From assembly GCA_009781185.1 (NCBI GenBank), contig WQYP01000005.1, positions 1 to 64,000 on the forward strand: a stretch of 64,000 nt of DNA. Direction: 5' to 3'. Numbering within the stretch: the first letter of the stretch is position 1; each line of letters starts with the position of its first letter. Position numbers and translations under genes: made by a program. This document shows positions 1-64,000 of the stretch, one piece after another. The notes below the pieces were generated by a model. It was not told the origin of the DNA and ran no database searches. It saw only the letters and a list, made by a program, of their open reading frames with translations. This stretch comes from Phycisphaerales bacterium (GTDB lineage: Bacteria > Planctomycetota > Phycisphaerae > WQYP01).

Positions 1-115
1 CCCCCCCCTCCCGATCCCCCCCCCAATTTCCCTCCCAATTCCCCTCCCCCCTCCCCTAACCTCATCCCTCCTTCCTCCCCCCCCCATCCTCCTCATCCTC
101 CCCTTCCTTCTCGTC
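1..115. repeat. C-rich, nearly G-free low-complexity tract (G-rich on the minus strand)
   Basis: Runs C8 (1-8), C9 (16-24) and C9 (77-85). Only one G in the first ~110 nt. Truncated by the window start. Confidence 0.9.
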
Positions 116-123
116 CTGCGTCG

Positions 124-870
124 TTGGCTGCTTTGGGCAATGCGATTCGTCGTCGGCGTGAGTCGCTGGAATTGACGCTGGATGCGATCTCGGCGGCCAC
201 GGGTATTTCCAAGCCGTATTTGTCGAATATCGAAACTGCGCGTGCTCCCGGGCCGGCGTCTGAAGAGAAACTGAGAAAAATTGCTTATGCTCTGCATTTG
301 CCTGCGGCTCAGCTTCTCGCTGCCGCAGATTGGCTGCGTACGCCGCCTTCTGTTCGGCGACTTCTGCACACCGCGCCACCCACGTCAAGTCGTCAAGTCG
401 TGGAGTCGGCTATTCCTTTGCGGTTGGTGCCATTGATCAATCGCGTGGTTGCAAGTTCGCCGGCGGAATTGACGGATCTCGATTATCCGGTCGGGATGAC
501 GGATGATTACATGGAGGTTCCTGATCTGCCTGATGTGCCGATCACAAATGCTTTTGCGCTGCGTATTACCGGGGATTCGATGGCGCCTGAGTACGCGGAA
601 GGCGATATCATCGTCCTGGGCTCCCCTACCGGTATCCATGGCAAAAATGCGATCCGCGACGGTGATGACTGCGTCGTCCGATTGGGCGATGAGGCGAATT
701 TTGCGACTACTTTCAAACGGGTTTACTTTGTGCCGGGGGCGGAAGAGAGGAGAGGGGCGATTCGGCTTGTGTCGCTGAATCCGGCGTATGCGGAGCGAGT
801 GGTGGCGTTTGAGCAGGTAACGGGGATTTATCCGCTGCAGTATCGGCTGGTGCCGCCTAGACGCGGTTGA
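124..870 (+). CDS. XRE-type HTH plus S24 (LexA-like) peptidase repressor
   Basis: 248 aa. N-terminal HTH 'LTLDAISAATGISKPYLSNIETA'. C-terminal S24 signature 'ITGDSMAPEY..GDIIVL...TFKRV'. TTG start. Confidence 0.8.
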   Translation: MAALGNAIRRRRESLELTLDAISAATGISKPYLSNIETARAPGPASEEKLRKIAYALHLPAAQLLAAADWLRTPPSVRRLLHTAPPTSSRQVVESAIPLRLVPLINRVVASSPAELTDLDYPVGMTDDYMEVPDLPDVPITNAFALRITGDSMAPEYAEGDIIVLGSPTGIHGKNAIRDGDDCVVRLGDEANFATTFKRVYFVPGAEERRGAIRLVSLNPAYAERVVAFEQVTGIYPLQYRLVPPRRG

Positions 871-884
871 TAGACCTGCTCCCA

Positions 885-915
885 GCGAACGGCAGGCAAG
901 CCTGCCGGCTAAATA
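885..915 (+). repeat. Conserved hairpin motif gagcggcaKgcaagcMtgccggctaaata (copy 1 of 4)
   Basis: 'gcgaacggcaggcaagcctgccggctaaata'. Stem cggcagg/cctgccg. Same motif at 8317, 14891 and 38982, all in plus orientation. Confidence 0.8.
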
Positions 916-995
916 AGAGTGTATGATATCACAAGACGTCCGAGCGCTCGCCTATCGGCTCGCGGCTAAACTTTTTCGGGGATAGACTACATCCA

Positions 996-1029
996 AGAAA
1001 AAGGCCGCGGCTCGGGATGAGCCGCGGCC
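996..1029 (-). terminator. Rho-independent terminator downstream of the PEP-CTERM gene
   Basis: 11 bp GC stem ggccgcggctc/gagccgcggcc (1003-1029), followed on the minus strand by TTTTTCTT. Confidence 0.7.
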
Positions 1030-1061
1030 TGGGATGTACTCCCCTCCAACGATGTCTCTCC

Positions 1062-2876
1062 TTATTTGCGTCGGCGTGCGATCAGGGCTGCGGTTCCCAA
1101 GCCTAAGAGCGACAGGGAGGCGGGTTCTGGGACTGCGGGGCCGATGGGACCGATGGAGCCGAGGTCGCCGGGGCCGATGCTGAGGATGAGGTCGTTTCCG
1201 CCGTAGAGTGAGCCGGTGGAGGCGTTGCCGGTGGCGGAGAGGACGTAGGTGATGTTGTTGAGCTCGAAGGTTCCGCCGTTGGCCAGATAGTCCGATGACA
1301 TGAGAGTGACCCAGTTGGAGCCGAAGAGGATGTCGGAGAACATGCCGGTGATGGCGGAGGAGCCGAGGTTGTCGATCAGGACGTAGTAGTCGGCATCGAG
1401 CGAACCGTGGAAGACCAGAGCGAGGATGCCGTCGAGAGTGACGTGTCCGCCGACGGTGAGCAAGTCGGAGCCGGCGCTGCCGATGTCCATGGTGAGGGTG
1501 GCGCCGTGTTCCTGGGTGTAGTTTCCTGCGATGTTGGCGTTCCAGACGCCGTAGTGGGGCGCTTGGTTGCTGGGTCCGCCGGGTGTGTAGGAGGCGCCGT
1601 TGCGAATCGTCAGGGAGCCTGCGAAGGAGGCTTCGCCGGTGAGTTTACCGGCCTTGATGTCGGTGAGTCCGGTGTAGGCCTGATTGCCATTGAGGGTGAG
1701 TGTGCCAGTGCCTGTTTTGGCGAAGCCGCCGGTACCGGTGAAGACATGGTTCAACCCGACCGAGGAGACATCGACTTGCATGGTCAGGGCCGGTCTGGAG
1801 CCGCTGTCGGTCAAGACGAGGGCCTTGAAGTCGCCGCCCAGGAACTCATCGATGCTCTTGAGTGGCTTGAGGATGCCGCCGTTGAAATAGAGTGAGAAGA
1901 CGGGAGTACCTCCGGTATAGGTGGCGATCCCATTTGCCACGATCATGCCACCGTTGCTGACGGTCAACTCGCCGCGTAAGGCGTTCAGTGAACCGTTAAG
2001 TGTCCAGGTGGATCCATCTCCGTCGATGATGGCGTTTCCGTAGGCGGCGGCCAGGACGTTGCCGATCGAGGTGGTTCCGCCGCTGATGAGAGTTCCGCCG
2101 GAGGTGATGTTGAGGAAACCAGGTCCGCTGGAGCCGACAGTGACGACATTATTTCCAGCGTCGACGGCTCCGCCGTGGCTGATGTTCAACTCGCCGTGGC
2201 CGTCGGTGTAGCAGCCAACGTTAATGGCGCCATTGGCGTTCCACTTGGAGCCGATGCCGTCGACGGTGAGAATGCCGGAGCTGGCGGCGCCAGCCGCGGC
2301 GATAGAGGCCGTTCCTGTGCTGTTGAAGGTGGAGCCTGAGAGGATGTTGAGGGTGCCGGAGGAGCCCATTGTTCCGCCGAGGTAGAATCCGTGGGTGGTG
2401 GTGAGTGTACTGCCGTTGGTGAGAGTGACGGTGCCGGTGGTAGCGCTACTGGCCGAGCCAATAGGGTCTCCGATGTAAAGCCAGCCGGCGTTTACGGTGG
2501 CGCCATCGTTGATGTCGAGTGTGGCCTGGCTGCCAAAGCTGCGTCCGACAAAGAGCGAGGAGCTGGAGTTCCAAACGGCGTTGCTGCCGGTGACGGTGAG
2601 CTTGCCGACGGCGCCTTTTCCGCCGCCGATGTTGGTGTCCTTGACGTTGACGGTGGTGATGCCGCCTTGATCGTTGAGGGTCATGGAGGTGTTTTGATTG
2701 TCAGTGGTGGTAATCCAGAGTTCAGTGGTGTTGTCCCAGGCGGAGGGGTCATTGGGGTAAATTTGAGCGGGATTGTCCATGATGACGGCCGCTTGCGTTG
2801 AGAGAGCGGTTGCCGCTACTACAGCCATGGCCATTGCGTTGATGGTGACGAACTTGGAAAATTTACGTGTAGTCAT
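1062..2876 (-). CDS. PEP-CTERM sorting-domain protein with Gly/Thr/Asn-rich beta-strand repeats
   Basis: C-terminus 'VPEPASLSLLGLGTAALIARRRK' (PEP motif, TM helix, basic tail). Signal-like 'MTTRKFSKFVTINAMAMAVVAATALS' starts at the ATG at 2876, which is preceded by aggaag. The ORF track start at 2930 is judged read-through. Confidence 0.8.
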   Translation of the reverse strand: MTTRKFSKFVTINAMAMAVVAATALSTQAAVIMDNPAQIYPNDPSAWDNTTELWITTTDNQNTSMTLNDQGGITTVNVKDTNIGGGKGAVGKLTVTGSNAVWNSSSSLFVGRSFGSQATLDINDGATVNAGWLYIGDPIGSASSATTGTVTLTNGSTLTTTHGFYLGGTMGSSGTLNILSGSTFNSTGTASIAAAGAASSGILTVDGIGSKWNANGAINVGCYTDGHGELNISHGGAVDAGNNVVTVGSSGPGFLNITSGGTLISGGTTSIGNVLAAAYGNAIIDGDGSTWTLNGSLNALRGELTVSNGGMIVANGIATYTGGTPVFSLYFNGGILKPLKSIDEFLGGDFKALVLTDSGSRPALTMQVDVSSVGLNHVFTGTGGFAKTGTGTLTLNGNQAYTGLTDIKAGKLTGEASFAGSLTIRNGASYTPGGPSNQAPHYGVWNANIAGNYTQEHGATLTMDIGSAGSDLLTVGGHVTLDGILALVFHGSLDADYYVLIDNLGSSAITGMFSDILFGSNWVTLMSSDYLANGGTFELNNITYVLSATGNASTGSLYGGNDLILSIGPGDLGSIGPIGPAVPEPASLSLLGLGTAALIARRRK

Positions 2877-3190
2877 CTCTACTTCCTCTTTTTTAAGATA
2901 CTGAAGAAAACTCCAAAGAACACTTGCCATTTTTGACCGGCTAGCAAACGTTGTTAATCGGTCGCCCGTGGCACAGGCTCTTTCTCTCCCTTCTGCGAGC
3001 GTACGGTCATGGCCGTATCTCGCCTACACGTGTTGAACTTTTTGCACCTCCATAAGTAAAAAGAACTGTTCGGTAGCGTATCCCGGCTAAAGCCGGTGCT
3101 ATATGTTTTTTGGGGGGTCGTTGGGGGTTAGAAGGCCGCGGCTCAGGGGGAGCCGCGGCCTTGCGTTGTTCGTCCGAACAACGTCTCTCC

Positions 3191-4516
3191 TTACTTCCGT
3201 CGGCGTACGATCATCGCCGCAGCTCCCAACCCCAGGAGTGTCAGGGAAGCGGGTTCGGGCACTGCGGGCCCCGGGCTACCCATCGGCTTGCCGCCGATGA
3301 CGAACCCGTCGTAGTAGGGGTACGGATTGCCGGTTTTGTCGAGGGTACTGCTGATGAAGCTCAGCGTGCCGTCGGCGTCATAGGTGTAAACTTCCGGCAC
3401 AAACTCGACCCACGCATTTTTGTTGGTATCGTGTTGCCAGAAGACCAGGCTCTCGATGTCCTGCCCCGTGCCGATGTCAAGAGTGAACATCGTCTTGGCG
3501 GCGACATAGTCACTGAACCACCATCCAGCCAAGGGTCCGTGATCGTCATCAATCAGCCAGGGTCCAGAGGCGAGCTGCGAGGCGGTCATGATGGTGAAGG
3601 TGGGCTGAATGATTGCCGGGCCGTTGCCCCATTGTGAGCTGACGATCAACTGTTTTCCGCTGACGGGATCTGTGACGATGGCGCGGTCGCCCCAGTGCCA
3701 GTCGCCGGTCTGGGCGCTGGTGTGATAGGTCACACCTGAGATGAGAGCGTGCGGCGTGGTGACGGTCAACTGATGTGTGCTTGTGTTCCAAGTGGCGCCG
3801 TAGATGTTGAGGGCACTGTCGCTGAGCGGCGTGGCCGTGGTCTTGATGGGCGTATAGGTACCGTTGGCGAGTTTGTCGTCGACCATGAGGTTGATGACGC
3901 CGTTGGCAAAGGTCTGAACCGTTCCGACCACGACCATGTTGTTGCCTGTGACCTTGATGCCGACGTGTCCCTCGGCGCCGACGGAGAGCTTGCTGGTCTC
4001 CATGGTGGCCCCGTCTGAGAGAGTAAGCATGGCCTTGCCTTCTGGCGGGTTGGGATATCCGCTGGAGCCGACAAACACGCCGTCGAGAAAGCCTGGGCCG
4101 CTGGTGATCAGTTTGGTTCCGGCGCCGCTGAAGCGAGCATCGGATTTATCAGCGATGTTGTCACAGGCGAGCGCCAGCTTTTTGACGTTCATGGTGGCGC
4201 CGTTTAACACGTGGAGCCAACTGTCGTTGTAGTTGAGGTCAAGCTCGTAGGTTGCGCCGTCCCACGAGGAGCCTGGGCCGGAGATGATGAGCGTGCCTTT
4301 GCCGGTGGTGGTGTTGCCCAGGATCACGTTGCCAGTGGGGCTGAAGGTGGAGCCGGCGTTGATTTCGAGGCGCCCGTTGCCTGTGTTGCCGATGTAGGAC
4401 GGCGAGACGTCGCCGGTGGAGATGATCGCGGCGCGTGACGAGAGGGCGGTGATGCCGAGCACTGCGAGGGCCATTGCGTTGATGGTGGAAAACGTGGAAA
4501 ACTTGCGAGAGGTCAT
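3191..4516 (-). CDS. PEP-CTERM sorting-domain protein (paralogous ends to 1062-2876)
   Basis: C-terminus 'VPEPASLTLLGLGAAAMIVRRRK'. N-terminus 'MTSRKFSTFSTINAMALAVLGITALSS' starts at the ATG at 4516, preceded by AGGAG. The 3' flank hairpin ggccgcggct/agccgcggcc (3134-3160) is homologous to the one at 1003-1029. Confidence 0.8.
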   Translation of the reverse strand: MTSRKFSTFSTINAMALAVLGITALSSRAAIISTGDVSPSYIGNTGNGRLEINAGSTFSPTGNVILGNTTTGKGTLIISGPGSSWDGATYELDLNYNDSWLHVLNGATMNVKKLALACDNIADKSDARFSGAGTKLITSGPGFLDGVFVGSSGYPNPPEGKAMLTLSDGATMETSKLSVGAEGHVGIKVTGNNMVVVGTVQTFANGVINLMVDDKLANGTYTPIKTTATPLSDSALNIYGATWNTSTHQLTVTTPHALISGVTYHTSAQTGDWHWGDRAIVTDPVSGKQLIVSSQWGNGPAIIQPTFTIMTASQLASGPWLIDDDHGPLAGWWFSDYVAAKTMFTLDIGTGQDIESLVFWQHDTNKNAWVEFVPEVYTYDADGTLSFISSTLDKTGNPYPYYDGFVIGGKPMGSPGPAVPEPASLTLLGLGAAAMIVRRRK

Positions 4517-4787
4517 GGTTTTTCTCCTGAAAAAAGAGACCTGGAACGTGGTGGCCACAATTGGTGATGGTTCTACTACCGAATAACAAACACTGTTACC
4601 CGGTCGCCCGTGGCCAGGACGCTCACTCTCCCGCAATTTTTTATTTTTAGTTTTCAGTTTTTGTGTGACGTGGTCATGTGCCGGCGTCTCACACACACAA
4701 GCGTCGAATGCGTCAAGTCTCCGCAACAAAACCGGCGAGGGATAGATTTTTTTTCAGGCCAACACATTTCGACGACTATTCAATTTT

Positions 4788-4818
4788 AAAAAATCCGCGG
4801 GCGTTTCAGCGCCGCGGA
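4788..4818 (-). terminator. Probable terminator downstream of the ECF sigma gene
   Basis: Stem tccgcgg/ccgcgga with a further 2 bp, followed on the minus strand by a T6 run (plus-strand A6 at 4788-4793). Confidence 0.5.
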
Positions 4819-5040
4819 CGTCAACGCGGCCTTAGCCTCGTTGCTCTCCCTCTTGTTTTGGGAAACGGCCACTGCCGCGATTTTCCGGCGGTACGTGGAA
4901 TCCACGCGAAGCGATATGTCATACGGTTATATGACTATATGCTGGGTTGCGTGTGCCTTATCATAGGCAGCGGTTCGGCTGAGTCAAAAATAAAGAGGGG
5001 AAAAATTAACTTTGGTGCTTCGCTCAATTGCAGGGGAAAT

Positions 5041-5140
5041 TTGGTGATCTGGTGAGTTGGTGATCTGGTGATTTGTGCTGTCGCATGGACGGAAGTACCA
5101 GCCGAGTGCTGAAGTCAAAATCACCAGATCACCAAATCAC
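5041..5140. repeat. Palindrome whose arms are tandem 'ggtgatct' units
   Basis: Left arm 'ttggtgatctggtgagttggtgatctggtgattt' (5041-5074). Right arm 'aaaatcaccagatcaccaaatcac' (5117-5140). Confidence 0.85.
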
Positions 5141-5176
5141 TCAATTGCTCTCTTCTCCGCAATTGGGCGATGAACC

Positions 5177-5791
5177 TTAACTTTTGGGAGTGGCCATTCT
5201 TCTTTCGACGGCGTAATTCCATAGTCGGGTTTTGAGGCTCTGGCAGGCGCGGAATACGCGGCTCTTGACGGTGCCCTCCTGCACGCCGAGGACTTCGGCG
5301 GCCTCCTTGTAGGGCAATTCGCCAATGACCACCATGACAAATGCTTCACGATAGATGTCGGGCAATTGCAGCATCGCTTCGCGGATGTCGTCGTCGACCA
5401 ACAGGTCGAGGACGGACATGAACTTGGCCGGATCGATCGCCAGATCGGTCCGCTCGGGACTTGCGAAGATGTCCGGCGGCAATTGTTCGTGTGCGCCGCC
5501 ACGGGCCTGCACGTGGCGAGATGAATCGATATATACAGATCGCAGGATAGTCAGGAGCCAAGCCTTGATATTGGTGCCGAGGCGATATTGTTCGACGGAA
5601 CGGAACGCACGGAGATAGGTTTCCTGGACCAGGTCTTCGGCGCGGGATTCTTCGCCGACCATTCGGCGGGCGACGGCGAAGACCAGGTCCATCAATGGCA
5701 GGGCTTCGTGCTCGAGTTGGTGGCGTTTTTCTCCCGGCGACATCGCCGGGGGCGAAGAAGACAGTGGCGGATTGGAGGGATCGACAGCCAT
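5177..5791 (-). CDS. ECF-subfamily sigma-70 factor
   Basis: Region 2 'DLVQETYLRAFRSVEQYRLGTNIKAWLLTILRSVYID'. Region 4 HTH 'LPYKEAAEVLGVQEGTVKSRVFRA'. Confidence 0.9.
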   Translation of the reverse strand: MAVDPSNPPLSSSPPAMSPGEKRHQLEHEALPLMDLVFAVARRMVGEESRAEDLVQETYLRAFRSVEQYRLGTNIKAWLLTILRSVYIDSSRHVQARGGAHEQLPPDIFASPERTDLAIDPAKFMSVLDLLVDDDIREAMLQLPDIYREAFVMVVIGELPYKEAAEVLGVQEGTVKSRVFRACQSLKTRLWNYAVERRMATPKS

Positions 5792-5956
5792 GGCGTCCCC
5801 GTGAAGTCAACTGGTGCAACAACAGATGTTTCCCACTACGTGATACGCGTCAGCGAGCGCGATACCCGCACTCCGCATCCAAAGAGGCGGGCAATGTATC
5901 GTCCAGAATCACGATAGGTCGCTTGGGTCCTCATGCAAGCTCGACACAAGCGGGTG

Positions 5957-6110
5957 TTGAAATTCGAAGTTCGAAGTTCGACATTCGAAGCAAATTCCAA
6001 TGTTCAAAATTCGAAACACCGCCTACACCATCCCCGTGCCCACAAGCTGTTTTGAGCTTTGAATTTCGAGCTTTTTTTCGAATTTCGAGTTTCGGATTTC
6101 GAATTTTTCG
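5957..6110. repeat. 'ttcgaa'-unit palindromic element (copy 1)
   Basis: Arms are tandem aattcgaag/tttcgaattt units around the core 'cgaaacaccgcctacaccatcc'. An inverted homologous copy lies at 51241-51400. Confidence 0.85.
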
Positions 6111-6114
6111 CGGG

Positions 6115-7335
6115 TTATTTTGAGGTGATGTCGAGGCAGACGAGGTCTTGGGTGCCTTTGATGTAGAGGCGGCCGCGGTAGACGAGAGGGGAGGCGAGGA
6201 TTTCGTTTTTTTCGTCCTGGAAGAGTTTGAATTTGCTGATGAGGGTGCATTTTTGGGGGGTGACCTGTGCGAGGATGAGTTCGCCGGAGCGGGAGAGAAG
6301 GATCATTTTGTCGTCGTAGCGGACGTATTGTCCGCCGCTGGCGAGGGGGAGGTCGGTTTTCCAGAGTTCTTTGCCGTCGGGCCAGTGGAGGCAGTAGAGG
6401 GCGTTGCCGTCGGGAGCGTAGAGGCAATCGCCTTCGAGCAGCGGTGTGACGATGTAGTTGGAGGGGGATTTCTTTTCCCAGAGGCATTCGGGGGAGCTGT
6501 CGGATTTGCCGTCGACGGTGAACATGGCGGAGCCTTCGCCGTAACTGCCGGAGAGGAGGAGGTGGCCGTTGGAATAGATGGGTGCGACACCGGAGCTGTA
6601 GCTTTTTTTGGGGGGAATTTTCCAGAGGGTTTTGCCGGTGTTGGGGTCGAGGGCGAAGAGTCCGTTGCGGGTGTAGGTGAGGAGCTGTGTTTGGTTGTTG
6701 ATGGTGGTGGGGAGGACGCGGGAGTAGGAGCAGGTGCCGGTTTCTTCGGACTGCCAGGCGATTTTGTGTGTGTCGCGGTTGATGGCGACGACGAGAGGGC
6801 CGTTGTCGCCGGTTTGGAGTAGTAGCAGGTTGCTGAAGAGGGTGGGGGAACTGCAGCAACCCCAGCTTGGCAGGGCGGCGGAGGTTTCGCTGAGGATGTC
6901 GAGGGTCCAGCGTTCTCTGCCGTCGATGAGGTCGCGGCAGATGAGGTCGCCTTTTCCGCCAAAGGTGTAGATGTATTCGTCGTCGACGGTGGGGGTGGCG
7001 CGAGGGCCGGGCATGGAGCCGGGGTAGGTGGATTCGCTGAACTCGGTCCAGAAAAGGCGTCCCTCGTCGGCGTCGATGCAGGTGAGAGCGTCTTTGTCGT
7101 CGAGAGAGGCGAAGCAGTAGATTTTGCCATCGACGGCGATGGGGCTGGCGAAGCCGGCGCCGACTTTTTGGCGCCAGAGTTCTTTTGGGCCGGAGTCGGG
7201 CCAGGAGTTGAGGAGTTTTTTTTCGTGGGAGGTGAAGTTGCCGGTGGGGCCGCCGTACTGGGTCCATTCCGTGTCGATCGCGAGTAGCGGCAGCGGCAGG
7301 AGCAGGACGAGCAGGCAGAGCAGGCGGCAAGTCAT
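6115..7335 (-). CDS. PQQ-like / BamB-like beta-propeller repeat protein, secreted
   Basis: Signal peptide 'MTCRLLCLLVLLLPLPLLA' from the ATG at 7335, with a gggag RBS. Repeated '..G.lyal/D..tGk.lW' beta-propeller blades. Confidence 0.7.
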   Translation of the reverse strand: MTCRLLCLLVLLLPLPLLAIDTEWTQYGGPTGNFTSHEKKLLNSWPDSGPKELWRQKVGAGFASPIAVDGKIYCFASLDDKDALTCIDADEGRLFWTEFSESTYPGSMPGPRATPTVDDEYIYTFGGKGDLICRDLIDGRERWTLDILSETSAALPSWGCCSSPTLFSNLLLLQTGDNGPLVVAINRDTHKIAWQSEETGTCSYSRVLPTTINNQTQLLTYTRNGLFALDPNTGKTLWKIPPKKSYSSGVAPIYSNGHLLLSGSYGEGSAMFTVDGKSDSSPECLWEKKSPSNYIVTPLLEGDCLYAPDGNALYCLHWPDGKELWKTDLPLASGGQYVRYDDKMILLSRSGELILAQVTPQKCTLISKFKLFQDEKNEILASPLVYRGRLYIKGTQDLVCLDITSK

Positions 7336-7351
7336 GGGAACTCCCGAAAAT

Positions 7352-7550
7352 ATCAGAGCAGTCATCGTAAGATTGCGGTTACGATAACGCAATCTTACGA
7401 TGGTGGGTGCGATTGCGGTGGGTGCGTGATACCTGTTGCGTTGATCTTCGATCAACGGCTAAACTGCCTCTCCCTAAAAAGCCCCGCATTGCCATGCGGG
7501 GCTCCACCCCGCAAAGCGGGGTCGCTACTTTGGTTTGCATTTCGTGTCAC
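7352..7550 (+). repeat. ~200 bp multi-hairpin composite repeat (family D, copy 1)
   Basis: 'atcagagcagtcatcgtaagattgcgg...gttgatcttcgatcaacggctaaac...agccccgcattgccatgcggggct..caccccgcaaagcggggtcgctac..tgcatttcgtgtcac'. Confidence 0.85.
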
Positions 7551-7599
7551 GCCCCCGATTGCGATGCGGCTTTATCTTGTGCACAGGGACTGATAGGAA

Positions 7600-8301
7600 T
7601 TGATGATGTCTGATACGCGATTGCATTCTCTGACTGCGATTCCTTTTGCCTATGAGGAGTCGGCGCTGCTGGGGAAGCTGCGGTTGACGGCTGGTACGGC
7701 GGATGCGGAGGAATTTTTGGCTCTTCTGCGGCGGGCGGCGGCGGTTGCTCGGCCCAAGGCGCTCCTGAAGGAATGCTTCGTGGAGGCCCGTACGGACGAA
7801 ACTGTCACGATTGAGGGCATCACGTTCACCTCGCGCACCTTGACGGCTAATCTGGCCTCGGTGCATCGTGTGTTCGCTTACGTGGCGACCTGCGGGCATG
7901 AACTCGATGAGCTGCCGTGGGAAGATCCGGATGATCCGTTGATTCAATTCTGGCGAGATGAAATCAAGGCTGCGGCGCTTCGCAGTGCCCGGCAGCATCT
8001 TGACGGGCTGTTCCAACAATTGATGCCCGGCAAGTCGGCGAGCATGAGTCCAGGTTCCGGGGATGCACGACTTTGGCCGATCACACAGCAGGTGCCGCTG
8101 TTTCGGCTTCTGGGTGACGTTTCGGGGCTTATTGGTGCGCGGCTGACGGAATCGCTGCTGATGCTGCCGAATAAGACGGTTTCCGGGCTGCGGTTTCTGA
8201 CGGCTTCTGATTTTCGGTCGTGTCAGCTCTGTCGGCGGGAGGCTTGTCCAAATCGCTCGGCGCCGCTGGATGAAGCTCGCTATGCGGCTCTGATGCGTTG
8301 A
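7600..8301 (+). CDS. Methionine synthase (MetH) activation-domain-like protein
   Basis: 233 aa. 'MSPGSGDARLWPITQQVPLFRLLGD..IGARLTESLLMLPNKTVSGL' matches my recollection of the SPGYGDW...Q...P.KSVS pattern of B12-dependent MetH activation-domain proteins. C-terminal 'CQLCRREACPNR'. Confidence 0.5.
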   Translation: MMMSDTRLHSLTAIPFAYEESALLGKLRLTAGTADAEEFLALLRRAAAVARPKALLKECFVEARTDETVTIEGITFTSRTLTANLASVHRVFAYVATCGHELDELPWEDPDDPLIQFWRDEIKAAALRSARQHLDGLFQQLMPGKSASMSPGSGDARLWPITQQVPLFRLLGDVSGLIGARLTESLLMLPNKTVSGLRFLTASDFRSCQLCRREACPNRSAPLDEARYAALMR

Positions 8302-8316
8302 ACAAGCGGCTCCCTA

Positions 8317-8345
8317 CGAGCGGCAGGCAAGCCTGCCGGCTAAAT
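8317..8345 (+). repeat. Hairpin motif gagcggcaKgcaagcMtgccggctaaata (copy 2)
   Basis: 'gagcggcaggcaagcctgccggctaaata', lying between convergent genes. Confidence 0.8.
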
Positions 8346-8359
8346 AAGGCTGTGAAAGC

Positions 8360-9199
8360 TTATTTTTCTGGTTCGAATTGGAAGGCGTCGGCGTTTTTTT
8401 TGATTTTGCCGATGCCGGGAAAGGGGAGATGGGCGGCGGCGAATCGCCAGCCTTCGTCGGCGGCGCGGTTCAAAATGGAACGGCGTGATTCGATGGCCTT
8501 GGCGGGGTCACGGTCAAATTTGGCGTTGATTTCCGGATGCGGGAACTGGATGGTGCCGCTGTGGAGGATATCGCCTGCGGCGAAGATTTTGTCGCCTTTG
8601 GAAGTGATCAAGAAGCCGGTGTGGCCGGGGGTGTGGCCGGGGATGGCGATAGCTTTGATTTCCGGGATCACGATGTCGGTTTTTTCGTCGGCGACGATCG
8701 GGTTGGGCTCGCCGTAAACACTGATGGCTTTCTCGTACTGGGCCTTGTTGGAGGACTTCCAGAAATCGAGTTCCTTGGGATTGATCCAGATTTTGGCGTT
8801 AGGGAAGTTTGGTTTGTCGCCGGCGAGGAGGCCGCCGGTGTGGTCGTGGTGGGTGTGCGTGAGGAGGACGGCATCGACGGAGGCGGGATCAATGCCGGCG
8901 GCTTTGAGGTTTTCGAGCATTTTTCGGCCCATGCCAGTATCGATCAGGATGGTGTGGCCGTTGCCTTTGACGACGAAGGCGCTGCAACTGTTGGGTGTTT
9001 TTCCGCTGGGGGCAAGCTTGTGCAAGAGGTCGGCGTCCGCGGCGAAGGTGGTATTGTCGAATTCGCCGCCGGCGTCCTGGACGCAGATGAAGTCGAGGTC
9101 TCCGACCTTGGTCTTTGCAAAACCTTCGGCCCGGACGGACTGACCGGCACACAAGACCAGCAGCAAACAGAACAATAAAATGACGGAGGAATGCATCAT
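8360..9199 (-). CDS. MBL-fold metallo-hydrolase, secreted
   Basis: 'LLTHTHHDHTGG' (HxHxDH motif). Signal peptide 'MMHSSVILLFCLLLVLCAGQSVRA'. Confidence 0.85.
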   Translation of the reverse strand: MMHSSVILLFCLLLVLCAGQSVRAEGFAKTKVGDLDFICVQDAGGEFDNTTFAADADLLHKLAPSGKTPNSCSAFVVKGNGHTILIDTGMGRKMLENLKAAGIDPASVDAVLLTHTHHDHTGGLLAGDKPNFPNAKIWINPKELDFWKSSNKAQYEKAISVYGEPNPIVADEKTDIVIPEIKAIAIPGHTPGHTGFLITSKGDKIFAAGDILHSGTIQFPHPEINAKFDRDPAKAIESRRSILNRAADEGWRFAAAHLPFPGIGKIKKNADAFQFEPEK

Positions 9200-9229
9200 T
9201 GTCTCCTTTCACGTTGACACCGGCGAATT

Positions 9230-9445
9230 ATCAGAGACGTCATCGTAAGAGCACGCTGTCATAATCGCAATCGGGTGCGTGATATGTTTTGCGGGCCTGC
9301 CCCTTCTTATATCGTATCCAAGGCGAGCGAGCGTTGATCTTCGATCAACGGCTAAACTCTCAATTGTCCGCCAAAGCTCCGCATTACCATGCGGGGCTCC
9401 ACCCCGCAAAGCGGGGTCGCTACTTTGGTTTGCATTTCGGGTCAC
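9230..9445 (+). repeat. Family D composite repeat (copy 2)
   Basis: Same module order and orientation as 7352-7550. Confidence 0.85.
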
Positions 9446-9564
9446 ACACCCATTGTAATCTAACGAATGCATAAGCGTAATCTAACAATTGCGGCGATGA
9501 TATTTTTCCGTATAGGATGAACCGTTCCTGATTTCGGAATTCTGTCTTTTTTATTGGAGAATGT

Positions 9565-11370
9565 ATGCGTTTGGTGCGTCATGGTCTGTTATCGGTAGCG
9601 TTGGCGCTGGCTTGTCAATCGGTCTGTTTCGCGGGCAATGGTTCGGAACCGGTGGGTGAGCCGGTGGTTGAACCGGCTACTCTCAAGTGCCTGGGGGCCT
9701 ACTGGGTCATTAAGGGGGATGACAATAAGAATGCCCAGGTGAATGTGGCGTATCGGAAGGTGGGGACGCAGGAGTGGCTGGCGGGGCCGCCGCTGTTTCG
9801 CGTGGAAAAGGGGGCTTGTAAGGATGCCACGATCAAGCTGGGCAGCGATGACTGGCTGTTTGCGGGGAGCGTGATAGATGTGCCGGAGGGGACGCAATAT
9901 GAGATGAAGCTTTCGCTGGTGGATCCGGATGGGGGCAATGCGGAAAAGATCGTGAAGGCTTATACGATTGCGGAGCCGGTGGATCCGCAGGGGCCGATGT
10001 ATCACGTGACGCCGGGAACTGGCGGCGGGACAGGGACGGCGGCCGATCCGTTCAAGGGGATTGCGGCGGCGGAAAAGGCGGCTAAGCCTGGGGATACGTT
10101 TTTGCTGCATGCGGGTACATATGAAGGGAAGTGGGATGTCCAGAAGAGCGGCGAGGAAGGTAAGCCGATTGTGTGGAAAGGGGCTGGCGATGGGGAAGCG
10201 ATCATCGAAATGAACGATTCGGGACATAAGGAACACATGATCGACCTGTCGGCCGGCAGGCATGATGTGTGGTTCGAAAATCTGACTACGCAGGGGAGCA
10301 ATTACAGCGATTTCTGTTTGCACAATTCTTATCGCATCGTGATTCGGCGCTGCCATATTCTGCCGGATTTGCAGGGGATTTACGCGACGAAAGACAGCGG
10401 CAAGATGGGGCAGTTTTTCATTTCGGATAATGTGATCGAAGGGCATTGGCCCTGGCCGGCGACGGCGGAGGAATGGCACAGCTTGCCGGAAAACCGAGGC
10501 GTCTGGATCGGCGGCAGGGGGAACGTGGTCTGCTACAATCGCGTGCATAACACCAAGGACGGCATTGATACTTCGGAAGCCAAAGGGCCGGCGGAAGTGG
10601 CGGTTGATTTCCATAACAACGAGGTTTACTGCTGCTTTGACGATGGTTGTGAAATGGATGGGTCGCATCGGAATTGCCGGAATTTTTACAACCGTTACAC
10701 CAACACGTTGACGGGGATTTCGTTCCAGCCGGTGTTTGGCGGGCCGATCTATGCGTATCGGAATGTCTGCTACAACACGAAGGACGAGTTTTTGAAGTTG
10801 CATAACGATCCGTCGGGTGTGGTGGTGGTGCATAATACGTTTATTCACAAAGGGCCGGGGCTGTCGGTTTCGACGAAGAATGGGGTGTCGAACTGCTACA
10901 CGCGGAACAATCTTTTTGTGTTTACGGAAGGTCGTGCGTTGGATCTGGATATGCCGACGAAGGATCTGGATTTTGATTACGACGGTTTCTCCGGGCAGTC
11001 GGGTCAGTACTTTCTGCGGTACAACACGAAGGCGGGGAAATTTCCGTTCCAGACGGTGGAAGATGTAAGGAAGAATTCGCTGATTGAGAAGCACCTGATC
11101 GTGGTGGATGCGGCGAACATTTTCGCCAGTGGTTTGAAGACGCCGGAATATCAGCCGGATTGGAAGAAGCCTGAGAAGCCGCAGGCGACGACGGGGCTGA
11201 AGATTTACGATTCGAAGATTGTGGATGTGAGATTGGATCCGAAGTCGAAGGCGGTGGGCGCTGGGGAGAAGTTGCCGGGGTTCAATGACGTCAGTAAGCC
11301 GGTGGATTTGGGTGCGGTTCCGGTGGGCGGCGAGATGCCGTGGTATGGGCCGCGGCCGGAAAAGAAATAA
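9565..11370 (+). CDS. Secreted right-handed parallel beta-helix repeat protein
   Basis: 601 aa with a signal peptide. 'PFKGIAAAEKAAKPGDTFLLHAGTYEG' and repeated 'N..i..n.f' beta-helix turns. Paralog of 11576-13465. Confidence 0.7.
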   Translation: MRLVRHGLLSVALALACQSVCFAGNGSEPVGEPVVEPATLKCLGAYWVIKGDDNKNAQVNVAYRKVGTQEWLAGPPLFRVEKGACKDATIKLGSDDWLFAGSVIDVPEGTQYEMKLSLVDPDGGNAEKIVKAYTIAEPVDPQGPMYHVTPGTGGGTGTAADPFKGIAAAEKAAKPGDTFLLHAGTYEGKWDVQKSGEEGKPIVWKGAGDGEAIIEMNDSGHKEHMIDLSAGRHDVWFENLTTQGSNYSDFCLHNSYRIVIRRCHILPDLQGIYATKDSGKMGQFFISDNVIEGHWPWPATAEEWHSLPENRGVWIGGRGNVVCYNRVHNTKDGIDTSEAKGPAEVAVDFHNNEVYCCFDDGCEMDGSHRNCRNFYNRYTNTLTGISFQPVFGGPIYAYRNVCYNTKDEFLKLHNDPSGVVVVHNTFIHKGPGLSVSTKNGVSNCYTRNNLFVFTEGRALDLDMPTKDLDFDYDGFSGQSGQYFLRYNTKAGKFPFQTVEDVRKNSLIEKHLIVVDAANIFASGLKTPEYQPDWKKPEKPQATTGLKIYDSKIVDVRLDPKSKAVGAGEKLPGFNDVSKPVDLGAVPVGGEMPWYGPRPEKK

Positions 11371-11464
11371 GCTGGCGAAGGGGTCGCGACGCAGCAAGCT
11401 ATTGCCGCGATTTCGGCGGGAAGGGATTGGTTGTCTCACTTTGGTTGTCTCACTGCGCAAAGCG

Positions 11465-11497
11465 AAGCCCCGGGATTGCAATCCCGGGGCTTTTTTT
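11465..11497 (+). terminator. Rho-independent terminator
   Basis: Stem gccccgggat/atcccggggc with loop tgca, followed by T7. Confidence 0.85.
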
Positions 11498-11575
11498 ACT
11501 TCCTGCAGGTACCAAGTGACGCGGGCAAGATGCCTGCGGTACGGCGGGCGGGACGCCCGCGGTACGTAGGATGCG

Positions 11576-13465
11576 TTAATTTTTGCTGGAACGCGGGCCG
11601 TAGTGGGGGAGTTCGCTGCCCAGGGGATAGGCGCCCAGATCAACGGGTTTGGCGGGGTCGGTGAAGCCGGGGAGTTGCTCGCCGACGCCGACGGCGGGGC
11701 TCTTGGGGGCTAAACGCAGATCGACGGGTTCATAGGTCTCGTGGAAATCCGTTGGGATGACAATCTTGGCTGCGAAAAGACCATCTGGCTTGCAGATGAA
11801 GGAATGTTTGAGCAGACCGGCGGCCTGGGCGTCCTGCAGGGTCTTGTAACGCTGGCCGTTCCACTTGAGGATGTTCGTAAAGTCCCCGACGGCAAATCCG
11901 AAATAATCGAAATCGCAGTTCACTGTCTTGGCATCGCACTGGATGACTGTACCACTGGTCTTGTTGGCAACCAAAAGATTATTTCGCATCACGCAGTTGT
12001 AAACCGGGGCAGGGGTCCAGATGCCCAGCGTATCGGTCGCTGAGACGATGGTGTTGTTGTAAAAGAGAACGCCGGAAGGGCTGTTGTGAATTTTGAAGGG
12101 TTCTTCCTGCATGTTATAGAGTGCGTTGCGGACGATGTATTGTGGGCCGCCGAGGACGGGGGCGATGGAGATGGGGTGCAGGACGTTGGTGATGCGATTA
12201 TCGAAGACGCGGACGTTGCGGACGGTATCTTTGTATTCGATGCCGTCGTCGGTGCATTGGCGGACCTCGTTATTGTAGGCGTCGATATCTTCGACGAAGC
12301 GTCCGCGGAAGGTTTGGATGCCGTCGCCGAAGTTATGGACGTAATTGTAGGCGACGATATTGTTGACGCCGTTGACCCAGATGCCGCAGTCGTCGGGGAT
12401 TTTGGTTTTCTTGGGCCAGGAGGTGCAGCCTTGGAGGTCGTTATCGGTGATGATGAGTCCGCCGAGGAAGAGGCCGTCATTTCCGCCGTTGGGGTGTTTG
12501 TTGGCGTTGATGCCACTCCAGACGTTGTCGATGTGGCAATGGCGAATGACCAGGTGAGCGGACTCGTGGCCGACCAGGGCGTAGAGGCCGTTGCGAATGG
12601 TGATGTTTTCAAACCAGACATCGTGCTGGCCGATGATGGAGACGACGCGGGAGGTGAGCCACTTGGCGCGGACTTCGGGAGTGAAGTTGGTCATGACTTC
12701 GTCGCTGAATTTGACATCTCCGACTTTTTGGGCGGCGTCTGGGAGCATGCCGTCGATGATTGCTTCGCCGTCGCCGGCGCCACGAAACATGACGGGCTTG
12801 TCAGGCGTGCCGCTGACGGTGATTTCCCAGGGGCCCTGGTATTTTCCGGCGTGGAGCAGGACGGTGTCGCCGGGCTTGACGCCGGAGATGGAGCTGAGGC
12901 CTTTGAAGGGATCGGCTTTTGAGCCTGTGCCGCCGCCGGTGCCGGGAACTACATGCAGTTCGCGTCCGCCGGTGGGGGCTACCGGCTCGGCGAGGGTTTT
13001 GCTTTCCAATGTTTTACTGACGTCGCCCCCCCCCGCACTCTTGAGGGTGAGTTTGATCTGGTAAGCGGTGCCGGGTTTGAGCGCAATAATGCTGCCGGAG
13101 AAGAGGTGGCAGTCTGAGGGGATTTCGACGACTTTGGCGGGATGAATGAAACCGTTCTTCCATTCGAACTCGGCGATTTCATGCTTGACGGCGGTGCCGG
13201 TGGATTGCTTGAGGTTGGAAGTGTCCACACGCCAGAGCGGGGGGCCCTGGAGCCATTTTTCCTGGCCTTGTTCGCGGTATTCGACTTCGACTTTGGCCTT
13301 GGCGTCCTGGTCGCCCTTGATGATCCATGAAGCGCCCAGGCAGCGGAAGGTGGGCAGTTCGAGGATCGGATCGCCGACGGGTTCGGCGGCTTTCGCGGAG
13401 GCAGCGAGAACTGCCGCGGAAGAGATTGCAAAGGCTAAAACACCACGAGTCAAACGCTTCATCAA
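11576..13465 (-). CDS. Secreted right-handed parallel beta-helix repeat protein (paralog)
   Basis: 629 aa. 'AEPVGDPILELPTFRCLGASWIIKGD' parallels 'SEPVGEPVVEPATLKCLGAYWVIKGD' in the convergent neighbour. Confidence 0.7.
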   Translation of the reverse strand: MMKRLTRGVLAFAISSAAVLAASAKAAEPVGDPILELPTFRCLGASWIIKGDQDAKAKVEVEYREQGQEKWLQGPPLWRVDTSNLKQSTGTAVKHEIAEFEWKNGFIHPAKVVEIPSDCHLFSGSIIALKPGTAYQIKLTLKSAGGGDVSKTLESKTLAEPVAPTGGRELHVVPGTGGGTGSKADPFKGLSSISGVKPGDTVLLHAGKYQGPWEITVSGTPDKPVMFRGAGDGEAIIDGMLPDAAQKVGDVKFSDEVMTNFTPEVRAKWLTSRVVSIIGQHDVWFENITIRNGLYALVGHESAHLVIRHCHIDNVWSGINANKHPNGGNDGLFLGGLIITDNDLQGCTSWPKKTKIPDDCGIWVNGVNNIVAYNYVHNFGDGIQTFRGRFVEDIDAYNNEVRQCTDDGIEYKDTVRNVRVFDNRITNVLHPISIAPVLGGPQYIVRNALYNMQEEPFKIHNSPSGVLFYNNTIVSATDTLGIWTPAPVYNCVMRNNLLVANKTSGTVIQCDAKTVNCDFDYFGFAVGDFTNILKWNGQRYKTLQDAQAAGLLKHSFICKPDGLFAAKIVIPTDFHETYEPVDLRLAPKSPAVGVGEQLPGFTDPAKPVDLGAYPLGSELPHYGPRSSKN

Positions 13466-13553
13466 TAGGCTCCTTGGGAAAATGGGATGTTCTTTTCTCG
13501 AATTTAAACGTTGGGAAAATCTTATTATTGCTCAAAAAAAAATTGCTGGTCCC

Positions 13554-13696
13554 CTCATATCGCATCCAAGGCGAACGAGCGTTGATCTTCGATCAACGGC
13601 TAAACTGCCAGCCCCGCATTGCCATGCGGGGCTCCACCCGCAAAGCGGGGGCGCTACGCGAAGCGGGGGCGCTATTTTGGTTTGCATTTCGTGTCA
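13554..13696 (+). repeat. Family D composite repeat (copy 3, lacks the 5' module)
   Basis: 'ctcatatcgcatccaaggcgaacgagcgttgatcttcgatcaacggctaaac...tgcatttcgtgtcat'. Confidence 0.8.
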
Positions 13697-13724
13697 TGCG
13701 GCTGGTGCGGGTGGGATGCAAGCG

Positions 13725-14747
13725 TTACTTGTCGCGTTCGGTGACGTAGTGGGCGGTTTGGATGAGGGCTTCGCGGGCTTCGCTGGGGGGGAGGGGTTGC
13801 AGGGCGGCGATGGATTCGTTGACGAGGCGTTCGGCTTCACTTTGGGCGTAGGCGATGGAGTCGGAGGGGGCGATGAGCTGGCGGACACGGGTGGTGCGGT
13901 CGGGAGCGTCGGATTCGAGCAGGTCGATCAGCAAGTTGCGGTTTCGTGAGGGGGCGTGTTGGAGGAAATGGATCATGGGGAGGGTGAGTTTTCCTTTTTC
14001 GATGTCGGTGCCGAGGGATTTACCGACGGTTTGTTGGTTGCCGCAGATGTCGAGGAGATCGTCGACGATTTGGAAGGCGAGGCCGATTTTTTGGCCGTAG
14101 GTGGCGAGGGATTCGATGTGGGTGGGATTGCGGGTGGAGGTCATGGCGCCCAGGCGGCAGCAGATGGCGGTCAGGGCGGCGGTCTTGCGGTCGATGATGA
14201 AATAGTAGGTTTTTTCGTCGAGCGTCCAGTTGTTGCGGTTGAAGTTCTGGATGAGTTCGCCTTCGCAGACAAGGTTGGTGGTGTGTGCGATGAGGCGGGA
14301 GGCGTCCTGGGAGTCGAGCGTGCTGCAGAGGTGATAGGCGTGGGAGACGAGGTAGCCGCCGAGGAGGACGGCGGCTTCGTTGCCGTGGAGATAGTTGATG
14401 GTGGAGCCGTTGCGACGGATTTTGGCATCGTCGAGGACGTCGTCGTGAACGAGCGTGGCGACATGGACCATCTCGATGACGGTGGCGATCGTGATGTGCT
14501 GGGAGGTCAGCGGGGCTCCCCCCCCGGCATCTTTCGCGGCGGCTAAGCCGGAGAGGAGTACCAGGGTTGGCCGGAGCATTTTGCCGCGGAATTCTGACAC
14601 GTGCGTGATCAGGGAGTTGACGTTGGAAAGGTCGGAGGCGAGCTCCCTGGCGAAAAGCTCATTGACGGAGCAGAGTTGAGGAGCGATCAGATGTCGGAAA
14701 TTGGCGGTGATGGTAGGCATATCCTTGTTGAGAGTATAGAAGGGCAT
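13725..14747 (-). CDS. Polyprenyl diphosphate synthase (IspB-like)
   Basis: Two Asp-rich motifs, 'LVHDDVLDD' and 'FQIVDDLLD'. The start is uncertain (ATG at 14747 or 14720). The ORF track start at 14903 is judged too long. Confidence 0.85.
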   Translation of the reverse strand: MPFYTLNKDMPTITANFRHLIAPQLCSVNELFARELASDLSNVNSLITHVSEFRGKMLRPTLVLLSGLAAAKDAGGGAPLTSQHITIATVIEMVHVATLVHDDVLDDAKIRRNGSTINYLHGNEAAVLLGGYLVSHAYHLCSTLDSQDASRLIAHTTNLVCEGELIQNFNRNNWTLDEKTYYFIIDRKTAALTAICCRLGAMTSTRNPTHIESLATYGQKIGLAFQIVDDLLDICGNQQTVGKSLGTDIEKGKLTLPMIHFLQHAPSRNRNLLIDLLESDAPDRTTRVRQLIAPSDSIAYAQSEAERLVNESIAALQPLPPSEAREALIQTAHYVTERDK

Positions 14748-14890
14748 GTGGGGGTTTGCCACCGAACATGGAAGGGGGGACAAGGTGACAGGGTGACAAG
14801 AAGCATCGGGTGGTAACGTGCAGTGTTGAAAAGATGCATAGTTCGCGACGCCGCAAGCGTTTTCGGTGCCCTGGTGCGAGAGCGGTGCCT

Positions 14891-14919
14891 GAGCGGCATG
14901 CAAGCATGCCGGCTAAATA
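14891..14919 (+). repeat. Hairpin motif gagcggcaKgcaagcMtgccggctaaata (copy 3)
   Basis: 'gagcggcatgcaagcatgccggctaaata'. The stem pair changes from G-C to T-A relative to copies 1 and 2. Confidence 0.8.
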
Positions 14920-14939
14920 GCAGTGCTCTTGTCACCCTG

Positions 14940-17006
14940 TCACCCCTTCACCTTGTCACCCCCACTGCCGGTGAGGAGGGCGGAGGCCTGGGCGATTTGG
15001 GGGGTTGTGCCGAGGAGGAAGACGGTGTCGCCGGGGCGTAGTTCGTCGTCGGGGCCGGGGTTGACCATGGAGGCGTCGGGGCGGTCGATGGCGACGATGG
15101 TGGCGCCGGTGCGTGTACGAAGTTCGAGTTCGCGGATGAGCTTGCCGCCGGCGGGCGTGTCGGGGGGAAGGGTGACGGGGTACATTTGGGCATTTGCCAG
15201 CAGGGGGGCGAGCGAGTGGGCGTTGGTGTCGTCGACATGGGCGGCTTCGGGCAGGGGGGCGAGGGTTTCGGCGAGTTGGACCTGGGCCTTGGCGTAGAGA
15301 CGGATAAAGGAGCGCTGCATGGCGGCGGCGACGAGGGCGATCAGGGCGATCAGGCAGAGCAGCACGGGCCAGGAGGGGAGAATGGCGGAAGTCAGCAGGA
15401 GGCCCCAGAGGGAGAGGAGGATGAAACCGATGGCTAAGAGCATGTTGGCGAGCAGAGCGCGACGGAAGGTCAATTGAAATTCGCCCCCCCCCCGTTCTCC
15501 CCCCCTTTCCGCCCCTCTGGTGATGGCGATTTCGGCCAGTGCCATGGCGATGGCGCGCATTTTTCGGATCATGGCGATCAGCAGGGGAAGGGTGAGGCAG
15601 ATGCCTACGAACCAGACGAGCGTGTTGGGGCCGCCGATCCAATGGGGGGTTTTGAGGTTTTGGATGGTATTGGTTTTTCCGAAGGCTGCGGCGGCGATGA
15701 GGATACCGGTGATCAGGAGGAGATTCAGGCCCAGTTGGAGGGCCCATTTGATCAAGAGCTTGCGGAACTGCGGGCTCGAGGCGCCGGAGCGGCGCAGGTT
15801 GGAAATCCACCGCGGATACGACTCGAGGTAAGCGACGAGTCGCGGCGGTGCGGTTCGCTCGATCCAGGCGGTGATCGGATCGGACGACTTGATGAGGTAA
15901 GGTGTCAGCAGGGCAGTGACGGCGGAAACGGCAATGACGGTGGGATAGACATATTCGGAAGTGACTTTGAGCTGCACGCCCAGGGCGGCGATGAGGAAGG
16001 AGAATTCACCGATTTGGGCGAGGCTCATGCCGACGCGCATGGAGGTGATGGTGTTGTTTCCGACGACGAAGGCGCCCAGTCCGCAGGCGATGAACTTTCC
16101 GACGACGACGATGATGGTGATGATGAGGATTTCGATGGGGTATTTGAGGAGGAGTTGTGGGTTGAAGAGCATGCCGATGGAGACGAAGAAGATGGCGGCG
16201 AACATGTCGCGTACGGGAGCGACGAGGAGGTCGATTTTTCCGTGCTCGCGTGTTTCGGCGAGGACGACGCCGATGAGGAAGGCGCCAAGGGCGATGGAAT
16301 AGCCGAGTTTCATTGCCAGGAGCGAGACGCCAAAGCAGAGGGCAAGGGCGACGACCAGAAGCATTTCGTCGGACTTGAAGCGATTGACGTAGCGGATGAG
16401 CGGCGGGACGCTCAGGAGTCCGAAGACCATGACGACGGCGAGGAAGACGACGAGCTGGCCTAAGATGATGGCGATGCTCATGGGGGTGATGGCGGTGGAA
16501 CTCGCGGCGCTCATTGCGGCGACGCCGGAAAGGATCACGAGCAAGAGGATGGAGAAAATGTCCTCGACGATGAGGATGCCAAAGACCAGCGAGGCGAACA
16601 TGGCCTTGGAGAGTCCGAGCTCCTGGAAGACCTTGATGATGATGGTGGTGGAGGAGGCGGAGAGGATGGCGCCCAGGAAGATGCTGTCAATGACGGTCCA
16701 TCCGAAGGCGCGGCCGAGGATGTAGCCGCAGAGGCCCATGACGAGGATTTCGAGGGTGGCGCCTGAGAAGGCGGTGATGCCGACCTGGACGAGTTTGCGG
16801 ATGCTGAAATGGAGGCCGAGGCCGAACATGAGGAGCATGACGCCGAGTTCGGAGAGGATTTCGATGGTGTGGTGTCGATCGTCGACAAAGGAGCAGACGT
16901 AGGGGCCGATGATGGTGCCGGCGATGATGTAGCCCAGGACGACGGGTTGTTTGAGTCGATGGAAAAGGAGAGTAACAACGCCGGCGGCGGCGAGCACGAT
17001 CGACAT
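14940..17006 (-). CDS. CPA2-family cation:proton antiporter (Kef/YbaL-like) with a C-terminal TrkA-C domain
   Basis: 'LKQPVVLGYIIAGTIIGP' and many TM helices. C-terminal 'RTGATIVAIDRPD..VNPGPDDELRPGDTVFLLG'. Confidence 0.85.
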   Translation of the reverse strand: MSIVLAAAGVVTLLFHRLKQPVVLGYIIAGTIIGPYVCSFVDDRHHTIEILSELGVMLLMFGLGLHFSIRKLVQVGITAFSGATLEILVMGLCGYILGRAFGWTVIDSIFLGAILSASSTTIIIKVFQELGLSKAMFASLVFGILIVEDIFSILLLVILSGVAAMSAASSTAITPMSIAIILGQLVVFLAVVMVFGLLSVPPLIRYVNRFKSDEMLLVVALALCFGVSLLAMKLGYSIALGAFLIGVVLAETREHGKIDLLVAPVRDMFAAIFFVSIGMLFNPQLLLKYPIEILIITIIVVVGKFIACGLGAFVVGNNTITSMRVGMSLAQIGEFSFLIAALGVQLKVTSEYVYPTVIAVSAVTALLTPYLIKSSDPITAWIERTAPPRLVAYLESYPRWISNLRRSGASSPQFRKLLIKWALQLGLNLLLITGILIAAAAFGKTNTIQNLKTPHWIGGPNTLVWFVGICLTLPLLIAMIRKMRAIAMALAEIAITRGAERGGERGGGEFQLTFRRALLANMLLAIGFILLSLWGLLLTSAILPSWPVLLCLIALIALVAAAMQRSFIRLYAKAQVQLAETLAPLPEAAHVDDTNAHSLAPLLANAQMYPVTLPPDTPAGGKLIRELELRTRTGATIVAIDRPDASMVNPGPDDELRPGDTVFLLGTTPQIAQASALLTGSGGDKVKG

Positions 17007-17074
17007 GTTCTGGAGAAATATTAAGATCTCTTCGTGGAGCAGTCGGGTACCCTCCGTGGGATGTTGATCGTGAC

Positions 17075-17190
17075 TCTAGAGCATTTTTCACTCGCCCGTA
17101 GCGTTTTGGAGCCCCGCATGGCAATGCGGGGCTTTGGCTCTCGCTTCCTGCGCATGTCATTACGCCACGACCACATGAAAAACGCTCTAG
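17075..17190. mobile_element. 116 bp MITE-like element with ~16 bp terminal inverted repeats (copy 1)
   Basis: Ends 'ctctagagcatttttcac...gtgg..catgaaaaacgctctag', with a central ccccgcatggcaatgcgggg hairpin. A near-identical inverted copy lies at 63301-63420. Confidence 0.8.
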
Positions 17191-17301
17191 CCTTGCGTGG
17201 AAACGCAAGGCTATTGTCCGCGAAAGTATCGAGGATGCGCCGTATTGAGTCAACCGGTATGCAGCCCGGGTGTTGTGCCGATTTGTACAGGAAACTAACG
17301 A

Positions 17302-18723
17302 TCATTCTCGGGCTCCGCAGGCGCGAAGCAGGTCGACTATTTCCTTCTGGCCGCTGCCTTCCGCATAGTGAAGGGCCGTCTTTCCATTGCTGTCCTTGAT
17401 TCCGTAATCAGCCCCGTGGTCAAGCAACATTTTCACTACCTCGAGACGACCGTACTGAGCGGCCCACGATAGCGCCGTTCGCCCTTGAGGGGAGAGCGTC
17501 TGAACGTTTGAACCATGTTTCATGAGGAGTTGGCACATTCCAGCGTTGCCCGTGTATGCCGCCTCAACCAGATAGTCGCCCCACGTTGCATCCTTCGTTT
17601 CAGCACCGACGTCTAGCAGTTGCTCGGCTATGGCAGCGTTGCCGTACATGACGGCCGTACCAAGGGGGTTGGCCCCAAGGCGAGACCTGGCGTTGGGATT
17701 TGCCCCCGCCGCAATCAGAGCGCCCACGCCATCCAAGTCGCCGTCTGCAATAGTCTGGCAAAGCACGGAAGTACCTCCGGCATCACACTGATTTGGATGG
17801 AGTCCCCGCCCCAACCTCTCCTTCATCGTCGGCCACGGTCGCCATTCCACATACAGCTTGGAGTTCTCATAATCAAAGGTCAGGCGAAAGTTGCGAAGAA
17901 GAACATTTCCAATAACCCCCGCGTAGCCCGGCTTTTTGCCAGGTTCTTCGTCAACGCCAGCCATCTGCTGGATCACGGCGCCTCGCACATCGCGAAACAC
18001 ATGTCCGAACACTTCAATCGAGTCATATCTTGTTCGGATCCGCTCAAATTTTTCTATACTCGTCTGATACTCCCATTGCGCGTCAGGCTTCATCACGCCA
18101 ATTCCGGGATTTTGCCGGACAAAAGAACCGGACAACTCCAAGGCGCCGTCATCGCCGGTATCCAGTGCAATAACAATCGGCTGGCCGTTGACAATAATCG
18201 GGATGTATGGCCTGTTATCCTTGCTAAAGGTCAGGTCAACCACCTGCGATCCCGCAGGAGGACGAAAGCTTTCACGCAGATAAAATGTAAGCGTCAACGC
18301 CTGTGGATCAATTGTAAATGGCATCGTACCCAATATGGGCGTGCCAACAACACCATTCATCTCAACGCCAAGAAGTGCTGTCGCCCACTCTGTGTCCATG
18401 ACTGTGGCATCATCATTAATAAACGGAACACCTCCTATCGCCACAGTCTTAGTGCGTACCAGATCGGTGGTCGTTTTCCCAACATGGCCGCGTAATTCCA
18501 CTACATGATGCTCCATCTTCGACAAAGCAAGCTTCTCCACAATGCCTCTGTCAACACATATACTCGCACAGCCAGTGTCGATGACAAAACGTCCCACGTC
18601 ATGACCGTTCACCTGTGCCTTGGCGAACATAAGGTTGCCCACTCTCTCCAATGGTACCGTGCGCGTACACGATGCCAGCAACATCCATGCGCACGCCAAG
18701 GCATAATACTTCATCGTGTTCAT
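17302..18723 (-). CDS. Lipoprotein with two retropepsin-like aspartic protease lobes plus C-terminal ankyrin repeats
   Basis: Lipobox 'LLASC'. Two DTG motifs ('FVIDTGCASICVD', 'IALDTGDDGALEL'). ANK repeats ('GRTALSWAAQYGRLEVVKMLLDHGAD', 'GKTALHYA'). Confidence 0.7.
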   Translation of the reverse strand: MNTMKYYALACAWMLLASCTRTVPLERVGNLMFAKAQVNGHDVGRFVIDTGCASICVDRGIVEKLALSKMEHHVVELRGHVGKTTTDLVRTKTVAIGGVPFINDDATVMDTEWATALLGVEMNGVVGTPILGTMPFTIDPQALTLTFYLRESFRPPAGSQVVDLTFSKDNRPYIPIIVNGQPIVIALDTGDDGALELSGSFVRQNPGIGVMKPDAQWEYQTSIEKFERIRTRYDSIEVFGHVFRDVRGAVIQQMAGVDEEPGKKPGYAGVIGNVLLRNFRLTFDYENSKLYVEWRPWPTMKERLGRGLHPNQCDAGGTSVLCQTIADGDLDGVGALIAAGANPNARSRLGANPLGTAVMYGNAAIAEQLLDVGAETKDATWGDYLVEAAYTGNAGMCQLLMKHGSNVQTLSPQGRTALSWAAQYGRLEVVKMLLDHGADYGIKDSNGKTALHYAEGSGQKEIVDLLRACGARE

Positions 18724-18890
18724 GCGTGATCGCCCTCCAGTCTCTGTCGCATCTCCAAGGATCCCCGATGCCATCGGACACAACCTACTATACAGAGCAC
18801 TGCCACACACGTCACCTCGAACGTGTCCCCCACAGTTCCGTAAAGGCTATTTTGTATGCAGCCCGCCACCCCGCAAAGCGGGGTCGCTAC

Positions 18891-19610
18891 CTACCTGCAT
18901 TTCGTGTCACGGATGCGTCCGTCCGTTAAATGAATGGTTCGCTGGGCCAGCGAGGCGACTTGGGAATCGTGCGTGACGAGCAAGAGGGTTTGTTTGCGTG
19001 TCTGGTGCAGGTTGATGAGCACGTCGAGGATGGCGCGGCCGGTTTTGGCGTCGAGGTTGCCGGTGGGTTCGTCGGCTAACAGCAGGTCGGGGGAGTTGAT
19101 CAGGGCGCGGGCGATAGCGACTCGTTGGCGTTCGCCGCCGGAGAGTTGGGAGGGGCGATGCTTCAGGCGATGCGAGAGCGAAAAGGAGTCGAGGAGCGAG
19201 CGGGCGGATTGTTTTTTGGTGCGGGAAAGGAAGAGGCCTTTGTATAGCGGCGAGGCGACCATTGCCGGTAACAGTGTGTTCTCCAGAACGTTGAGTTCGG
19301 GCAGCAGGTGGTAAAACTGGAATACGAAACCGATACGGCGGTTGCGGAGCTTGTGGCGATTCCAGAAATACATGTTCGAGACGCTTTGGCCGTCGAAGAT
19401 GACTTCGCCGGCGTCGGGGCGTTCCAGTACACCGGCGATGTGCAGCAGTGTGGATTTTCCGGAGCCTGAGGCGCCCATGATGGCGACGAATTCGCCGGGG
19501 AAGATCTGCAGATTCACGCTGTGGAGGACCTGGACGGTCTCGGGGCCCATGCGGTAGGCTTTTTTGACGTCGCGGAGTTCGAGGAGGGGGGTGATGGGGG
19601 GTTTACTCAT
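18891..19610 (-). CDS. ABC transporter ATP-binding protein (LolD/MacB-type)
   Basis: Walker A 'GASGSGKST', signature '[15 protein letters not shown]', Walker B 'LLLADEPT'. Confidence 0.85.
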
Positions 19611-21303
19611 AGCGCACCGCCTTTACCGGATCCTGGCAGGCAGCGAAGGTTGCGGGGATCAGGGCGCCGATCAGGCCAGCGAGAATGGCGACGGCGTAGT
19701 AGGCGATCAGCACGGTGGGGCTGACGTGGTCGGGGATGCGGTCGAAGAGGTAGACGGAGCGGTCCCAGATGATGATACCGGTGGTTTGGTAGATCCATTC
19801 GTGGATTTCGTTGGTGTGAGTGACGAAGGCGACGCCGCAGAGGACGCCGAGTCCGCCGCCGACGATGCCGATGAAGAGGCCGTAGTTGAGGAAGATGGTC
19901 AGGACGCCGAGTTCGGAGCCTCCGACGGCTTTGAGGATGCCGATGTCGCGGGTCTTGTCGCGGACGATCATGTAGAAGATGAGGAAGATCACGACCAAGA
20001 CGACCAGGGACATGAGTCCGAGGATGAAAATCTGCATGTACTTTTCGTTTTCGACGGCGCCGAGGTACTTTGCTTGCCGCTCGTCCCAGGTCTGGACGGT
20101 CAGCATGGGGAAGGATTCATCGAGGAGTGCCTGGATTTTGGCGCGGAGCAGGCGAGTGGCGGCGGGGTTGGCGGAGGTGGCATCGTTGAGCTTGATGAGC
20201 AGTTCATTGCAGCGTGGGGGGAAGTCGGCGGCGGGGTTTTCCTTGAGCAGTTCGGGATCGGGCCGCATGCGGGTCATGTACTGAACGGTTTCAAAAGGGG
20301 CGTAGATGTAGGTGGAATCGACGTCGTACACGCCGGAGTAAGAGTCGTCGACGACGGTGAAGGGGAGAGTGAAACCGCTCTGGACGGAGATGGCGCCGGT
20401 GTCTTTGACGGGGAAGACGGTGATCTTCAGACGAGGATTGGGGAAGTCTGGCGGTCGTTCGAAGTTGCCGCGTTTATCGCGGCGGAGGAGGCCGATCTGT
20501 ACGCCGACGATGCAGCCGGTGTCTTGTGCGGCATCGGGGGCCTGCTGGGTGGCGGCGGGCGGAATGTCGAAGGAGGGCTTGGGGGGAAGAAGAGCGGCCA
20601 AGAGATCGGCTTTGGAATGGTATTGTTTTTCGGGGAGGGAGAGGGCGAATTGCCAGGTGCGTTTGGCGCTGGCTTCGTCCTGGTAGGCACGGTTCAGGCG
20701 GTCTTCGGCAAGTTCGAACTGGCGAGGCCGGGCGGAGTTGTCGTGAAGCTTGTCGCCTTGTTCGCGGTAGAGCTTTCCGTATTGTTCGCGGAGAAGCTCG
20801 AGTTTGGCAGAGATGTTCCGATCGTTTTCGCTGGCGAAGGCGATCAGCTTGTCCCGGTCGGCGGGGAGTGCGGGGGCGAGAGCGTCGGCGGCTTCGTGCG
20901 GAGCAATGTACTGACGGAACAGCGTTTCGCGGAAACGGCTTACCTGCGAGCGTTCGGCGGGACGAATGCCGACGAGCTGGATCGGGACGGTCTGGTTGTA
21001 GGGGTAGAGGAAGTAAGCCAGTCCGTAGGCGCGGACGACGGGGGTGGAAGCTTTGATTTCGGGGAATTGCTGGGCGAGGTGTTTGGCCAGTTCGTCGTAG
21101 CCGGGCCAGCCGGTGGGATTCTGGGAGAAAATGACGATGTCGCCGAGCAGGTCGCGATTTGCCTGCCGCACACGATCGACAAAACCGCCCATGATGCTCG
21201 TGACGATGATCATCATCATCAGGCAGAGCCAGACCACCAGAATGGGGAAGATGACGATCTTCTTGCGAGTGAGATAGCGGAGAGTGAGGAAGAATTTGTA
21301 CAT
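19603..21303 (-). CDS. FtsX-like ABC transporter permease (LolC/E family) with a large periplasmic insert
   Basis: N-terminal TM helix and a C-terminal FtsX-type TM bundle ('RDIGILKAVGGS'). Overlaps the ATPase gene by 8 nt. Confidence 0.8.
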   Translation of the reverse strand: MYKFFLTLRYLTRKKIVIFPILVVWLCLMMMIIVTSIMGGFVDRVRQANRDLLGDIVIFSQNPTGWPGYDELAKHLAQQFPEIKASTPVVRAYGLAYFLYPYNQTVPIQLVGIRPAERSQVSRFRETLFRQYIAPHEAADALAPALPADRDKLIAFASENDRNISAKLELLREQYGKLYREQGDKLHDNSARPRQFELAEDRLNRAYQDEASAKRTWQFALSLPEKQYHSKADLLAALLPPKPSFDIPPAATQQAPDAAQDTGCIVGVQIGLLRRDKRGNFERPPDFPNPRLKITVFPVKDTGAISVQSGFTLPFTVVDDSYSGVYDVDSTYIYAPFETVQYMTRMRPDPELLKENPAADFPPRCNELLIKLNDATSANPAATRLLRAKIQALLDESFPMLTVQTWDERQAKYLGAVENEKYMQIFILGLMSLVVLVVIFLIFYMIVRDKTRDIGILKAVGGSELGVLTIFLNYGLFIGIVGGGLGVLCGVAFVTHTNEIHEWIYQTTGIIIWDRSVYLFDRIPDHVSPTVLIAYYAVAILAGLIGALIPATFAACQDPVKAVRYE

Positions 21304-21307
21304 AGTT

Positions 21308-21343
21308 GGAAGAAGCCAGAAGCTAGGAGCCGGAAGCTGGAAG
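21308..21343. repeat. 'gaagcca' heptamer array (single arm)
   Basis: 'ggaagaagccagaagctaggagccggaagctggaag', between the lolE-like start and the lysS stop. Confidence 0.8.
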
Positions 21344-21351
21344 TTTTTGTG

Positions 21352-23103
21352 TCATACGTCAACGATCCTGAGGGTGCCGTCCGTTTCGAGGATGAACATG
21401 GTGGGGCGAAGCCTGGTGGTGGCCTTCACCTTCGCCAAATCCGATTCCAGCTTGGTGACGTCCGCTTCCATCTGGGCTTCGCTAGGCTCGGCGGACTGAC
21501 GGTGGGCCGGGGGACTGGCGACGGGATCGTGCGGTTTGAGAAGTGGGAAGAGCACCACGTCGCGAATCGATTGGCGATTGGTCAGGAGCATGGCGAGTCG
21601 GTCGATGCCGATGCCGAGTCCTCCGGCGGGGGGCATGCCGTGGCGGAGGGCGTTGATGTAGTCGTCGTCCATGCGGGCCATGGATTCTTCGGCGGGGAGG
21701 CCGGCGAGTTGGCGTGTGAAGGTTTCTTGTTGGATGACGGGGTCGTTGAGCTCGGTGTAGGCGTTGGCGAGTTCCATGCCGGCGATGTAAAGTTCGAAGC
21801 GCTCGGCGATGTGCGGAGAGCCTGTCTTCCGTTTGGTCAGCGGACAGAGCGCCGCCGGGTAGTCGTAGAGGAAGATCGGGCGGTCGGATTTCTCGAGTTC
21901 GGGTTCGGCGAGTTGTTCGAAGAGTTCGCCGACGAGGACGTCGTGGTCTTTTTTGGCGGCGTTTTGGAGGCCGCGGTCGGTGGCGATGCGGAGCACGGCG
22001 GCTTTGTCTTGCATGTCGATGCCGACATGCTTATGGAAAAGGTCCGCGTAGCTGACGCGATCGAACGGCGGCGTGTAGTCGATGATGCGATCGCCGTATT
22101 GGAGGTGCAGGGGATGATTATCAGAGCCGCGACCGTAAGGGAGCGACTGACTTTCCTGATGTCTTGCCGCACTGTCGCTCCCTGACGGTCGCGGCTCTGA
22201 TGGGAGTTTGCCCAATGATGCGAGTCGTTCCTTGACCAGGCAAACGAGGAGGGATTCGGTGAGTTCCATCATGCCGGCGAGGTCGGAATAGGCTTGATAG
22301 CACTCGAGCATGGTGAATTCGGGGTTGTGTGTGGTGTCGATGCCTTCGTTGCGGAAGTTGCGGTTGATGTCGAAGACGCGTTCCATGCCGCCGACGAGGA
22401 GGCGCTTGAGGTAAAGCTCCGGGCTGATGCGGAGGAAGAGGTCGATGTCGAGGGCGTTGTGGTGAGTGATGAATGGGCGTGCGGCGGCGCCGCCGGCGAT
22501 GGATTGGAGGAGTGGGGTTTCGACTTCGATATACTGCCGCTGCTTGAGGAAATCGCGGACGGAGTCGATCATCTTCGAGCGGAAGAGGAAGACGTCCATG
22601 GAATCGGGGTTGGCGAAGAGATCGACGTAGCGTTGTCGGTAGCGGAGTTCGGTGTCGGAGAGGCCGTGGAATTTGTCGGGGGGGGGGAGGAGTGCTTTGG
22701 CGAGGAGTCCGAAGCCGTTGGCCCAGATGGTGATTTCTTCGGTTTTGGTGTGTCCGACTTTTCCTTCGAACCAAGCGATGTCGCCGAGCTCGAGGAGTTT
22801 AGCCTGAGGCCAGCGGTCGGGGAAGTTTTGTTTGGCCAAGCCGATCTGGATGCGGGCGGAAGAGTCTTGGATGGTCAGGAAGATGAGTTTGCCGATGTCG
22901 CGGTAGAGGACGATTCGGCCTGCGACTTTGGCGGAGTCTTGGCCGTCGTGAGGGGTGATGGCGGGGCCTTTGTGCAGGGCGCGAGCCTGGGCGGCGGAGA
23001 GGAGGCCGTCGGTACGCTGGCCGTAGGGATCGATGCCCAAGGCGGTCCACTTCTGGAGCTTGGCGAGGCGATCCTTGTATTGAGGATTGTCGGAAGTGGT
23101 CAT
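21352..23103 (-). CDS. lysS: Lysine--tRNA ligase (class II) with an internal repeat-derived insert and a C-terminal extension
   Basis: OB-fold N-terminal domain, class II motifs ('FRNEGID','ELANAYTELNDP','GLGIGIDRL'). ATG at 23103 ('MTTSDNPQYKDRLAKL'). Confidence 0.9.
   Translation of the reverse strand: MTTSDNPQYKDRLAKLQKWTALGIDPYGQRTDGLLSAAQARALHKGPAITPHDGQDSAKVAGRIVLYRDIGKLIFLTIQDSSARIQIGLAKQNFPDRWPQAKLLELGDIAWFEGKVGHTKTEEITIWANGFGLLAKALLPPPDKFHGLSDTELRYRQRYVDLFANPDSMDVFLFRSKMIDSVRDFLKQRQYIEVETPLLQSIAGGAAARPFITHHNALDIDLFLRISPELYLKRLLVGGMERVFDINRNFRNEGIDTTHNPEFTMLECYQAYSDLAGMMELTESLLVCLVKERLASLGKLPSEPRPSGSDSAARHQESQSLPYGRGSDNHPLHLQYGDRIIDYTPPFDRVSYADLFHKHVGIDMQDKAAVLRIATDRGLQNAAKKDHDVLVGELFEQLAEPELEKSDRPIFLYDYPAALCPLTKRKTGSPHIAERFELYIAGMELANAYTELNDPVIQQETFTRQLAGLPAEESMARMDDDYINALRHGMPPAGGLGIGIDRLAMLLTNRQSIRDVVLFPLLKPHDPVASPPAHRQSAEPSEAQMEADVTKLESDLAKVKATTRLRPTMFILETDGTLRIVDV
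22121..22200. repeat. Family A palindromic element (tcagagccgcgaccgtaagggagcgac ... gtcgctccctgacggtcgcggctctga), in frame in lysS
   Basis: 27 nt arms with a 26 nt loop. The arms are identical to those of the copies at 47101 and 48508. Confidence 0.95.
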
Positions 23104-23231
23104 GGCAGTCCTGTTTTGGATGAGGAACAAACGCGGAGAATCATTGTAGGGCATTCGAGCCGCAATCGTAAGATTGCGCTATTGTAACCGCAATCTGGGG
23201 GGGCATGGCACTTTAGGCGGGCTATCTGACT

Positions 23232-23329
23232 CGCAAAATTCGTAAAATTCGTGGAGGGAGCCTTTTCATGCGATAACGGGGCTCGCAAACTTTGTCCTCT
23301 CTCCCCACGAATTGTACGAATTTTACGCG
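23232..23329. repeat. Palindrome with 'aaattcgt'-unit arms
   Basis: 'cgcaaaattcgtaaaattcgtgg' (23232-23254) versus 'ccacgaattgtacgaattttacgcg' (23305-23329). Confidence 0.8.
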
Positions 23330-23361
23330 TGAGATGGCCGCCTGAAGTGAAGTCATGCACC

Positions 23362-24663
23362 TCAGTTTTTCAGGAGTTGCTTGGGCAGATAGGCTTGATG
23401 GGCGGCGGCCAATTCGTCGTAAATGGCGGTGGCTTTTTTCAGGGAGAAGACCAGCGGATGGCTGGCCAGGGCGCGGATGGCGTCGCGGCGGGTGCCGTGC
23501 CAGGCGGCTTGGGCGGCGAGGGATTGATAGTTGCCGAGCATGTGCAGGAGGCCGGTGAGATGACGCGGGAGGTGAGATTGCAGCAGGGGGCGGAGTCCTT
23601 GGCGATCGACGTGGGCGGGGAGTTCCACGACGAGGTCGTTGGGGAAATCGGGAAGGGCGCCGTGATTGACGACGTTCACCGGCCAGAGTTCGCGGCGATC
23701 GTTGAATATTGCGTCCATGACGTCAATGGCGAGCTCGAATTCATGGATGCCGCCACGGGAACGGGTCGGATCGAGTAACGGTTTGTCCGTCTGGAGTTGC
23801 TCGCGGTAGTGGAGCCAGTAATCGGGGACGGACGCGAGGATTTCCTGGCTGCGGGTTTTGCCGGAGGCGAGCAGTTCGGCGACTTCCTGCTCGTGGAAAT
23901 AATAGAAACGGAAGTATTGCGAGGGGACGGCGTCCATCATCGCGGTGAGGCCCAGGAGGCGTGTGCGATACGGGACTGCGGCGGGATCGTGGAGCAGGCG
24001 TTCGTGGGCCTGGGCGAGCAGCGGAATCAGCGGCTGGCCGTCATAGAGATGACGTATGGACCAGCATGCATGATTGAGACCGATCATCGTGACATCGACT
24101 TTCGCGGGATCGAGACCGGCCCATTCGGCTTGGTGTTGAGCGAAAGCAATCGGGCCTTCGCAAAGCGAAACTTGCTTGAGCGATGTGTGATCCGCGAGCG
24201 CCTGCGAAACGATGTTGACTGGATTGGTATAGTTGAATAGCCATGCGTTTGGGCAGAGATGTTGCATGTCATCGGCGATTTGCTTGAGGCAATGGATGGC
24301 GCGCAGGGCCATGAAGAATCCGCCGGGGCCTTGGGTTTCCTGGCCGATGATGCCGTATTTGAGCGGAACTTGTTCATCGAGGAGTCGCGCTTCAAAACCG
24401 CCGGGGCGGAAACTGGAGAGCACGGCGTTTGCGTCTTTCAGGGCGGCGCGGCGATCGGTCGTGGCGGAAAAAGTCAGATCGGCGTCGCGTGTTTTGGCCA
24501 TTTTCGTGGCGAGTTGCTGGACCAGTTGCAGATTTGCTTCGTCCAGGTCCACCAGTACGAGTTCCGAGCCGGCGAAATTGGCGGCCTGATGGATGAAGGA
24601 TTCGAGCGTGCCCGGAGCCCGCGTGCCGCCGCCGCCGATGTAGACGATTTTCAGACGTGCCAT
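23362..24663 (-). CDS. Glycoside hydrolase family 4 (NAD/Mn-dependent glycosidase)
   Basis: 'KIVYIGGGGTRAPG' Rossmann N-terminus, 'NYTNPV', 'VSLCEGP', 'IGLNH'. Confidence 0.8.
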   Translation of the reverse strand: MARLKIVYIGGGGTRAPGTLESFIHQAANFAGSELVLVDLDEANLQLVQQLATKMAKTRDADLTFSATTDRRAALKDANAVLSSFRPGGFEARLLDEQVPLKYGIIGQETQGPGGFFMALRAIHCLKQIADDMQHLCPNAWLFNYTNPVNIVSQALADHTSLKQVSLCEGPIAFAQHQAEWAGLDPAKVDVTMIGLNHACWSIRHLYDGQPLIPLLAQAHERLLHDPAAVPYRTRLLGLTAMMDAVPSQYFRFYYFHEQEVAELLASGKTRSQEILASVPDYWLHYREQLQTDKPLLDPTRSRGGIHEFELAIDVMDAIFNDRRELWPVNVVNHGALPDFPNDLVVELPAHVDRQGLRPLLQSHLPRHLTGLLHMLGNYQSLAAQAAWHGTRRDAIRALASHPLVFSLKKATAIYDELAAAHQAYLPKQLLKN

Positions 24664-24711
24664 GTGGTTTCCTGATTGGTGCTGCGAACCATCATTCGGA
24701 GAAAAACCGTG

Positions 24712-24966
24712 TCACGCTGCGTGGCGCGATTTGGAACGGCGTGGTTTGCTTTTTTGGGGGGGGAGGGATTTATGCTGATCGATCAGTTTTTGGACGCGAG
24801 GGACCAGATCCCACGGGACAACCATGAAGGTCTCATCCGCGTCGTCTGCCGCTTCGATTTCAGCAGCGCCATCTTTCTCCGATTGATGATCGTAATAATC
24901 GATCACGCGTTGGACTTTGTCAGGCGTCCAGCCCTTGGGAAAGTCGTGACGGTGTTTCTTTTTCAT
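24712..24966 (-). CDS. Small hypothetical protein (acidic centre, basic tail)
   Basis: 84 aa ORF immediately upstream of the GH4 gene on the same strand. Contains a G8 run. No family recognised. Confidence 0.4.
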   Translation of the reverse strand: MKKKHRHDFPKGWTPDKVQRVIDYYDHQSEKDGAAEIEAADDADETFMVVPWDLVPRVQKLIDQHKSLPPQKSKPRRSKSRHAA

Positions 24967-25052
24967 AGCTACCTCCGTCGCATACGACGGCGAAAAGCAC
25001 GGAGTTCTTTGCCACGCATATCATACGCCGTGATGATGAAAACGCCAATTTG

Positions 25053-25190
25053 ATCATCGTCAAGCGCGTAAGGTGGGTGCATGACATGTTTTGCAGAACG
25101 AGCGTTGATCTTCGATCAACGGCTAAACTTGTGCGGACATGCACCACCACCCCGCAAAGCGAGGTCGCTACTTTGTTCTGCATGTTGCGT
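25053..25190 (+). repeat. Family D composite repeat (copy 4, partial)
   Basis: 'atcatcgtcaag..ggtgggtgcatgacatgttttgcag..gttgatcttcgatcaacggctaaac..caccccgcaaagcgaggtcgctac'. Confidence 0.75.
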
Positions 25191-25208
25191 CCCGCACCCG
25201 CATTCCAA

Positions 25209-25243
25209 GAAAAAACCCGCGAGCTTGTTGCCAAGCTGCGGGC
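25209..25243 (-). terminator. Rho-independent terminator at the end of the ribosomal/rpoA/rplQ operon
   Basis: Minus strand 'gcccgcagcttggcaacaagctcgcgggtttttt'. Confidence 0.7.
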
Positions 25244-25279
25244 TTTTGTTGCATTTTCATGTAAGGCGATTAGCGGGCA

Positions 25280-25750
25280 TTAAGCCGCTGGCGCCTCTTC
25301 CTTTTTCTTGCCGGCCTTCTTTTTGGCGGGGGCTTTTGCCTGGACCTTGCCAAGGCCGACGAGTTGGACGATTACCAGATCGCCAGCGTCGCCGATACGC
25401 CATTGGGAGGTTTTGATGATTCGTGTATAACCGCCGTCGCGGTCTTTGAAGTGCGGGCCGATCTCTTTGAAGAGTTTTTGCACGACCGTGTCATCGGCGA
25501 GCATGTCGCGGTCGGCGGGATCGGTCATGAAACGATCGTTGAGACGCGAGATCACCAGGCGGCGCGCGTGCAGTGTGCCTTTCCTCGCCTGTGTGATCAG
25601 GGGTTCAATGAAACGGACCAGTTCCTTGGCCTTGGGCAGCGTGGTTTTGATCTGGCCGTGCTCGATGAGCGACTGTGCCAGGTTCCGCAAAATCGCCTTG
25701 CGATGCGACGGGGTTACGCTTAACCGTCGGCCTACTACTCTATGACGCAT
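25280..25750 (-). CDS. rplQ: 50S ribosomal protein L17
   Basis: 'MRHRVVGRRLSVTPSHRKAILRNLAQSLIEHGQIKTTLPKAKE'. Confidence 0.95.
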   Translation of the reverse strand: MRHRVVGRRLSVTPSHRKAILRNLAQSLIEHGQIKTTLPKAKELVRFIEPLITQARKGTLHARRLVISRLNDRFMTDPADRDMLADDTVVQKLFKEIGPHFKDRDGGYTRIIKTSQWRIGDAGDLVIVQLVGLGKVQAKAPAKKKAGKKKEEAPAA

Positions 25751-25763
25751 AAAACACCTTTTT

Positions 25764-25796
25764 AGTTTCGAGTTTCAAGTTTCGAGTTTCCAGTTT
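25764..25796. repeat. 'gtttcNa' heptamer array (single arm)
   Basis: 'agtttcgagtttcaagtttcgagtttccagttt', between rplQ and rpoA. Confidence 0.85.
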
Positions 25797-25798
25797 TT

Positions 25799-26809
25799 TT
25801 ACTGGGCGGCGGGCTGTTCTGTGCCGCCGATGACCATACCCAGGGAGAGCCCCAGGTCTTGCAGCTTGCGTTTCACTTCGCGGAGGCTTGTTTTGCCGAA
25901 GCTGCGTACTTTCAGCAAATCGCCTTCCGTCAATTTGACCAAGTCGCCGATCGTGTGGATCTTCGCCGATTCGAGACAGTTGCTGGCACGGACCGAGAGC
26001 TCCATCGCGCCGATCGGCTGGTTCAGCTTGCCCTGCAACTCCTCGTTCATCTGCGGCGTGGCCACCTGGGTGTTGTCGGGCAGTTCGGCGTCGAGATTGT
26101 CGCCCGGCTCGAAATACTGAACGAAGGCATTGAGATGCTTTCGCAGAATTTTGGCCGCTTCGACCAGTGCCATTTCCGGCGTGACTGTGCCGTCGGTCCA
26201 GATTTCGAGGATCAAGCGGTCGTAGTTGGTTTTCTGGCCGACGCGGGTGTCTTCGGTTTTGTAGCGAACGCGTGTTACCGGCGAATAGATGGAGTCGATC
26301 GGAATGACGCCGATGATCTGTTCTTCCGGCGTGTTTTCAGCCGCCGTGACGAAGCCGCGGCCTTTGTGGACTTCCAGTTCCATGTTGAACTCGACGTCGC
26401 TGGTCAACGTCGCAATGTGCTGATTTTTGTTGTGAATCACGACGGCGGCGTCGCCTTGCAGGTCGGCGGCTGTTACCACGCACGGGCCTTTCTTGACCAC
26501 GGTGAGCGTCTTGGCGACGTCCGCATCCATCGACATGATGATACTCTTGACGTTGAGGATGATGTCGGTGACGTCTTCTGTGACGCCTTCGATCTGGGCA
26601 AATTCATGGTCGACGCCAGCGATTTTGACGGAGATGGCGGCGGCGCCTTCGAGCGAGGAAAGCAGGATGCGGCGAAGGGAATTGCCGACGGTGGTGCCGA
26701 AGCCGCGTTCGAAGGGTTCGACGATGAACCTGCCGTAGGTTTCGGTCTGGACGCTCTTGTCCGGTTCGACCCGGGTGGGCAGCTCAAGCCCGCGCCAACG
26801 AATACGCAT
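25799..26809 (-). CDS. rpoA: DNA-directed RNA polymerase subunit alpha
   Basis: N-terminal domain, plus C-terminal domain 'LSVRASNCLESAKIHTIGDLV'. The ATG at 26809 ('MRIRWRGLELP') has an aagga RBS. The ORF also remains open up to 26866. Confidence 0.95.
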   Translation of the reverse strand: MRIRWRGLELPTRVEPDKSVQTETYGRFIVEPFERGFGTTVGNSLRRILLSSLEGAAAISVKIAGVDHEFAQIEGVTEDVTDIILNVKSIIMSMDADVAKTLTVVKKGPCVVTAADLQGDAAVVIHNKNQHIATLTSDVEFNMELEVHKGRGFVTAAENTPEEQIIGVIPIDSIYSPVTRVRYKTEDTRVGQKTNYDRLILEIWTDGTVTPEMALVEAAKILRKHLNAFVQYFEPGDNLDAELPDNTQVATPQMNEELQGKLNQPIGAMELSVRASNCLESAKIHTIGDLVKLTEGDLLKVRSFGKTSLREVKRKLQDLGLSLGMVIGGTEQPAAQ

Positions 26810-26889
26810 AAAGGTGTCCTTTCTAATGACCGCCGCCGGATTATCGCTCACGAGAGCATCTGTCACGGACAGCGAGAGTAACTTACTTT

Positions 26890-26984
26890 GGAGCCAAGCC
26901 AGAAGTTAAAAGTTATAAAGTTAAAAGGTAAAAGGTAAAGATAGCTCGAAACTGGAAACCTTCTGGCTATTGGCTTCTAGCTTC
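26890..26984. repeat. Heptamer-arm palindrome (gaagcca type)
   Basis: 'ggagccaagccagaag' ... 'ccttctggctattggcttctagcttc'. The loop contains 'ctcgaaactggaaac'. Confidence 0.8.
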
Positions 26985-26988
26985 TTTG

Positions 26989-27369
26989 TTACACGCGGCG
27001 TTTCTTTGGGGGGCGGCAGCCGTTGTGGGGGAGTGGGGTGTTGTCTTCGATGGCGGTGATTTTCAGGCCGCTGTTTTGGAGGGCGGTGATGGCCGATTCG
27101 CGGCCGGAACCGGGGCCTTTGACGCGCACTTCGACTTCCTGCAAGCCGTACTTTTTGGCCTTGGCGGCACAGTTTTCCGCGGCGCGAGTGGCGGCGAAGG
27201 GTGTGCTCTTGCGGGCGCCTTTGAAGCCGACGGTGCCGGCGGAATCCCATGCGAGGGTTTCGCCATTGACATCGGTGATGGTTACCTGCGTGTTATTGAA
27301 GCTTGCGTTGATGTGAGCAACGCCTTTGACGACATTTTTTCTGATTTTCTTTTTGCCGGCTTTCGCCAT
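26989..27369 (-). CDS. rpsK: 30S ribosomal protein S11
   Basis: '[19 protein letters not shown].....[14 protein letters not shown]'. Confidence 0.95.
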
Positions 27370-27501
27370 GAGGGGTTCCTTTATGTAGTGGGCTTCGATC
27401 GGATTCGGCCGAGCAACGCGCTTGGCCAGTCCTCACCCGGAAATCCAAAAGGGATATAGTTTACTCAGTTCATTGACTCATTTCCATTGCGTTGCGTTGA
27501 C

Positions 27502-30500
27502 TTACCTGGTAGTTGACGTCGAGATTTTCGCGTCCGCGGACTGGATGCCGCCCAAAGTTGACGAGATTGCACGGACGATAAAGGTATATTTCGTTGAGGG
27601 TGTCAAGCCTGGGATCGTTACGGGGAGTTCGGTGTAGTTGCCGGACCAGACTTCTGTTTCCGTGTTGCCGTCGAGCCGGAATACCTGGTAGCTGGTGGTT
27701 TCCGGGAACTTGGATGCGGCCCAGGTCAACGTCACCGAATTCGCCGAACTCGTGGCTTTGACGTTCGTGACGGCAGTGTAAGTTTGCGTTTTTGCGTTGA
27801 CGTTCACGGCGGCGGCTTGCATTCCGTTGAAACCTGTCGCCACAACAAAGAACGTGTAAGACATGCCGGGATATAATCCGGGGATCGTGACCGTATTGCC
27901 GGTGACGTACTCATCAACGCCAAGTGCGATGCAGATGATCTCGTACTGGGCGTTGTTGGCGATGGTTTTCCAGGTGAGCGTGACGGTCGAGAGCGTGGAA
28001 CTGCTCTTGATGCCCTTGGCTTTCGTCGGGGCATCGCAGGTGATGTTATTGTTAGACAGAGCCGTGCAGCCGGAGAGATCCAGAGACGTCAACCATTTGT
28101 TGCCGGAACAATTAAGGGTTTGCAGAGCCGTGCAGGCGGAAACGTTTAGGGACTTCAATTGGTTATTGGAGCAATTGAGAGTTTGCAGAGCCGTGCAGGC
28201 GGAAACGTTTAGGGACTTCAATTTATTGTTAGAGCAATTGAGGTTTTGCAGAGCCGTGTAGCCGGAGACGTTCAGGGATGTCAATCTGTTGCCGGAGCAA
28301 GTGAGAGTCTGCAGAGTCGTGCTGGCGGAGACATTCAAAGACTTCAATTTGTTGCCGGAGCAAGTGAGGTTTTGCAGAGCCGTGCAGGCGGAGGCGTTCA
28401 GGGACGATAATTTATTGTTGGAGCAAGTGAGGATTTGCAGAGCCGCGCAGGCGGAAAGGTTCAGGGACGATAATTTGTTGTTGGAGCAATTGAGGTTTTG
28501 CAGAGCCGTGCCGCGGGAGATATTCAGGGACTTCAATTGGTTGCTGTTGCAGGAGAGCAGTAGCAGAGCCGTGCAGGTGGAGGCGTTGAGGGACTTCAAT
28601 CGGTTGCTGGAGCAAGTGAGGATTTGTAGAGCCGTGCATTTGGAGATGTTCAGGGATGTCAATCGGTTGTTGTTGCAAACGAGTTGTTGGAGAGCCGTGC
28701 AGCCGGAGGCATTGAGGGACTTCAATCTGCTGTTGTAGGAGCAACTGAGGATTTGCAGAGCCGTGCGGCCGGAGACGTTCAGGGATTTCAAATAGCTGTT
28801 GTGAGAGCAATTGAGCGCTGTCAATGCCGTGCAATTGGAGACGTTCAGGGATTTCAACAGGTTGTAGCTGCAATCGAGAGATTCCAGAGCTGTGCAGCGG
28901 GAGACGTTCAGGGACTTCAAGGGGTTGTTGTAGCAAGCGAGCGATTGCAGAGCCGTGCAGCGGGAGACGTTCAGGGACTTTAATTGGTCGTTGGAGCAAT
29001 CGAGTTCTTGGAGGGCCGTGCATCCGGAGACGTTCAAGGAGGTGAATTGGCTGTTGTTGCCGCAATCGAGTTCCTGGAGAGCCGTGCAGCCGGAGACGTT
29101 CAGGGATGTCAATTGGTTGTTGTTGTCGCAATTGAGAGATATCAGAGCCGTGCAGCCGGCCAAATTAAGTGAACCACTGAGAGGCCTGGTAAACGGGCCG
29201 CTTGAACTGCTGTTAGTTGCATCGATGCTTTTGATTTTCAGTTCGTCGTTGACTACTGTCCATATGACCATATCCTCTGTGAGTCCGTTTTTGGCGATGG
29301 CGGTGGTGTATTTCGCCCAGTCGTAGGCGTTGTAGGGTGCTACCCCTGTCGTCGCACTGACGGTGTCCGAATACGGCGAGTCGCTGTAGTCGCCCGTTCC
29401 GATCGCCATGACGCAGACGTCATAGGTCGTTCCCACCTTCAAGTCGTCAAAATCAAAAGTGAGCGTTGTGCCGTCCGTCACCGTTTTCGTTTTTGTGCCC
29501 ACTTGAATCACGTAGCCGGAAGCGCCGGGCACGGCATCCCAGCTGACGGTCAGTGTGACGGCGTCCTTGGCGGTTGCCGTAACGCCTGTTGGAGCGGCGA
29601 GCGTCGATGCCAGGATCGTGACCTCTGTTGTTTGCAGCGTCAATTCCGGAAACGTCGCATTGGTCATCGTGCAGTAGATGACGTCATCCGTATGGAGACC
29701 GTCGAATACGAATTGGCCGTTGGTTTCCGTGTAATTGTCTGGGGAAACCGTCGTCCCGTCGGCGTAATACCATGTGTACGTAGTCGGCACTCCGCCGATC
29801 ATGGACTCTGTGGAAAGGTCTAACATCGCATCGCGAGCAAGCGATGATACGATGGAAATATCGCTTTGCGGGCTGTAAGTGTTGCTGGTCAGAGGCAGCG
29901 TTGAAAAAGTCAATTGGTTGTTGGAGCAGTCGAGAGTTTGCAGAGCTGTGAAGCCGGAGAGGTTCAGGGACGTTAATTGGTTGGTGGAGCAGTTGAGCGA
30001 TTGCAGGGCCGTGCAGTCGGAGAGGTCTAGGGATGTCAATTGGTTGGTGGAGCAATCGAGAGTTTGCAGGGCCGTGCAGTCGGAGAGGTTCAGGGACGCC
30101 AAGCTGTTGAAGCTGCAATCGAGAGAAGAGAGCTCCGTGCAACCGGACAAGTCGAGGGTACCGTTGAGACCGGCGTCGCTGGCGATGACCTGGGTGAGTC
30201 GCATTTCGCTATTGATTTGCGTCCATGTGACCATGTCCGCAGTGAGTCCGTTGTTGTCAACGGCGGTGGAGTATTTCGCCCAGTCATCGGCGTTATAGCC
30301 ATCAGGGGCAGGGTCAGCGGCGACGTCGGCGGCAGTGGCGGCGGGAACGACTGCAGCCTGATCCTGAGGAGCGATGAGCGCAACGGAGGTTGCGTGATTG
30401 TCGGGAACCGCAAGTTTTGGCAATAACGGACTGGCCGAGAGCATTGTCCGGTTATCGAGAGATTCCAAAATATGCCGGGAATTGTGGGTGGGTCTGGTTT

Positions 30501-30537
30501 TGCCGGTTTTCTGGAACATGCTCATTCTCCAACTCAT
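27502..30537 (-). CDS. Large leucine-rich-repeat / fibronectin-III surface protein
   Basis: 1011 aa. About 20 LRR units of 22-23 aa ('LKSLNVSACTALQTLNCSNNQ') in two blocks. Three FN3-like modules ('VTLTVSWDAVPGASGY','VTLTWKTIANNAQYEI','VTLTWAASKFPETTSYQVF'). Confidence 0.85.
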   Translation of the reverse strand: MSWRMSMFQKTGKTRPTHNSRHILESLDNRTMLSASPLLPKLAVPDNHATSVALIAPQDQAAVVPAATAADVAADPAPDGYNADDWAKYSTAVDNNGLTADMVTWTQINSEMRLTQVIASDAGLNGTLDLSGCTELSSLDCSFNSLASLNLSDCTALQTLDCSTNQLTSLDLSDCTALQSLNCSTNQLTSLNLSGFTALQTLDCSNNQLTFSTLPLTSNTYSPQSDISIVSSLARDAMLDLSTESMIGGVPTTYTWYYADGTTVSPDNYTETNGQFVFDGLHTDDVIYCTMTNATFPELTLQTTEVTILASTLAAPTGVTATAKDAVTLTVSWDAVPGASGYVIQVGTKTKTVTDGTTLTFDFDDLKVGTTYDVCVMAIGTGDYSDSPYSDTVSATTGVAPYNAYDWAKYTTAIAKNGLTEDMVIWTVVNDELKIKSIDATNSSSSGPFTRPLSGSLNLAGCTALISLNCDNNNQLTSLNVSGCTALQELDCGNNSQFTSLNVSGCTALQELDCSNDQLKSLNVSRCTALQSLACYNNPLKSLNVSRCTALESLDCSYNLLKSLNVSNCTALTALNCSHNSYLKSLNVSGRTALQILSCSYNSRLKSLNASGCTALQQLVCNNNRLTSLNISKCTALQILTCSSNRLKSLNASTCTALLLLSCNSNQLKSLNISRGTALQNLNCSNNKLSSLNLSACAALQILTCSNNKLSSLNASACTALQNLTCSGNKLKSLNVSASTTLQTLTCSGNRLTSLNVSGYTALQNLNCSNNKLKSLNVSACTALQTLNCSNNQLKSLNVSACTALQTLNCSGNKWLTSLDLSGCTALSNNNITCDAPTKAKGIKSSSTLSTVTLTWKTIANNAQYEIICIALGVDEYVTGNTVTIPGLYPGMSYTFFVVATGFNGMQAAAVNVNAKTQTYTAVTNVKATSSANSVTLTWAASKFPETTSYQVFRLDGNTETEVWSGNYTELPVTIPGLTPSTKYTFIVRAISSTLGGIQSADAKISTSTTR
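28054..29175 (-). repeat. Tandem ~69 bp coding repeats (LRR block 2, ~16 units)
   Basis: Recurrent 'ttgcagagccgtgcaggcgga..cgttcagggacttcaa' periodicity. Confidence 0.9.
29902..30165 (-). repeat. Tandem ~69 bp coding repeats (LRR block 1, ~4 units)
   Basis: Same unit type as block 2. Confidence 0.85.
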
Positions 30538-30610
30538 TCTCCAAGATGTATTGCCCTTGCGTCAGCCCCCGGCCCCCCCAATTCTGCCGGGGGTTTGCAC
30601 TGCATACGGG

Positions 30611-30685
30611 AAACGCTCCCTGACGGTCGCGCCTCGGATTGCCCCTTACATTTGACCATCCGAGACGCGACTGTAAGGGAGCATT
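30611..30685. repeat. Family A-related hairpin with the arm order swapped
   Basis: 'aaacgctccctgacggtcgcgcctcgg' ... 'ccgagacgcgactgtaagggagc'. Followed by 'gagcttacgctcgcggctctga' (30700-30722). Confidence 0.7.
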
Positions 30686-30734
30686 TTTAGCTCACGGGAC
30701 GAGCTTACGCTCGCGGCTCTGATGGCGGACGGCG

Positions 30735-31121
30735 TTAGGCGTGGAGTTCCTTCACGCCCTTCTTGCCGGCAACGGTTTTGCGTGGGCCCTTGCGGGTACG
30801 GGCGTTGGAGCGTGTGCGTTGGCCGCGGGTCGGCAGGCCGCGGCGGTGGCGGCTGCCACGGTAACTTTGGATGTCTTTTAATCGCTGAATGTTTTGCTGC
30901 ACCTGGCGGCGAAGGGCGCCTTCGACGACGTAACTGCGGTCGATAATGTTCACGATGCGGCCGATCTCTTCTTCGTTGAGAGCTTTGGCTTTTTTGTTGG
31001 GGTCGATGTTCGCTTCGGTCAGGATGGCCATGGCGTTCATCGGACCGATACCGAAGATGTAACGCAGACTGATGCGAATCTGCTTCTCGGGGGGAATGTC
31101 AATACCGGAAATACGGGGCAT
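30735..31121 (-). CDS. rpsM: 30S ribosomal protein S13
   Basis: '[26 protein letters not shown]'. Confidence 0.95.
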
Positions 31122-31194
31122 AAGAAAAACTCCTTGATACAGTCAGAATCACGTGAGCGGGTTGCCCGGTTTCGTGCATCTGACCAAAATTGAC

Positions 31195-31280
31195 AAGAAG
31201 CCAGTAGCCAGAAGCCAGAAGCCAGAAGAATCAATGGAAGCCGTAGCTTCTGGCTACTGGCTTCTGGCTTCTGGCTTCTT
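31195..31280. repeat. Heptamer-arm palindrome (gaagcca type)
   Basis: 'aagaagccagtagccagaagccagaagccagaag' (31195-31228) versus 'cttctggctactggcttctggcttctggcttctt' (31247-31280). The right end touches the rpmJ stop codon. Confidence 0.9.
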
Positions 31281-31396
31281 TACCCTTGCCGCTGTTTGTG
31301 GCGAGGGTCGGCTTTGCAGACGACGCGGAGCACGCCGTTGCGGCGGACGATGACGCAATGCTCACAAATACGCTTGACGCTTGAACGAACTTTCAT
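31280..31396 (-). CDS. rpmJ: 50S ribosomal protein L36
   Basis: '[38 protein letters not shown]' (38 aa). Only the 3' part of the 78 aa ORF is coding. Confidence 0.9.
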
Positions 31397-31500
31397 GATA
31401 AAACTCCCTGTTCCAATCTGCTGACTGTCCGCGCGTGGCTTGTCGATTAGGTTCGGGTTCTTGTTTAAGGTCAGCAGCTCGACAAGCCGCGGCAAATATT

Positions 31501-31556
31501 CAGTTTCCAGTTTCAAGTTTCGAGTCTCTTGAAACGCGAAACTTGAAACTGGAAAC
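31501..31556. repeat. Heptamer-arm palindrome (gtttcNa type)
   Basis: 'cagtttccagtttcaagtttcgag' versus 'cgaaacttgaaactggaaac'. Confidence 0.9.
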
Positions 31557-31558
31557 TT

Positions 31559-31780
31559 CTAATTTCTCATAACGATTCGGCCACGGGCCAGATCGTAGGG
31601 GCTCAGTTCGACGGTGACCTTGTCTCCGGGGAGGATGCGGATGAAGTTCATTCGCATTTTGCCGGAGACGTGGGCGATCATCACGTGATTGCTGCCGTTC
31701 TCCAGGCGGACGCGGAACATCGCGTTGGGCAGCGACTCGAGCACCGTGGCTTCAACCCGTAATGCGTCTTCCTTTGGCAT
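31559..31780 (-). CDS. infA: Translation initiation factor IF-1
   Basis: '[55 protein letters not shown]'. Confidence 0.95.
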
Positions 31781-31789
31781 TTTTTCGTC

Positions 31790-32572
31790 TCATCTTCCAT
31801 CGGTCAGTACATCTGACCCTGTCGCGGTAACCGCGATGGTGTGTTCGTAATGCGCTGCCGGGGTGCTGTCCTTTGTGACGACGGTCCAGCCATCGTCGAG
31901 GACGACCACGTCCGGGCTGCCCAGGATAACCATCGGTTCGACGGCGAGAGTCATCCCGGGCTGCAGATAAAAATCGCCTCGTTTCCGGAACTCATCGGAG
32001 ACGAAGTTAGGCACTTTGGGGTCCTCGTGCATGCGTGTGCCAATGCCATGCCCGACGAATTCTCTGACGCAGGACATGCCGTTGCTTTCGACATAGGCCT
32101 GCATTTTGGTGGCGACGTCCGACCATCGTCGGCCAGGGCGAATCTCCCGGATCGCCAGCGCGAGCGCTTCTTGCGTCACGTCGCAGAGACGCTGCTGATC
32201 GGGGCTGATTTTTCCGATGGCGATGGTGATCGCCGAGTCGCCGCAGTATCCGCCCAGCCGAATGCCGCAATCGACGCTGACGAGGTCGCCGTCCCTGAGC
32301 ACCCGGCCGCCCGGGATCCCATGGACGATTTCGTCATTGACGCTGATGCAGGTATTTCCCGGAAATCCCTTGCCGGGTGCGTACGTCGGATACCACAGAA
32401 ACAGCCCCTGCCCGCCGGCAGATGTGTAAGTATCGTACACAATGCGATCTAATTCAAGTGTTGTCATGCCGGGATGAGCCAGTTCTTTCGCCCGCGTGAG
32501 TGCCCGGTAGACGACGCGTCCCGCGGCACGCATTAATTCCAGGTCTCGCCGTGATTTAAGGTTGATTTTCAT
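31790..32572 (-). CDS. map: Type I methionine aminopeptidase
   Basis: 'MKINLKSRRDLELMRAAGRVV' from the ATG at 32572. 'GHGIG...HE' and 'EHT' metal-binding motifs. The upstream 102 codons of the ORF read through a palindromic repeat. Confidence 0.9.
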   Translation of the reverse strand: MKINLKSRRDLELMRAAGRVVYRALTRAKELAHPGMTTLELDRIVYDTYTSAGGQGLFLWYPTYAPGKGFPGNTCISVNDEIVHGIPGGRVLRDGDLVSVDCGIRLGGYCGDSAITIAIGKISPDQQRLCDVTQEALALAIREIRPGRRWSDVATKMQAYVESNGMSCVREFVGHGIGTRMHEDPKVPNFVSDEFRKRGDFYLQPGMTLAVEPMVILGSPDVVVLDDGWTVVTKDSTPAAHYEHTIAVTATGSDVLTDGR

Positions 32573-32576
32573 GGAT

Positions 32577-32665
32577 CGAAGCCAGAAGCTAGAAGCCAGA
32601 AGCCAGAAGTGAGAAACTGCCGAGACCAAAACCTTCTGGCTACTGGCTTCTGGCTTCTGGCTTCG
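32577..32665. repeat. Heptamer-arm palindrome (gaagcca type)
   Basis: 'cgaagccagaagctagaagccagaagccagaag' versus 'cttctggctactggcttctggcttctggcttcg'. Confidence 0.9.
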
Positions 32666-32678
32666 AGGTTGGCAAGTC

Positions 32679-34244
32679 TCATGACGGCAGTCCCTTCGTG
32701 TCTCTGCGATCGAAGGTTGCCACCGGCTCGCCGCCTCCGCCCCCACCGCCCTTGGGTCGTCGAATTTTGGCGCCGGATCCCGATCCGCCGGATCCGCCTT
32801 CCATGAAACCGCTGTAGTTTCGCATGACGAGGTTGGCCTCGATGCGGTTGACCAGATCGAGCATGACGCTGATGACAATGAGCAAGCCGGTACCGCCGAG
32901 GAATTGGGCTGCCTGCTGGTCCATCGTGCTGGGCTGCCCTCCGCCAGCGATGAGATAAGTTCCCGCGACAGTTGGTACGATCGCGATCACGCAGAGAAAT
33001 GCGGCGCCGACGTAGGTGATGCGGTTCATGACGGCTTCCAGGTAATCAGCCGTTCGTTTGCCAGGGCGCAGGCCGGGGATGAAGCTGCCGTAATCGCGGA
33101 GTTGGTTGGCCATTTCCTTGGGCTGGAACTGCACGGTGTTCCAGAAATAGCTGAAGAAGAAAATCAGGGCACAGTAGAAGACTTCCCAGAAGTAACCCGA
33201 CCTGCTGAAGTTTTCGCTGAAGAAATGTGCCACGTTGAGTGACCAGGTATGTATGGAGGGTGTGGTTCCTGCCGCCAGGCCAGCCGCCGTGTCGGCCGCT
33301 TTGCGCGCCGCCTGATCCCAGTCGAGCACCCTCTGCGCCAACCACTGGAAAAACATCTGCGGGAAGAGCATCAGCGAACTTGCGAAGATGATCGGCATCA
33401 CGCCGGCATGGTTCACCCTGAGGGGTAAATAGGTGGTTTGCCCGCCGTAAACCCGCCGGCCACGCATGTGTTTGGCCTGCTGCACGCGAATTCGCCGCTG
33501 CGCCTCGGTTAAATAGATCGAGCCTGCCACGACGAAAATAAAGCAGAAGATCAGAACGATGAGCCGCTCGGGTCCGAGCTTATCAGCACTGTGCTGAACG
33601 GCGAGGGTGGATTTTTGGTAGAGATAAATGATGGAGTCTGGCATGCGGGAAATAATGCCCGCGGTGATGATCAGGGAGACGCCGTTGCCGATACCGTAGT
33701 GGTCGATCTGTTCGCCCAGCCACATGAGGAAGATGGATCCGCAGGTCAGCGCCGCGATGCCCATGGGAATGAAGATGCCCAGATAATCATCCCGGACGGT
33801 GTGATAGATGAGGTTGTTCGGGGAGCCTACCAGGTGCCACATCCACATGAGCGCCTGAACGATGCAGACCCCGACGGCGAGGTATCGTGTCCATTCATTG
33901 ATTTTCCGCATTCCCGGCTCGCCCTCTTTTTTGAGCTTTTCAAGCGTCGGTATGGCGGTGCTCAGGAGCTGAATGATGATCGAAGCGGAGATATAGGGCA
34001 TGATGCCCAGGCCGAAGATGGTGGACTGGCCCAGGTCGCCGCCGGAAAACATGGTCAGGTATGCGGAAAGAGAGCCCAAGGCCGAGTTCTGGGCACTGCC
34101 CATCATTTCGCGCAGGTGGATCGCGTCCACGCCCGGTAAGGGGACGTAAAACCCGATACGATACCCGCAAAGCATAATGATCGTGAACAGGAGCTTGTTC
34201 CTGAGCTCCGGAATCCGAAAGATGTTCAAAAATTTGGCGAACAA
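32679..34244 (-). CDS. secY: Preprotein translocase subunit SecY (Gly-rich C-terminal tail)
   Basis: 'FGLGIMPYISASIIIQLL', 10 TM helices. Tail '[25 protein letters not shown]'. Confidence 0.95.
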   Translation of the reverse strand: MFAKFLNIFRIPELRNKLLFTIIMLCGYRIGFYVPLPGVDAIHLREMMGSAQNSALGSLSAYLTMFSGGDLGQSTIFGLGIMPYISASIIIQLLSTAIPTLEKLKKEGEPGMRKINEWTRYLAVGVCIVQALMWMWHLVGSPNNLIYHTVRDDYLGIFIPMGIAALTCGSIFLMWLGEQIDHYGIGNGVSLIITAGIISRMPDSIIYLYQKSTLAVQHSADKLGPERLIVLIFCFIFVVAGSIYLTEAQRRIRVQQAKHMRGRRVYGGQTTYLPLRVNHAGVMPIIFASSLMLFPQMFFQWLAQRVLDWDQAARKAADTAAGLAAGTTPSIHTWSLNVAHFFSENFSRSGYFWEVFYCALIFFFSYFWNTVQFQPKEMANQLRDYGSFIPGLRPGKRTADYLEAVMNRITYVGAAFLCVIAIVPTVAGTYLIAGGGQPSTMDQQAAQFLGGTGLLIVISVMLDLVNRIEANLVMRNYSGFMEGGSGGSGSGAKIRRPKGGGGGGGEPVATFDRRDTKGLPS

Positions 34245-34258
34245 AAGAACCTCACGAT

Positions 34259-34417
34259 GAAGAAGCCAGAAGCCAGAAGTTAGAAGCTAGAAGGCTCCAG
34301 CTTTGTGGCTTATTCGAGATCCCCAACTTCCGATTCCCAACTTCCAACTTCCGACGACGAACTTCGAACTTCGAGCTTTAGGCTTTAAGCTTCTGGCTTC
34401 TGGCTTCTGGCTTCTTC
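34259..34417. repeat. Large heptamer-arm palindrome whose right arm runs into the rplO 3' end
   Basis: 'gaagaagccagaagccagaagttagaagctagaagg' (34259-34294) versus 'ctttaggctttaagcttctggcttctggcttctggcttcttc' (34376-34417). The loop carries 'ccaacttcc' and 'gaacttcga' units. Confidence 0.85.
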
Positions 34418-34929
34418 GAGGCGGGCTTGCGGCTCTTGAAACGGCCGGTTTTGGCGTCCACTTTGCCCTTGTTGCGATCGAGCTCGAGCGACTGGATCGA
34501 ACCGCCGGCTTTGACGATTTTGTCGGCGGCCTGCTTGGTGAACTTGCCGGCAACCACCGTTAACTGCTTGGTCAATTCGCCGTCGCCGAGAACCTTTACC
34601 GGGTAACGTTCGTCGCGGACGAGACCCTTGTTGATCAGAGCGGTCGTGTCGACTGTTGTCCCGGCATCAAAGTGCCGCTCCAGGTCGCTTACGTTGACGA
34701 TGCTGAAGCGCTGTGCAAATTGGTTGTTATTGAAGCCGCGTTTGGGCAGGCGCCGGAACAACGGCAAATTTCCGCCTTCTGAACCCACTTTAATCATGGC
34801 GCCGGCGCGAGCTCCGGAGCCTTTGGTTCCGCGTCCGCAAGTTTTGCCGTGGCCGGACGACTCGCCGCGACCGACACGCATCCGTTTTCTATGGGCTCCC
34901 GCTTGAGCGGTGATTTCATGGATCATCAT
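34378..34929 (-). CDS. rplO: 50S ribosomal protein L15 (extended C-terminus)
   Basis: 'GRGESSGHGKTCGRGTKG', 'GGNLPLFRRLPKRGF'. Confidence 0.9.
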   Translation of the reverse strand: MMIHEITAQAGAHRKRMRVGRGESSGHGKTCGRGTKGSGARAGAMIKVGSEGGNLPLFRRLPKRGFNNNQFAQRFSIVNVSDLERHFDAGTTVDTTALINKGLVRDERYPVKVLGDGELTKQLTVVAGKFTKQAADKIVKAGGSIQSLELDRNKGKVDAKTGRFKSRKPASKKPEARSQKLKA

Positions 34930-34964
34930 AATGAGCTACTCCTGGAAAAAGCCGGGAACCATCA

Positions 34965-35000
34965 CCTTCTGGCTTCTGGCTTCTGGCTTCTGGCTTCTTC
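34965..35000. repeat. 'tggcttc' heptamer array (single arm)
   Basis: 'ccttctggcttctggcttctggcttctggcttcttc', between rplO and rpsE. Confidence 0.85.
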
Positions 35001-35494
35001 TACAGCGACACGCCGCGCTGCTCGGTAACGGTTTCTTTGGTCCGCAGGCTCTGCAGGGCCGCTAGTGCGGCTTTGCTGAGGTTTTTCTTGTTGGAGCTTC
35101 CGAAGGCTTTCGTGAGGATGTCACGGATGCCTACGAGCTCGAGGACGGGTCGGACATAGCGTCCGGCCTTGATGCCGGTGCCGGGGCGAGCGGGGACCAG
35201 GCGAATCAAACTGGCGCCGAATTTGCCTTGGACTTCATGGGGGATCGTGCTGCCGTGGAGCTCGACTCTGACCATTCGGCGGCGAGCGTCTTTGGTGGCC
35301 TTTTCGACGGCGGCGGGGACTTCCTTCGCCTTGCCGTAGCCGATGCCGACGCTGCCCTGCCTGTCGCCCGCGGCGACCAGAGCTTCGAAGGCGAAGTTCT
35401 TGCCGCCCTTGACCACCTTCGCGGAACGGAAAACACCGATCGTCGCGGATTCCACGCCACGTTCATCGTCACGATCTCGAATACGTTCAGTCAT
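35000..35494 (-). CDS. rpsE: 30S ribosomal protein S5
   Basis: 'VFRSAKVVKGGKNFAFEALVAAGDRQGSVGIGYGKAKEVPAAVEKA'. Confidence 0.95.
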   Translation of the reverse strand: MTERIRDRDDERGVESATIGVFRSAKVVKGGKNFAFEALVAAGDRQGSVGIGYGKAKEVPAAVEKATKDARRRMVRVELHGSTIPHEVQGKFGASLIRLVPARPGTGIKAGRYVRPVLELVGIRDILTKAFGSSNKKNLSKAALAALQSLRTKETVTEQRGVSL

Positions 35495-35505
35495 TGCATC
35501 TACCC

Positions 35506-35880
35506 TTAAAATTTCAATCCAGCTTTGCGAGCGGCATCTGCCAGCGCCTTAACTCGGCCGTGATAACGATATCCGTTGCGATCGAAGGCGACCTGGGTGA
35601 CGCCCTTGGCGATGGCTTTGGCGGCGATGGTTTTGCCGATTTCGGCGGCTGCGCCTTTGTTTCCGCCGTGCTTCATCGTGCCGCGGACGTCTTTTTCCAG
35701 CGAGCTTGCCGCCACCAGCGTTTTGCCAGTGGTATCGTCGATCACTTGCGCGTAAATGTTCTTGACGCTGCGGAAGATGCTCAAGCGGGGACGCTCCGTG
35801 GTGCCACGAACGGAACCGCTGGTCCGCAGCTTCCGCTGCGTCCGACGGGTCTGCTTTAATTGATTGATCGTTTCGCCCAT
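35506..35880 (-). CDS. rplR: 50S ribosomal protein L18
   Basis: '[29 protein letters not shown]', '[26 protein letters not shown]'. Confidence 0.95.
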
Positions 35881-35942
35881 ATATCACCTTCGTCTGTCTG
35901 TTTTTGTCTACTTTTGTCTATTTTTATCTGCGTTTGTCTGCG

Positions 35943-36497
35943 TTATTTGGCACCGGCGCCTGCGAATTGCTTGCCGAGCTTCTTCTTGACGACTTCGCCG
36001 AGGTAGCGTACGCCTTTGCCCTTGTAGGGTTCAGGTTTACGCATTTTGCGGATTTCCGCGGCGAGATGTCCGACGGCCTGCTTGTCGGCGCCTTGAATAT
36101 TGATCTTCGTGCCCTGTGCTTCGATTTTCACCGCCACGCCGTCGGGGACGCCGATCTTCAGTTGGTTGGCGAAGCCCAGTGAGAGGACCACTGTTTTGCC
36201 TTGCAGTTCCGCTTTGTAGCCGACGCCCTGGATTTCGAGGTCTTTTGCGTATCCTTCGCCGACGCCTTTGATATTGTTGGCGATCAGGGCGCGTGTGAGG
36301 CCATGGACGGCTCGGGAGAGTTTTTCATCGTTGATGCGGCCGACCATCACAAGTCCGCCTTCGACCTTCACAGTCGCGGCCGGGTGGTGCTCTATCGCTA
36401 ACTTTCCCTTGGGCCCCTCAAACGCAATCGTGCGACCGTTCACAGAGACTTTCACGCCCTTGGCAATCGGGACCGGTTTTTTTCCAACACGACTCAT
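35943..36497 (-). CDS. rplF: 50S ribosomal protein L6
   Basis: 'MSRVGKKPVPIAKGVKVSVNGRTIAFEGPKG', 'EPYKGKGVRY'. Confidence 0.95.
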   Translation of the reverse strand: MSRVGKKPVPIAKGVKVSVNGRTIAFEGPKGKLAIEHHPAATVKVEGGLVMVGRINDEKLSRAVHGLTRALIANNIKGVGEGYAKDLEIQGVGYKAELQGKTVVLSLGFANQLKIGVPDGVAVKIEAQGTKINIQGADKQAVGHLAAEIRKMRKPEPYKGKGVRYLGEVVKKKLGKQFAGAGAK

Positions 36498-36508
36498 ATT
36501 TGAATTCC

Positions 36509-36904
36509 TTAATTCACTGTCGCCAACAATTCACCACCGATATTCTGCTGTCTTGCTTGGCGATCGCTCAGGACGCCTTTGCTTGTGGAGAGGACCGCGA
36601 TGCCGAGGCCCTGGATGACCTGCGGGAAATCTTTGACCGTGCGGTAGACCCGGCAGCCGGGGCGGCTGATGCGTTTCAATTCCCGCAAGACCTGTTCGCC
36701 GGTCGGCGTGTACTTGATCGCGATGCGGATCAGGCCCTGCTTGGTGCCGTCGTCGAGGATGTCGAAGCCCGTGATGTAACCTTCTTCCTGGAGCACTTTT
36801 GCGATGCCCTGGCAGATACGGGAGTTTTTGACATCCACTGTTTTGTGCTTGGCCGCCGTCGCGTTCCGAAGCCTTGTCAACATATCCGCGATTGTGTCGC
36901 TCAT
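36509..36904 (-). CDS. rpsH: 30S ribosomal protein S8
   Basis: 'MSDTIADMLTRLRNA', 'ISRPGCRVY', 'GIAVLSTSKGVLSD'. Confidence 0.95.
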   Translation of the reverse strand: MSDTIADMLTRLRNATAAKHKTVDVKNSRICQGIAKVLQEEGYITGFDILDDGTKQGLIRIAIKYTPTGEQVLRELKRISRPGCRVYRTVKDFPQVIQGLGIAVLSTSKGVLSDRQARQQNIGGELLATVN

Positions 36905-36992
36905 GATTTCCTCGCGCCTATTTTTATTTTTCGCTGCGATCCGATGATTTTTGCCAGCGGATCATTTATTTCAAACCACGTCAGAAACGATA

Positions 36993-37262
36993 TCAGAAGC
37001 TGCTCTTACGCATACCCGGAATCAGGCCTGCGTGGGCCAGTTCCCGGACCATAATGCGGCTGATTTTGAACTTTCGGTAATGGCCGCGACGCCGACCGGT
37101 CAGCTCGCAACGCCGGGTCAGACGCGTGGGGGAAGAGTTCCGCGGCAACTTTGCTAACGCCGCATAGTTCTTTTCTTCCTTGAGCTTTTTGCGAATCTCG
37201 GCGTACTTTTGAACCAGCTCCAGCCGTTTCTTGTACCGATTTTTCCATGCTGTTGTTGCCAT
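36993..37262 (-). CDS. rpsN: 30S ribosomal protein S14 (long, non-zinc type)
   Basis: '[50 protein letters not shown]'. Confidence 0.9.
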
Positions 37263-37265
37263 TTG

Positions 37266-37298
<33 letters not shown>

Positions 37299-37300
37299 TT

Positions 37301-38131
37301 TTATTTACGTGTTTTTTCTTCTTCTGTACGGAAGGGCATGCCGAGGTGTTTCAGCAAGGCGAAACCTGCGGCGTTGTCTGCTGCCGAGGTAACGATTGTG
37401 ATGTTCATGCCTTGGTGGAATACCACCGCGGCGGAGTCGACTTCTGAGAAGACGGTTTGTTCGGTGATGCCCATGTTGTAGTTGCCGCGGCCGTCGAAGC
37501 CCTTGGGATTCAAACCGCGGAAGTCTTTGACACGCGGAATTGCCAGCGTGATGAGGCGATCCAGGAATTCCCACATGCGGCCGCCACGGAGTGTTACTTT
37601 TGCGCCGATTTCCATGCCTTCGCGGAGTTTGAAATTTGAGACGCTTTTCTTGGCTTTGCAGATAACGGCTTTCTGGCCGGCGATGGCGGTCAGTTCTTTG
37701 ATTGCCGCTTCCAGACGCGGCCGTTCCGCGATTGCTTTGCCCAGGCCCATCGAGACGACCACCTTCTCTACTTTCGGCAGCGCCATTTTGTTCTTGATTT
37801 TCAAATCGGTCATCAGTTTCGGAGCGATCTGTTCTTCAAAACGTTTTTTCAAACGCGGCATGTAGCCCTGCGGAAAGGCGAGAACTTCGCCGCCTTCTTC
37901 TTTCTTTTTGCCGCCACCTCCCCCACCGCCGCCTTTGGCTTTGCCTTTGTCGGCTTTTTCAGTTTTGCCGCCTTTTCCTTCGGGCGCTGCGCCTGCGGCT
38001 TCGCCGCCGGCTTCTTTCGCCTTCGCCGCCATTTCCGCTTTCTTGGCGGCCTTGGCAGCTTTTTCGGCTTCGATCTGCTCGGGTGTCTTGGCCGGCTTAT
38101 CCTGTTTCTTTTCTTCTTTTTCTTTCGACAT
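37301..38131 (-). CDS. rplE: 50S ribosomal protein L5 with a ~95 aa Lys/Ala/Gly/Glu-rich N-terminal extension
   Basis: Core '[16 protein letters not shown]...VVVSMGLG...[19 protein letters not shown]'. ATG at 38131 ('[12 protein letters not shown]'). Confidence 0.9.
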
Positions 38132-38215
38132 CGTTTTTACCTCAATCTCGTGAACCCCAAGCACAACTAAAGTTAAAAGGTTTTGTCTTGGTTGTACGAG
38201 TTATTCCTGTTTCAT

Positions 38216-38530
38216 TTATACCTTGCCTAAGTCTGTTCCGGTTTTCACGGCGACACGCCGTTTTTCGCCGTCCTTGATTTGGAATTTCACACGCGTGCCC
38301 TTGCCGGTCTTGGGGTCCAGCGGCAGTACTTTGGAAAGGTGGATCGGCGCTTCCTTGCGAATGCGGCCGCCACGCTGATTTTTTTGCGTCGGCTTGAGAT
38401 GTTTCCAGACGACGTTGATGCCTTCGACGACGACCTGGTCGTTCAGGAGCCGCAGGACCTTGCCGGTCTTGCCTTTGTCGTCACCCGACTGCACGTAAAC
38501 GATATCGTCTTTTTTAATGCGGGCTGCCAT
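38216..38530 (-). CDS. rplX: 50S ribosomal protein L24
   Basis: 'MAARIKKDDIVYVQSGDDKGKTGKVLR' from the ATG at 38530. Confidence 0.9.
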   Translation of the reverse strand: MAARIKKDDIVYVQSGDDKGKTGKVLRLLNDQVVVEGINVVWKHLKPTQKNQRGGRIRKEAPIHLSKVLPLDPKTGKGTRVKFQIKDGEKRRVAVKTGTDLGKV

Positions 38531-38540
38531 AGTTATTCCT

Positions 38541-38574
38541 GAGTTTCGAGTTTCCAATTTCGAGTTTCGAGTTT
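38541..38574. repeat. 'gtttcNa' heptamer array (single arm)
   Basis: 'gagtttcgagtttccaatttcgagtttcgagttt', between rplX and rplN. Confidence 0.85.
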
Positions 38575-38575
38575 G

Positions 38576-38962
38576 TTAAACGACTTCGGAGGCCAGTGAG
38601 ACGATTTTCATGTGGTTTTTTTCGCGGAGTTCGCGGGCGACGGCGCCGAAGATGCGGGTGCCGCGTGGATTGTTGTCGGCGTCGACGACGACGGCGGCGT
38701 TGCGATCGAAGCGTACGTAACTGCCGTCGGATCGGCGAATCGGCTGACTGGTGCGAACGATGATCGCGCGGACGACGTCGTGGAGTTTGACGTCGCCGTT
38801 GGGGGTGGCGGTTTTCACGGCGATGACGATGAGGTCGCCGATGCCGGCGACTTTTCGTTTGAACTTGCCGCGGGAGGTTGAACCGCCGAGCACCTTGATG
38901 CACATCGCGGTTTTGGCGCCGGTGTTGTCGGCGATATCGACACGTGTTTGTTGCTGGATCAT
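38576..38962 (-). CDS. rplN: 50S ribosomal protein L14
   Basis: '[17 protein letters not shown]....IKVLGGS'. Confidence 0.95.
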
Positions 38963-38981
38963 AAGTTTTTAGCCTCGCGCT

Positions 38982-39010
38982 GAGCGGCATGCAAGCATGC
39001 CGGCTAAATA
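38982..39010 (+). repeat. Hairpin motif gagcggcaKgcaagcMtgccggctaaata (copy 4)
   Basis: 'gagcggcatgcaagcatgccggctaaata', between rpsQ and rplN. Confidence 0.8.
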
Positions 39011-39019
39011 TACAAAGAG

Positions 39020-39406
39020 TTAACTTTCTGGCGTTGCCACTACGTCTGTTGCCGATGGTTCGGCTTTCTTCTTTTCGAACATCTTGGAGGCTTCGCCTTC
39101 GAGGATGCTCGTATCGATCTGCGTGCCCTTGGTGACGATCCGGAGCAGGCGGTAGGTTTTGCTCTTGGAGATCGGGCGGCAGCTCATGACTTCCACCTGA
39201 TCGCCGACGCGGCTTTCGTTTTTCTCGTCGTGCACGTGCAGCACCGTCTGGCGCTTGACGTACTTGTTGTACTTCGCGTGGCGAGAGAGGTACTCAACGA
39301 CCACCTTGCGGGTCTTGGCGACCTTGTCGCTGGTCACGACGCCGATCTGGCGGGTGCGAAGTCTGCGTTTTTCCGTTTTTTCTGTTTTTGTTTCTGCTGT
39401 CGTCAT
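39020..39406 (-). CDS. rpsQ: 30S ribosomal protein S17 (extended at both ends)
   Basis: 'GVVTSDKVAKTRKVVVEYLSRHAKYNKYVKRQTVLHVHDE.N...VGDQVEVMSCRPISKSKTYRL'. Confidence 0.9.
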   Translation of the reverse strand: MTTAETKTEKTEKRRLRTRQIGVVTSDKVAKTRKVVVEYLSRHAKYNKYVKRQTVLHVHDEKNESRVGDQVEVMSCRPISKSKTYRLLRIVTKGTQIDTSILEGEASKMFEKKKAEPSATDVVATPES

Positions 39407-39421
39407 ATCTATCGTCCTGCC

Positions 39422-39634
39422 TTACGCCTTTTTGGCCTTGAGTTCGTTCTCACGCATAACCGTTAAAATCCGGGCAATGTCCTTTTTGACTTTTTTGAAC
39501 TGCGAGACATCCTTGACCTTTTCCGTGGCGCTATTTGTCCGCAGTTTGAAGAGCTGGGTTCGCAGTTCCTGCTCGCGTTCCTGGAGCTGGTCGGTGGCCA
39601 TTTGCCGGTATTCTTTTAAGTCTTCTGTTGCCAT
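39422..39634 (-). CDS. rpmC: 50S ribosomal protein L29
   Basis: 'LQEREQELRTQLFKLRTNSATEKVKDVSQFKKVKKDIARILTV'. Confidence 0.9.
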   Translation of the reverse strand: MATEDLKEYRQMATDQLQEREQELRTQLFKLRTNSATEKVKDVSQFKKVKKDIARILTVMRENELKAKKA

Positions 39635-39697
39635 GTTTTATTCCTTTTGGTGCCACCCCGCCAAGCGGGGTCGCTACTTGCGGGCAAGATGCCCGCG

Positions 39698-40117
39698 TTA
39701 CAGTGTGTGACGGCGGCGTACGAAGCGGCATTTGACCGGCATTTTGTACGCCACGCGGGAAAATGCACGACGAGCTACCGTTTCGTCGACGCCGGCGATT
39801 TCGAACAGAATCGTGCCGGGTTTAACTTCGGCGGCCCAGAATTCCGGCTCGCCTTTGCCGGTGCCTTGCCGGGTTTCCAATGGCTTCTTCGAAAAGCTCT
39901 TGTGTGGGAAGATACGGATGTAGACGCGACCTTCGCGGGCCAGGTAGTGGGAGCAGGCCATACGACCGGCTTCGATCTGTCGGCCGTTGATGCGGCCGGG
40001 CTCCAGGGATTGGAGTGCGTATTCGCCGAAGCTGACTTTGTTGCCGCGTGTTGCGTTGCCGCGCATGACGCCGCGCTGCTGTTTACGCCACTTGACTCGT
40101 GATGGCATCATTGCCAT
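39698..40117 (-). CDS. rplP: 50S ribosomal protein L16
   Basis: 'MAMMPSRVKWRKQQRG.M.G.A.RGN.V.FG.Y.L'. The ORF track starts at a TTG at 40132; I prefer the ATG at 40117. Confidence 0.95.
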   Translation of the reverse strand: MAMMPSRVKWRKQQRGVMRGNATRGNKVSFGEYALQSLEPGRINGRQIEAGRMACSHYLAREGRVYIRIFPHKSFSKKPLETRQGTGKGEPEFWAAEVKPGTILFEIAGVDETVARRAFSRVAYKMPVKCRFVRRRHTL

Positions 40118-40159
40118 ATTGAAACTCCTCAATGTACCCAGGGGGTGGAACCCCAGGGC

Positions 40160-40855
40160 TTACCGACGTCGCGGGCGACGTACTGCGTTTGCTGCCGCGA
40201 CGAGGGCCGCATCCGTTTCTGCATAGGTTCCCAGATAGACCCAAACTTTGATTCCGATGACGCCGTAGGGTGTGCGGCAGTGAACTTGTCCATAACTGAT
40301 GTTTGCTTGCAAAGTATGCAGCGGGATCGAGCCGGCGATCATTTTTTCAACGCGTGCGATTTCGGCGCCGCCGATCCGGCCGGAGAGCTGCATTTTGATG
40401 CCCTTGGCGCCGGCGTTGCGAGTGGCGTCGGCTTTTTGCTTGAGCACGCGGCGGAAACTGGCACGCTTTTTGAGCTGCTCGGCGATGCCTTCGGCGACCA
40501 ATTGGGCGTTGAGGTCGGGGCTGCCGATTTCGGCGATTTCGACTTTTACTTTGCGGCCGGTGAGGTCTTCGAGCTCGTTGCGAAGTTTATCGACTTCCGC
40601 GCCTTTCGGGCCGATGACCACGCCGGGACGGGCTGTGTGCAGCAGCACTTTGAGCTCTTCACGTGTGCGTTCGATTTCGACCCGAGCCACCGCTGCGTAG
40701 GGGGGCTGCTTGTTGAGCTTGTCATCCACAAAGTTCCGAATCTTCTGATCCTCGACGAGCAGTTCGCCAAAGTATTTTTTGGAAGCGAACCATCGGCTGT
40801 TCCACCCTTCGGTGACGCCGACCCGGAAACCATGCGGATGTATTTTCTGACCCAT
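40160..40855 (-). CDS. rpsC: 30S ribosomal protein S3
   Basis: 'MGQKIHPHGFRVGVTEGWNSRWFA', KH domain 'RPGVVIGPKGAEV'. Confidence 0.95.
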   Translation of the reverse strand: MGQKIHPHGFRVGVTEGWNSRWFASKKYFGELLVEDQKIRNFVDDKLNKQPPYAAVARVEIERTREELKVLLHTARPGVVIGPKGAEVDKLRNELEDLTGRKVKVEIAEIGSPDLNAQLVAEGIAEQLKKRASFRRVLKQKADATRNAGAKGIKMQLSGRIGGAEIARVEKMIAGSIPLHTLQANISYGQVHCRTPYGVIGIKVWVYLGTYAETDAALVAAANAVRRPRRR

Positions 40856-40887
40856 GAGAACCTCAAAATGAAGTTAATCGCAAACGA

Positions 40888-41367
40888 TTAACCTTTTGCC
40901 TCCGTCTTTTCTTCCACCCCGCTAAGCGGGGTCGCTACTGTCGCCGGTTTTTCGCCGGATGTCTTCTTCGAACCTTTTTTCTGCAGGCGTTCACGCCGAA
41001 TTTCGAGCTGTTTGCGTTTTGCCTTGCTCATCGGCGGCTTGCCTTCCTCGACTTCGATCGTGATGTGGCACATGCGTTTGAAAATCGAGAAGCTCTTGCC
41101 GCGATCCTTGGGCTGGAAGCGCTTCATGATCGGGCCGTCATTGCAGAAGGAGCGCGAGACGTACAACTCTTCCACGTCGGCTTCCTTGACGTCGGCGTTG
41201 GCGATGGCGCTTTTGAGCACCTTGGCGACCATGATGGCGCCGCGTTTTTTATTGAATTTCAGGGCGTCGAGCGCTTCGCCGACGGGTTTGTTGCGGATCA
41301 GGTCCGTTAAGAGCCGCGCTTTGCGGGCGGAGATCCTTGCGAACTTCCATTGACTTACATAGGGCAT
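40888..41367 (-). CDS. rplV: 50S ribosomal protein L22 (extended C-terminus)
   Basis: 'ARISARKARLLTDLIRNKPVGEALDALKF..KRGA..V.KVLKSAIANA'. ATG at 41367 with a gaggt RBS. Confidence 0.9.
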   Translation of the reverse strand: MPYVSQWKFARISARKARLLTDLIRNKPVGEALDALKFNKKRGAIMVAKVLKSAIANADVKEADVEELYVSRSFCNDGPIMKRFQPKDRGKSFSIFKRMCHITIEVEEGKPPMSKAKRKQLEIRRERLQKKGSKKTSGEKPATVATPLSGVEEKTEAKG

Positions 41368-41409
41368 ATCAACCTCGCTGCAACTGGCTTTCGCCAATCA
41401 CGAAACCTT

Positions 41410-41703
41410 TTATTTGACCGGCGCCGCGGCGGCCTCTTCCTTCTTGACAATCGTGTGGCCACGGAACTGCCGGGTAAACGAAAATTCGCCCAGTTTGTGG
41501 CCGACCATGTCCTCGGTCACAAACACGCGTTTGAAATCTTTTCCGTTGTGGACCTCGAAGGTGTGGCCGACAAAGTCGGGAATAATTGTGCTCGATCGCG
41601 ACCAAGTCTTCACCGGCGTCTTCAAGCGTTTCGCATTGAGCTCGTTGATCTTCTTCAACAAATGCTCCGCGACAAAGGGGCCTTTTTTTGTGCTTCTGCT
41701 CAT
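41410..41703 (-). CDS. rpsS: 30S ribosomal protein S19
   Basis: '[16 protein letters not shown]', '[29 protein letters not shown]'. Confidence 0.95.
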
Positions 41704-41744
41704 ATCTATCCTCAGCCTTCCGGCTACTAACTACTGACCACTGA

Positions 41745-42611
41745 CTATTTCCGTTTCAACACTGATTCGCCATAACGGGTTGTCATACGTCGGCGAATAA
41801 TTTTGCTTGACGAATTTTTGCGTGGGTTACGAGTTTTGCCGCCTTTTGCGGAGACGCCCCATTTGCTGACGGGGTGCCGACCGCCGCCGGAGCGGCCTTC
41901 GCCGCCGCCAAGCGGGTGGCTGACGGGGTTTTGTGCGACGCCGCGGACGGTTGGACGGATGCCACGGTTACGTGTGCGGCCGGCTTTGCCCCAGCGAATG
42001 TTGATCCAGTCGGGATTACCTAGCTGTCCGATGGTGGCGCGGCATTTCCAGTGAATTTGGCGGACTTCACCGGAGGGCAATTGGATGGTTGCCAGGCCGT
42101 TGTCTTTGCCGATCAATCGTGCCACGCTACCGGCGGAACGGCACAATTTGCCGCCCTGACCGGGGATCGCTTCGATGTTATGGATTTCCATGCCGACGGG
42201 AAGGATTTCCAGCGGCATTGCGTTGCCGACGGTTTTTTCGATGTCCGCGTTTGTTCCGGATTCGATGACGTCGCCGACTTTGATCGCGGCCGGAGCGAGG
42301 ATATAACGCTTTTCGCCGTCGGCGTATTCGACCAGTGCGATATAGACGGTGCGGTTCGGATCGTATTCGATGGTTTTAACGGTTGCCTTGATGCCGTCTT
42401 TGGTGCGTTTGAAATCCATTTTGCGATAGAACTGTTTGTTTCCGCCGCCGATGTGGCGGCAGGTGATCCAGCCGGTGTGGTTGCGTCCGCCGGTTTTTTT
42501 CCGGCGAACGATCAGGCTCTTTTCCGGCTTGTCCGTGGTCAGCTCGGAGTAGGCATTGACGTTGCTGTTACGCCGGGCTGCGGTCGTCGGTTTGTAAATC
42601 TTTATGGGCAT
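41745..42611 (-). CDS. rplB: 50S ribosomal protein L2
   Basis: 'MPIKIYKPTTAARR', 'GRNHTGWITCRHIGGG', 'RGVAQNPVSHPLGGGEGR'. Confidence 0.95.
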   Translation of the reverse strand: MPIKIYKPTTAARRNSNVNAYSELTTDKPEKSLIVRRKKTGGRNHTGWITCRHIGGGNKQFYRKMDFKRTKDGIKATVKTIEYDPNRTVYIALVEYADGEKRYILAPAAIKVGDVIESGTNADIEKTVGNAMPLEILPVGMEIHNIEAIPGQGGKLCRSAGSVARLIGKDNGLATIQLPSGEVRQIHWKCRATIGQLGNPDWINIRWGKAGRTRNRGIRPTVRGVAQNPVSHPLGGGEGRSGGGRHPVSKWGVSAKGGKTRNPRKNSSSKIIRRRMTTRYGESVLKRK

Positions 42612-42681
42612 GACTTCTATCCTGTTTCTGTCCTGTTTTTACCCGAACCCCCGGCAGAGCCGGGGGCTAACGGGGGTGCCA

Positions 42682-42972
42682 TTAGAACAAATCGAGTTTG
42701 TTGTCCTGATGCAGTATGACGATGGCTTTTTTCCAGGCGGCGGTTGTTTTGTAGCCGCTGCGTGTACGCTTGGGTTTGCCGACGACGTTTACCGTCCGCA
42801 CTTCCAACACTTTCACGTTGTATAGTTTTTCGATCGCGGCCTTGATCCGGGGCTTGTCGGCACTCTTGGCGACTTCGAAACAATACGCATTGCGGACGCT
42901 GGCCAGAAAGGTGCTCTTTTCCGAGATCACCGGGGCCTTGATTACTTCTGTATCGTGCAGTTGAACTGGCAT
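42682..42972 (-). CDS. rplW: 50S ribosomal protein L23
   Basis: 'VIKAPVISEKST......N.Y.FEVAKSADKPRIKAAIEKLYNVKV'. Confidence 0.9.
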   Translation of the reverse strand: MPVQLHDTEVIKAPVISEKSTFLASVRNAYCFEVAKSADKPRIKAAIEKLYNVKVLEVRTVNVVGKPKRTRSGYKTTAAWKKAIVILHQDNKLDLF

Positions 42973-43020
42973 ATTTCACCTCAAAACATCGCTGGGGGGG
43001 GCGGCCAAAGCCGTCGGAAT

Positions 43021-43671
43021 TTATCCCTTTGCTTTGGCCGTTTTACTGGGCTTGGCACCTTTGAGAACGTCCTCAAACGCCGCTTTCGTGATGATCATCG
43101 TTCGTTTGGAAAGGACGTCGTACGCGTTGATTTCGGCTGCCGGCTTGATGATCGTTTTGGTGATGTTGCGGGCGGAGAGCCAGAGGTTGCGATCGAGTCC
43201 TTGCGTGGCGATCAAAACGCCGCGGTCGGCGTGGAGCGTTTTCAGGACGTTTGCTACTTCTTTGGTTTTTGGGGCTGGAACGGCAAAACCGTCCAGCAGG
43301 ATCAGCGTATTGGATAAGATTTTGGAGAGAATGGCGTTATTTCGAGCCAAACGGCGTTGTTTCAGTGGCATTTCCTGTCGGAAATCGCGTGGGAGTTTGC
43401 CGAAAGCGTTACCGCCGCCTTTCATGACCGGCGTACGAATATTGCCGCGGCGGGCGTTGCCTGTGCCCTTTTGTTTGTAAAGTTTCTTGGTGGAGCCTTC
43501 CACTTCCGCACGGGTCTTGGTTTTGACCGTGCCCTGCCGCTGATTGGCGTGGTGTCGTACCAGCGCCTGCTTGAGCAATGCGGGACGCACGGTCGTTCCG
43601 AGCAGCGCTTCGTCCACCGGGAATTTCCCCACCTCTTTCCCCTGGGTATTCATCACTGGCACTTCAATCAT
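43021..43671 (-). CDS. rplD: 50S ribosomal protein L4
   Basis: 'HANQRQGTVKTKTRAEVEGSTKKLYKQKGTGNARRG..R.P...GGG..FGK'. Confidence 0.95.
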   Translation of the reverse strand: MIEVPVMNTQGKEVGKFPVDEALLGTTVRPALLKQALVRHHANQRQGTVKTKTRAEVEGSTKKLYKQKGTGNARRGNIRTPVMKGGGNAFGKLPRDFRQEMPLKQRRLARNNAILSKILSNTLILLDGFAVPAPKTKEVANVLKTLHADRGVLIATQGLDRNLWLSARNITKTIIKPAAEINAYDVLSKRTMIITKAAFEDVLKGAKPSKTAKAKG

Positions 43672-43731
43672 GGCTCAACCTTTTATCTTCTGGCTAGCGA
43701 ATCCCGGCTAAAGCCGGGGCTATATGAGTAT

Positions 43732-44424
43732 TCAGGCCTTCTTGACATTATTGAGGACCGTTTTGGCTTGTCGGACAAACACGACGCCGCCGTTGGCACC
43801 GGGTACTGTCCCTTTGATCAGCAGCAGATTTTTTTCTTTGTCGACGCTGACGAGCTGGAGACAGCGTGCGGTGATATTTTCGTCGCCCATATGTCCGGAC
43901 ATTTTTTTACCGAGGCGAATGGCTCGTCCGTGGCCGCGTGTGCCCTGGCCGCCGCCGATGCCACCGGGAGAACGGTGTTTGCGTTCGGTGCCGTGGGAGC
44001 CGGGCTGGCCGCCGAAGCTCCAGCGTTTCATGACGCCCTGGAAGCCCTTGCCCTTGCTGGTGCCGCTGACATCCACATATTTGATCAGTTCGAAAATGCC
44101 CACATCGACCATCGTTCCCGTTTCCACTGTTGGCTTATCGTTCAGGCGAACTTCGCGGAAGAAGCGTTTCGGCTCGGTTTTGCCGGTCTTGCGGCAGTGC
44201 CCGACCACCGGCTTGGTGCTGCGACGTTCCTTGATGTCCTCAAAACCGAGCTGAATGGCGTTGTAGCCGTCTTTGCCTTCCTGGGTTTTGACTTGCGTGA
44301 CGACGCAAGGGCCAGCCTGGACGACCGTGACGGGAATAGCACTGCCGGCCTCGTCGTAGACGCGGGTCATGCCGACCTTTCGGCCCAGAAGCGCAGCAAT
44401 AGAACCTAGACCATTTTCGCTCAT
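43732..44424 (-). CDS. rplC: 50S ribosomal protein L3
   Basis: 'LLGRKVGMTRVYDEAGSAIPVTVVQAGPCVVTQVKT', 'GKGFQGVMKRW.F.GQPGSHG'. ATG at 44424. Confidence 0.95.
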   Translation of the reverse strand: MSENGLGSIAALLGRKVGMTRVYDEAGSAIPVTVVQAGPCVVTQVKTQEGKDGYNAIQLGFEDIKERRSTKPVVGHCRKTGKTEPKRFFREVRLNDKPTVETGTMVDVGIFELIKYVDVSGTSKGKGFQGVMKRWSFGGQPGSHGTERKHRSPGGIGGGQGTRGHGRAIRLGKKMSGHMGDENITARCLQLVSVDKEKNLLLIKGTVPGANGGVVFVRQAKTVLNNVKKA

Positions 44425-44778
44425 GGCATCCTCACACCACGGTCGCCTCCTCAAAACCCGTTTCCCTCGAGCGTCCGAGGGTGTCAGGTTTTACCGCGAT
44501 ATCCCGTCTGGCCTGCCCCCGGATTGCCATCCGGGGCTCCCCCGGCTTGTTGTCCGGGGCTCTTTGCCAACTTTCAGACTCGAGAACCGTATTGGGCGAT
44601 GATCAGTTTCGCATCGTTGACGCAGCTGGTGCTGATGGAAACCTCGCTGTTTCGGGCCCGAGCGGGATCACTCAGGTTGGGCACTCCGTGGAAAATCGTT
44701 GTTCGTGCCACGCCGCTTCCTCGCGGAAGACGACGGTTTGCACCGCCAGAATCGCTCCCGGCAAAATGCAAGAGGAGT

Positions 44779-44807
44779 ACTCTACCACCCCTCATCCGCC
44801 TTGTCAA
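44779..44807 (-). promoter_or_regulatory. Candidate sigma-70 promoter for the rplC operon
   Basis: The minus strand reads TTGACA (44802-44807), a 17 nt spacer, then TAGAGT (44779-44784), about 350 nt upstream of the rplC ATG. Confidence 0.4.
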
Positions 44808-44871
44808 CACTGAAACGGTCATTGAAATTCGAAAGGGGTGCCCATTTTTTATGGCAACGCCCCATTCCACT

Positions 44872-44975
44872 AGCCCCCGGCTCTGCCGGGGGGCATACCA
44901 GAGATGATCATTCCACCACATTTTGGCAAAATGAGTGTCACTGGTTCGCCCCCCCGGCAGAGCCGGGGGCTAGGG
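44872..44975. repeat. Inverted pair of 'cccccggcagagccgggggcta' hairpin units flanking ~55 bp
   Basis: 'ctagcccccggctctgccgggggg' (44872-) and 'cccccggcagagccgggggctagg' (-44975). A third unit lies at 42647-42677. Confidence 0.8.
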
Positions 44976-45037
44976 GATTGGGTGTGCCCGGAAAAACGGG
45001 CACACCCAATCGAAATTCGAGTGACGACGGGAAATAA

Positions 45038-45086
45038 CCACAGACAGATCAGACAGACGTTTTCTTACTGTCTGATCTGTCTGTGG
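45038..45086. repeat. Perfect 19 bp stem hairpin downstream of the PEP-CTERM gene
   Basis: 'ccacagacagatcagacag' / 'ctgtctgatctgtctgtgg' with an 11 nt loop. An A7 run follows on the plus strand. Terminator function is uncertain. Confidence 0.6.
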
Positions 45087-45156
45087 CAAAAAAAGGCAGG
45101 TAAGGCTGAGGGAGTGTGCCACTGGCGGGGCGAGCTTACGCTCGCGGCTCTGTTTT

Positions 45157-46401
45157 CTACGAACGGTTTTTTCGACGGAGGAGCAGGAGTCCGGAGCCCA
45201 GAGTCAGGAGGCCGAGGGAGGCGGGCTCGGGGACTTTGGTGACGATGAGGTCGATGCCGTCGAAGGTGATGCCGTCATAGGCCATGTCGGCGCCGACGAA
45301 CTTAAATTTATACGTGTAGCCGTCCGGAACCTTGCCGAGTGTAAAGAGGTCGAAGACGTTGGTGTAGTCGATGTTTGTGACTTCGTTGCCGTCGGCGTCG
45401 AAGTAGGAGATCGTGCGGTAGCGATACCCTCCGTTGAGGTCCGGGCCTCCACCGGTGAGGGAGATGATGTGATAGATTCCCGAGAGGTCTCCGCCGTTGC
45501 TCATGTCGTTGATGTTGATTGTGGCGCCTTCGTAGACGCTGAGGCCAACACTGGAATAATTGCCGCAAATGAGGCTGAGGCTGTCGTAGATATCGGGGGT
45601 CTCCAAGTCAATGTCGAAGGAGGAGGTGGATTGGAAGTGAACATCGATAGAGGCGCCACCACCATAACCGGCTTGGAAGACGAGTGCTCCGGTTGCTCCG
45701 AAGTTCGAGTCGGCAGTGACATCGCCTGGAGCGAGGTGACCATAGACTGGAATAATTTCAGTTGGCGCCCCGCGGTTTCCACCACTGACGTTGATGGTGG
45801 CATTGCCGGCGAGAGTGGCAATAGCCTCACTGCTGCTGCCAATGCCCAGAAATTGGCGGACGGAATTATCAGTGCCGCTGAAAAGGAGTTTTCCTTCGAG
45901 CACTTCGACGGCGGGGGAGCCGGAGAGGGCACCGAGGCTCAGAAGCCCGGCTCCTGTTTTCTGGAAGTAACCGACATATGGATTGCTCCCCAAATTGCTG
46001 CTGGGCGTCAATTTCTGGACGTACAAGGTGCCGGCCTGGATGTCCAATGTGTAGCGGCAGGAATTACCATTTTGAAAGCCTATGGCGAGGGTGGTATTAA
46101 TGGTGTTAAGTGTGTTGGAATCGCCAGTTTGCGTGACGAATGTGCGGTTGTAGTCATTGGGGCCGACGGTAATGCCGTAGCTGTTACCTTCCGCGTTTTT
46201 GATACTGCACCCGCTAGCATTGAATGTGAGGGAGTCGATGGTGACGTCGTTGTCGAGAATCACCTGGCTGTCGGGATCGTCCAAGCTGACGTCCCCCGTC
46301 CAATCAATGGCGGCCTGCGAGGCGGCGGCGAGGCCGAGGGAGGCGGCGCCTACGGCAACTATTGTGGCGTGACGGCGAATGTGGTGTTTGAGCGAGAACA
46401 T
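45157..46401 (-). CDS. PEP-CTERM sorting-domain protein
   Basis: C-terminus 'VPEPASLGLLTLGSGLLLLRRKNRS'. Signal-like 'MFSLKHHIRRHATIVAVGAASLGLAAASQA' from the ATG at 46401. Confidence 0.8.
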   Translation of the reverse strand: MFSLKHHIRRHATIVAVGAASLGLAAASQAAIDWTGDVSLDDPDSQVILDNDVTIDSLTFNASGCSIKNAEGNSYGITVGPNDYNRTFVTQTGDSNTLNTINTTLAIGFQNGNSCRYTLDIQAGTLYVQKLTPSSNLGSNPYVGYFQKTGAGLLSLGALSGSPAVEVLEGKLLFSGTDNSVRQFLGIGSSSEAIATLAGNATINVSGGNRGAPTEIIPVYGHLAPGDVTADSNFGATGALVFQAGYGGGASIDVHFQSTSSFDIDLETPDIYDSLSLICGNYSSVGLSVYEGATININDMSNGGDLSGIYHIISLTGGGPDLNGGYRYRTISYFDADGNEVTNIDYTNVFDLFTLGKVPDGYTYKFKFVGADMAYDGITFDGIDLIVTKVPEPASLGLLTLGSGLLLLRRKNRS

Positions 46402-46673
46402 AAACTCCACTCCTTGAAAAAATTGCACAAAAAAAGCAGAGAGCTTGAGATCACTCCCGACATGGGCGAAGCGCTCATGCCGTGGGGAGCTCTCTCTCAC
46501 TCTCTGCTTGTTTTTTGCCGGATTCAAAGGCTCCGGCTAAGGCCGTTAGTGGTTCAGTGGCACGGGCATCTTGCCCGTGACGCATGGGCTCGACGCCCGT
46601 GCCACGACATAACACGGACAAAATGCCCGTGTCATGTGAATGACATATGAATTGAAATAACGAACGTTAAGTT

Positions 46674-46685
46674 GGGGGGGGGGGG
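46674..46685. repeat. G12 homopolymer
   Basis: 'gttggggggggggggcagg', about 270 nt upstream of the PEP-CTERM gene start (C12 on its coding strand). Confidence 0.9.
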
Positions 46686-47100
46686 CAGGTCGGGTAATGT
46701 GGCGGAACAGGCTTGACAAAGCCCCCCGCGATTGATCGCGGAGGGAGCGGAACGCGGAGAAAATATTCCAACTTCGTTTCATGGCTGAGTTTATGTCAAT
46801 CTTGCCAGAAAGTGTCCGTGCGTAACCGCGCACACGGCAATACGCTGTATGTTCGATATACCACAAGTTTCCAAAAAAACAAGGACTTTTTTATGTTTTT
46901 TGGAAGGGGAGGCGTGACATGGTTTGTACACCCAAGTCGCGTTCGTACGGGTCGCGACGCCGCAAGCGGTTGCGGGGATCTTCCACACAAGTCATGTCGG
47001 TTTTTGCTCCGCCAGCCAAAGCTCCGCATTGCCATGCGGGGCTCTGTCACCCCGCAAAGCGGGGTCTACGTGCTCTGTCTCAACCCTCCGCAAGCGATGA

Positions 47101-47181
47101 TCAGAGCCGCGACCGTAAGGGAGCGACAGGCGGTATTTTCGCATGGTCACACGGGTCGCTCCCTGACGGTCGCGGCTCTGA
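47101..47181. repeat. Family A palindromic element (intergenic)
   Basis: Same 81 bp sequence as 48508-48588, including the loop 'aggcggtattttcgcatggtcacacgg', by eye. Confidence 0.95.
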
Positions 47182-47232
47182 TAGAGGATAGAGACAGAGC
47201 AGGGTCTACGTGCATTTCATGTCACGTGCCTT

Positions 47233-48279
47233 TTATCGGTAGCTGTTTGCGTCTGGTTCCTGAACGGTGGAGAGGAGTTTATCGATAACGGCGTCGGTGT
47301 CGACGCCTTCGGCATCGGCGTTGAAGTTGGTGATGATGCGGTGTCGTAGGACGGGTTTGGCCATGGCTTGGATATCGTCGGTGCTGACGTTGAGTCGGCC
47401 GTGGGTGATGGCACGGGCTTTGGCGCCCAGGACGAGGTATTGTGCGGCGCGTGGGCCGGCGCCCCAGGTGAGCCAATTATTGATGAAGTCGGGGGTGCCG
47501 GGCTCGTTGGGGCGTGTTGCGCGGGCGAGGCTGACGGCGTAATCGACGACGTGGTCCGAGACGGGGACTTTTCGTACGATCCGTTGTACGGCCAAAATGT
47601 CGCTGGCGGTGAGTACCGGCAGCGGGTCTGTTGGGATGTCGCTGGTGGTGTTTTTGACGATGGAGCGTTCGTCCTCGCGGCTGGGATAGCCGACTTTGAC
47701 CATGAACATGAATCGATCTAACTGTGCTTCGGGGAGCGGGTAGGTGCCTTCCTGTTCGACGGGGTTTTGGGTTGCCAGTACGAAGAAGGGGGGTTCGAGG
47801 GGATAGGTTTGGCCGCTGGCGGTGACCTGGGATTCCTGCATGGCCTGGAGCAGGGCGGCCTGGGTTTTTGGGGGGGTTCGGTTGATTTCGTCGGCGAGGA
47901 GCATATTGGAGAAGATGGGGCCTTTGACGAAGTTGAAGACGCGTCGGCCGGTTTGGGTGTCTTCCTGGATGATGTCGGTGCCGGTGATGTCGCTGGGCAT
48001 GAGGTCGGGTGTGAACTGGATGCGATTGAATTTGAGGGAGAGGACTTTGGCGAGTGTGCTGATGATGAGAGTTTTGGCGAGGCCTGGGACGCCGACGAGG
48101 AGGCAGTGTCCGCGTGAGAACATGGCGATGAGGAGGTAGTCGATGACTTCGGTTTGGCCGACGATGACTTTGCGGATTTCGTGGAGCAGCGATTCGCGAG
48201 CGGCTTTCATTTTTTCGACGGCGGCCATGTCGGAGGAACCGTCGGCGTGGGAGGCTGCGGGGGGGGAAATTGGGACCAT
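47233..48279 (-). CDS. MoxR-family AAA+ ATPase
   Basis: '[14 protein letters not shown]' (Walker A), '[23 protein letters not shown]' (Walker B and sensor). Confidence 0.9.
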
Positions 48280-48297
48280 GCTTGATCCTTCAAGAGA

Positions 48298-48486
48298 ATG
48301 AGAAGAGCGAGCGATGGTATGCTACCGCACAGGGCATGGAATTGGAACCGAGTCGCCGGGATGATGGAGGATCTGGCGGGGTTGTGGCTGGAGGGCGGAG
48401 TGAATGTGATGTTTCCGCTGGAGATCGGGTCGTGGCAGTACGATCCGATGCGGCTGCGGAAGAAGTTGGGGGAGGTGAGGTTTTAG
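48298..48486 (+). pseudogene. Possible remnant of a uroporphyrinogen-decarboxylase-family (URO-D/MtaA-like) gene
   Basis: 'LEGGVNVMFPLEIGSWQYDPMRLRKKLGEVRF' resembles the '..G.D.lnPlE...gMDp..LK..yG..l.f' segment near the C-terminus of that family. No N-terminal part is present. Confidence 0.3.
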
Positions 48487-48507
48487 GGGGACAACGCGGG
48501 TTGCGCT

Positions 48508-48588
48508 TCAGAGCCGCGACCGTAAGGGAGCGACAGGCGGTATTTTCGCATGGTCACACGGGTCGCTCCCTGACGGTCGCGGCTCTGA
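48508..48588. repeat. Family A palindromic element (intergenic)
   Basis: Direct duplicate of 47101-47181. The adjoining 48589-48635 segment ('ttatccggggcaatcgtctgattggccataaaaaatggccacaccc') recurs inverted at 63881-63922. Confidence 0.95.
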
Positions 48589-48677
48589 TTATCCGGGGCA
48601 ATCGTCTGATTGGCCATAAAAAATGGCCACACCCGTTTATTATAGCATTTTGTGGGGGTATGCTGTAGGCTGCGGGG

Positions 48678-49706
48678 ATGCATATTCCGGATGGACTTTT
48701 GGATGTGAAGACGGCGGTGGCGATGGGGGTGCTCTCGGCGACAGGGCTGGGGGTGGCGTTGCGGCATGTGCGATTGCATCTGCCGGCGAAACGGGTGCCG
48801 CTGCTGGGACTGTCGGCGGCGTTTGTGTTTGCGGCACAGATGCTGAATTTTCCGGTGTTGCCGGGGGTGAGCGGGCATTTGATCGGAGGGATGCTGACGG
48901 CGGCGCTGCTGGGGCCCAGTGCGGCGGTGGTGGTGATATCGGCGGTGCTGATTGTGCAGTGTTTTTTGCTTGCTGATGGAGGGGTTCTGGCGCTGGGGGC
49001 GAATATTTTTAACATGGCGCTGGTGGGGAGTGCGGGCGGATGGGTGGTGTATTATTTGGTGAGTCGGGCGGTGAAGGGGTTGTTCGGGCGTGTGCTGGCG
49101 GCGACGTTCGCGTCGTGGGTGGCGGTGGTGGTGGCGGCGGTGGCGTGTGCGGGGGCGCTGGCGACGTCGGGGACGGCGAGTTGGTCAGTGTTGCTACCGA
49201 TGATGACGGGGGTGCACATGCTCATCGGCGTGGGTGAGGGGGTGATCACGGCGATGGTGCTGACGTTTATCGCCAAGACGCGGCCGGAGATGTGGGGCGA
49301 TGCGGCGGCGGCGAAGAGAAGCCAGAAGCCAGAAGCCAGAAGCCAAGAGATGGGGGGCGGGCAAACGGTGAATCCAACAGGAACGGAGCGGTGGGGGGCG
49401 GTGATTGTGTTGGGGTTGCTGATTTGTGTGGGGTTGGCGTTGTTCGTGGGGCCGTTTGCGTGCGGGTGGGATGATGGATTGGAGGTGACGGTTCAACAGA
49501 AGGGCGTGCATGTGTCTGAGGCGGCGGAGCATCTGATCAAGGTGCCGATGCCGGACTACAAGATGCCGGGGCTGGGAGACGGCAGAGTGGCGACGGGGGT
49601 GGCGGGAGCGGTGGGGACGGTGGTGGTCTTTGGACTGGCGTGGGTGCTGGCGCGGTCGCTGGTGAGGAAGATGAAACCGGCGGTAGATGTGGGGGGGAGT
49701 GAGTGA
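48678..49706 (+). CDS. cbiM: ECF cobalt/nickel transporter substrate component CbiM fused to a PDGLE-type C-terminal domain
   Basis: 'MHIPDGLLD' start and CbiM TM helices. C-terminal 'ACGWDDGLEVT' between two TM helices. Confidence 0.8.
   Translation: MHIPDGLLDVKTAVAMGVLSATGLGVALRHVRLHLPAKRVPLLGLSAAFVFAAQMLNFPVLPGVSGHLIGGMLTAALLGPSAAVVVISAVLIVQCFLLADGGVLALGANIFNMALVGSAGGWVVYYLVSRAVKGLFGRVLAATFASWVAVVVAAVACAGALATSGTASWSVLLPMMTGVHMLIGVGEGVITAMVLTFIAKTRPEMWGDAAAAKRSQKPEARSQEMGGGQTVNPTGTERWGAVIVLGLLICVGLALFVGPFACGWDDGLEVTVQQKGVHVSEAAEHLIKVPMPDYKMPGLGDGRVATGVAGAVGTVVVFGLAWVLARSLVRKMKPAVDVGGSE
49314..49349. repeat. 'gaagcca' heptamer array inside cbiM
   Basis: 'aagagaagccagaagccagaagccagaagccaagag', translated as 'KRSQKPEARSQE'. 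Confidence 0.9.
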
Positions 49707-49707
49707 G

Positions 49708-50457
49708 ATGCGGGCGGAATATCTGGATCGATACAGCCGATTGAGCAGTCCGGTGCATCGGCTTTGGACGGGTGTGAAATTGTTGGCGGCGGTGGCGGTG
49801 GTGGTGGTGGTGGTGTCGATGCCGCGGAATTTTTGGGGTGGGTGGGCGGGATTGGCGGCGGTGGCGGGGTTTCTGGTAGTGGTGGCGGCGATGAGCGGGA
49901 TTCCGTGGGGGTTTTTGCTGCGGCGGATGCTGTGGCTGGAGCCGCTAGCGATTGGCGTGGCGTTATTGAGCTTGTTGCAGGTGGGTGGGTGGCAGGTGTT
50001 TTTGTGGCTGATGGCGCGGAGCAGTTTGTGTCTGCTGACGATGCTGCTTTTGTCGAACACGGCGCCGTATTCGGAGCTTTTGCGGGTGATGCGTCGGGTG
50101 AAGGTGCCGACGATGCTGGTGACGACATTGGCGTTGATGTATCGGTATTTGTTTGTGATGATGGATGAGGCGGGGCGGATAAAGCGGGCGCGGATGAGTC
50201 GGACGTTTTCGGAGAGGGGGGGGGGGAAATCACGCCGTTGGCGGACGGCGGCGACGGTGGTGAGCCAGTTGTTCATCCGAGTGAGCGAACGATCGGAGCG
50301 GATATTCGCGGCAATGTGTGCGCGGGGATGGGGAGACGGTCTGAGCCGCGACCGTAAGGGAGCGACCCGTTCTAGCGCTCTGTTATCGCACGGTCGCTCC
50401 CTTACGGTCGCGGCTCAGATCGTCAAAGACAATAGCTCTGGGAACGAGGGAAGATAA
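49708..50457 (+). CDS. cbiQ: ECF transporter transmembrane (T) component CbiQ
   Basis: 'MRAEYLDRYSRLSSPVHRL' from the ATG at 49708, 2 nt after the cbiM stop. '..AMCARGW' lies near the native C-terminus. The stop TAA overlaps the cbiO ATG. Confidence 0.8.
   Translation: MRAEYLDRYSRLSSPVHRLWTGVKLLAAVAVVVVVVSMPRNFWGGWAGLAAVAGFLVVVAAMSGIPWGFLLRRMLWLEPLAIGVALLSLLQVGGWQVFLWLMARSSLCLLTMLLLSNTAPYSELLRVMRRVKVPTMLVTTLALMYRYLFVMMDEAGRIKRARMSRTFSERGGGKSRRWRTAATVVSQLFIRVSERSERIFAAMCARGWGDGLSRDRKGATRSSALLSHGRSLTVAAQIVKDNSSGNEGR
50340..50419. repeat. Family A palindromic element forming the 3' end of cbiQ
   Basis: 'tctgagccgcgaccgtaagggagcgac...gtcgctcccttacggtcgcggctcaga'. The stem position is A-T paired here. 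Confidence 0.9.
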
Positions 50458-51209
50458 TGACCGTGGCGTTGGAAGTTCGGGATCTCAAATATCGGTATCC
50501 GGATGGGACCGAAGCGCTGCGTGGGGTGACGTTTTCGCTGGAGGGCAGCGAACGGGTGGGGTTGATCGGGCCGAACGGGGCGGGGAAGAGTACGCTGTTG
50601 TTGCATTTGAATGGGCTGTTGCCGGAGGAATCGGGGAAGGGGGAGGCAGCGGTGTTTGTGGATGGGATGGCGGCGGTGGGGAAGCATTTGCCGGAGGTAC
50701 GGCGGCGGGTGGGACTGCTGTTTCAAGATGCCAACGATCAGCTTTTTTGTCCGACGGTGTTTGAGGATGTGGCGTTTGGGCCGATGCAACTGGGACTCAG
50801 CGAACAGGCAATGCGAGAGCGGGTGAAAGAGGCGCTCGAGAAGGTGGGGATGGCCGGTTATGAAGGGCGGCTGCCGCACCATTTGAGCAGCGGGGAGAAG
50901 CGTCGGGTCTGTTTGGCGGGGGTGCTGGCGTGCGAGCCGTCGATTCTGGTTTTGGATGAGCCGACGAGCAGTTTGGATCCGAAAGGGCGGCGGGAATTGA
51001 AGGAGCTGTTGCGTGGGATTGCGCTGCCGCAGTTGATCGCGACGCATGATCTGGAGTTGGTGGTGGAGCTGTGCGAGCGGGTGCTGGTGCTGGATAAGGG
51101 AACAATCGTGGCGGCCGGAGCGACGGTGGACGTGCTGAATGATGAGGCGTTGATGATGCGGCACGGACTGGAACGGCCGCACATTCTGCGGCATATGCAT
51201 CCGCATTGA
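50457..51209 (+). CDS. cbiO: ECF/cobalt transporter ATP-binding protein CbiO
   Basis: 'GPNGAGKSTLL', 'LSSGEKRRVCLAGVLA', 'LVLDEPTSSLD'. Confidence 0.9.
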   Translation: MTVALEVRDLKYRYPDGTEALRGVTFSLEGSERVGLIGPNGAGKSTLLLHLNGLLPEESGKGEAAVFVDGMAAVGKHLPEVRRRVGLLFQDANDQLFCPTVFEDVAFGPMQLGLSEQAMRERVKEALEKVGMAGYEGRLPHHLSSGEKRRVCLAGVLACEPSILVLDEPTSSLDPKGRRELKELLRGIALPQLIATHDLELVVELCERVLVLDKGTIVAAGATVDVLNDEALMMRHGLERPHILRHMHPH

Positions 51210-51211
51210 AA

Positions 51212-51427
51212 TTTGGTACCGCGACCGTAGGGAGCGTGGGGGAAAGTTCGAAACTCGAAATTCAAATCAAATTCCAAATTCAAAGTTCGAAGCTCGAAAC
51301 AGCCTGGGGGCGAATGGATGGTGTAGGCGGTGTTTCGAACTTTGAACATTCGAATTTGGAATTTGTTTCGAATTTCGAATTTCGAGTTTCGAATTTCTAA
51401 ACGCTCCCTTACGGTCGCGGTACCAAA
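51212..51427. repeat. Composite nested palindrome: family A-type arms enclosing a 'ttcgaa'-unit palindrome
   Basis: 'tttggtaccgcgaccgtagggagcg' (51212-51236) and 'cgctcccttacggtcgcggtaccaaa' (51402-51427) flank an inverted homolog of 5957-6110. Confidence 0.85.
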
Positions 51428-52242
51428 TGCTCATGACAGAGGCCGAGTTTGGCAGCGTAGGTGGCGAGATCAGGCGGAAGCGGGGTGCGGAAATGAACCC
51501 ATTGATGGGTGGCAGGATGCTTGAAGCCCAGGTGCGCAGCGTGCAGACACAGACGCGGAGGAGGAGGGTAATTCTGATTTTCGATTTTCGATTTTCGATT
51601 TTCGATTTCTGAATGTGGCACGGAGTAAATGTCGTCGCCGAGGACTTGGCAGTGGATGAAGGTCATGTGGGCGCGGATCTGGTGGAGGCGACCGGTTTTG
51701 ATCGCGACGTTCACGAGGGCGGCGGGAGGTTTGTTTTCAGGCGTTTGCGAGAGGACTTTGTAGGCGGAGATGGCTTCCTGGCCTTGGCGGGAGATGACGA
51801 CTTTTTTGATGCTGGCACCTTCTCGTTTGGCGTCGGGGTTGGGGACTTCGATTTCTTTGAGGCGGGCTTGGATGACGCCTTGTTTCGGGTGCGGGATGCC
51901 GGCGGTGAGGGCGAAATATTCCTTGTCGACGCGGCGGGCTTCGAAGTCGCGGCGGAGTTGGTCGTAGGCGTTAGGGGTTTTGGCGATCACGAGAAGGCCG
52001 GAGGTTTCTTTATCGAGCCGATGGAGCAGACCGAAGTCGCGACGTTGGCCGAGGTTGTGAAGCAGCTTGGCGATAAGGCCGTCGTGAAGGGCGAAGACAC
52101 CGTTGAGAAGCGAGTCGAAGGCGTGGCCTTTGCCGGGCTGAGTGACGGTACCGGCCGGCTTGTTGATGATGAGCAGATCGTTGTCTTCATGCAGGACGGG
52201 AACGAGAACAGCAGGATTGGGTTTGATGGCGAAGTCAGGCAT
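51409..52242 (-). CDS. RluA-family pseudouridine synthase
   Basis: 'LHRLDKETSGLLVIAKT', 'GRLHQIRAHM'. ATG at 52242 ('MPDFAIKPNP'). Confidence 0.85.
   Translation of the reverse strand: MPDFAIKPNPAVLVPVLHEDNDLLIINKPAGTVTQPGKGHAFDSLLNGVFALHDGLIAKLLHNLGQRRDFGLLHRLDKETSGLLVIAKTPNAYDQLRRDFEARRVDKEYFALTAGIPHPKQGVIQARLKEIEVPNPDAKREGASIKKVVISRQGQEAISAYKVLSQTPENKPPAALVNVAIKTGRLHQIRAHMTFIHCQVLGDDIYSVPHSEIENRKSKIENQNYPPPPRLCLHAAHLGFKHPATHQWVHFRTPLPPDLATYAAKLGLCHEHLVPRP
51576..51610. repeat. (gattttc)x5 tandem heptamer inside the RluA-family CDS
   Basis: 'gattttcgattttcgattttcgattttcgatttct', translated on the minus strand as 'SEIENRKSKIENQ'. Confidence 0.9.
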
Positions 52243-52278
52243 TGCACACTTCGGACGCAAGTTGGAGACGAGAAAACA

Positions 52279-52338
52279 TCAGAGCCGCAATCGTAAGATT
52301 GCGGAGCGATAACCGCAATCTCACGATTGCGGCTCTGA
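52279..52338. repeat. Family A variant with 'ccgcaatcgtaagattgcgg' arms
   Basis: 'tcagagccgcaatcgtaagattgcgg agcgataa ccgcaatctcacgattgcggctctga'. Related units at 7361-7400, 23157-23200, 60975-61000 and 63250-63283. Confidence 0.85.
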
Positions 52339-52366
52339 TGGTTTGCACGTCTATGGTGACCGGATT

Positions 52367-53461
52367 TTAGTTGCCATCGGAGTGGCCCCAGCGGAAATGG
52401 CGGGCTTCGAGCTGGGTGATGAGTTGATCGGTGGTGGGAGAGGTAGCGAGGAGGTCGGCGAGGATTTTTTCGGCGGCTTGGTAGTCGGCGAGACCGGTGT
52501 CGTCGCCGGTGTGGTAGATAAGCGTGTCGGTTTGGGCGAGGCGGGCGGCGAGGAGTTGGAGGATGGTCATGAGTTGGCGGTCGCCGCCGTAGACGCCGCA
52601 GCCCCAAAAGCCGGTGTGGATGGTGATTTTTGGGAGAGCATCAGAGCCGCGACCGTCAGGGAGCGACCCCTGAGTTACCGCTTCACGGTCGCTCCCTGAC
52701 GATTGCGGCTCTGATGATTGTATTTTTGCGGCGGTGAAGGCGGTGGTGGCAGTAGTGAGGATGTAGCGAATTTGGTTGGCGGTGTAGAAGCCTTTGCCGT
52801 TAGCGGGGGCCTCGATGGCGATGATGTTGGAGAAGGTGGGTGGGTCGATGGTGGTGATCGCGCAGCGGACGACGTCGGCGGAGGCTTGGGCAAAGGCATT
52901 GCCGTAAAGGCCGCGGAGCTTGATGCGACGCTGGACGTTTTGAATGAGGATCGGTGTGGGCTCGCCGGACTCGACGGTAAGGGTGGAAAGGCGATCGTGC
53001 AGGAGGGCTTCGCGGAGGTGGGCGAGGATGGGATGCTCGGCGACCTGCAGTTCATCCTGGGCGAGCAGAGGGGAGGCATAAAACAAAAAGAGATCGCTGT
53101 GGGCAAAGTTGAGGTGCCACTCGATGATGTTTTTATTTTTATTTTTATTTTTCGGTGTGTCATAGGTGAAGAAATCGGGACGGGCTTCGGCGGCAGGAAT
53201 TTTGGCGGGGAGCGTTTGCGGGAGAGGCTGGGCGGGCCAGCGGGAATAGGTGAGAGTGCCGGCGTGGGCAGAGTTTTTCGGGCAGGCGAGGGCGTAGGTG
53301 AGTTGCTTGTTGGAATCTTGGAAAGTGAGGGGGAAGTCTTTGGCGAGTGTGGCGGCGTCGTAGGATTTGGTGGCGAGCGGTTTCATGACCGGCTCCGTAG
53401 TCGCAGCGGTAAACATCGCTGCGAAAAGAACAATCGCTAGAAGTTTGCAAATAACAGTCAT
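52367..53461 (-). CDS. Poly(ADP-ribose) glycohydrolase (PARG)-like protein with an N-terminal signal peptide
   Basis: 'HTGFWGCGVYGGDRQLMTILQLLAA' versus eukaryotic PARG 'TGNWGCGAFGGD..LK.L.Q.LAA' (recalled from memory). 'LNFAHSD...LLAQDELQVAEHP' versus 'DFANK.LGGG...VQEEIRF..NPE'. Signal peptide 'MTVICKLLAIVLFAAMFTAA'. Confidence 0.6.
   Translation of the reverse strand: MTVICKLLAIVLFAAMFTAATTEPVMKPLATKSYDAATLAKDFPLTFQDSNKQLTYALACPKNSAHAGTLTYSRWPAQPLPQTLPAKIPAAEARPDFFTYDTPKNKNKNKNIIEWHLNFAHSDLFLFYASPLLAQDELQVAEHPILAHLREALLHDRLSTLTVESGEPTPILIQNVQRRIKLRGLYGNAFAQASADVVRCAITTIDPPTFSNIIAIEAPANGKGFYTANQIRYILTTATTAFTAAKIQSSEPQSSGSDREAVTQGSLPDGRGSDALPKITIHTGFWGCGVYGGDRQLMTILQLLAARLAQTDTLIYHTGDDTGLADYQAAEKILADLLATSPTTDQLITQLEARHFRWGHSDGN
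52641..52714. repeat. Family A palindromic element, in frame in the PARG-like gene
   Basis: 'tcagagccgcgaccgtcagggagcgac...gtcgctccctgacgattgcggctctga'. The stem position is C-G paired here. Confidence 0.9.
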
Positions 53462-54319
53462 TTACGCGATCCGCGGCTTGATCCACTGGATGAATTTGGG
53501 GAAAGCGATTTCGGGGTCGGGCAGTTCGGGGTGCCAATGTTTTTCGTATTCGAAGAGCAGCCAGCCCCCCCCCGCGCTGTAGCCGTTACGTTTGAGGATC
53601 GCGACGCATTCGGCGAGCGGGAGCTGGCCTGTGCCGCAGTCGACATAGCGCCAGCCGGTGCCGACGCCGAATTCGCCTTTGCTGGCCTTGGGGTCGGCGG
53701 GGACGTAGACGGCATCCTTGAGGTGGACGTAGCGGATACGTGGGGCGAGGGCGGTGTAAGTTTGCAGCGGCGTTTCTTTCCTGGTCATGGCGGCGGCGGT
53801 GTCCCAGACGGCAGCGAAGTTGTCGTCAGGGACGGCGTCGAGCATCAGCTTGGTGTCGGCGCCCTGAATCCAGTGGTCGTGAGTTTCGAAATTCCAGGAG
53901 AGCCCCCCCCCCTTGGCGCCGGGAAGAGCGAAGATTTCCTGCATCATGTTAGCGCCGATTTTGACGAGTTCGGAGCGTGGGGTGGTATCGAGGTTGCCGT
54001 AGCCCATGACGCGGATGTTTTTGGCGCCGATGGCCTGGCAGACGGCGATGGTGCGTTTGGCTTCGTCGAGGTTACGGTCGTGGCGATCGGGGTTGCAGAT
54101 GCAGATGGAGGAGGAGATGCCGAAGATTTCGACGCCGGCGTCTTTGATTTTGCGGACGGTTTGGGGGAGGTCCGCATTGAAGGCGGGGATGGCGGCGATG
54201 TCGAGCTGGCCGAGGAGGCCGCGGAAGTCGATGCCGTCGAAGCCGAATTTTTTGGTGTTGGTCAGCAGCGTGTCGAGGTTCCACGCGGGACAGCCGAGGG
54301 TGGTGAGGGAGAGTTTCAT
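53462..54319 (-). CDS. Sugar phosphate isomerase/epimerase (xylose-isomerase-like TIM barrel)
   Basis: 'MKLSLTTLGCPAWNLDTLLTNTKKFGFDGIDFRGL'. Its stop codon abuts the start of the PARG-like gene. Confidence 0.75.
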   Translation of the reverse strand: MKLSLTTLGCPAWNLDTLLTNTKKFGFDGIDFRGLLGQLDIAAIPAFNADLPQTVRKIKDAGVEIFGISSSICICNPDRHDRNLDEAKRTIAVCQAIGAKNIRVMGYGNLDTTPRSELVKIGANMMQEIFALPGAKGGGLSWNFETHDHWIQGADTKLMLDAVPDDNFAAVWDTAAAMTRKETPLQTYTALAPRIRYVHLKDAVYVPADPKASKGEFGVGTGWRYVDCGTGQLPLAECVAILKRNGYSAGGGWLLFEYEKHWHPELPDPEIAFPKFIQWIKPRIA

Positions 54320-54478
54320 CATGCACCAATTCAAATGGTTTGCGAGCTGATACAAAACTTACGTCCGCGAGCCCGGACCGCTGCCATCGCATTTGGATGC
54401 GATTTCGCTATCGTGGCCCAAAGGCCGGGCACAGCGAAGCAGGAGATTGGCATCAAGAAGTATCGGCATTAGAATGGA

Positions 54479-54763
54479 TCAATTGTACATAGAGTCGCGG
54501 CTGTCATCCACGACATGGCCTGAAGGTACTGAAGCTGCAACCAGTGCGCTCATCTCATGAACAAACCGATCCCATGCCTCCCATTGTCGTTCAAATTTTG
54601 CGTTATCATCTTGTGATGTGTCCTTGGCGACATCGCGTGGGAGAGCGCGCCCGAGGTAGGCCTCCAGGGTTTCTCCTGTGGCGCGTGCGTGTGCGTCGGC
54701 GCGGCGTAAGATTTCGGCGACGGCGGTGTCCACTTCGATTGTGGTTTTAGTATTGGCGACCAT
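54479..54763 (-). CDS. Small hypothetical protein (weakly antitoxin/RHH-like)
   Basis: 94 aa, 'TTIEVDTAVAEILRRADAHARATGETLEAYLGRAL'. Sits between two TIM-barrel paralogs. No toxin partner seen. Confidence 0.4.
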   Translation of the reverse strand: MVANTKTTIEVDTAVAEILRRADAHARATGETLEAYLGRALPRDVAKDTSQDDNAKFERQWEAWDRFVHEMSALVAASVPSGHVVDDSRDSMYN

Positions 54764-54802
54764 GACTTTGCTCCTTTACCTGGATTATATCAGGCTTCGG
54801 GG

Positions 54803-55651
54803 CTAGAAAGCGACTCCCTCGGCAAGCAGTGTTTTGGCCCATTTGACGAAGGCGGGGAAGGCGATTTCCGGCTCCGGAAGCGTCGGGTGCCAGCGTTTTT
54901 CGTGTTCGAAAAGCAGCCAACCGCTGAAGCCTTTTTGGCTCAGGAGTTTGACGGATTGGGCGAGTGGGAGTTGGCCTTCGCCTGGGAGGGTGTAGCGCCA
55001 GCCGCCTTCCATGGCGTTGGGGTGATTGGGTTGGAGAGAGGCGTCTTTGACGTGTGTGTAGCGGACGCGTGGGCCGATGGCGGCGTAGGTTTGCTCGGGG
55101 GATTCGCCGCCGACGCGGTAGGTGTGGCCGAGGTCCCACAGGGCACCAAAAGCGGGATTGGCGACGACGTCGAGCAGGAGTTTGCAATCGACGGCCTTGA
55201 TCCAGTGGTCGTGCGTTTCGAAATTCCAGGAAAGCCTCCCCCCCTCGGCGCCGGGAAGGGCGAGAATTTCGTTGACCATGGCGGCGCCGATTTTGGCGAG
55301 TTCGGGTTTTGGCATTTTGTCAGCCGGGCCGCCGCCGAAGATGCGGATGTTTTTGGCGTTCAGAGCCAAAGCGACGGGGATCGTGCGCTTCGCTTCGTCG
55401 AGGTTGTCGTTGTGCTTGGCGGGGTCGCAGACTTTGATGGAGGAGGAGATGCCGGAGACTTCGAGGCCGGCGTTTTGGATTTGTTGTGCGGTTTTGGTGA
55501 GGTTGGTGGTGAAGGCGGGGAGTTTGGTGATGTCGAGGTCCATTCCCAGTCCGCGGAAGTCGATGCCGTGGTAGCCGTAGGCTTTGGCGTTGGTCAGGAG
55601 GGTCTCGAGGGACCAGCCGGGGCAGCCGAGGGTCATGACGGAGAGCTTCAT
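54803..55651 (-). CDS. Sugar phosphate isomerase/epimerase (TIM barrel), paralog of 53462-54319
   Basis: 'MKLSVMTLGCPGWSLETLLTNAKAYGYHGIDFRGL'. Colinear with the paralog throughout. Confidence 0.75.
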   Translation of the reverse strand: MKLSVMTLGCPGWSLETLLTNAKAYGYHGIDFRGLGMDLDITKLPAFTTNLTKTAQQIQNAGLEVSGISSSIKVCDPAKHNDNLDEAKRTIPVALALNAKNIRIFGGGPADKMPKPELAKIGAAMVNEILALPGAEGGRLSWNFETHDHWIKAVDCKLLLDVVANPAFGALWDLGHTYRVGGESPEQTYAAIGPRVRYTHVKDASLQPNHPNAMEGGWRYTLPGEGQLPLAQSVKLLSQKGFSGWLLFEHEKRWHPTLPEPEIAFPAFVKWAKTLLAEGVAF

Positions 55652-56259
55652 GGGATTTTCCTTATGATCGTGATGATGAATTCATTATATCACATTCCGC
55701 AGACGGAGCCTATTGACCCTCCCCCCATCCATGGGTTAAAGTGAGGGCATGGCGCTGGGAACGACTGGTTATTTTGTCGCATAAGCGTCGCGGGCCTGGT
55801 GATATGTGCCCGAAGTTGATACGGGGTGCTGAGGAGATTGGCACGCCGGTTAAAGTCTGAGGCCGCCTCAGGGAAGATCGCGGACTCAGGACGTTCCGCT
55901 CAGCGGAGCGAGATAGATCGAACAGAACTGGTCACACGACATGGCCCGGCTGACGTGGGTCGGCTTTTGAGTGCAAGAAGGGCCAAATTTTGCAAAAGGA
56001 TGCGATTCCTTGATGGTTTTCCGGCAAATCCGAACGCCTGTCGCACTATCGCGGGCTGTTGAGTAAGGCCCGGCGGACCTCCGTATCCCTTGTCTCCGTG
56101 TCGTTGGTGATTTCCTGAACGATCTTTCGATGGCTCTTGTCTGGTTGTTCTGACCAGGTTTCCTCCCCCTATCAACCGTTGCGATGCAATTGTTGCCGCA
56201 ACGTGTACTACTCAAGTCGGGCGCGGCGTGAACGCCGGGCCGTTGAAAGGGGTTTATAG

Positions 56260-57846
56260 ATGTTTTCCATTCTTGCTGAAGATGTGTGGCTCTGGATTGG
56301 GATGGGTGGGGGCTTTGCGGGGCTTGTGGTCGGATTTGTTGGGACAATGGTGCTGTTCAAGGTGCTCTCAAGCGCTGCGGGCAAGAAGGCCAAAGTCGAT
56401 GTCGACAATATGATGAACAAGGCCCGGGACGATGCCGCAGAACTTCGCAAAAAGGCGGAAGTCGATGGCAAGGCGGAATACCTGCGGATCAAGGAATCGG
56501 CTGACAAAGAAGTGGAATATCAGCGGAAGGAATTGCGAGAACAGGAACAGCGGTTGCAAAAACGGGAAGATACGCTGGACCGAAAGCTCGATACGCTGGG
56601 CATCAAGGAAAAAAACCTGGAGAACATGGAAAAGAGCATCGGGGACCGCAAGAAGAATCTGGAAACCAAGGAAAAGCAATTGGACGAGACGCTGGCCCAG
56701 CAGCGAGATACGCTCATGCGGATCACGTCGATGAGTTTCGAGGAGGCTCGGCAGTTGCTGCTGGCACGCATCGAAAACGAGATTCGCCACGATACTGCGA
56801 TGATGGTGCAGAAGATCGAGGAGCAAGCCAGGGACGAAGCGAAGCAGAAGTCCACGAACATCATGTTGCAGGCGATGCAGCGTTACGCGGCGGAGGTGAC
56901 CAGCGAAGGAACGACCAAGTCGATCGAGATTCCGTCGGACGATATGAAGGGGCGGATCATCGGGCGTGAGGGGCGGAATATTCGGGCGTTCGAGCAGGTG
57001 ACGGGTGTGGATGTGATCATCGACGATACGCCGGGGTTGATTACGGTGAATTGTTTCGATCCGGTGCGGCGTGAGGTGGCGAAGATCACGATGGAAAAGC
57101 TCATCGCCGACGGACGCATTCACCCGGCACGCATCGAGGAAATCGTCGACGCGACACAGAAGGAAATCGAGAACAACATCCGGCAGATGGGTAAGAAAGC
57201 GGTGCTGGAATGCAATATTCAGGGGATGCATCCGAAGGTTGTCGAGATGCTCGGGCGGCTGCATTATCGCACCAGTTACGGGCAGAACGTATTGCGGCAC
57301 TCGATTGAAGTGGCGTTTCTGTCGCAGATGATTGCCGATGAACTGGGGTTGGATGGTGCTTTGGCCCGGCGGGCGGGATTGCTGCACGATATCGGCAAGT
57401 CGATGGACCACGATCAAGAAGGCGGTCACCCCGCCATTGGGATGGAGTTCGTTCGCAAGTTCAATGAGGGCGAAGCGGTGCTCAATGCGATCGGCGGGCA
57501 TCATGCGGACATTCCTGCGACGACGCCGTATACGCCGATCGTGATGGCGGCGGATGCGATCTCGGGGGCACGGCCGGGGGCGAGACGGGAAACGCTGGAG
57601 CGTTACATCAAGCGGCTGCGTGAACTGGAGACGATCGCGACGAGCATTCCCGGCGTGAAGATGGCCTTTGCGATTCAGGCCGGGCGCGAGGTGCGGGTGA
57701 TTGTCGATCCGGATCGCTGCGATGATGCGACGAGCAAGCTGATTGCCCGTGATATCGCCAAGCGTATCCAGGCGGAAATGACCTACCCCGGCGAAATCCG
57801 AGTGACAGTGCTCCGTGAAGTGCGAGCGGTGGATTTCGCGAGATAA
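56260..57846 (+). CDS. rny: Ribonuclease Y
   Basis: N-terminal TM helix, coiled-coil, KH domain 'GRIIGREGRNIRAFEQVTGVDVIIDDTPG', HD domain 'HSIEVA...LLHDIGK'. Confidence 0.95.
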   Translation: MFSILAEDVWLWIGMGGGFAGLVVGFVGTMVLFKVLSSAAGKKAKVDVDNMMNKARDDAAELRKKAEVDGKAEYLRIKESADKEVEYQRKELREQEQRLQKREDTLDRKLDTLGIKEKNLENMEKSIGDRKKNLETKEKQLDETLAQQRDTLMRITSMSFEEARQLLLARIENEIRHDTAMMVQKIEEQARDEAKQKSTNIMLQAMQRYAAEVTSEGTTKSIEIPSDDMKGRIIGREGRNIRAFEQVTGVDVIIDDTPGLITVNCFDPVRREVAKITMEKLIADGRIHPARIEEIVDATQKEIENNIRQMGKKAVLECNIQGMHPKVVEMLGRLHYRTSYGQNVLRHSIEVAFLSQMIADELGLDGALARRAGLLHDIGKSMDHDQEGGHPAIGMEFVRKFNEGEAVLNAIGGHHADIPATTPYTPIVMAADAISGARPGARRETLERYIKRLRELETIATSIPGVKMAFAIQAGREVRVIVDPDRCDDATSKLIARDIAKRIQAEMTYPGEIRVTVLREVRAVDFAR

Positions 57847-58135
57847 CGTGAACAGGAACGCCGGGGGTGACAAGCGGTTTCGGTGGCCTTTGGCGAAATC
57901 AACGCAAAGCCCCGCATTACCATGCGGGGCTCCTCCTGACGCCTGTGCTACATGTGCCACAAAAGATGGCCACACCCAGAACGCCAAATGTAATTGCCCG
58001 TGGTTTGACACTCTTCTGTCATTACCTATACTGGTTCCCTCGACATTTTCGCCGTGAAATTCGGCTCTTTGATACCCCGCCCGCAGGTTCTTAATCAAAA
58101 TATCCTGACGCGGCCTATTTCGGAGGAATTGTATC

Positions 58136-60889
58136 GTGGCTAAGAAAAAAGTTTCCAAGTCGTCGGCTAAATCGGTCAAGAAAGCTCCCGCCGGTAAAGC
58201 GAAGGACGCAGTTGCCAAGCGCGTCTTTTTCTTTGGCAACGGCAAGGCGGAAGGGATGAAGTCCGCCAGCACGGAATCGCAGCGGAGAATGATGCTCGGC
58301 GGCAAGGGTGCTGGTCTTGCGGATATGACTTCCGCGGGGCTGCCGGTGCCGCCGGGATTCACGATCTCCATCCCGTGCTGCGAAGAGTATTACCAGCTCG
58401 GGCGGAAGCTTTCGGACAAGACCAAGAAGGAAGTGCTGGAGAATCTGACGAAGGTCGAAGCGGCGATGGGCAAGAAGCTGGGCGATCCTAACGATCCGCT
58501 GCTTGTGTCTGTGCGGTCCGGTGCTGCTCGCTCGATGCCGGGCATGATGGAGACCATCCTGAACCTCGGGCTGAACGATCAGTCCGTTGAAGGCCTTGCC
58601 AGGAAGACCGGCAATGAGCGGTTTGCTTACGATTCTTATCGCCGTTTTATTCAGATGTACTCCACCACGGCGATGGGGCTTTCCAAAGAGCCGATGGAAG
58701 AGTTGCTTCATGAGATGAAGCACAAGCTGGGGGTGAAGACGGACCCTGAAATCCCGGCGGCCAATCTCAAGGACCTCTGCGAACATTTCAAGAAATTCTA
58801 CAAGGACAACAAGGGCTCCGATTTCCCGCAGGACCCGGTTGAGCAGCTTTGGGGCGCTATTATGGCGGTCTTTGGCAGTTGGGAAGCGGACAAGGCCGTG
58901 ACGTATCGCCGGGTTGAAAAAATCACGGAGCTCAAAGGCACCGGCGTGAACGTTCAGACCATGGTCTACGGCAACAAGGGCGATAACTCCGGTACGGGCG
59001 TCTGCTTCACCCGCGATCCCAACACCGGCGAAAATATCTTCTACGGCGATTACCTCATTAACGCCCAGGGCGAAGATGTCGTCGCCGGCATCCGTACGCC
59101 GCTGAAGCTCTCCACCATGGAAAAGCAGCTTCCCCGCGCTTACAAGGAACTCTGCCAGGTTCGCAAGCAGCTCGAAAAGCACTACAAGGATATGCAGGAC
59201 TTGGAGTTTACCGTTGAGGAAGAGAAGCTGTTCATGCTTCAGTGCCGCAGCGGCAAGCGTTCTCCGTCGGCGACTTTTAAGATTGCCGTCGATTTGGTCA
59301 ATGAGAGGCTTTTGACCAAAGAAGAAGCGATCATGCGGATCACGCCGGAAGATATTGAACGCTTGTTCTACCCGGTGATCGATCCGAAGCTGGACCGCAA
59401 GAGTTTGCCGAAGCTGGCCAATGGTATTGATGCGGTGCCTGGTGCTGCGGCTGGTCGCGTTTCCTTTAGTGCCGCCGACGCGGAAGCTCGCGCTGCCAAG
59501 GGCGAAAAGGTCATTCTCGTTCGCAAGGAAACTTCGCCTGAAGATGTCGGCGGTATGCATGCCGCACAAGGCATTCTTACTGCTACCGGCGGAAAGACTT
59601 CGCACGCGGCCGTCGTCGCTCGCGGTTGGGGTAAGTGCTGCATCGTCGGATGCGAAGCGCTTCGCATTAACTACGAGACTGGCGAAATGGTCATCGACGG
59701 TAAAACCGTCAAGGCAGGCGATTTCATTACGCTTGATGGTTCCACCGGCGACGTGTTCCTTGGCGAACTTTCCCTCAAGGCTCCTGAACAGCCGCTCGCT
59801 TACAATATTATCATGAAGTGGTGCGATGCGATTCGTACGCTCAAGGTCCGTACTAATGCTGACACGCCGTATGACGCTGAGAACGCCATCAAGATGGGGG
59901 CCGAAGGCATCGGCCTGACACGTACCGAGCACATGTTCTTCGACACCGAAGAACGCCGGTTGGCTATTCAGGAAATGATCGTCGCGGATTCGGTGAATGC
60001 CCGGCGTGCGGCGCTGGCCAAGCTCCTGCCTTTCCAACGCGAAGATTTCATCGGCATCTTTACCGCGATGGATGGCAAGCCTGTGACCATCCGTCTCATC
60101 GATCCGCCGCTCCATGAGTTCACGCCGAAGGATGACGCTGGCGTGAGCAAACTTTCGCAGCTCACCGGTATTTCGCCGGAGGACATCCGTCACCGCTGCC
60201 ATCAGCTCCATGAAGCCAATCCGATGCTCGGGCATCGCGGCTGCCGACTCTGCATCACCTACCCGGAAATTCTCGATATGCAGGTCACGGCGATCATCGA
60301 AGCGGCGATCGCCTGTGCCCAAAAGGGTGTTAAGGTCCTGCCAGAAATCATGATTCCGCTGACGATGGACAAGAAGGAACTGAAGATTCAAGTGGACCAG
60401 GCGCGTGCACTGGCTGACGGTCTGATCAAGAAGGCTGGCAGCAGGGTGAAATACATGCTGGGCACGATGATCGAAGTTCCGCGAGCGGCACTTCTGGCCG
60501 ACCAGGTCGCCGAAGTTGCCGAGTTCTTCTCTTTTGGCACCAACGACCTGACGCAGATGACGATGGGCCTTTCCCGCGACGACGCCGGCCGCTTCCTGCC
60601 CACCTACGTCGCTTCCGAAAAGGACGGTGGCAAGGCGATCTTCAAAGCGGATCCGTTCCAATCGCTCGACCAGGACGGCGTAGGCGCGTTGGTCAAGATC
60701 GGCATCGAAAAAGGCCGCAAGACCCGCAAAGACCTCAAGATCGGCATCTGCGGCGAACACGGCGGCGAAGCCAACTCCGTGAAGTTCTGCCATAAAGCCG
60801 GCATGAACTACGTGAGCTGCTCGCCGTATCGCGTTCCGATCGCTCGCCTGGCCGCCGCACAGGCCGTGATCGCCGACAAGAAGAAATAA
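58136..60889 (+). CDS. ppdK: Pyruvate, phosphate dikinase (Lys-rich N-terminal extension)
   Basis: 'GGKGAGLADM', phospho-His loop 'TATGGKTSHAAVVARG', 'GICGEHGG'. GTG start. Confidence 0.95.
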   Translation: MAKKKVSKSSAKSVKKAPAGKAKDAVAKRVFFFGNGKAEGMKSASTESQRRMMLGGKGAGLADMTSAGLPVPPGFTISIPCCEEYYQLGRKLSDKTKKEVLENLTKVEAAMGKKLGDPNDPLLVSVRSGAARSMPGMMETILNLGLNDQSVEGLARKTGNERFAYDSYRRFIQMYSTTAMGLSKEPMEELLHEMKHKLGVKTDPEIPAANLKDLCEHFKKFYKDNKGSDFPQDPVEQLWGAIMAVFGSWEADKAVTYRRVEKITELKGTGVNVQTMVYGNKGDNSGTGVCFTRDPNTGENIFYGDYLINAQGEDVVAGIRTPLKLSTMEKQLPRAYKELCQVRKQLEKHYKDMQDLEFTVEEEKLFMLQCRSGKRSPSATFKIAVDLVNERLLTKEEAIMRITPEDIERLFYPVIDPKLDRKSLPKLANGIDAVPGAAAGRVSFSAADAEARAAKGEKVILVRKETSPEDVGGMHAAQGILTATGGKTSHAAVVARGWGKCCIVGCEALRINYETGEMVIDGKTVKAGDFITLDGSTGDVFLGELSLKAPEQPLAYNIIMKWCDAIRTLKVRTNADTPYDAENAIKMGAEGIGLTRTEHMFFDTEERRLAIQEMIVADSVNARRAALAKLLPFQREDFIGIFTAMDGKPVTIRLIDPPLHEFTPKDDAGVSKLSQLTGISPEDIRHRCHQLHEANPMLGHRGCRLCITYPEILDMQVTAIIEAAIACAQKGVKVLPEIMIPLTMDKKELKIQVDQARALADGLIKKAGSRVKYMLGTMIEVPRAALLADQVAEVAEFFSFGTNDLTQMTMGLSRDDAGRFLPTYVASEKDGGKAIFKADPFQSLDQDGVGALVKIGIEKGRKTRKDLKIGICGEHGGEANSVKFCHKAGMNYVSCSPYRVPIARLAAAQAVIADKKK

Positions 60890-60917
60890 CTCTCTCCATT
60901 AACTAACCAACCCCTCA

Positions 60918-60948
60918 AGCCTAGGGACTGCAGTCCCTAGGCTTTTTT
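60918..60948 (+). terminator. Rho-independent terminator of ppdK
   Basis: Stem agcctagggac/gtccctaggct with loop tgca, then T6. Confidence 0.85.
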
Positions 60949-61121
60949 CATGGCAAAACAGAACACCAAAACAGAGCTGCAATCGTAAGATTGCAGTGGG
61001 GGGGAAAATGGGGGAGGCACGCCTGAAAGGCGTCAACATACGTAGCCGGGAGCAGCGTCCCCGGTTAGCATACCCCCACAGACGCCACGCCCTGAAAGGG
61101 CAATACATAGGGAATGACTTT

Positions 61122-61643
61122 ATGACAGCATCTGACTGGATAGCTCTGGCTACTTTAATCGCCGGTGTAATAGGCGGAGTATTTGTTTGGTGGCAGTGGC
61201 GTATTGGCAACAAGACGAAACGAGCTGAGTTCATCAGTCAGATAATTGAAAAATTACGATTTGATCCCGAGATACCCAAAATAATGTACCTGCTCGATTA
61301 TGATCAGCAATGGTATGATGCAAACTTTCACGGCGGTAGCAAAATCGAAGAAAAGATAGATAAGTTATTCTCTTATCTTACATACATTTGCTATATGCGG
61401 AAGCATAAAAATATAAGCAATCGCGAGTTTTGTATATTGGATTATGAGATAAGAAGAGTTTGCCAGAACAAGCAAGGACAGGCGTATCTTTGGAATTTAT
61501 ACCACTTTTCGAGAAAAATGGAGACGCAGTGTTCTTTTCATGATTTGATAGAATATTTAAGAAACAAAGTTTTGAGTGCAGAACAGAAAGAACGATTCGA
61601 TAGCAAAGACAACGGGGATTATCCTAAGTTTCTAAATTTTTAG
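61122..61643 (+). CDS. AT-rich hypothetical protein with a single N-terminal TM helix
   Basis: 'MTASDWIALATLIAGVIGGVFVWWQW', then a ~130 aa soluble domain. Visibly much lower GC than the neighbouring genes. No family confidently recognised. Confidence 0.6.
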   Translation: MTASDWIALATLIAGVIGGVFVWWQWRIGNKTKRAEFISQIIEKLRFDPEIPKIMYLLDYDQQWYDANFHGGSKIEEKIDKLFSYLTYICYMRKHKNISNREFCILDYEIRRVCQNKQGQAYLWNLYHFSRKMETQCSFHDLIEYLRNKVLSAEQKERFDSKDNGDYPKFLNF

Positions 61644-61841
61644 CAAAATGAACGGACGGGTGGCCGGGGTCTGATTTTTGGGTGTCACAGATTTGGACCT
61701 GTGCTTGGGTTTTAGCGTGAGGGTGCCGGTTCGAATTGTCCGAGTCAGTAGTCACCGCCGGGGAGGTGGACGGTGATGGCGAGGGTGCCGCCGAGCTTGC
61801 AGGCAAGCAGGCAGAGGTATTCGCCAGATGCGTTGTGAGCA

Positions 61842-62279
61842 TCACACGCAAGCCAGCTCAGCTTTGGCGTCACTTTGTTCCGCCGCTTCGATCAACCGGT
61901 CGTAAACCTGTTTGCGGTAGGTCAGCGATGGCGCTTGTTCAGAGCCGGGCGACGCCAACAGCTTCGCAAGAAAGAACAAGTACCCTAGTTTCATCGGCCC
62001 ATCCTGAATCTCGATCTGGAACGCAGGCATTTTCTCCGACAATTTCCGGCAGAGACTTTTGATGCCTTTAATGAGCGCCCCGGTGACTTCGTTGGTTTCC
62101 TGGCTGTAGTAGACGGTGATCAGATCGTCAATACGCTCACCGTAGAACATATCGGGTTTCGCAATGAATTCGATGCAATCGCCGTCGGGATCGTAGTAGG
62201 CGTGCGGCTCAAATGGCGGAGCGGATTCCGCCAGTTTCATCACATACTCTTCGAATTGTTTATTGCTCATGGCCGTCAT
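61842..62279 (-). CDS. Hypothetical protein (second gene of an overlapping pair)
   Basis: '[39 protein letters not shown]'. Its ATG (62277-62279) overlaps the upstream gene's TGA (62276-62278) as ATGA. Confidence 0.55.
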   Translation of the reverse strand: MTAMSNKQFEEYVMKLAESAPPFEPHAYYDPDGDCIEFIAKPDMFYGERIDDLITVYYSQETNEVTGALIKGIKSLCRKLSEKMPAFQIEIQDGPMKLGYLFFLAKLLASPGSEQAPSLTYRKQVYDRLIEAAEQSDAKAELACV

Positions 62280-62707
62280 AACAGTCTCCTCTTGAATCGT
62301 ACCCCGTGATTTATCGGCAAATCCGGCGAGTCGGGTTCGGCCTTGTCCCACCTCCAATTGTAGGCAATGCCATCCGCGTTCACAAACACCAGATACACCT
62401 GTCCGCGATAGGGCGGGGCTTCGGTTCCATCGGGCCGGTGACTGTGCGGTGGAATGCCGCAGTAGCATCTCCATCCGATGCCACGACGATCCTCGTCTTC
62501 TTCCCGAGTGATGCCTTCGAAAATGGCTCGCGGTTTTTGAAGGATGTAAGCCACGAGGACCGCGGCATCTCTGGCATGCCCCGCGCTGCGTCTGATAACA
62601 ACTTGCAGCCTGTCATAGGATATCTGCACCTTCAGCGGTTTGCCGTCGCCTGGGTTGATGGCGTCAATCATCAGAAATTGCCGCCGTGTTGATGATTGCT
62701 CGGACAT
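62276..62707 (-). CDS. Hypothetical protein (first gene of an overlapping pair)
   Basis: 143 aa ORF, '[28 protein letters not shown]'. No family recognised. Confidence 0.55.
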
Positions 62708-62741
62708 GGGGGCATCCTATTCGCACGGATGGCGGGAATCA

Positions 62742-63158
62742 ACCAGATCGCCGAAGTCGCCGAGTTCTTCTCCTTGGGGGCAACCCCTTGAGGGCAACCT
62801 CTTCGGCACCAACGACCTCACCCAGATGACCATGGGCCTCTCCCGCGACGACGCCGGCCGCTTCCTCCCCGCCTACGTCGCCAGCGAAAAAGACGGCGGC
62901 AAAGCCATCTTCAAAGCCGACCCCTTCCAATCCCTCGACCAGGATGGTGTAGGCGCCTTGGTCAAGATCGGCATCGAAAAAGGCCGCCAAACCCGCAAAG
63001 ACCTCAAGATCGGCATCTGCGGCGAACACGGCGGCGAAGCCAACTCCGTGAAGTTCTGCCATAAGGCCGGCATGAACTACGTGAGCTGCTCGCCGTATCG
63101 CGTTCCGATCGCTCGCCTCGCGGCGGCCCAGGCTGTGATTGCGGAGAAGAAGAAGTAA
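62742..63158 (+). pseudogene. Duplicated 3' fragment of ppdK (last ~125 codons), disrupted by a ~28 bp insertion
   Basis: '[33 protein letters not shown]...[18 protein letters not shown]' parallels ppdK residues. The insert 'cttgggggcaaccccttgagggcaacct' (62773-62800) introduces a stop. Confidence 0.9.
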
Positions 63159-63187
63159 GCTTCTCCTCCAAATCAAACCTCCATCGA

Positions 63188-63216
63188 GCCCAGAGACTGT
63201 AGTCCTTGGGCTTTTT
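63188..63216 (+). terminator. Duplicated (diverged) ppdK terminator
   Basis: 'gcccagagactgtagtccttgggctttttt'. Confidence 0.7.
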
Positions 63217-63300
63217 TCATGATGTGCTCACACGGAGACGCAGAACCATCCGAGCCGCAATCATAAGATTGCGGTTCGCAGGGGTGTGGTTGTTGTTTCA

Positions 63301-63420
63301 CTATTAGAGCATTTTTCATGTGGTCGTGGCGTAATGACATGCGCAGGAAGCGAGAGCCAAAGCCCCGCATTGCCATGCGGGGCTCCAAAACGCTACGGGC
63401 GAGTGAAAAATGTTCTAATG
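63301..63420. mobile_element. 116 bp MITE-like element (copy 2, inverted relative to 17075-17190)
   Basis: 'ctattagagcatttttcatgtggtcgtggcgtaatgacatgcgcaggaagcgagagccaaagccccgcattgccatgcggggct...gtgaaaaatgttctaatg'. Confidence 0.8.
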
Positions 63421-63485
63421 TGGCAAGCCCCACTCATGCCGGGCGGCGATAAGTGGGGCTCGTAGAGAAGGCAGGTCATTTTACC

Positions 63486-63516
63486 ACTTATAGTCTATAT
63501 GTTTGACTTATAGTCT
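63486..63516 (+). promoter_or_regulatory. Direct repeats (possible operator) upstream of the XRE gene
   Basis: 'acttatagtct' at 63486-63496 and at 63506-63516 (20 bp phasing), in an AT-rich stretch. Confidence 0.35.
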
Positions 63517-63545
63517 CTATTCTCATCGACGTCAAGGGGACTAAT

Positions 63546-63818
63546 TTGCGCTCCGTGCAGAGTCATTCCCCAGATACTCTCAAACTCGCTTACGGCGATA
63601 CCCTGCGTAAGTTCAGGTTGCCCACTGGACTCAGCCAGATGAAGTTGGCCGACAAGGTTGGTGTTCATTTCACCTATCTGAGCGATGTCGAACGTGGCAA
63701 TCGAAATATTGCCTTGGTCAATATCGTGCGTGTTGCCCGAGCGTTAGATGTGCCACTGGACAAGTTCTTTGCCGAAGTTGAAGCGCAGCTCGCTCGTTAT
63801 TCGCATCCAACAAAATGA
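63546..63818 (+). CDS. XRE-family (Cro/CI-type) HTH transcriptional regulator
   Basis: 'LRKFRLPTGLSQMKLADKVGVHFTYLSDVERGNRNIALVNIVRVARAL'. TTG start. Confidence 0.75.
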   Translation: MRSVQSHSPDTLKLAYGDTLRKFRLPTGLSQMKLADKVGVHFTYLSDVERGNRNIALVNIVRVARALDVPLDKFFAEVEAQLARYSHPTK

Positions 63819-63922
63819 AGAATTGAGGCGTACCTCGAAAAACGCCCACGCTTAGGAGAGGGAGGAGGGGGGGGTTGGGCGTGGCCATTTTTTATGGCCA
63901 ATCAGACGATTGCCCCGGAAAA

Positions 63923-64000
63923 TCAGAGCCGCGACCGTCAGGGAGCGACAGGCGTTATTTCCGCATTGTCGCACGGATCGCTCCCTGACGGTCGCGGCTC
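63923..64000. repeat. Family A palindromic element (cut by the window end)
   Basis: 'tcagagccgcgaccgtcagggagcgac...atcgctccctgacggtcgcggctc'. Together with 63881-63922 it forms an inverted copy of 48508-48635. Confidence 0.85.

Follow-up and report, generated by a model that had tools for sequence, protein, structure and literature searches.

How an 80-nt palindrome comes to lie in frame within the gene for a lysyl-tRNA synthetase, and to what kind of element it belongs, are the questions raised by lysS in this Phycisphaerales contig. We examined the gene within the whole stretch of 64,000 nt that was analysed (the window), and the features discussed below are collected in Table 1. A first-pass annotation had described an 80 bp element with 27 nt arms inside the lysS reading frame, and indeed the arms are found exactly there: positions 22121-22200 read TCAGAGCCGCGACCGTAAGGGAGCGAC, 26 nt and GTCGCTCCCTGACGGTCGCGGCTCTGA, that is, two 27-nt arms around a 26-nt spacer. 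Both arms match the pattern given in that annotation with no mismatches, and the pattern occurs 11 times in the window (0.00 expected from 100 shuffles). The palindrome grows by one base at each end, A...T, to 22120-22201; as RNA, the element is predicted to form a 27-bp stem with one mismatch (-59.3 kcal/mol, z = -8.0). Two intergenic copies (47101/47155 and 48508/48562) have the very same arms, as had been judged by eye, down to the A/C asymmetry at arm position 17.

The minus-strand ORF that encloses the element (21352..23154) stays open throughout and encodes a class II LysS, with a Pfam tRNA-synt_2 domain (PF00152, E=1.4e-87), an OB anticodon-binding domain (PF01336), and motifs 2 (FRNEG) and 3 (GLGIGIDR) of the class II core. 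Every column that is invariant in 114 homologs is retained, these motifs included, and the match to LysRS in the PDB (E=1e-124) covers both sides of the insert. The 27 inserted codons, SEPRPSGSDSAARHQESQSLPYGRGSD, are flanked by ...ERLASLGKLP and NHPLHLQYGDRIIDYTPPFDRV. Thus, the frame is open and SEPRPSGSD...SLPYGRGSD is encoded after LASLGKLP, as first proposed, although the tripeptide NHP had been left out of that reading. The C in the GTCA loop of the right arm sidesteps a CCG-TAA stop that the other arm would yield. The insert is far more hydrophilic than the whole LysRS (GRAVY -1.60 versus -0.34), and peptides covering KLPSEPRPSGSD or GRGSDNHPLHLQYGDR would be diagnostic of its translation.

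The insert lies where it had been placed at the outset, in a variable portion of the class II catalytic domain: the loop at this site ranges from 2 to 76 residues among the 114 homologs, with a median of 12, and that of the present protein without the insert would have 10. In an AlphaFold2 model the insert is coil with pLDDT 48-63, between a helix (residues 275-296) and a strand (333-336), and residues 297-332 as a whole are low-confidence coil. The insert is missing from all 23 close homologs that were aligned residue by residue, and the DNA of the closest ortholog (P0002/L001, 85% amino acid identity) has no palindrome at the site. The same peptide in orthologs without palindromic DNA would have spoken against an insertion; no ortholog carries it. 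Two homologs with long loops at this site (P0008 and P0026) likewise have no palindrome in their DNA. We found no empty-site allele of this lysS, and the loop of P0002/L001 is too diverged to set the insertion boundaries; thus, the exact inserted unit and a lack of target duplication cannot be fixed at this locus.

Table 1. Coordinates of lysS, the parts of its palindromic element and the related units and copies in the window
Feature	Position	Strand	Remarks
lysS, class II lysyl-tRNA synthetase	21352..23103	-	583 aa, database protein P0001; open frame extends to 23154
In-frame insert, 27 codons, 81 nt	22120..22200	-	SEPRPSGSDSAARHQESQSLPYGRGSD; P0001 residues 302-328
Left REP arm	22121..22147	+	Foot CAGA, then hairpin GCCGCGACC-GTAA-GGGAGCGAC
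Spacer, 26 nt	22148..22173	.	Sequence compared with other copies
Right REP arm, GTCA-loop variant	22174..22200	-	First read in the lysS sense strand
Sister-subfamily REP unit	23157..23177	+	Foot TCGA, stem GCAATC-GTAA-GATTGC; just upstream of lysS
Intergenic cluster, three REP units	30612..30719	.	Inside-out (divergent) pair plus one unit of the GCGAGC/GCTCGT-stem subfamily
Intergenic copy, arms identical to lysS copy	47101..47181	+	52 nt downstream of a MoxR-like AAA gene
Intergenic copy, arms identical to lysS copy	48508..48588	+	~90 nt upstream of cbiM
Copy within 41-residue C-terminal extension of cbiQ (49687..50457)	50340..50419	+	Encodes LSRDRKGAT...GRSLTVAAQ
Half element (single REP)	51402..51424	-	End of RluA-family pseudouridine synthase gene 51409..52260 (-)
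In-frame copy inside PARG-like gene (52367..53461, -)	52641..52714	-	Encodes SEPQSSGSDREAVTQGSLPDGRGSD; arm frames as in lysS copy
Copy cut by window end	63923..64000	+	

The lysS element is a REP doublet of the REPIN-like kind, in which two inverted REP units are each a small hairpin with a CnGA foot. The unit is ~26 nt long, with the foot at its 5' end followed by the hairpin GCCGCGACC-GTNA-GGGAGCGR, and the arms in the window read tCAGA-GCC..., which fits this foot. Its scaffold accounts for 17 units in the 64 kb, compared to 0.02 in shuffles, a density that describes this window and not the whole genome. A 24-nt core is present in many genomes of Phycisphaerales, Planctomycetia and Acidobacteriota, where it stands alone or in inverted pairs separated by 8-101 nt; these other genomes yielded 33 convergent pairs. 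The hairpin within each arm is backed by covariation, with 60 doubly changed cells versus 14.4 +/- 2.6 in shuffled data and none of 500 shuffles as high; at pair 13-20, for instance, 95 sequences have CG and 41 have GC.

These units are tied to a Y1 transposase in related genomes, where they flank it in inverted orientation. One such gene, that of the L031 protein, sits between two doublets; its product has a Y1_Tnp domain (PF01797, 30.9 bits) and carries NHVH and YVALHQ. Across 80 metagenomic loci coding relatives of this transposase we counted 147 core-like units versus 0 in shuffles, and in 30 of the 80 loci the gene is preceded by a + unit and followed by a - unit at a distance of up to 160 nt. 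The foot of 146 transposase-flanking units has C in 104, any base at the next position, G in all 146 and A in 130. A tblastn search with the L031 Y1 protein found no Y1 transposase in the 64-kb window, so that the link to the transposase comes from related genomes.

The class 3 section of Quentin et al. 2018 (BMC Genomics 19:475, PMC6006769) describes TnpA(Y1) proteins of Planctomycetes and Acidobacteria that have the motifs NHVH and Y----Q and are flanked by structures with a CnGA foot, of which Solibacter has ~600 copies. The lysS element family matches this REPtron-like family in its foot, in its hairpin unit, in flanking a Y1 transposase with NHVH and Y----Q, in the phyla concerned and probably also in a high copy number. 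It differs in that the class 3 section presents the structures as transposase flanks and dispersed repeats and makes no mention there of in-frame copies in genes, and in that the present window has no transposase.

The lysS copy is not the only one that is read as protein. The copy in a PARG-like gene also lies in frame: an ortholog, P0122 (76% identity), has an insertion at the same site, which is recovered identically in two independent assemblies, and a clean gap of 20 residues marks the place in homologs of 58% identity or lower. In cbiQ the copy falls in a C-terminal extension whose new stop codon overlaps the start of cbiO, and the best-matching CbiQ homologs, with lengths of 201-206 aa, stop at the position aligned to query residue 215. 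The half element supplies the RluA-family gene with its final codons (VPRP) and its TAA stop. Further units of the TCGA-foot sister subfamily stand at 52282 and 52315. The units do not appear to have been built free of stops for coding, an idea that we rejected: on average 4.68 of the six frames of a REP unit are open, compared to 5.32 in composition-matched shuffles. With no depletion of stop codons in the units, filtering by selection accounts for the pattern better than adaptation to coding does.

The spacer of the lysS copy shows no sequence kinship to those of other copies, apart from a CGCAC-like motif beside the right arm. That spacers can be wholly different where arms are identical is not obviously explained by simple copy-and-paste of whole doublets.

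The annotation had likened the insert to the Rickettsia palindromic elements (RPEs; Ogata et al. 2000, as cited in PMC3733652), which are reportedly selfish palindromes inserted in frame into housekeeping proteins of Rickettsia, at sites compatible with the protein surface and with orthologs that lack the insert. RPEs are ~100-150 bp long and occur in Rickettsia, and we know of no transposase identified for them. The analogy holds for a selfish palindrome tolerated in coding sequence, since here too in-frame insertions lie in conserved proteins with orthologs that lack them (lysS, and the PARG-like homologs at 58% identity or less); descent does not, since the lysS element is 80 bp long, lies in a host of the Phycisphaerae and is made of units of a Y1-transposase-linked REP family, the class 3 Y1-flanking one. 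This size, host and affiliation speak against its being a member of the RPE family, and we saw no sign of sequence kinship.

A closer precedent is the report by Di Nocera et al. 2013 (BMC Genomics 14:522, PMC3733652) of GTAG/CGTC REP dimers that lie wholly inside ORFs and encode 20-30 residues. Those intragenic REPs, like the present ones, include dimers inside tRNA synthetase genes, and REPs also give adjacent ORFs their stop codons. They differ from ours in the foot (GTAG or CGTC versus CnGA), in stem and loop, and in their taxa, chiefly Proteobacteria, Opitutus terrae and Rickettsia. Most REPs of that survey were intergenic, whereas three of the seven doublets in the present window are translated and a half unit stands at a gene end. 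In-frame REPs are thus already on record, and the lysS case adds a member to a known phenomenon. The REPIN-RAYT system (Bertels and Rainey 2011, PLoS Genet, PMC3116915) is also similar, in that two inverted REPs and a short spacer make a long hairpin and an associated Y1 transposase is flanked by REPs. Unlike REPINs, the present copies have spacers that are not conserved, the tag is different, and no single-copy RAYT turned up for this genome in the 64 kb searched; the L031-type transposase scores 32.6 bits against the NCBIfam RAYT equivalog, for which the cut-off is 80. A sequence-based search of the literature returned a single match, which was primer-like and unrelated. By eye, we also set aside a CRISPR repeat (the copies form no regular array and lack an internal stem of the CRISPR-repeat type), an integron attC site (no GTTRRRY/RYYYAAC cores) and an intrinsic terminator (no T-run, and the element is inside a gene).

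Two inverted arms of 27 nt, a length of ~80 bp and many dispersed copies would also suit a classical MITE, in which a DDE-type IS has been reduced by deletion, keeps terminal inverted repeats of 27 bp and moves by cut-and-paste with a target-site duplication. We regard this as extremely unlikely, because direct repeats flank neither any copy in the window nor the 38 listed pairs, the only extension being the palindrome's own A...T base pair; moreover, the arms also occur singly and divergently with spacers from 8 to 101 nt, each arm is itself a hairpin backed by covariation, and the sole gene found framed by the units encodes a Y1 HUH transposase and not a DDE enzyme. A different objection is that the lysS copy is no feature of a functional gene, either because the contig is misassembled at a repeat or because this lysS is decaying while another LysRS serves the cell. 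The contig is of metagenome type, repeats can produce assembly chimeras, the exact protein P0001 is found on one contig only, and another lysS, or a LysRS of class I, could lie outside the 64 kb window. Nevertheless, this seems to us improbable: the frame is open for 583 codons, the two flanks form one continuous LysRS alignment with PDB structures, the invariant columns are all in place, a sequencing read pair reaches beyond a repeat of 80 nt, and the analogous PARG insertion is identical in two independent assemblies.

The element might also have been co-opted, either as an mRNA hairpin of 27 bp that regulates lysS through translation pausing or RNase III cleavage, or as a peptide loop with a role in LysRS. 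The great predicted stability of the RNA stem agrees with such a role, as does the PARG ortholog pair, in which the arms are still complementary across ~19% nucleotide divergence and share one matched change (G-to-A and C-to-T). As covariation this matched change is weak, because both changes are synonymous, and chance or conversion within the element could account for it. Co-option has, in our judgement, little chance of being correct: the lysS insert is confined to the present genome among the close homologs compared, the residues encoded by the spacer differ between the two PARG orthologs, and stop codons are not depleted in REP units. Rfam gave no family at gathering score over the window; near the element just miRNA-hairpin matches far below threshold appeared.

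Very probably, then, a REPIN-like doublet landed in the variable loop of lysS and is tolerated there in frame, likely as a passenger. The doublet would stem from the REP family found on either side of class 3 Y1 transposase genes (HUH, IS200/RAYT-like) and was presumably moved as single-stranded DNA by a transposase of the class 3 type, by analogy with IS608 and the E. coli RAYT. It may have survived because the surface loop that separates motif 2 from motif 3 takes from 2 to 76 residues, because its net length is 81 nt, and because it has no stop codon in the present orientation and frame. The insert would be expressed, as RNA and then as protein, in the form of a 27-residue loop that is hydrophilic and probably disordered; most likely it rides along neutrally or at a slight cost and does not serve as a functional module. 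That intergenic copies have identical arms, and that the closest ortholog lacks the insert, suggests that the insertion is recent, as far as sequence comparison can date it.

In relatives, the Y1 transposase gene itself lies in frame inside the essential gene alaS, at two alternative loop sites and with REP-encoded peptides on its flanks. PF01797 is present in about 30 clusters of AlaRS proteins with lengths of 1147-1541 aa, and we found no description of RAYTs nested in AlaRS in the literature. It is conceivable, though we would not call it probable, that the class 3 REP/Y1-transposase system of Phycisphaerae became resident in coding sequence, as a selfish element with essential synthetase genes as both safe harbour and expression host and with doublets as translated loops in LysRS, LeuRS, AlaRS, a PARG-like enzyme and CbiQ. 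If so, the lysS insert would be one visible product of a lineage-wide process that remodels the surface loops of proteins.

In-frame selfish palindromes reach beyond reduced intracellular genomes such as those of Rickettsia, since a free-living lineage of Planctomycetota has them. Their carriers here are the gene of an aminoacyl-tRNA synthetase, a class that is normally essential, together with further conserved genes, and one of the insertions has been kept in more than one species. The element also explains, to the benefit of annotation, the recurrent peptides SEPRPSGS, RAATVRER, SRDRQGA, PLPDGRGS and RSLTVAA of Planctomycetota and Acidobacteriota, which occur in real proteins and spurious ORFs alike. 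For the biology of mobile elements, covariation and gene context link a defined hairpin, 26 nt long and with CnGA as its foot, to one particular clade of transposases.

The ORF that houses the palindrome encodes a class II lysyl-tRNA synthetase, with matches to Pfam tRNA-synt_2 (E=1.4e-87) and to an OB anticodon domain, and its top PDB match is the Geobacillus LysRS 3a74 (E=1e-124). The alignment with 3a74 falls into two blocks (query 23-311 with chain 6-296, and query 350-540 with chain 300-491), and therefore the query has ~35 additional residues exactly at the element. Indeed, as the first-pass annotation had claimed, the frame is open through the element, which supplies 27 of the codons of a 583-aa LysRS (P0001 in the database) that retains every column invariant in 114 homologs, motifs 2 and 3 included. 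If the element is an insertion, its closest relatives should lack the peptide, and they do: it is in 0 of the 23 closest aligned homologs, and many Phycisphaerae LysRS are also in the database. The closest homolog, P0002 from a Phycisphaerales MAG (85% identical), has ERLTSLEKPAVCDGGAAVLHLQYGD at the insert site, and no palindrome was found there in its DNA (L001).

Class IIb synthetases carry lineage-specific insertions between motifs 2 and 3, such as the bacterial AspRS insertion domain. The in-frame site in LysRS lies in a permissive loop, in agreement with its earlier placement in a variable part of the protein: from the end of the KERL helix to the LHLQYG strand, the 114 homologs have 2-76 residues (median 12), and the window LysRS has 37, or 10 if the insert is subtracted. 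In an AlphaFold2 model (mean pLDDT 81.5), residues 297-332 are coil (pLDDT 48-63), preceded by helix 275-296 and followed by strand 333-336, and the insert is strongly hydrophilic (GRAVY -1.60 vs -0.34 for the entire LysRS). Two homologs, P0030 and P0031, have a 55-residue PVGT-rich loop at this same site and additional low-complexity inserts in the OB domain (GGQDARGT / GGRDARGTREGAGG...). Separately, LysRS of the window's clade share a conserved C-terminal extension (EAQMEKDV.KLE.DLAKVKA...MF.LE.DGSLR.FDV), modeled as one helix and a beta hairpin, that is not in PDB LysRS structures.

Features of the window and of related loci (positions are those of the window unless a locus is named)
Feature	Position	Strand	Description
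Element	22121-22200	+ (as viewed)	27-nt arms TCAGAGCCGCGACCGTAAGGGAGCGAC and GTCGCTCCCTGACGGTCGCGGCTCTGA, 26-nt spacer between
lysS ORF	21352..23154	minus	open reading frame housing the element
lysS insert	22120-22200		81 nt = 27 codons, SEPRPSGSDSAARHQESQSLPYGRGSD; flanks ...ERLASLGKLP and NHPLHLQYGD...
LysRS C-terminal extension	21352-21500		P0001 residues ~540-583
PARG-like gene (PF05028) copy	52641-52714		in frame, encodes SEPQSSGSDREAVTQGSLPDGRGSD
cbiQ copy	50340-50419		translated within 41-residue C-terminal extension of CbiQ; REP-derived region 50340-50457
Half unit (single REP)	51402-51424		supplies final codons and TAA stop of RluA-family gene
Sister-subfamily REP units	23157-23177 (just upstream of lysS), 52282-52335, 7370-7406, 30699-30719, 45130-45150		
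AGCCCCGCATTGCCATGCGGGGCTC/CCACCCCGCAAAGCGGGGTCGCTAC hairpins	7474-7556, 9369-9451, 13604-13703, 17104-17139, 47014-47044, 57902-57932, 63355-63385, others		
7-nt repeats	21297-21344, 25753-25796, 31196-31280, 32577-32666, 34247-34417, 34955-35000, 37262-37305, 38531-38574, 49303-49350, 51248-51396		intergenic
63-nt (21-codon) repeat	28057-30215		~20 tandem copies within 1011-residue minus-strand ORF 27502..30537
alaS with nested transposase	L031:3692-7801		Phycisphaerae MAG JABWBH010000002; 1369-codon ORF, three in-frame doublets
AlaRS proteins of the side lead			P0241, P0245-P0250, P0252-P0268, others

The arms of the lysS copy are identical to those at 47101/47155 and 48508/48562, including at arm position 17, where one arm has A and the other C, and the arm pattern noted from the sequence is dispersed (11 occurrences in the window vs 0 in 100 shuffles). 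We scanned its 24-nt core, GAGCCGCGACCGTMAGGGAGCGAC, against one genome per species, and exact matches, among those listed, came from Phycisphaerales, Pirellulales, Gemmatales, Planctomycetaceae, Acidobacteriaceae, Solibacter, Bryobacterales, Sumerlaeota and others. In the matched loci, cores occur singly, in inverted convergent pairs whose spacers measure 8-101 nt, and occasionally in divergent pairs. We rejected a MITE as the source, since this mixture of arrangements, with unconserved spacers and unconserved sequence outside the core and no target duplication seen, is the behaviour of REPs, short hairpin units of which the element is a doublet.

To link the family to a transposase, we relied on other genomes, as no Y1 transposase was found in the 64-kb window. 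In L031, a Phycisphaerae MAG locus, a Y1_Tnp domain (PF01797, 30.9 bits, under the equivalog cut-offs of both IS200 and RAYT) lies in frame between two of the three doublets of the alaS ORF, and the protein has the motifs NHVH and YVALHQ. A metagenome scan with this transposase as query gave 80 loci, in which 147 core-like units were counted at up to 5 mismatches, vs 0 in shuffled loci; in 30 of the 80, a plus unit stands just upstream of the transposase gene and a minus unit just downstream, which establishes the REPtron arrangement in related genomes. The 146 distinct units from these loci have in common the foot CnGA and the scaffold GCC-stem-GTNA-stem. A hairpin within each arm is likewise established by covariation (60 doubly changed cells vs 14.4 +/- 2.6 when shuffled, with 0 of 500 shuffles reaching 60); at pair 13-20, for example, 95 sequences have CG and 41 have GC, and the two central positions are non-Watson-Crick in all cases. 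The window itself has 17 units with this scaffold, divided among three stem subfamilies, vs 0.02 expected. Its sister subfamilies share the foot and the GTNA loop, and their stems are fully Watson-Crick (GCAATC/GATTGC; GCGAGC/GCTCGY).

Quentin et al. 2018 (PMC6006769) describe class 3 TnpA(Y1) proteins with NHVH and Y----Q motifs in Planctomycetes, Acidobacteria and Proteobacteria, whose flanking structures have a CnGA foot, and about 600 copies of the class 3 structures in Solibacter usitatus. The REP family and its transposase match this group on each of these points, with the transposase link coming from other genomes. Thus, of the initial comparison to an RPE, the in-frame palindrome in a permissive loop stands, and the family is instead that of the REP units of class 3 Y1 transposases.

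Two more dispersed hairpin families, AGCCCCGCATTGCCATGCGGGGCTC (8 copies) and CCACCCCGCAAAGCGGGGTCGCTAC (7 copies), often adjoin each other in the window; they are possibly terminators, or else a further family of REP-like units. Short tandem 7-nt repeats of the types AGAAGCC/GGCTTCT and TTCGAGT, frequently in inverted blocks, also occur, many within what looks like a ribosomal-protein gene cluster from its ORF translations.

Nested transposases are not confined to L031: in ~30 of the best 120 AlaRS clusters retrieved with the L031 AlaRS, PF01797 lies inside AlaRS (1147-1541 aa; Phycisphaerae and Planctomycetota). The alignment has two alternative loop sites for insertion, one after GAPAYTGxL and the other ahead of ISGEDAFKLHDTYGFP, with a transposase at both sites in two proteins. 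REP-encoded peptides border the inserts; the AlaRS of isolate RAS2 and other AlaRS are without insert. At the DNA level, alaS of L031 is out of frame at its C-terminal end, past a run of half-elements, and the database protein P0241 keeps the DHHA1 domain. A search for literature linking AlaRS and RAYT found no paper.

Other copies lie in coding sequence as well. The PARG-like ortholog P0122 (76% identical, and identical in two independent assemblies) has SEPRPSGSDGAAANLSPPDGRGSD at the same insertion site, and therefore the PARG insertion is older than the divergence of two species-level lineages, and it is still in frame; homologs of ≤58% identity have a clean 20-residue gap there. Between the window doublet and that of P0122 (L080:2209-2273), the arms are conserved; the spacer has diverged and includes a 3-nt indel. 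In the arms, G-to-A on the 5' side is matched by C-to-T on the 3' side, which is suggestive only, because both substitutions are synonymous. The window copy has one hybrid arm, in which GCAATC, a sister-subfamily stem, is combined with GGGAGC on the opposite side. The best 50%-level CbiQ representatives (201-206 aa) end at the alignment position of query residue 215, short of the REP-encoded extension, which brings a new stop that overlaps the start codon of cbiO. In other genomes, a leuS fragment (L073) and a PMT_2 glycosyltransferase (L044) were likewise confirmed to contain in-frame doublets.

Rickettsia RPEs are the classic in-frame palindromes. The REPs of Di Nocera et al. 2013 (PMC3733652) share with those of the window in-frame dimers, synthetase genes and REP-supplied stop codons: their intragenic dimers encode 20-30 residues, in tRNA synthetases among others. 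Because such dimers are listed there, the lysS insert is a further case of a phenomenon already on record, in a REP family described before; a literature search for papers containing the core sequence found none.

By analogy with IS200/IS605 and the E. coli RAYT, the Y1 transposase would move the element as single-stranded DNA, with no target duplication. The lysS insert is probably translated and would be near-neutral; its predicted 27-bp mRNA stem (-59 kcal/mol) might impede ribosomes or be a target for RNase III. If the element were built for coding, its units should be depleted of stop codons. We found no such depletion, as REP units have a mean of 4.68 of 6 frames open vs 5.32 +/- 0.06 in composition-matched shuffles, and we rejected this idea. 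The lysS copy has three of six frames open, and the arm read first has the GTCA loop, where a GTAA loop in the same frame would read CCG-TAA. This pattern fits a filter in which the only insertions to survive are the few that land in a permissive loop, lengthen the gene by 3n bases and bring no stops.

Follow-up and report, generated by a model that had tools for sequence, protein, structure and literature searches.

Identical inverted doublets of a class 3 REP-like hairpin on either side of moxR: probable REPIN-like elements in a bracket that is most likely incidental

The two identical elements that bracket moxR in the window (the whole 64-kb stretch of DNA that was analysed) are best explained, with a probability of roughly three in four, as REPIN-like inverted doublets of the hairpin that partners class 3 HuH-Y1 (TnpA-Y1) enzymes. 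They would be non-autonomous DNA elements, and the moxR bracket would not be a composite transposon. Judged from its sequence, each arm is a known class 3 REP-like unit, and the 82-bp element is an inverted, REPIN-like doublet of it. Since the repeat is very abundant and mobile, the bracket around moxR is most likely incidental.

The first-pass annotation had described two identical 81-bp direct elements around moxR and a gene remnant. This description holds, with the copies (doublets A and B) being one base longer, identical at 82 of 82 positions and in direct orientation, as judged by the asymmetric loop. Both consist of arms of 27–28 nt each, with a single A.G mismatch, and a 27-nt loop. 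The features of the bracket are as follows:

47016..47075 (+), 5' half of a copy of another repeat family, CCCCGCAAAGCGGGGTC..., broken by a 127-bp block that holds doublet A and ends in GGGTCTACGTGC
47101..47182 (+), doublet A, REPIN-like: left arm 47101-47127, loop 47128-47154, right arm 47155-47182
47202..47230 (+), 3' half of the same repeat copy, opening with a second GGGTCTACGTGC and then TGCATTTCATGTCACG as in intact copies
47233..48279 (-), moxR, an intact AAA+ ATPase gene (348 aa) with full-length domains (AAA_3 9e-63, AAA_lid_2 7e-17)
48298..48486 (+), URO-D-family gene fragment: a 62-aa ORF, an internal piece truncated at both ends
48508..48589 (+), doublet B, REPIN-like, within the spacer between the divergent moxR and cbiM, starting 22 bp past the truncated URO-D piece

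Doublet A lies 51 bp past the moxR stop codon, and its arms were recovered by the covariance model with E values of 4e-7 and 8e-7. The outer flanks of the bracket read ...GCAAGCGATG before doublet A and TATCCGGGGC... after doublet B. No DUF58 or vWA partner gene adjoins moxR. The 62-aa ORF matches residues ~240–298 of ~360-aa URO-D-family proteins (HMMER against representatives; E 2e-9, 54% identity), which shows that the remnant is real; a tblastn search with the URO-D gene of locus L202 gave no match to it. Over 46675-50230 the window is matched at 100% identity, both doublets included, by an ENA metagenome contig (L001, 3556 bp), but this contig may derive from the same assembly and so is not independent proof of the bracket.

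The repeat copy broken by doublet A belongs to the D5/D6 family. Because this repeat resumes on either side of the doublet, the left moxR copy is a simple insertion and not a junction of translocated DNA; doublet A was inserted in situ, in an intergenic repeat that already lay downstream of moxR. A 12-bp direct duplication flanks the 127-bp block around it; this duplication and a 10-bp inverted shell around the doublet are unexplained by an IS200-like mechanism, as this makes no target duplication.

The identity of the arms was established by comparison with the survey of Quentin, Siguier, Chandler & Fichant (2018, BMC Genomics 19:475; PMC6006769), where Table S1 gives a REP-like hairpin that flanks class 3 TnpA-Y1 genes. 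This hairpin consists of a CnGA foot followed by CCGCGACC-GTNA-GGGAGCGG, and is entered as CCGAGCCGCGACCGTAAGGGAGCGGA for Legionella pneumophila (structure .....((((..((....))..)))).) and as CAGAGCCGCGACCGTTAGGGAGCG for Solibacter usitatus, in which ~600 copies are reported. The class 3 range is given there as Planctomycetes, Acidobacteria and Proteobacteria. The window arms, TCAGAGCCGCGACCGT[A/C]AGGGAGCGAC, differ from these Table S1 entries only at n and N. In each, a CnGA foot that stays single-stranded precedes a short, GC-rich hairpin made up of a 7–8-bp stem, a 2x2 G.A/A.G internal loop of mismatches and a GTNA tetraloop, and the consensus is CnGAGCCGCGACCGTNAGGGAGCG.

Consistent with the published range, arm matches were found at at least 118 loci in a genome scan and in at least 77 stretches in a metagenome scan. 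Among the genome matches listed were Solibacter/Bryobacterales, Phycisphaerae, Planctomycetaceae, delta- and gammaproteobacteria, Verrucomicrobiae and Binatia, so that the published class 3 host range was recovered among the matches listed. The nearest relatives of the window are named Phycisphaerales or Tepidisphaerales, and the CbiM and PARG relatives used for comparison are 72–76% identical. The arm sequence queried as literature text returned nothing relevant; the connection came through the REP/RAYT literature. Rfam searches, with the whole window at the gathering threshold and the region at E<=10, yielded nothing beyond chance matches to miRNAs and snoRNAs.

In the window the arm pattern was counted 11 times, with none expected from shuffles, and the covariance model detected over the 64 kb 14 strong arms, which form seven doublets, plus ~8 weaker singlets. 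This amounts to about one element per 5 kb. Besides doublets A and B the following copies are present:

22120..22201 (+), doublet in lysS (21352-23154, -), with a different loop; in frame, 27 codons
23151..23184 (+), degenerate singlet arm of the AATC subtype
30608..30726 (-), pair of singlet arms lying between rpsM and the following gene: 30608-30642 and, of the GAGC/GCTC subtype, 30694-30726
50335..50424 (+), doublet at the cbiQ end; both feet are CTGA, and the loop-N position is A-T
52273..52344 (+), sister-subtype doublet, each arm CAGAG-CCGCAATC-GTRA-GATTGCGG, a perfect small palindrome
52639..52716 (+), doublet in a PARG-like gene (52367-53461, -), in frame; the right arm is a hybrid with the AATC subtype
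63245..63279 (+), degenerate singlet arm after a duplicated 3' end of the PPDK gene
63922..64000 (+), doublet truncated by the end of the window; in the metagenome most loops are of its variant

All six family copies named by the first-pass annotation were found where it had placed them, and the bases it had reported at the variable position were confirmed (A.G at about 22120, 47100 and 48507; A-T at about 50340; C-G at about 52640 and 63922). Arms are 96–100% complementary within doublets, and loops vary from copy to copy. Doublet arms match 17–18 of 18 fixed positions, against 15–16 for singlets, in what is a small sample from the window. No target duplication is common to the flanks of the seven copies.

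Three of the seven doublets lie in coding sequence. Alignment of the window LysRS with PDB 3a74 placed 27 extra codons at the doublet. At the end of cbiQ the element takes the place of the stop codon; the CbiQ proteins of relatives end in ARGWRQ* or ARGWQ*, and here the reading frame runs on through the element, adding ~40 residues. The insertion in the PARG-like gene is orthologous to one in relative L197, and this orthologous copy has diverged at about the rate of the surrounding gene. In addition, L197 has a sister doublet that is absent at the corresponding place here. The degenerate singlet at 63245-63279 has a counterpart at 60972-61001, after the intact PPDK gene.

The family relationship and the hairpin potential that had been attributed to these elements are both correct, as the doublet DNA is predicted to fold with -36 to -44 kcal/mol (z about -11) and is very stable on both strands. 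The same annotation had argued from double substitutions at one variable stem position that the long hairpin is itself selected. This position is no proof of such selection: it is the N of the GTNA tetraloop inside each arm, and it pairs at chance. Over 145 arm occurrences N is free (C 49, A 42, G 41, T 13), and in 57 inverted doublets from several phyla both N agree in 20, against ~16 by chance (p=0.17). Moreover, in 32 of the 57 the arms are of different subtypes, with the inner long stem broken and each small hairpin kept. The stem pair 17-24 within the arm covaries strongly (CG 102, GC 24, UA 8, AU 4, unpaired 4). The freedom of N and the preservation of the small hairpins in heterotypic doublets indicate that the constrained unit is the single arm, comprising foot and small hairpin.

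Some concerted change of the two arms was nevertheless seen. The n of CnGA is T/T in the copy at 50340, whereas the orthologous copy in a relative has C/C and also, in both arms, CAT in place of CGT, and the long-stem covariation score exceeded that of 495 of 500 shuffles (7 sequences). The covariation claim is therefore borne out in part, by modest support for concerted arm change at two positions that had not been named, with none beyond chance at the position that had been cited. Compensatory changes across the hairpin have already been described for REPINs (Bertels & Rainey 2011; PMC3116915). That the long stem is complementary follows mainly from the inverted placement of two conserved arms, with some concerted change in addition, as in REPINs.

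The copy number of the family was estimated from word depth in the termite-gut run. Arm words reach ~5000–6200 and loop words 1200–1500, against ~10 for unique DNA; arm depth is thus ~500–600 times that of unique DNA, indicating a dispersed repeat of high copy number, although several organisms may contribute to this depth. A minority of the loops, ~200 of 1050–1540, are of the reference variant. With the same possible pooling of organisms, word depths translate into copy-equivalents of the order of 100 for the loop family to which the moxR copies belong, and into roughly 12–20 copies for the exact moxR-type variant, which suggests that doublets A and B are two members of a young subfamily. 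The chance that two among 12–20 randomly placed copies fall within 1.4 kb is about 0.04–0.10, implying some local process.

Next to the arms, the gene of the partner enzyme was sought. No Y1 gene, class 3 or other, was found in the 64-kb window by tblastn, with E. coli RayT and the L031 and L062 Y1 domains as probes, or by regular expressions for the class 3 motifs NHVH and YV..EQ. In ~1.85 Mb of loci from the genome, metagenome and viral scans the only Y1 genes were L031 and L062, and none was of class 3. The L062 gene is flanked by a different palindrome of its own, and the L031 gene appears, from translation, to be likewise. Clustering of ORFs near the motif gave no enriched protein family. 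With no cognate Y1 gene found, it is the published association, and not this genome, that ties the arms to the enzyme. The literature searched treats class 3 HuH-Y1 enzymes and the associated hairpins in a single 2018 survey, within a short section and a supplementary table that report no mechanism, and no biochemistry on class 3 enzymes was found in that literature.

The host, probably a termite-gut member of the Phycisphaerae (Planctomycetota), carries hundreds of arms. Movement or copying of the doublets, in single-stranded form, is presumably the work of a class 3 TnpA-Y1 whose gene lies elsewhere in the genome, by analogy with the IS200/IS605 and RAYT/REPIN systems. Evidence of insertion comes from the 27 codons in LysRS, the read-through of CbiQ, the sister-doublet difference from L197 and the repeat that continues across doublet A. 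Doublets A and B would belong to a young subfamily of nearly identical copies and would have landed, perhaps through a local hop, at a distance of 1.4 kb from each other, copy A in the pre-existing repeat downstream of moxR and copy B at the break of the degraded URO-D gene. Deletion or mobilisation of moxR through the two copies, as had been suggested, is possible in principle: the 82 identical direct bases would permit rare RecA-dependent loss of moxR, which would be a side effect and not a function.

The bracket might instead be a 1.4-kb mobile or excisable moxR cassette, ended by the direct copies and moved by RecA recombination or by a Y1 enzyme that cuts the outer hairpins with moxR as cargo. 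The copies are direct and identical at 82 of 82 positions, hairpins on both strands of each doublet supply properly oriented ends, and the truncated URO-D gene abutting copy B records a past rearrangement there. In addition, in neither of the two relatives found does moxR lie next to cbiM on its upstream side, and two of ~12–20 identical copies within 1.4 kb are unlikely by chance. However, the D5/D6-family repeat on both sides of doublet A indicates DNA that was contiguous before A inserted, so this copy is not the junction of a translocated moxR segment; the whole segment has neither a shared flank nor a target duplication, and the moxR-type variant is found at many other places. Among the joints listed, none leaps from 47182 to 48589, although contigs made of 31-mers are unable to span an 82-bp repeat. 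We consider such a cassette quite unlikely. Slightly less probable again is that pairs of class 3 REP doublets serve as ends for the class 3 HuH-Y1 enzyme, by which moxR and the gene fragment would be peeled off as single-stranded cargo and pasted elsewhere; if true, this would make abundant REPINs a gene-shuffling system whose elements colonise essential coding sequences in frame. It is scarcely credible that the second identical copy is an assembly artefact, that is, a repeat-induced misjoin with moxR not truly bracketed. This is a metagenome assembly, and Logan contigs, which are built from 31-mers, break exactly at the elements; but each copy has flanks different from those of the other, a k=141 contig runs through both of them into unique flanks, and the unique DNA between and beside them is equal in depth, at about 8–10.

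The remaining alternatives concern the nature of the element. A long hairpin selected as RNA, as an mRNA stabiliser, attenuator/terminator or processing site, would account for the very stable fold and for double changes at three stem pairs in the seven lineage copies, with the score above 495 of 500 shuffles, and copies within operons (cbiQ-cbiO, PARG-rluD) would be transcribed. Against this, singlets make up about half of the arms found in other genomes, the inner stems are non-complementary in 32 of 57 doublets and the loop-N position varies at chance. Relative to transcription, singlets are divided evenly between the strands (19 sense, 19 antisense), copies lie in frame within coding sequence and the orthologous PARG copy has diverged about as fast as its gene. 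The strand-specific placement, T-run and curated family expected of a terminator or structured cis-regulatory RNA were all lacking, with no T-run terminator at the elements and no Rfam family, and an RNA role of this kind appears unlikely. The anatomy would also fit a MITE, an internally deleted DDE-type insertion sequence with the arms as terminal inverted repeats, given the 27-bp terminal inverted repeats, the size of ~80 bp, the high copy number and the 12-bp direct duplication around the 127-bp block that holds copy A. The 82-bp units, however, have no consistent target duplication of fixed length, the arms also occur alone, in heterotypic pairs and in head-to-tail arrays, no IS with such ends is present in the window and the arms are identical to sequences published in Table S1 of PMC6006769 as flanking HuH-Y1 genes. 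A MITE origin is therefore very improbable.

The preferred reading, REPIN-like doublets of a class 3 hairpin, can be set beside known systems. E. coli BIMEs are mosaics of Y and Z REP types, with known binding of IHF or gyrase; they resemble the present elements in combining REP subtypes in alternating orientation and in forming clusters and arrays, and differ in sequence, foot and enzyme class. Rickettsia palindromic elements (Ogata et al. 2000) reportedly lie in frame in protein-coding genes, essential ones included, and are tolerated as an extra peptide; they have no known HuH-Y1 partner. The likeness to them is one of behaviour only, namely in-frame palindromic insertion, in a different host lineage and with no relation expected. 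They are mentioned in a review (PMC10969869).

The closest structural parallel is with REPINs as described by Bertels & Rainey (PMC3116915), in that two inverted REPs enclose a less conserved spacer in a hairpin of ~70–110 nt, one master variant dominates the population, conservation is higher in doublets than in singlets and changes across the hairpin are compensatory. REPINs are described as extragenic, whereas three of the seven present doublets are in coding sequence. RAYT-type REPs have a 5' GT[AG]G foot and class 2 enzymes, whereas here the foot is CnGA and the partner, from the published association, is of class 3. On sequence grounds, then, the element seems to work like a REPIN and is not a member of the RAYT/GTAG systems. 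With the class 3 REPs of PMC6006769 it shares an essentially identical arm, high copy number and matching phyla. The relevant section and table of that survey describe those REPs only as flanking and abundant; inverted doublets with 27-bp stems, compensated-stem subtypes in one genome, in-frame insertions in housekeeping genes and presence on phage contigs, all of them seen here, are not reported in that part. Unlike at the class 3 loci given there, no cognate gene was found in the window or in the ~1.85 Mb.

As regards moxR alone, the finding is ordinary. New for class 3 hairpins are the REPIN-like doublets with a dominant master variant, the stem subtypes that coexist and recombine in one genome, and their tolerance within the reading frames of LysRS and a PARG-like enzyme, and at the C-terminus of CbiQ. 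From Legionella and Acidobacteria to termite-gut Planctomycetota and their phages, the 25-nt arm is nearly invariant, and it provides a concrete substrate for biochemistry on the class 3 enzyme. Annotators should be aware that such repeats produce odd protein insertions and contig breaks.

In PLSDB the motif was found in Legionella adelaidensis records, with no transposase in the 16-kb stretches examined there. Beyond the window, arms occur as singlets, heterotypic pairs and tandem (head-to-tail) arrays. A CRISPR array, considered for the evenly spaced copies on viral contigs, was rejected; these contigs carry the arm as 67/136-nt tandem repeats without unique spacers.

The two elements that flank moxR, hereafter copy A (47101-47182) and copy B (48508-48589), are identical, as the first-pass annotation had claimed, over 82 bases (81 in that annotation), and the asymmetry of their loop makes the orientation readable and confirms that they are direct copies. 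In each, arms of 27-28 nt pair throughout except at one A.G mismatch, and enclose a loop of 27 nt. The window has 11 occurrences of the arm pattern, and 100 shuffles gave none. The further copies reported previously are present at 22120, 50335, 52639 and 63922, and the A.G, A-T and C-G states described for one variable stem position are seen in them as stated. A 3.6 kb ENA contig, possibly from the same assembly, is identical to 46675-50230 and spans both copies. The gene remnant noted near moxR is a genuine internal fragment of a URO-D-family gene. The relevant features are:

22120-22201, within lysS (21352-23154, minus strand): doublet, an in-frame insertion of 81 nt (27 codons)
47233-48279, minus strand: moxR, seemingly intact, with AAA_3 and AAA_lid_2
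48298-48486: URO-D-family fragment, a 62-aa ORF matching residues 240-298 of proteins of ∼ 360 aa
50335-50457: doublet at the 3′ end of cbiQ, with the cbiQ stop codon removed
52639-52716, within a PARG-like macrodomain gene (52367-53461, minus strand): doublet, in frame
63922: family copy truncated by the end of the window

Each arm contains a small hairpin of its own, CGC-GA-CC GTNA GG-GA-GCG. A sister subtype, CCGCAATC-GTAA-GATTGCGG, is a perfect palindrome (52273-52344 in the window, plus degenerate copies), and a third subtype has GAGC-GTAA-GCTC. Scanning species, one genome each, with the pattern TCAGAGCCGC-NNN-CGT-N-AG-NNN-GCG gave at least 118 loci. Hosts among the matches listed are Acidobacteriota (Solibacter, Bryobacterales), Planctomycetota, Verrucomicrobiae, delta- and gammaproteobacteria and Binatia; the exact arm is also among the matches listed in a metagenome scan. 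The free stem positions show covariation in a set of 143 distinct arms, scoring higher than any of 500 shuffles or any slid control; one pair, for example, is CG in 102 arms, GC in 24, UA in 8, AU in 4 and unpaired in 4. The two inner pairs are G.A/A.G-type mismatches or, in minority subtypes, Watson-Crick, and the GTNA loop is unconstrained at its N (C 49, A 42, G 41 and T 13 in 145 arm occurrences).

The passages on class 3 TnpA-Y1, a class of HuH-Y1 enzymes, in Quentin et al. [quoted passage not shown] The window arm matches the entries of their Table S1 for Legionella pneumophila (CCGAGCCGCGACCGTAAGGGAGCGGA, structure .....((((..((....))..)))).) and S. usitatus (CAGAGCCGCGACCGTTAGGGAGCG), and is thus identified by sequence identity, and not by resemblance, as the published class 3 REP-like hairpin.

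In loci fetched from other genomes and contigs (L211 1300-1750, L245 13140-13490, L058 106-225, L025 and L069) the arm is repeated head to tail, the periods being 29-32 nt and 67/136 nt. These arrays superficially resemble CRISPR arrays but unique spacers are absent, and that assignment was rejected. The arm is also present in 66 viral-contig stretches (IMG/VR), and on three viral contigs (L259, L238 and L263) a portal-scaffold-capsid module lies between arms ∼ 3.76 kb apart.

The 82-bp element consists of two inverted class 3 arms with a variable spacer between them, and shares the anatomy of a REPIN, an inverted REP pair around a variable spacer (Bertels & Rainey, 2011; PMC3116915). As single-stranded DNA the element is predicted to fold at −36 to −44 kcal/mol (z about −11); the predicted fold of a lone arm is weak (−3.3 kcal/mol), in agreement with the 'weaker secondary structure' mentioned for class 3 hairpins in the corresponding passage of PMC6006769. 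An arm covariance model run over the 64 kb identified 14 strong arms, which form seven doublets, and ∼ 8 weaker singlets, that is, unpartnered arms. Agreement at the 18 fixed positions is 17-18 for doublet arms and 15-16 for singlets, and this better conservation of doublets is the same pattern as in REPINs (PMC3116915). The element is of a type already known, a REPIN-like doublet of class 3 REP-like hairpins. It is also abundant: in word depths from the termite-gut metagenome from which the window comes, which may pool several organisms, unique DNA stands at ∼ 10, the arms at 5000-6200 and the loop family of the moxR copies at 1200-1500. The loop variant in the majority is the one carried by the 63922 copy, and the moxR-type variant, at a depth of ∼ 200, amounts to roughly 12-20 copy-equivalents, again with organisms possibly pooled. 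The nearest relatives of the window proteins are named Phycisphaerales or Tepidisphaerales.

Comparison with homologues shows doublets as insertions in genes. The lysS insertion encodes SEPRPSGSD-SAARHQESQ-SLPYGRGSD, and these 27 extra residues lie between the parts of lysyl-tRNA synthetase aligned to residues 296 and 300 of PDB 3a74, a short connection in the Geobacillus enzyme. The PARG-like insertion is common to a 76%-identical Phycisphaerales protein (locus L197, 2196-2286) and absent from more distant homologues. The 50335 copy extends CbiQ by ∼ 40 residues, to one base before the cbiO start; relatives end in ARGWRQ* or ARGWQ*. This in-frame behaviour recalls the Rickettsia palindromic elements.

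By analogy with the TnpA of IS200/IS605 and with TnpA-REP, which cut and rejoin single-stranded DNA at foot and hairpin according to the passages on them in PMC6006769, the foot and hairpin would be recognised in single-stranded form by a class 3 HuH-Y1 enzyme with its gene elsewhere, which would cut and rejoin the strand there. A search for a class 3 HuH-Y1 gene over the window and ∼ 1.85 Mb of flanking sequence found none, a result that would be expected at a ratio of one to three genes to several hundred hairpins. A primary function at the RNA level is unlikely, since singlets between co-directional genes are divided into 19 sense and 19 antisense (on crude gene calls), no T-run was found at the elements, an Rfam search gave no family match, and copies also lie within coding sequence. 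That the element is a DDE-type MITE is also improbable, given that regular target duplication is absent and that arms are found singly and in arrays.

In a Phycisphaerales MAG, a valyl-tRNA synthetase ORF (L031 89-4117) carries an in-frame Y1_Tnp (IS200-like) domain (Pfam E 1e-6), together with peptides typical of translated palindromic repeats, including a class 3 arm (PLPDGRGSE). A Y1 transposase-like gene in a Planctomycetia MAG (L062 3576-4290) is flanked by a different palindrome, AGCCGCAAGCGGCT, which shows that these genomes harbour other REP-like systems alongside the class 3 arms.

The first-pass annotation had taken double substitutions at the variable stem position as a sign that the long hairpin is itself selected. 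This position is the N of each arm's GTNA loop. Of 57 inverted doublets from several phyla, 20 have the same base at the two loop N, which then pair in the long stem, and the other 37 have different bases; this is at chance (expectation 0.286; p = 0.17). Arms of different subtypes are combined in 32 of the 57, where the inner long stem is mismatched and each small hairpin is intact, and about half of all arms occur unpartnered. Taken together, these data indicate that the cited position shows no selection of the long hairpin. Concerted arm change is nevertheless observed, to a modest extent, at other stem positions in this lineage. Both arms of the 50340 copy carry a CTGA foot, and in the orthologous copy of the L197 PARG-like gene (81% DNA identity) both arms have a CCGA foot and CAT for CGT. 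Seven sequences give double changes at three stem pairs, with a score above 495 of 500 shuffles, a result graded as modest because of the tool's own caveat. The cause could be hairpin selection, a need for matching feet at both ends, or correction between arms or copies; the right arm of the 52639 copy is a hybrid, with the AATC subtype at its outside, and exchange between subtypes therefore happens.

The moxR bracket, previously suggested to allow deletion or mobilisation of the gene, is most likely the product of two independent insertions of a young subfamily. The flanks of copies A and B have nothing in common beyond the 82 bases. The DNA to the left of copy A holds the 5′ half of a different repeat family, ...CCCCGCAAAGCGGGGTCTACGTGC; on the right come a short inverted shell and a second GGGTCTACGTGC, and then the same family resumes as TGCATTTCATGTCACG, a continuation that matches the intact repeat copies at 7478 and 9373. 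The two sides were thus contiguous before insertion, and copy A is not the junction that brought moxR in. Copy B starts 22 bp from the end of the broken URO-D gene, which indicates that a rearrangement occurred there. Upstream of cbiM in the two relatives found, L201 has an MGMT-like gene and L202 has nikR, not moxR, at CbiM identities (72% and 63%, respectively) too distant for closely related strains. The chance that two of 12-20 identical copies fall within 1.4 kb of a 5-Mb genome is low (∼ 0.04-0.10), which makes a local hop plausible as the origin of the neighbouring copies.

In the 47076-47213 region, copy A sits in a 127-bp block with a 10-bp inverted shell (GCTCTGTCTC/GAGACAGAGC) and a 12-bp direct duplication (GGGTCTACGTGC) on both sides, within another repeat; shell and duplication are unexplained by an IS200-like mechanism. 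That repeat family (7478-7556, 9373-9451, 13625-13703, 25121-25199 and 47016-47075) has two small GC hairpins (CCCCGCATTGCCATGCGGGG and CCCCGCAAAGCGGGG) and a conserved TTTGCATTTCGTGTCACG tail. A 45-nt flank (48590-48634 and 63877-63921), made up of an CAATCGTCTGATTG palindrome and an TGGCCATAAAAAATGGCCA hairpin, adjoins a doublet in both places. The two flanks are mutually inverted and the adjoining doublet loops are direct, which points either to inversion of a doublet or to insertion beside the same small element in either orientation.

Elsewhere in the window, the pyruvate phosphate dikinase gene has its final ∼ 110 codons in two copies (60533-60832 and 62802-63101, 92% identity). Between them lie ∼ 2.3 kb of small ORFs that match no family; an XRE-type HTH gene follows the second copy, and a degenerate AATC-type arm follows each; the 60900-63900 region looks like an island inserted at the 3′ end of this gene. 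Other palindromic families (31195-31280, 32576-32666, 34261-34408 and 34955-34999; 51248-51396; 866, 8297 and 14870) comprise inverted GGCTTCT heptamer runs, inverted TTTCGA(A/G)-type runs and GGCAGGCAAGCCTGCCGGCTAAATAAG, and a 29-nt GGCTTCT-type run lies inside cbiM (about 49317-49345). A tandem repeat of 63 nt (21 aa), present ∼ 20 times, makes up a large part of a 1011-aa ORF (27502-30537, minus strand). Two adjacent paralogous genes, 53462-54355 and 54803-55651, share 74-81% DNA identity, and the former is likened, by position alone, to the AP_endonuc_2 (xylose-isomerase-like TIM barrel) gene of L197.

Follow-up and report, generated by a model that had tools for sequence, protein, structure and literature searches.

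The 3' end of cbiQ in the stretch of DNA analysed here (64 kb; hereafter the window) raises a simple question: what is the sequence that is read as protein between the last conserved codons of cbiQ and the start codon of cbiO, and how did it come to lie there while the stop/start overlap of the two genes persists? A sequence-only reading of the window had proposed that a copy of a repeat extended CbiQ and placed a hairpin just upstream of cbiO. We compared the junction with those of relatives, delimited the repeat and identified its family, and weighed the explanations for its presence in a cobalt transport operon.

The CbiQ tail and the cbiQ/cbiO junction

The open reading frames of cbiM, cbiQ and cbiO are all intact, and their domain matches are full-length (Table 1). 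The gene call for this contig in the protein collection gives CbiQ 249 aa (P0001); an alternative start is possible at an in-frame ATG upstream, at 49687, which yields a 256-aa reading in which the Pfam CbiQ domain spans residues 20-217. Both the RARMSR and the CARGW motifs are conserved in our alignment of the protein with its homologues (alignment A2), as expected of a CbiQ. Beyond AMCARGW, the gene reads on for 41 codons (GDGLSRDRKGATRSSALLSHGRSLTVAAQIVKDNSSGNEGR) to a TAA at 50455-50457, whose last A is the first base of the cbiO ATG (TAATG, 50455-50459). An in-frame TGA comes next, at 50458-50460, where relatives that have the ATGA overlap end their cbiQ.

Table 1. Features of the cbi operon, of the repeat in cbiQ and of other complete copies of the repeat in the window (word depth is summed across all organisms in the metagenome sample)
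Feature	Position	Strand	Length	Remarks
cbiM	48678-49706	+		CbiM and PDGLE domains
cbiQ, ECF transporter T component	49708-50457	+	249 aa	Pfam CbiQ PF02361, E = 5.7e-28
AMCARGW codons, invariant C-terminal Ala-Arg-Gly motif	50311-50331	+		Alignment A2 and junction DNA of L001-L003
GDG, three unique codons between the usual end of the family and the repeat	50332-50340	+		Repeat depth still low
Whole hairpin	50335-50424	+		33-bp stem, 24-nt loop; repeat search and RNA fold
cbiQ copy, intragenic	50341-50418		78 nt	Multiple of three
Left REP unit	50341-50366	+		Foot CTGA, then GCCGCGACC-GTAA-GGGAGCGAC; matches class 3 REP entries in Table S1 of PMC6006769
Copy-specific spacer between the units	50367-50392	+		Differs from every other window copy; depth 0-10 inside
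Right REP unit, inverted	50393-50418	-		Foot CTGA on the minus strand; word depth ~5250
Unique spacer 3' of the repeat	50419-50456	+		Encodes I of a Q-I pair, then VKDNSSGNEGR
Junction TAATGA	50455-50460	+		cbiQ TAA 50455-57, cbiO ATG 50457-59, TGA 50458-60
cbiO, ECF/ABC ATPase	50457-51209	+	250 aa	Pfam ABC_tran, E = 1.1e-28; N-terminus collinear with relatives
lysS copy, intragenic	22122-22199		78 nt	Multiple of three
PARG-like gene copy, intragenic	52642-52713		72 nt	Multiple of three
First complete intergenic copy	47102-47180		79 nt	Not a multiple of three
Second complete intergenic copy	48509-48587		79 nt	Not a multiple of three

A search of ~5.8 billion proteins returned 1779 relatives of CbiQ. 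Nearly all of the best 120 of these 1779 matches are 203 aa long, with 81% of the 256-aa query covered, and the C-terminus consists of ARGW followed by one or two residues in 13 of 13 aligned homologues (alignment A2, 53-73% identity). In the three closest relative contigs, which we fetched (L001, L002 and L003; CbiQ identity 76-84%), 5-13 nt separate the Trp codon from the cbiO start (ATGA or GTGA), compared with 125 nt in the window. Four-base stop/start overlaps are present in L002 (tgg-cga-caA-TGA-ccg) and L003 (tgg-aaa-tcG-TGA-cgg), and a nine-G run at the L001 junction moves the cbiQ stop by a few codons; nothing comparable to the window sequence is found at the cbiQ/cbiO junction in any of the three. 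In the two relatives with the four-base overlap, CbiO begins MTAALEVR(D/N)LKYRYPD; cbiO of all three begins at the equivalent position, with MT(A/V)(A/V)LEVRDLKYRYPDG, and the start codon in the window is orthologous to theirs (MTVALEVRDLKYRYPDG versus MTAALEVRDLKYRYPDG).

Because the homologues end one or two residues after ARGW and the CbiO N-termini align, the tail of ~40 aa is, by this comparison, an addition that is new relative to the homologues, and the aligned cbiO start in the window is ancestral. The C-terminal extension suspected earlier is thus borne out by the comparison of lengths. Neither the 13 aligned homologues nor L001-L003 share the tail without the palindrome, and the orthology of the start codon leaves no place for a separate cbiO start further downstream. 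No empty site was found among the 5.8 billion proteins, in which the closest CbiQ is 84% identical, and we therefore infer the sequence that preceded the insertion; a scan of the genome-contig collection with the CbiQ protein likewise returned no confirmed relative.

A repeat of the class 3 REP type

The boundaries of the repeat were set by word depth on assembled (Logan) contigs of the termite-gut metagenome runs from which the window derives. Word depth rises from 4-10 in the flanks to ~1700 over the left arm and ~5250 over the right, these thousands being sums across all organisms in the metagenome sample. The steps in depth, which mark the edges of the repeat, fall at ~50341 and ~50420; depth is 32-140 over 50335-50340, and the plateau of ~1700 is reached only at 50344. 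The loop and the 34 nt 3' of the element are unique by depth, which from 50430 on stands at 9.58, the value of a single flanking contig. The mobile element in cbiQ accordingly measures 78 nt from foot to foot (50341-50418), or 26 codons, and accounts for 26 of the ~40 extra CbiQ residues. The remaining ~14 codons (50332-50340 and 50419-50454) are unique, lie outside the repeat and are absent from all relatives. The earlier estimate of a ~38-aa insertion was therefore right in that a tail was added, but too large for the element, which supplies only the 26 codons. In L001, the Trp codon is followed by an AGACAG stretch similar to the GDG codons. As a source of the 34-nt spacer, a target-site or tandem duplication of AGACAATGA was considered and rejected, the candidate copies being only about half similar and unconvincing.

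The element belongs to a repeat family in the window, as had been proposed from the sequence: 15 occurrences of the arm motif CGCGACCGTAAGGGAGCG were counted in the 64 kb, against 0.11 expected by chance. These motifs are arranged as six hairpin pairs and one tail-to-tail pair (30612-30685), and a further pair is split by ~165 nt (51217-51423). The copy in lysS is internal to the gene: LysS aligns with PDB 3a74 in two blocks separated by a 38-aa insert, and LysS residues 312-349 lie where that structure has three residues. The PARG-like protein carries ~25 extra residues within its domain match. lysS and the PARG-like gene could have survived only if the number of bases gained was divisible by three, and the net gain therefore corresponds to the foot-to-foot length ±3 bases.

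Each unit consists of a four-base foot and, 3' of it, the imperfect palindrome CCGC-GA-CC-GTNA-GG-GA-GCGG. The build of the arm, a CnGA foot followed by GCCGCGACC-GTNA-GGGAGCGG, is that of a class 3 REP. Quentin et al. (2018, BMC Genomics 19:475; PMC6006769) distinguish class 3 as a small group among the HuH-Y1 transposase homologues, with REP-like units adjoining the class 3 genes of Legionella, Solibacter and Planctomyces. Their Table S1 gives class 3 REPs from Legionella pneumophila (CCGAGCCGCGACCGTAAGGGAGCGGA) and Solibacter usitatus (CAGAGCCGCGACCGTCAGGGAGCGATCG), with the structure .....((((..((....))..)))). for the class. The window unit CTGAGCCGCGACCGTAAGGGAGCGAC matches these published sequences. 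Its foot is CTGA on both units of the cbiQ copy and CAGA in the other window copies; a CnGA foot is present in 207 of 283 units from the listed loci and the window taken together, with GTCA, GTAA, GTGA or GTTA as the loop. Folded as DNA, the canonical unit adopts the tabulated structure at -5.2 kcal/mol, whereas the units of the cbiQ copy end in GAC instead of GGA and so lose the outermost pair (-3.3 kcal/mol). Among 53 distinct variants, the unit hairpin displays 12 changes on both sides of one pair, 11 of them from CG to GC, and the observed covariation score was reached by none of 500 shuffles; the choice of variants was our own, so that this result supports the structure without proving it. 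Copy number is also that of a REP family, with the 15 arm motifs in 64 kb and an arm word depth that, summed over the sample, runs into the thousands.

An exact 20-mer search with one genome per species matched more than 119 stretches. The matches listed include Planctomycetota (Phycisphaerae, Planctomycetaceae and Gemmataceae) and Acidobacteriota (Bryobacterales and Solibacter), together with a few Gammaproteobacteria, a Legionella, and Binataceae and Anaerolineae MAGs; the host phyla, namely Planctomycetota, Acidobacteriota and some Proteobacteria, are those named for class 3 in the account of Quentin et al. Among the matches listed, the planctomycete units are mostly paired into hairpins whose loops measure 0-37 nt and are not conserved in sequence, while in Bryobacterales the motif is mostly single or tail to tail. 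Units also lie within genes in other phyla, in a ValRS reading frame (valS, L069), in an Fe-S/CCG oxidoreductase gene (L073) and in the ACP linkers of polyketide synthases (L014).

A scan of the 64-kb window for the class 3 transposase motifs NHVH...YV[VI]xEQ found none. The same scan of 122 loci gave a single match, a gene end in L048 (...RYVVEEQ..., carrying the class 3 tyrosine motif YVVEEQ) that lies 13 nt from a unit, and a RAYT-motif scan of the 122 loci gave one class 2-like segment only, inside the ValRS reading frame of L069, which has no bearing on an association.

Other identities were tried and rejected. The whole window contains no Rfam match to a known structured RNA at gathering thresholds, and a permissive scan of 50250-50520 returned a generic long-hairpin likeness to microRNA precursors that is far below threshold; a Pfam search of six element-encoded peptides gave no match. 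The GTAG/CGTC-tagged REP families (PMC3733652) have 8-9-bp stems, 4-5-nt loops and different feet. The hairpin stem is not followed by a T-run and gives no terminator-like match; terminators, attC sites, DNA uptake sequences and the terminal repeats of IS MITEs were dropped on the match to published class 3 REPs. A full-text literature search with the arm sequences and peptides yielded no paper, and the match resides solely in the supplementary Table S1.

Taken together, the cbiQ element is an inverted dimer of class 3 TnpA-Y1-associated REP-like units with a REPIN-like build. The in-frame insertion of such a palindromic repeat at the end of cbiQ is an ordinary event of known type; its repeat family is published, although little studied, and there is no sign of a special mechanism.

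In-frame insertion and the translated hairpin

The dimer of 78 nt is a multiple of three, so that cbiQ gains 26 codons and the downstream frame is unchanged. In the window, three of three intragenic copies (78, 78 and 72 nt) but neither of the two complete intergenic ones (79 nt each) are divisible by three, the pattern expected of a filter on frame. As the sequence-only reading had recognized, the frame differs from that of the lysS copy (SRDRKGA...RSLTVAA in cbiQ versus SEPRPSGSD...SLPYGRGSD in lysS), and the overlap of the TAA with the cbiO ATG is kept. The insert in cbiQ is open only in the cbiQ frame, the other two frames stopping in the left unit (TGA at 50342, TAA at 50353); the open frame is nonetheless a one-in-three outcome and is, on its own, neither statistically remarkable nor evidence of selection. 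Because an insert that is a multiple of three moved nothing downstream, the TAA/ATG junction most likely predates the insertion, to judge from the sequence. On the most economical reading, the older CbiQ had the C-terminus ...ARGWGDG(I)VKDNSSGNEGR, with the TAA already overlapping the cbiO ATG. The TAA could also be a later CAA-to-TAA change just 5' of the old TGA and not an older stop, because AGA-TAA-TGA-CCG in the window resembles CGA-CAA-TGA-CCG in L002.

We are largely confident that a class 3 REP dimer inserted in frame into the last codons of cbiQ and was tolerated as a near-neutral change that serves as no device. In this process, a REPIN-like dimer, presumably mobilized as single-stranded DNA by a class 3 transposase, would have entered the final codons of cbiQ and landed in the sole stop-free frame. 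Translation of cbiQ would then run through the dimer and 12 unique codons to the older TAA that shares a base with the cbiO ATG, and the cbiO start and the stop/start overlap would be left unaltered. Two things would be acquired: a basic, poorly ordered cytoplasmic tail just after the second Ala-Arg-Gly coupling motif of CbiQ, and, in the mRNA, a 33-bp hairpin in the path of the translating ribosomes. Ribosomes finishing cbiQ would open this hairpin and terminate on the cbiO start, and translational coupling could thereby persist. The insertion would thus be a near-neutral survivor of the filter of selection, with a harmless tail.

The hairpin is longer than the repeat. Its inverted-repeat arms (50335-50367 and 50392-50424) are 33 nt each and 97% complementary, with one G·T position; the stem comprises 27 bp derived from the repeat and 6 bp contributed by the flanks (GACGGT/ATCGTC). 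The outer bases of the spacer, 50367 and 50392, still pair, and the unpaired loop is 50368-50391. The 27-bp hairpin described earlier corresponds to the perfect core (50341-50367/50392-50418) and is correct as such, but the full inverted repeat extends beyond it. The RNA of the hairpin region is predicted to fold at -81.8 kcal/mol (z = -8.4 relative to shuffles), and none of 200 shuffles folds as well. The 3' end of the hairpin lies 32 nt upstream of the cbiO ATG, and the post-repeat spacer contains a Shine-Dalgarno-like GAGG at 50446-50449, 7 nt 5' of that ATG; in the predicted fold, both the GAGG and the ATG lie outside the hairpin and are unpaired with it.

Such a hairpin might instead have been co-opted as a regulator of the operon, acting as a target of the double-strand-specific RNase III at which cbiMQ and cbiO would be parted, as a barrier protecting the message upstream of it, or as a pause that governs the number of ribosomes arriving at the cbiO start. 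We consider this unlikely. The idea draws on analogy with Correia and ERIC elements and on palindromic repeats of other families, for which cleavage by RNase III or an effect on the abundance of the transcripts containing them is known (review PMC10969869), and a very stable 33-bp stem inside a polycistronic message, this close to the cbiO start and followed by a new GAGG, would suit it. However, the predicted fold pairs the hairpin with neither the GAGG nor the cbiO ATG, and a scan of the element found no promoter-like or terminator-like site; the modulation of cbiO translation suggested in the sequence-only reading gains no support here. The observed frame is the one that keeps ribosomes moving through the hairpin, but it is the one-in-three outcome noted above. 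Furthermore, the window copies occupy unrelated sites, namely lysS, the PARG-like gene and intergenic positions, which fits random insertion plus selection, and L001-L003 have no comparable feature at the junction.

The tail itself bears on a second alternative, in which the insertion is damaging. In ECF T components, the second Ala-Arg-Gly motif is part of a coupling helix on the cytoplasmic side, by which the T component docks on the ATPase. A basic tail of 40 residues after this motif might therefore disturb the docking of CbiO, and the transporter might be impaired or in the course of being lost; we regard this as quite improbable. The tail does follow immediately upon the motif and its adjoining invariant Trp, every close homologue has this motif as its C-terminus, and the clade is strikingly uniform in length at 203 aa. 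Nevertheless, the three cbi reading frames are intact with full-length domain matches, and an internal copy of this element is tolerated in lysS, an essential gene. Among the PDB matches of CbiQ (4huq_T, 4hzu_T and 5x3x_Q), the EcfT chains of 4huq and 4hzu and the CbiQ chain of 5x3x, all distant T components, carry 30-40 residues beyond the Ala-Arg-Gly motif, which indicates that the family at large accommodates a tail at this position. An AlphaFold2 model built on a shallow alignment has pLDDT values below 50 at residues 212-230 and of 60-66 in a putative last helix, and it fits a poorly ordered appendage. An assembly artefact, in which cbiQ and cbiO were joined through the repeat or the loop was introduced or mis-oriented, is highly improbable: the arms exceed k = 31, the Logan contigs of both source runs stop at the repeat and 50261-50334 is at zero depth in them, leaving the left junction without independent support, but the flanks are the expected neighbours, with cbiQ-cbiO synteny and collinear coding sequence on both sides in L001-L003, one Logan contig extends from position 50396, within the right arm, through cbiO with no differences, and the orientation of the loop yields an open frame.

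With tolerated in-frame insertion as the preferred reading, the knowledge of cobalt transport is unchanged by the event. What it touches is annotation: repeat-derived tails and inserts inflate the diversity of protein families and spawn spurious hypothetical reading frames in the GC-rich genomes of Planctomycetota and Acidobacteriota, and the unit signature, CnGA followed by GCCGCGACCGTNAGGGAGCGG, lets annotators mask or flag the repeat. A broader proposition, that class 3 REP dimers repeatedly supply Planctomycetota and Acidobacteriota with new gene ends and peptide segments, seems doubtful to us. It draws on the units being free of stops in two frames out of three, whichever strand is read. 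If it were true, intragenic copies would be trimmed to multiples of three, and at overlapping junctions such as cbiQ/cbiO only translated copies would persist, since a 33-bp hairpin left untranslated would break the coupling to the gene downstream. The near-perfect conservation of the 20-mer across phyla would then reflect constraint by one transposase family or horizontal spread with it, and the cbiQ case would be a selected arrangement instead of a neutral survivor.

Comparison with known palindromic repeats

The closest relatives of the cbiQ element are the class 3 REPs of Quentin et al. (PMC6006769), with which, as far as their Table S1 and description of the class extend, it shares a near-identical unit sequence, the CnGA foot, high copy number, similar taxa and a weak hairpin, closed by a GTNA loop and interrupted by two tandem mismatches. 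Their treatment of class 3 concerns units beside transposase genes and their copy number, and appears to describe neither inverted dimers of these units nor in-frame insertion into genes, whereas the element studied here is an inverted dimer in frame in a gene. In addition, no transposase gene was seen in the 64-kb window.

In architecture, the element resembles the REPINs (Bertels and Rainey 2011, PMC3116915), in which two REPs, inverted relative to each other and separated by a short spacer of low conservation, likewise form one long hairpin and which, like the window element, are present in many copies per genome. Canonical REPINs have GTAG-type feet, are associated with class 2 RAYTs and are found mainly in Proteobacteria. 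The cbiQ element has the inverted pair with a spacer in one hairpin; its foot is CnGA in place of GT[AG]G, and any partner enzyme would be of class 3. It works like a REPIN and, because the GTAG foot is missing, is not filed as a canonical one.

In its position within genes, the element has two precedents. Both the RPEs of Rickettsia (Ogata et al. 2000, reviewed in PMC10969869) and intragenic GTAG/CGTC REPs (Di Nocera et al. 2013, PMC3733652) are in-frame palindromic inserts in genes that remain functional, aminoacyl-tRNA synthetase genes included, and they contribute extra stretches of peptide or the ends and stop codons of reading frames. In-frame palindromic insertion, including into aminoacyl-tRNA synthetase genes, is common to both and to the window element. 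However, the sequences of these repeats are most probably unrelated to that of the window element; RPEs measure ~100-150 bp and occur in Rickettsia, and GTAG/CGTC REPs are mostly proteobacterial, whereas the window element is 78 nt long and planctomycete; membership of the RPE family is implausible in view of host phylum, length and class 3 REP identity. The window strengthens the case that the class 3 REP system behaves like Rickettsia RPEs and proteobacterial REPs, in that it forms dimers, occurs inside essential genes (lysS; valS in L069) and can furnish gene ends.

The last comparison is with the intercistronic hairpins of REP, Correia and ERIC elements, which likewise place a stable, repeat-derived hairpin between the coding parts of operon genes. 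Those hairpins are untranslated and their effects, namely cleavage by RNase III or RNase E and changes in transcript levels, have been measured, whereas the cbiQ hairpin lies within a translated reading frame. The cbiQ/cbiO copy offers a clean natural test case of a translated hairpin at an overlapping junction and its bearing on the downstream gene.

Element copies around and within genes of the window

Two identical dimers bracket a moxR-like AAA ATPase gene (47233..48279, minus strand), with about 90 nt separating the second of them from the cbiM start downstream. The cbiMQO operon therefore has copies of the element on both sides as well as within it. Downstream of cbiO, the units of a split pair are separated by approximately 165 nt of an AT-rich 'cgaaattt' palindrome, which is a second kind of repeat, nested in the loop of that pair. 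The RluA-like ORF at 51409..52260 (minus strand) takes its final codons and TAA stop (...VPRP*) from the GTAA loop of a REP unit of this pair.

Dimers are also read in frame inside genes of the window. The lysyl-tRNA synthetase gains about 38 residues at query positions 312-349, where the Geobacillus enzyme (PDB 3a74) has three. In the PARG-like macro-domain protein, the dimer is translated as ...SSEPQSSGSDREAVTQGSLPDGRGSD..., and the Pfam match is approximately 25 residues longer than the profile.

REP units and pairs in the window and in external loci (L-numbers)
Feature	Coordinates	Length	Gene or source	Placement
Tail-to-tail pair, feet inward, degenerate units	30612-30685			Intergenic, flanked by rpsM and a leucine-rich-repeat protein gene
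Dimer	22122-22199	78 nt	lysS, 21352..23154, minus strand	In frame, internal
Two identical dimers	47102-47180; 48509-48587	79 nt each		
Split pair	51217-51423			Degenerate unit 51217-51236, good unit 51400-51423
Dimer	52642-52713	72 nt	PARG-like macro-domain ORF, 52367..53461, minus strand	In frame
Single unit	L069 2828-2850		valS, ORF 2-4114, Phycisphaerales MAG	In frame, just before KMSKS
Two direct units	L073 5333-5387		CCG-domain oxidoreductase	In frame (SEPRPSGSGNQSEPRPSGSG), between Fe-S motifs
Single units	L014 443-464; 1322-1343		Polyketide synthase, Bryobacteraceae MAG	ACP-domain linkers

Composition and the cbiQ/cbiO junction

In the closest relative (L001), a nine-G run at 1170-1179 occupies the cbiQ/cbiO junction, so that the old TGA is no longer read in frame and cbiQ is a few codons longer; either this clade has a labile junction here or the G run arose through misassembly. 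Across the whole window, the forward strand shows a strong, sustained excess of G (33%) over C (24%). Within cbiQ itself, a GGTGGTGGTGG run at 49781-49816 encodes VVVVVV; its word depth in the metagenome is very high (about 6700), and the Logan contigs join up there in several alternative ways. This run is a simple repeat and another breaker of assemblies.

Units and transposase motifs in other genomes

The ValRS ORF of L069, besides its REP unit, contains a segment of about 170 residues in which the class 2 RAYT transposase motifs HVHLL...NPVKAG occur; at E <= 1e-5, Pfam returned synthetase domains only for this ORF. In an Acidobacteria MAG (L048, 1-220), the class 3 tyrosine motif lies in a gene end reading ...RYVVEEQGEPMAVFVGEML*, which is followed after 13 nt by a REP unit and two partial direct repeats of that unit. 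This stretch is likely the edge of a REPtron, that is, a transposase gene flanked by such units, clipped by the end of the locus. The feet-inward layout of the window's pair at 30612-30685 is the one common in Bryobacterales loci.
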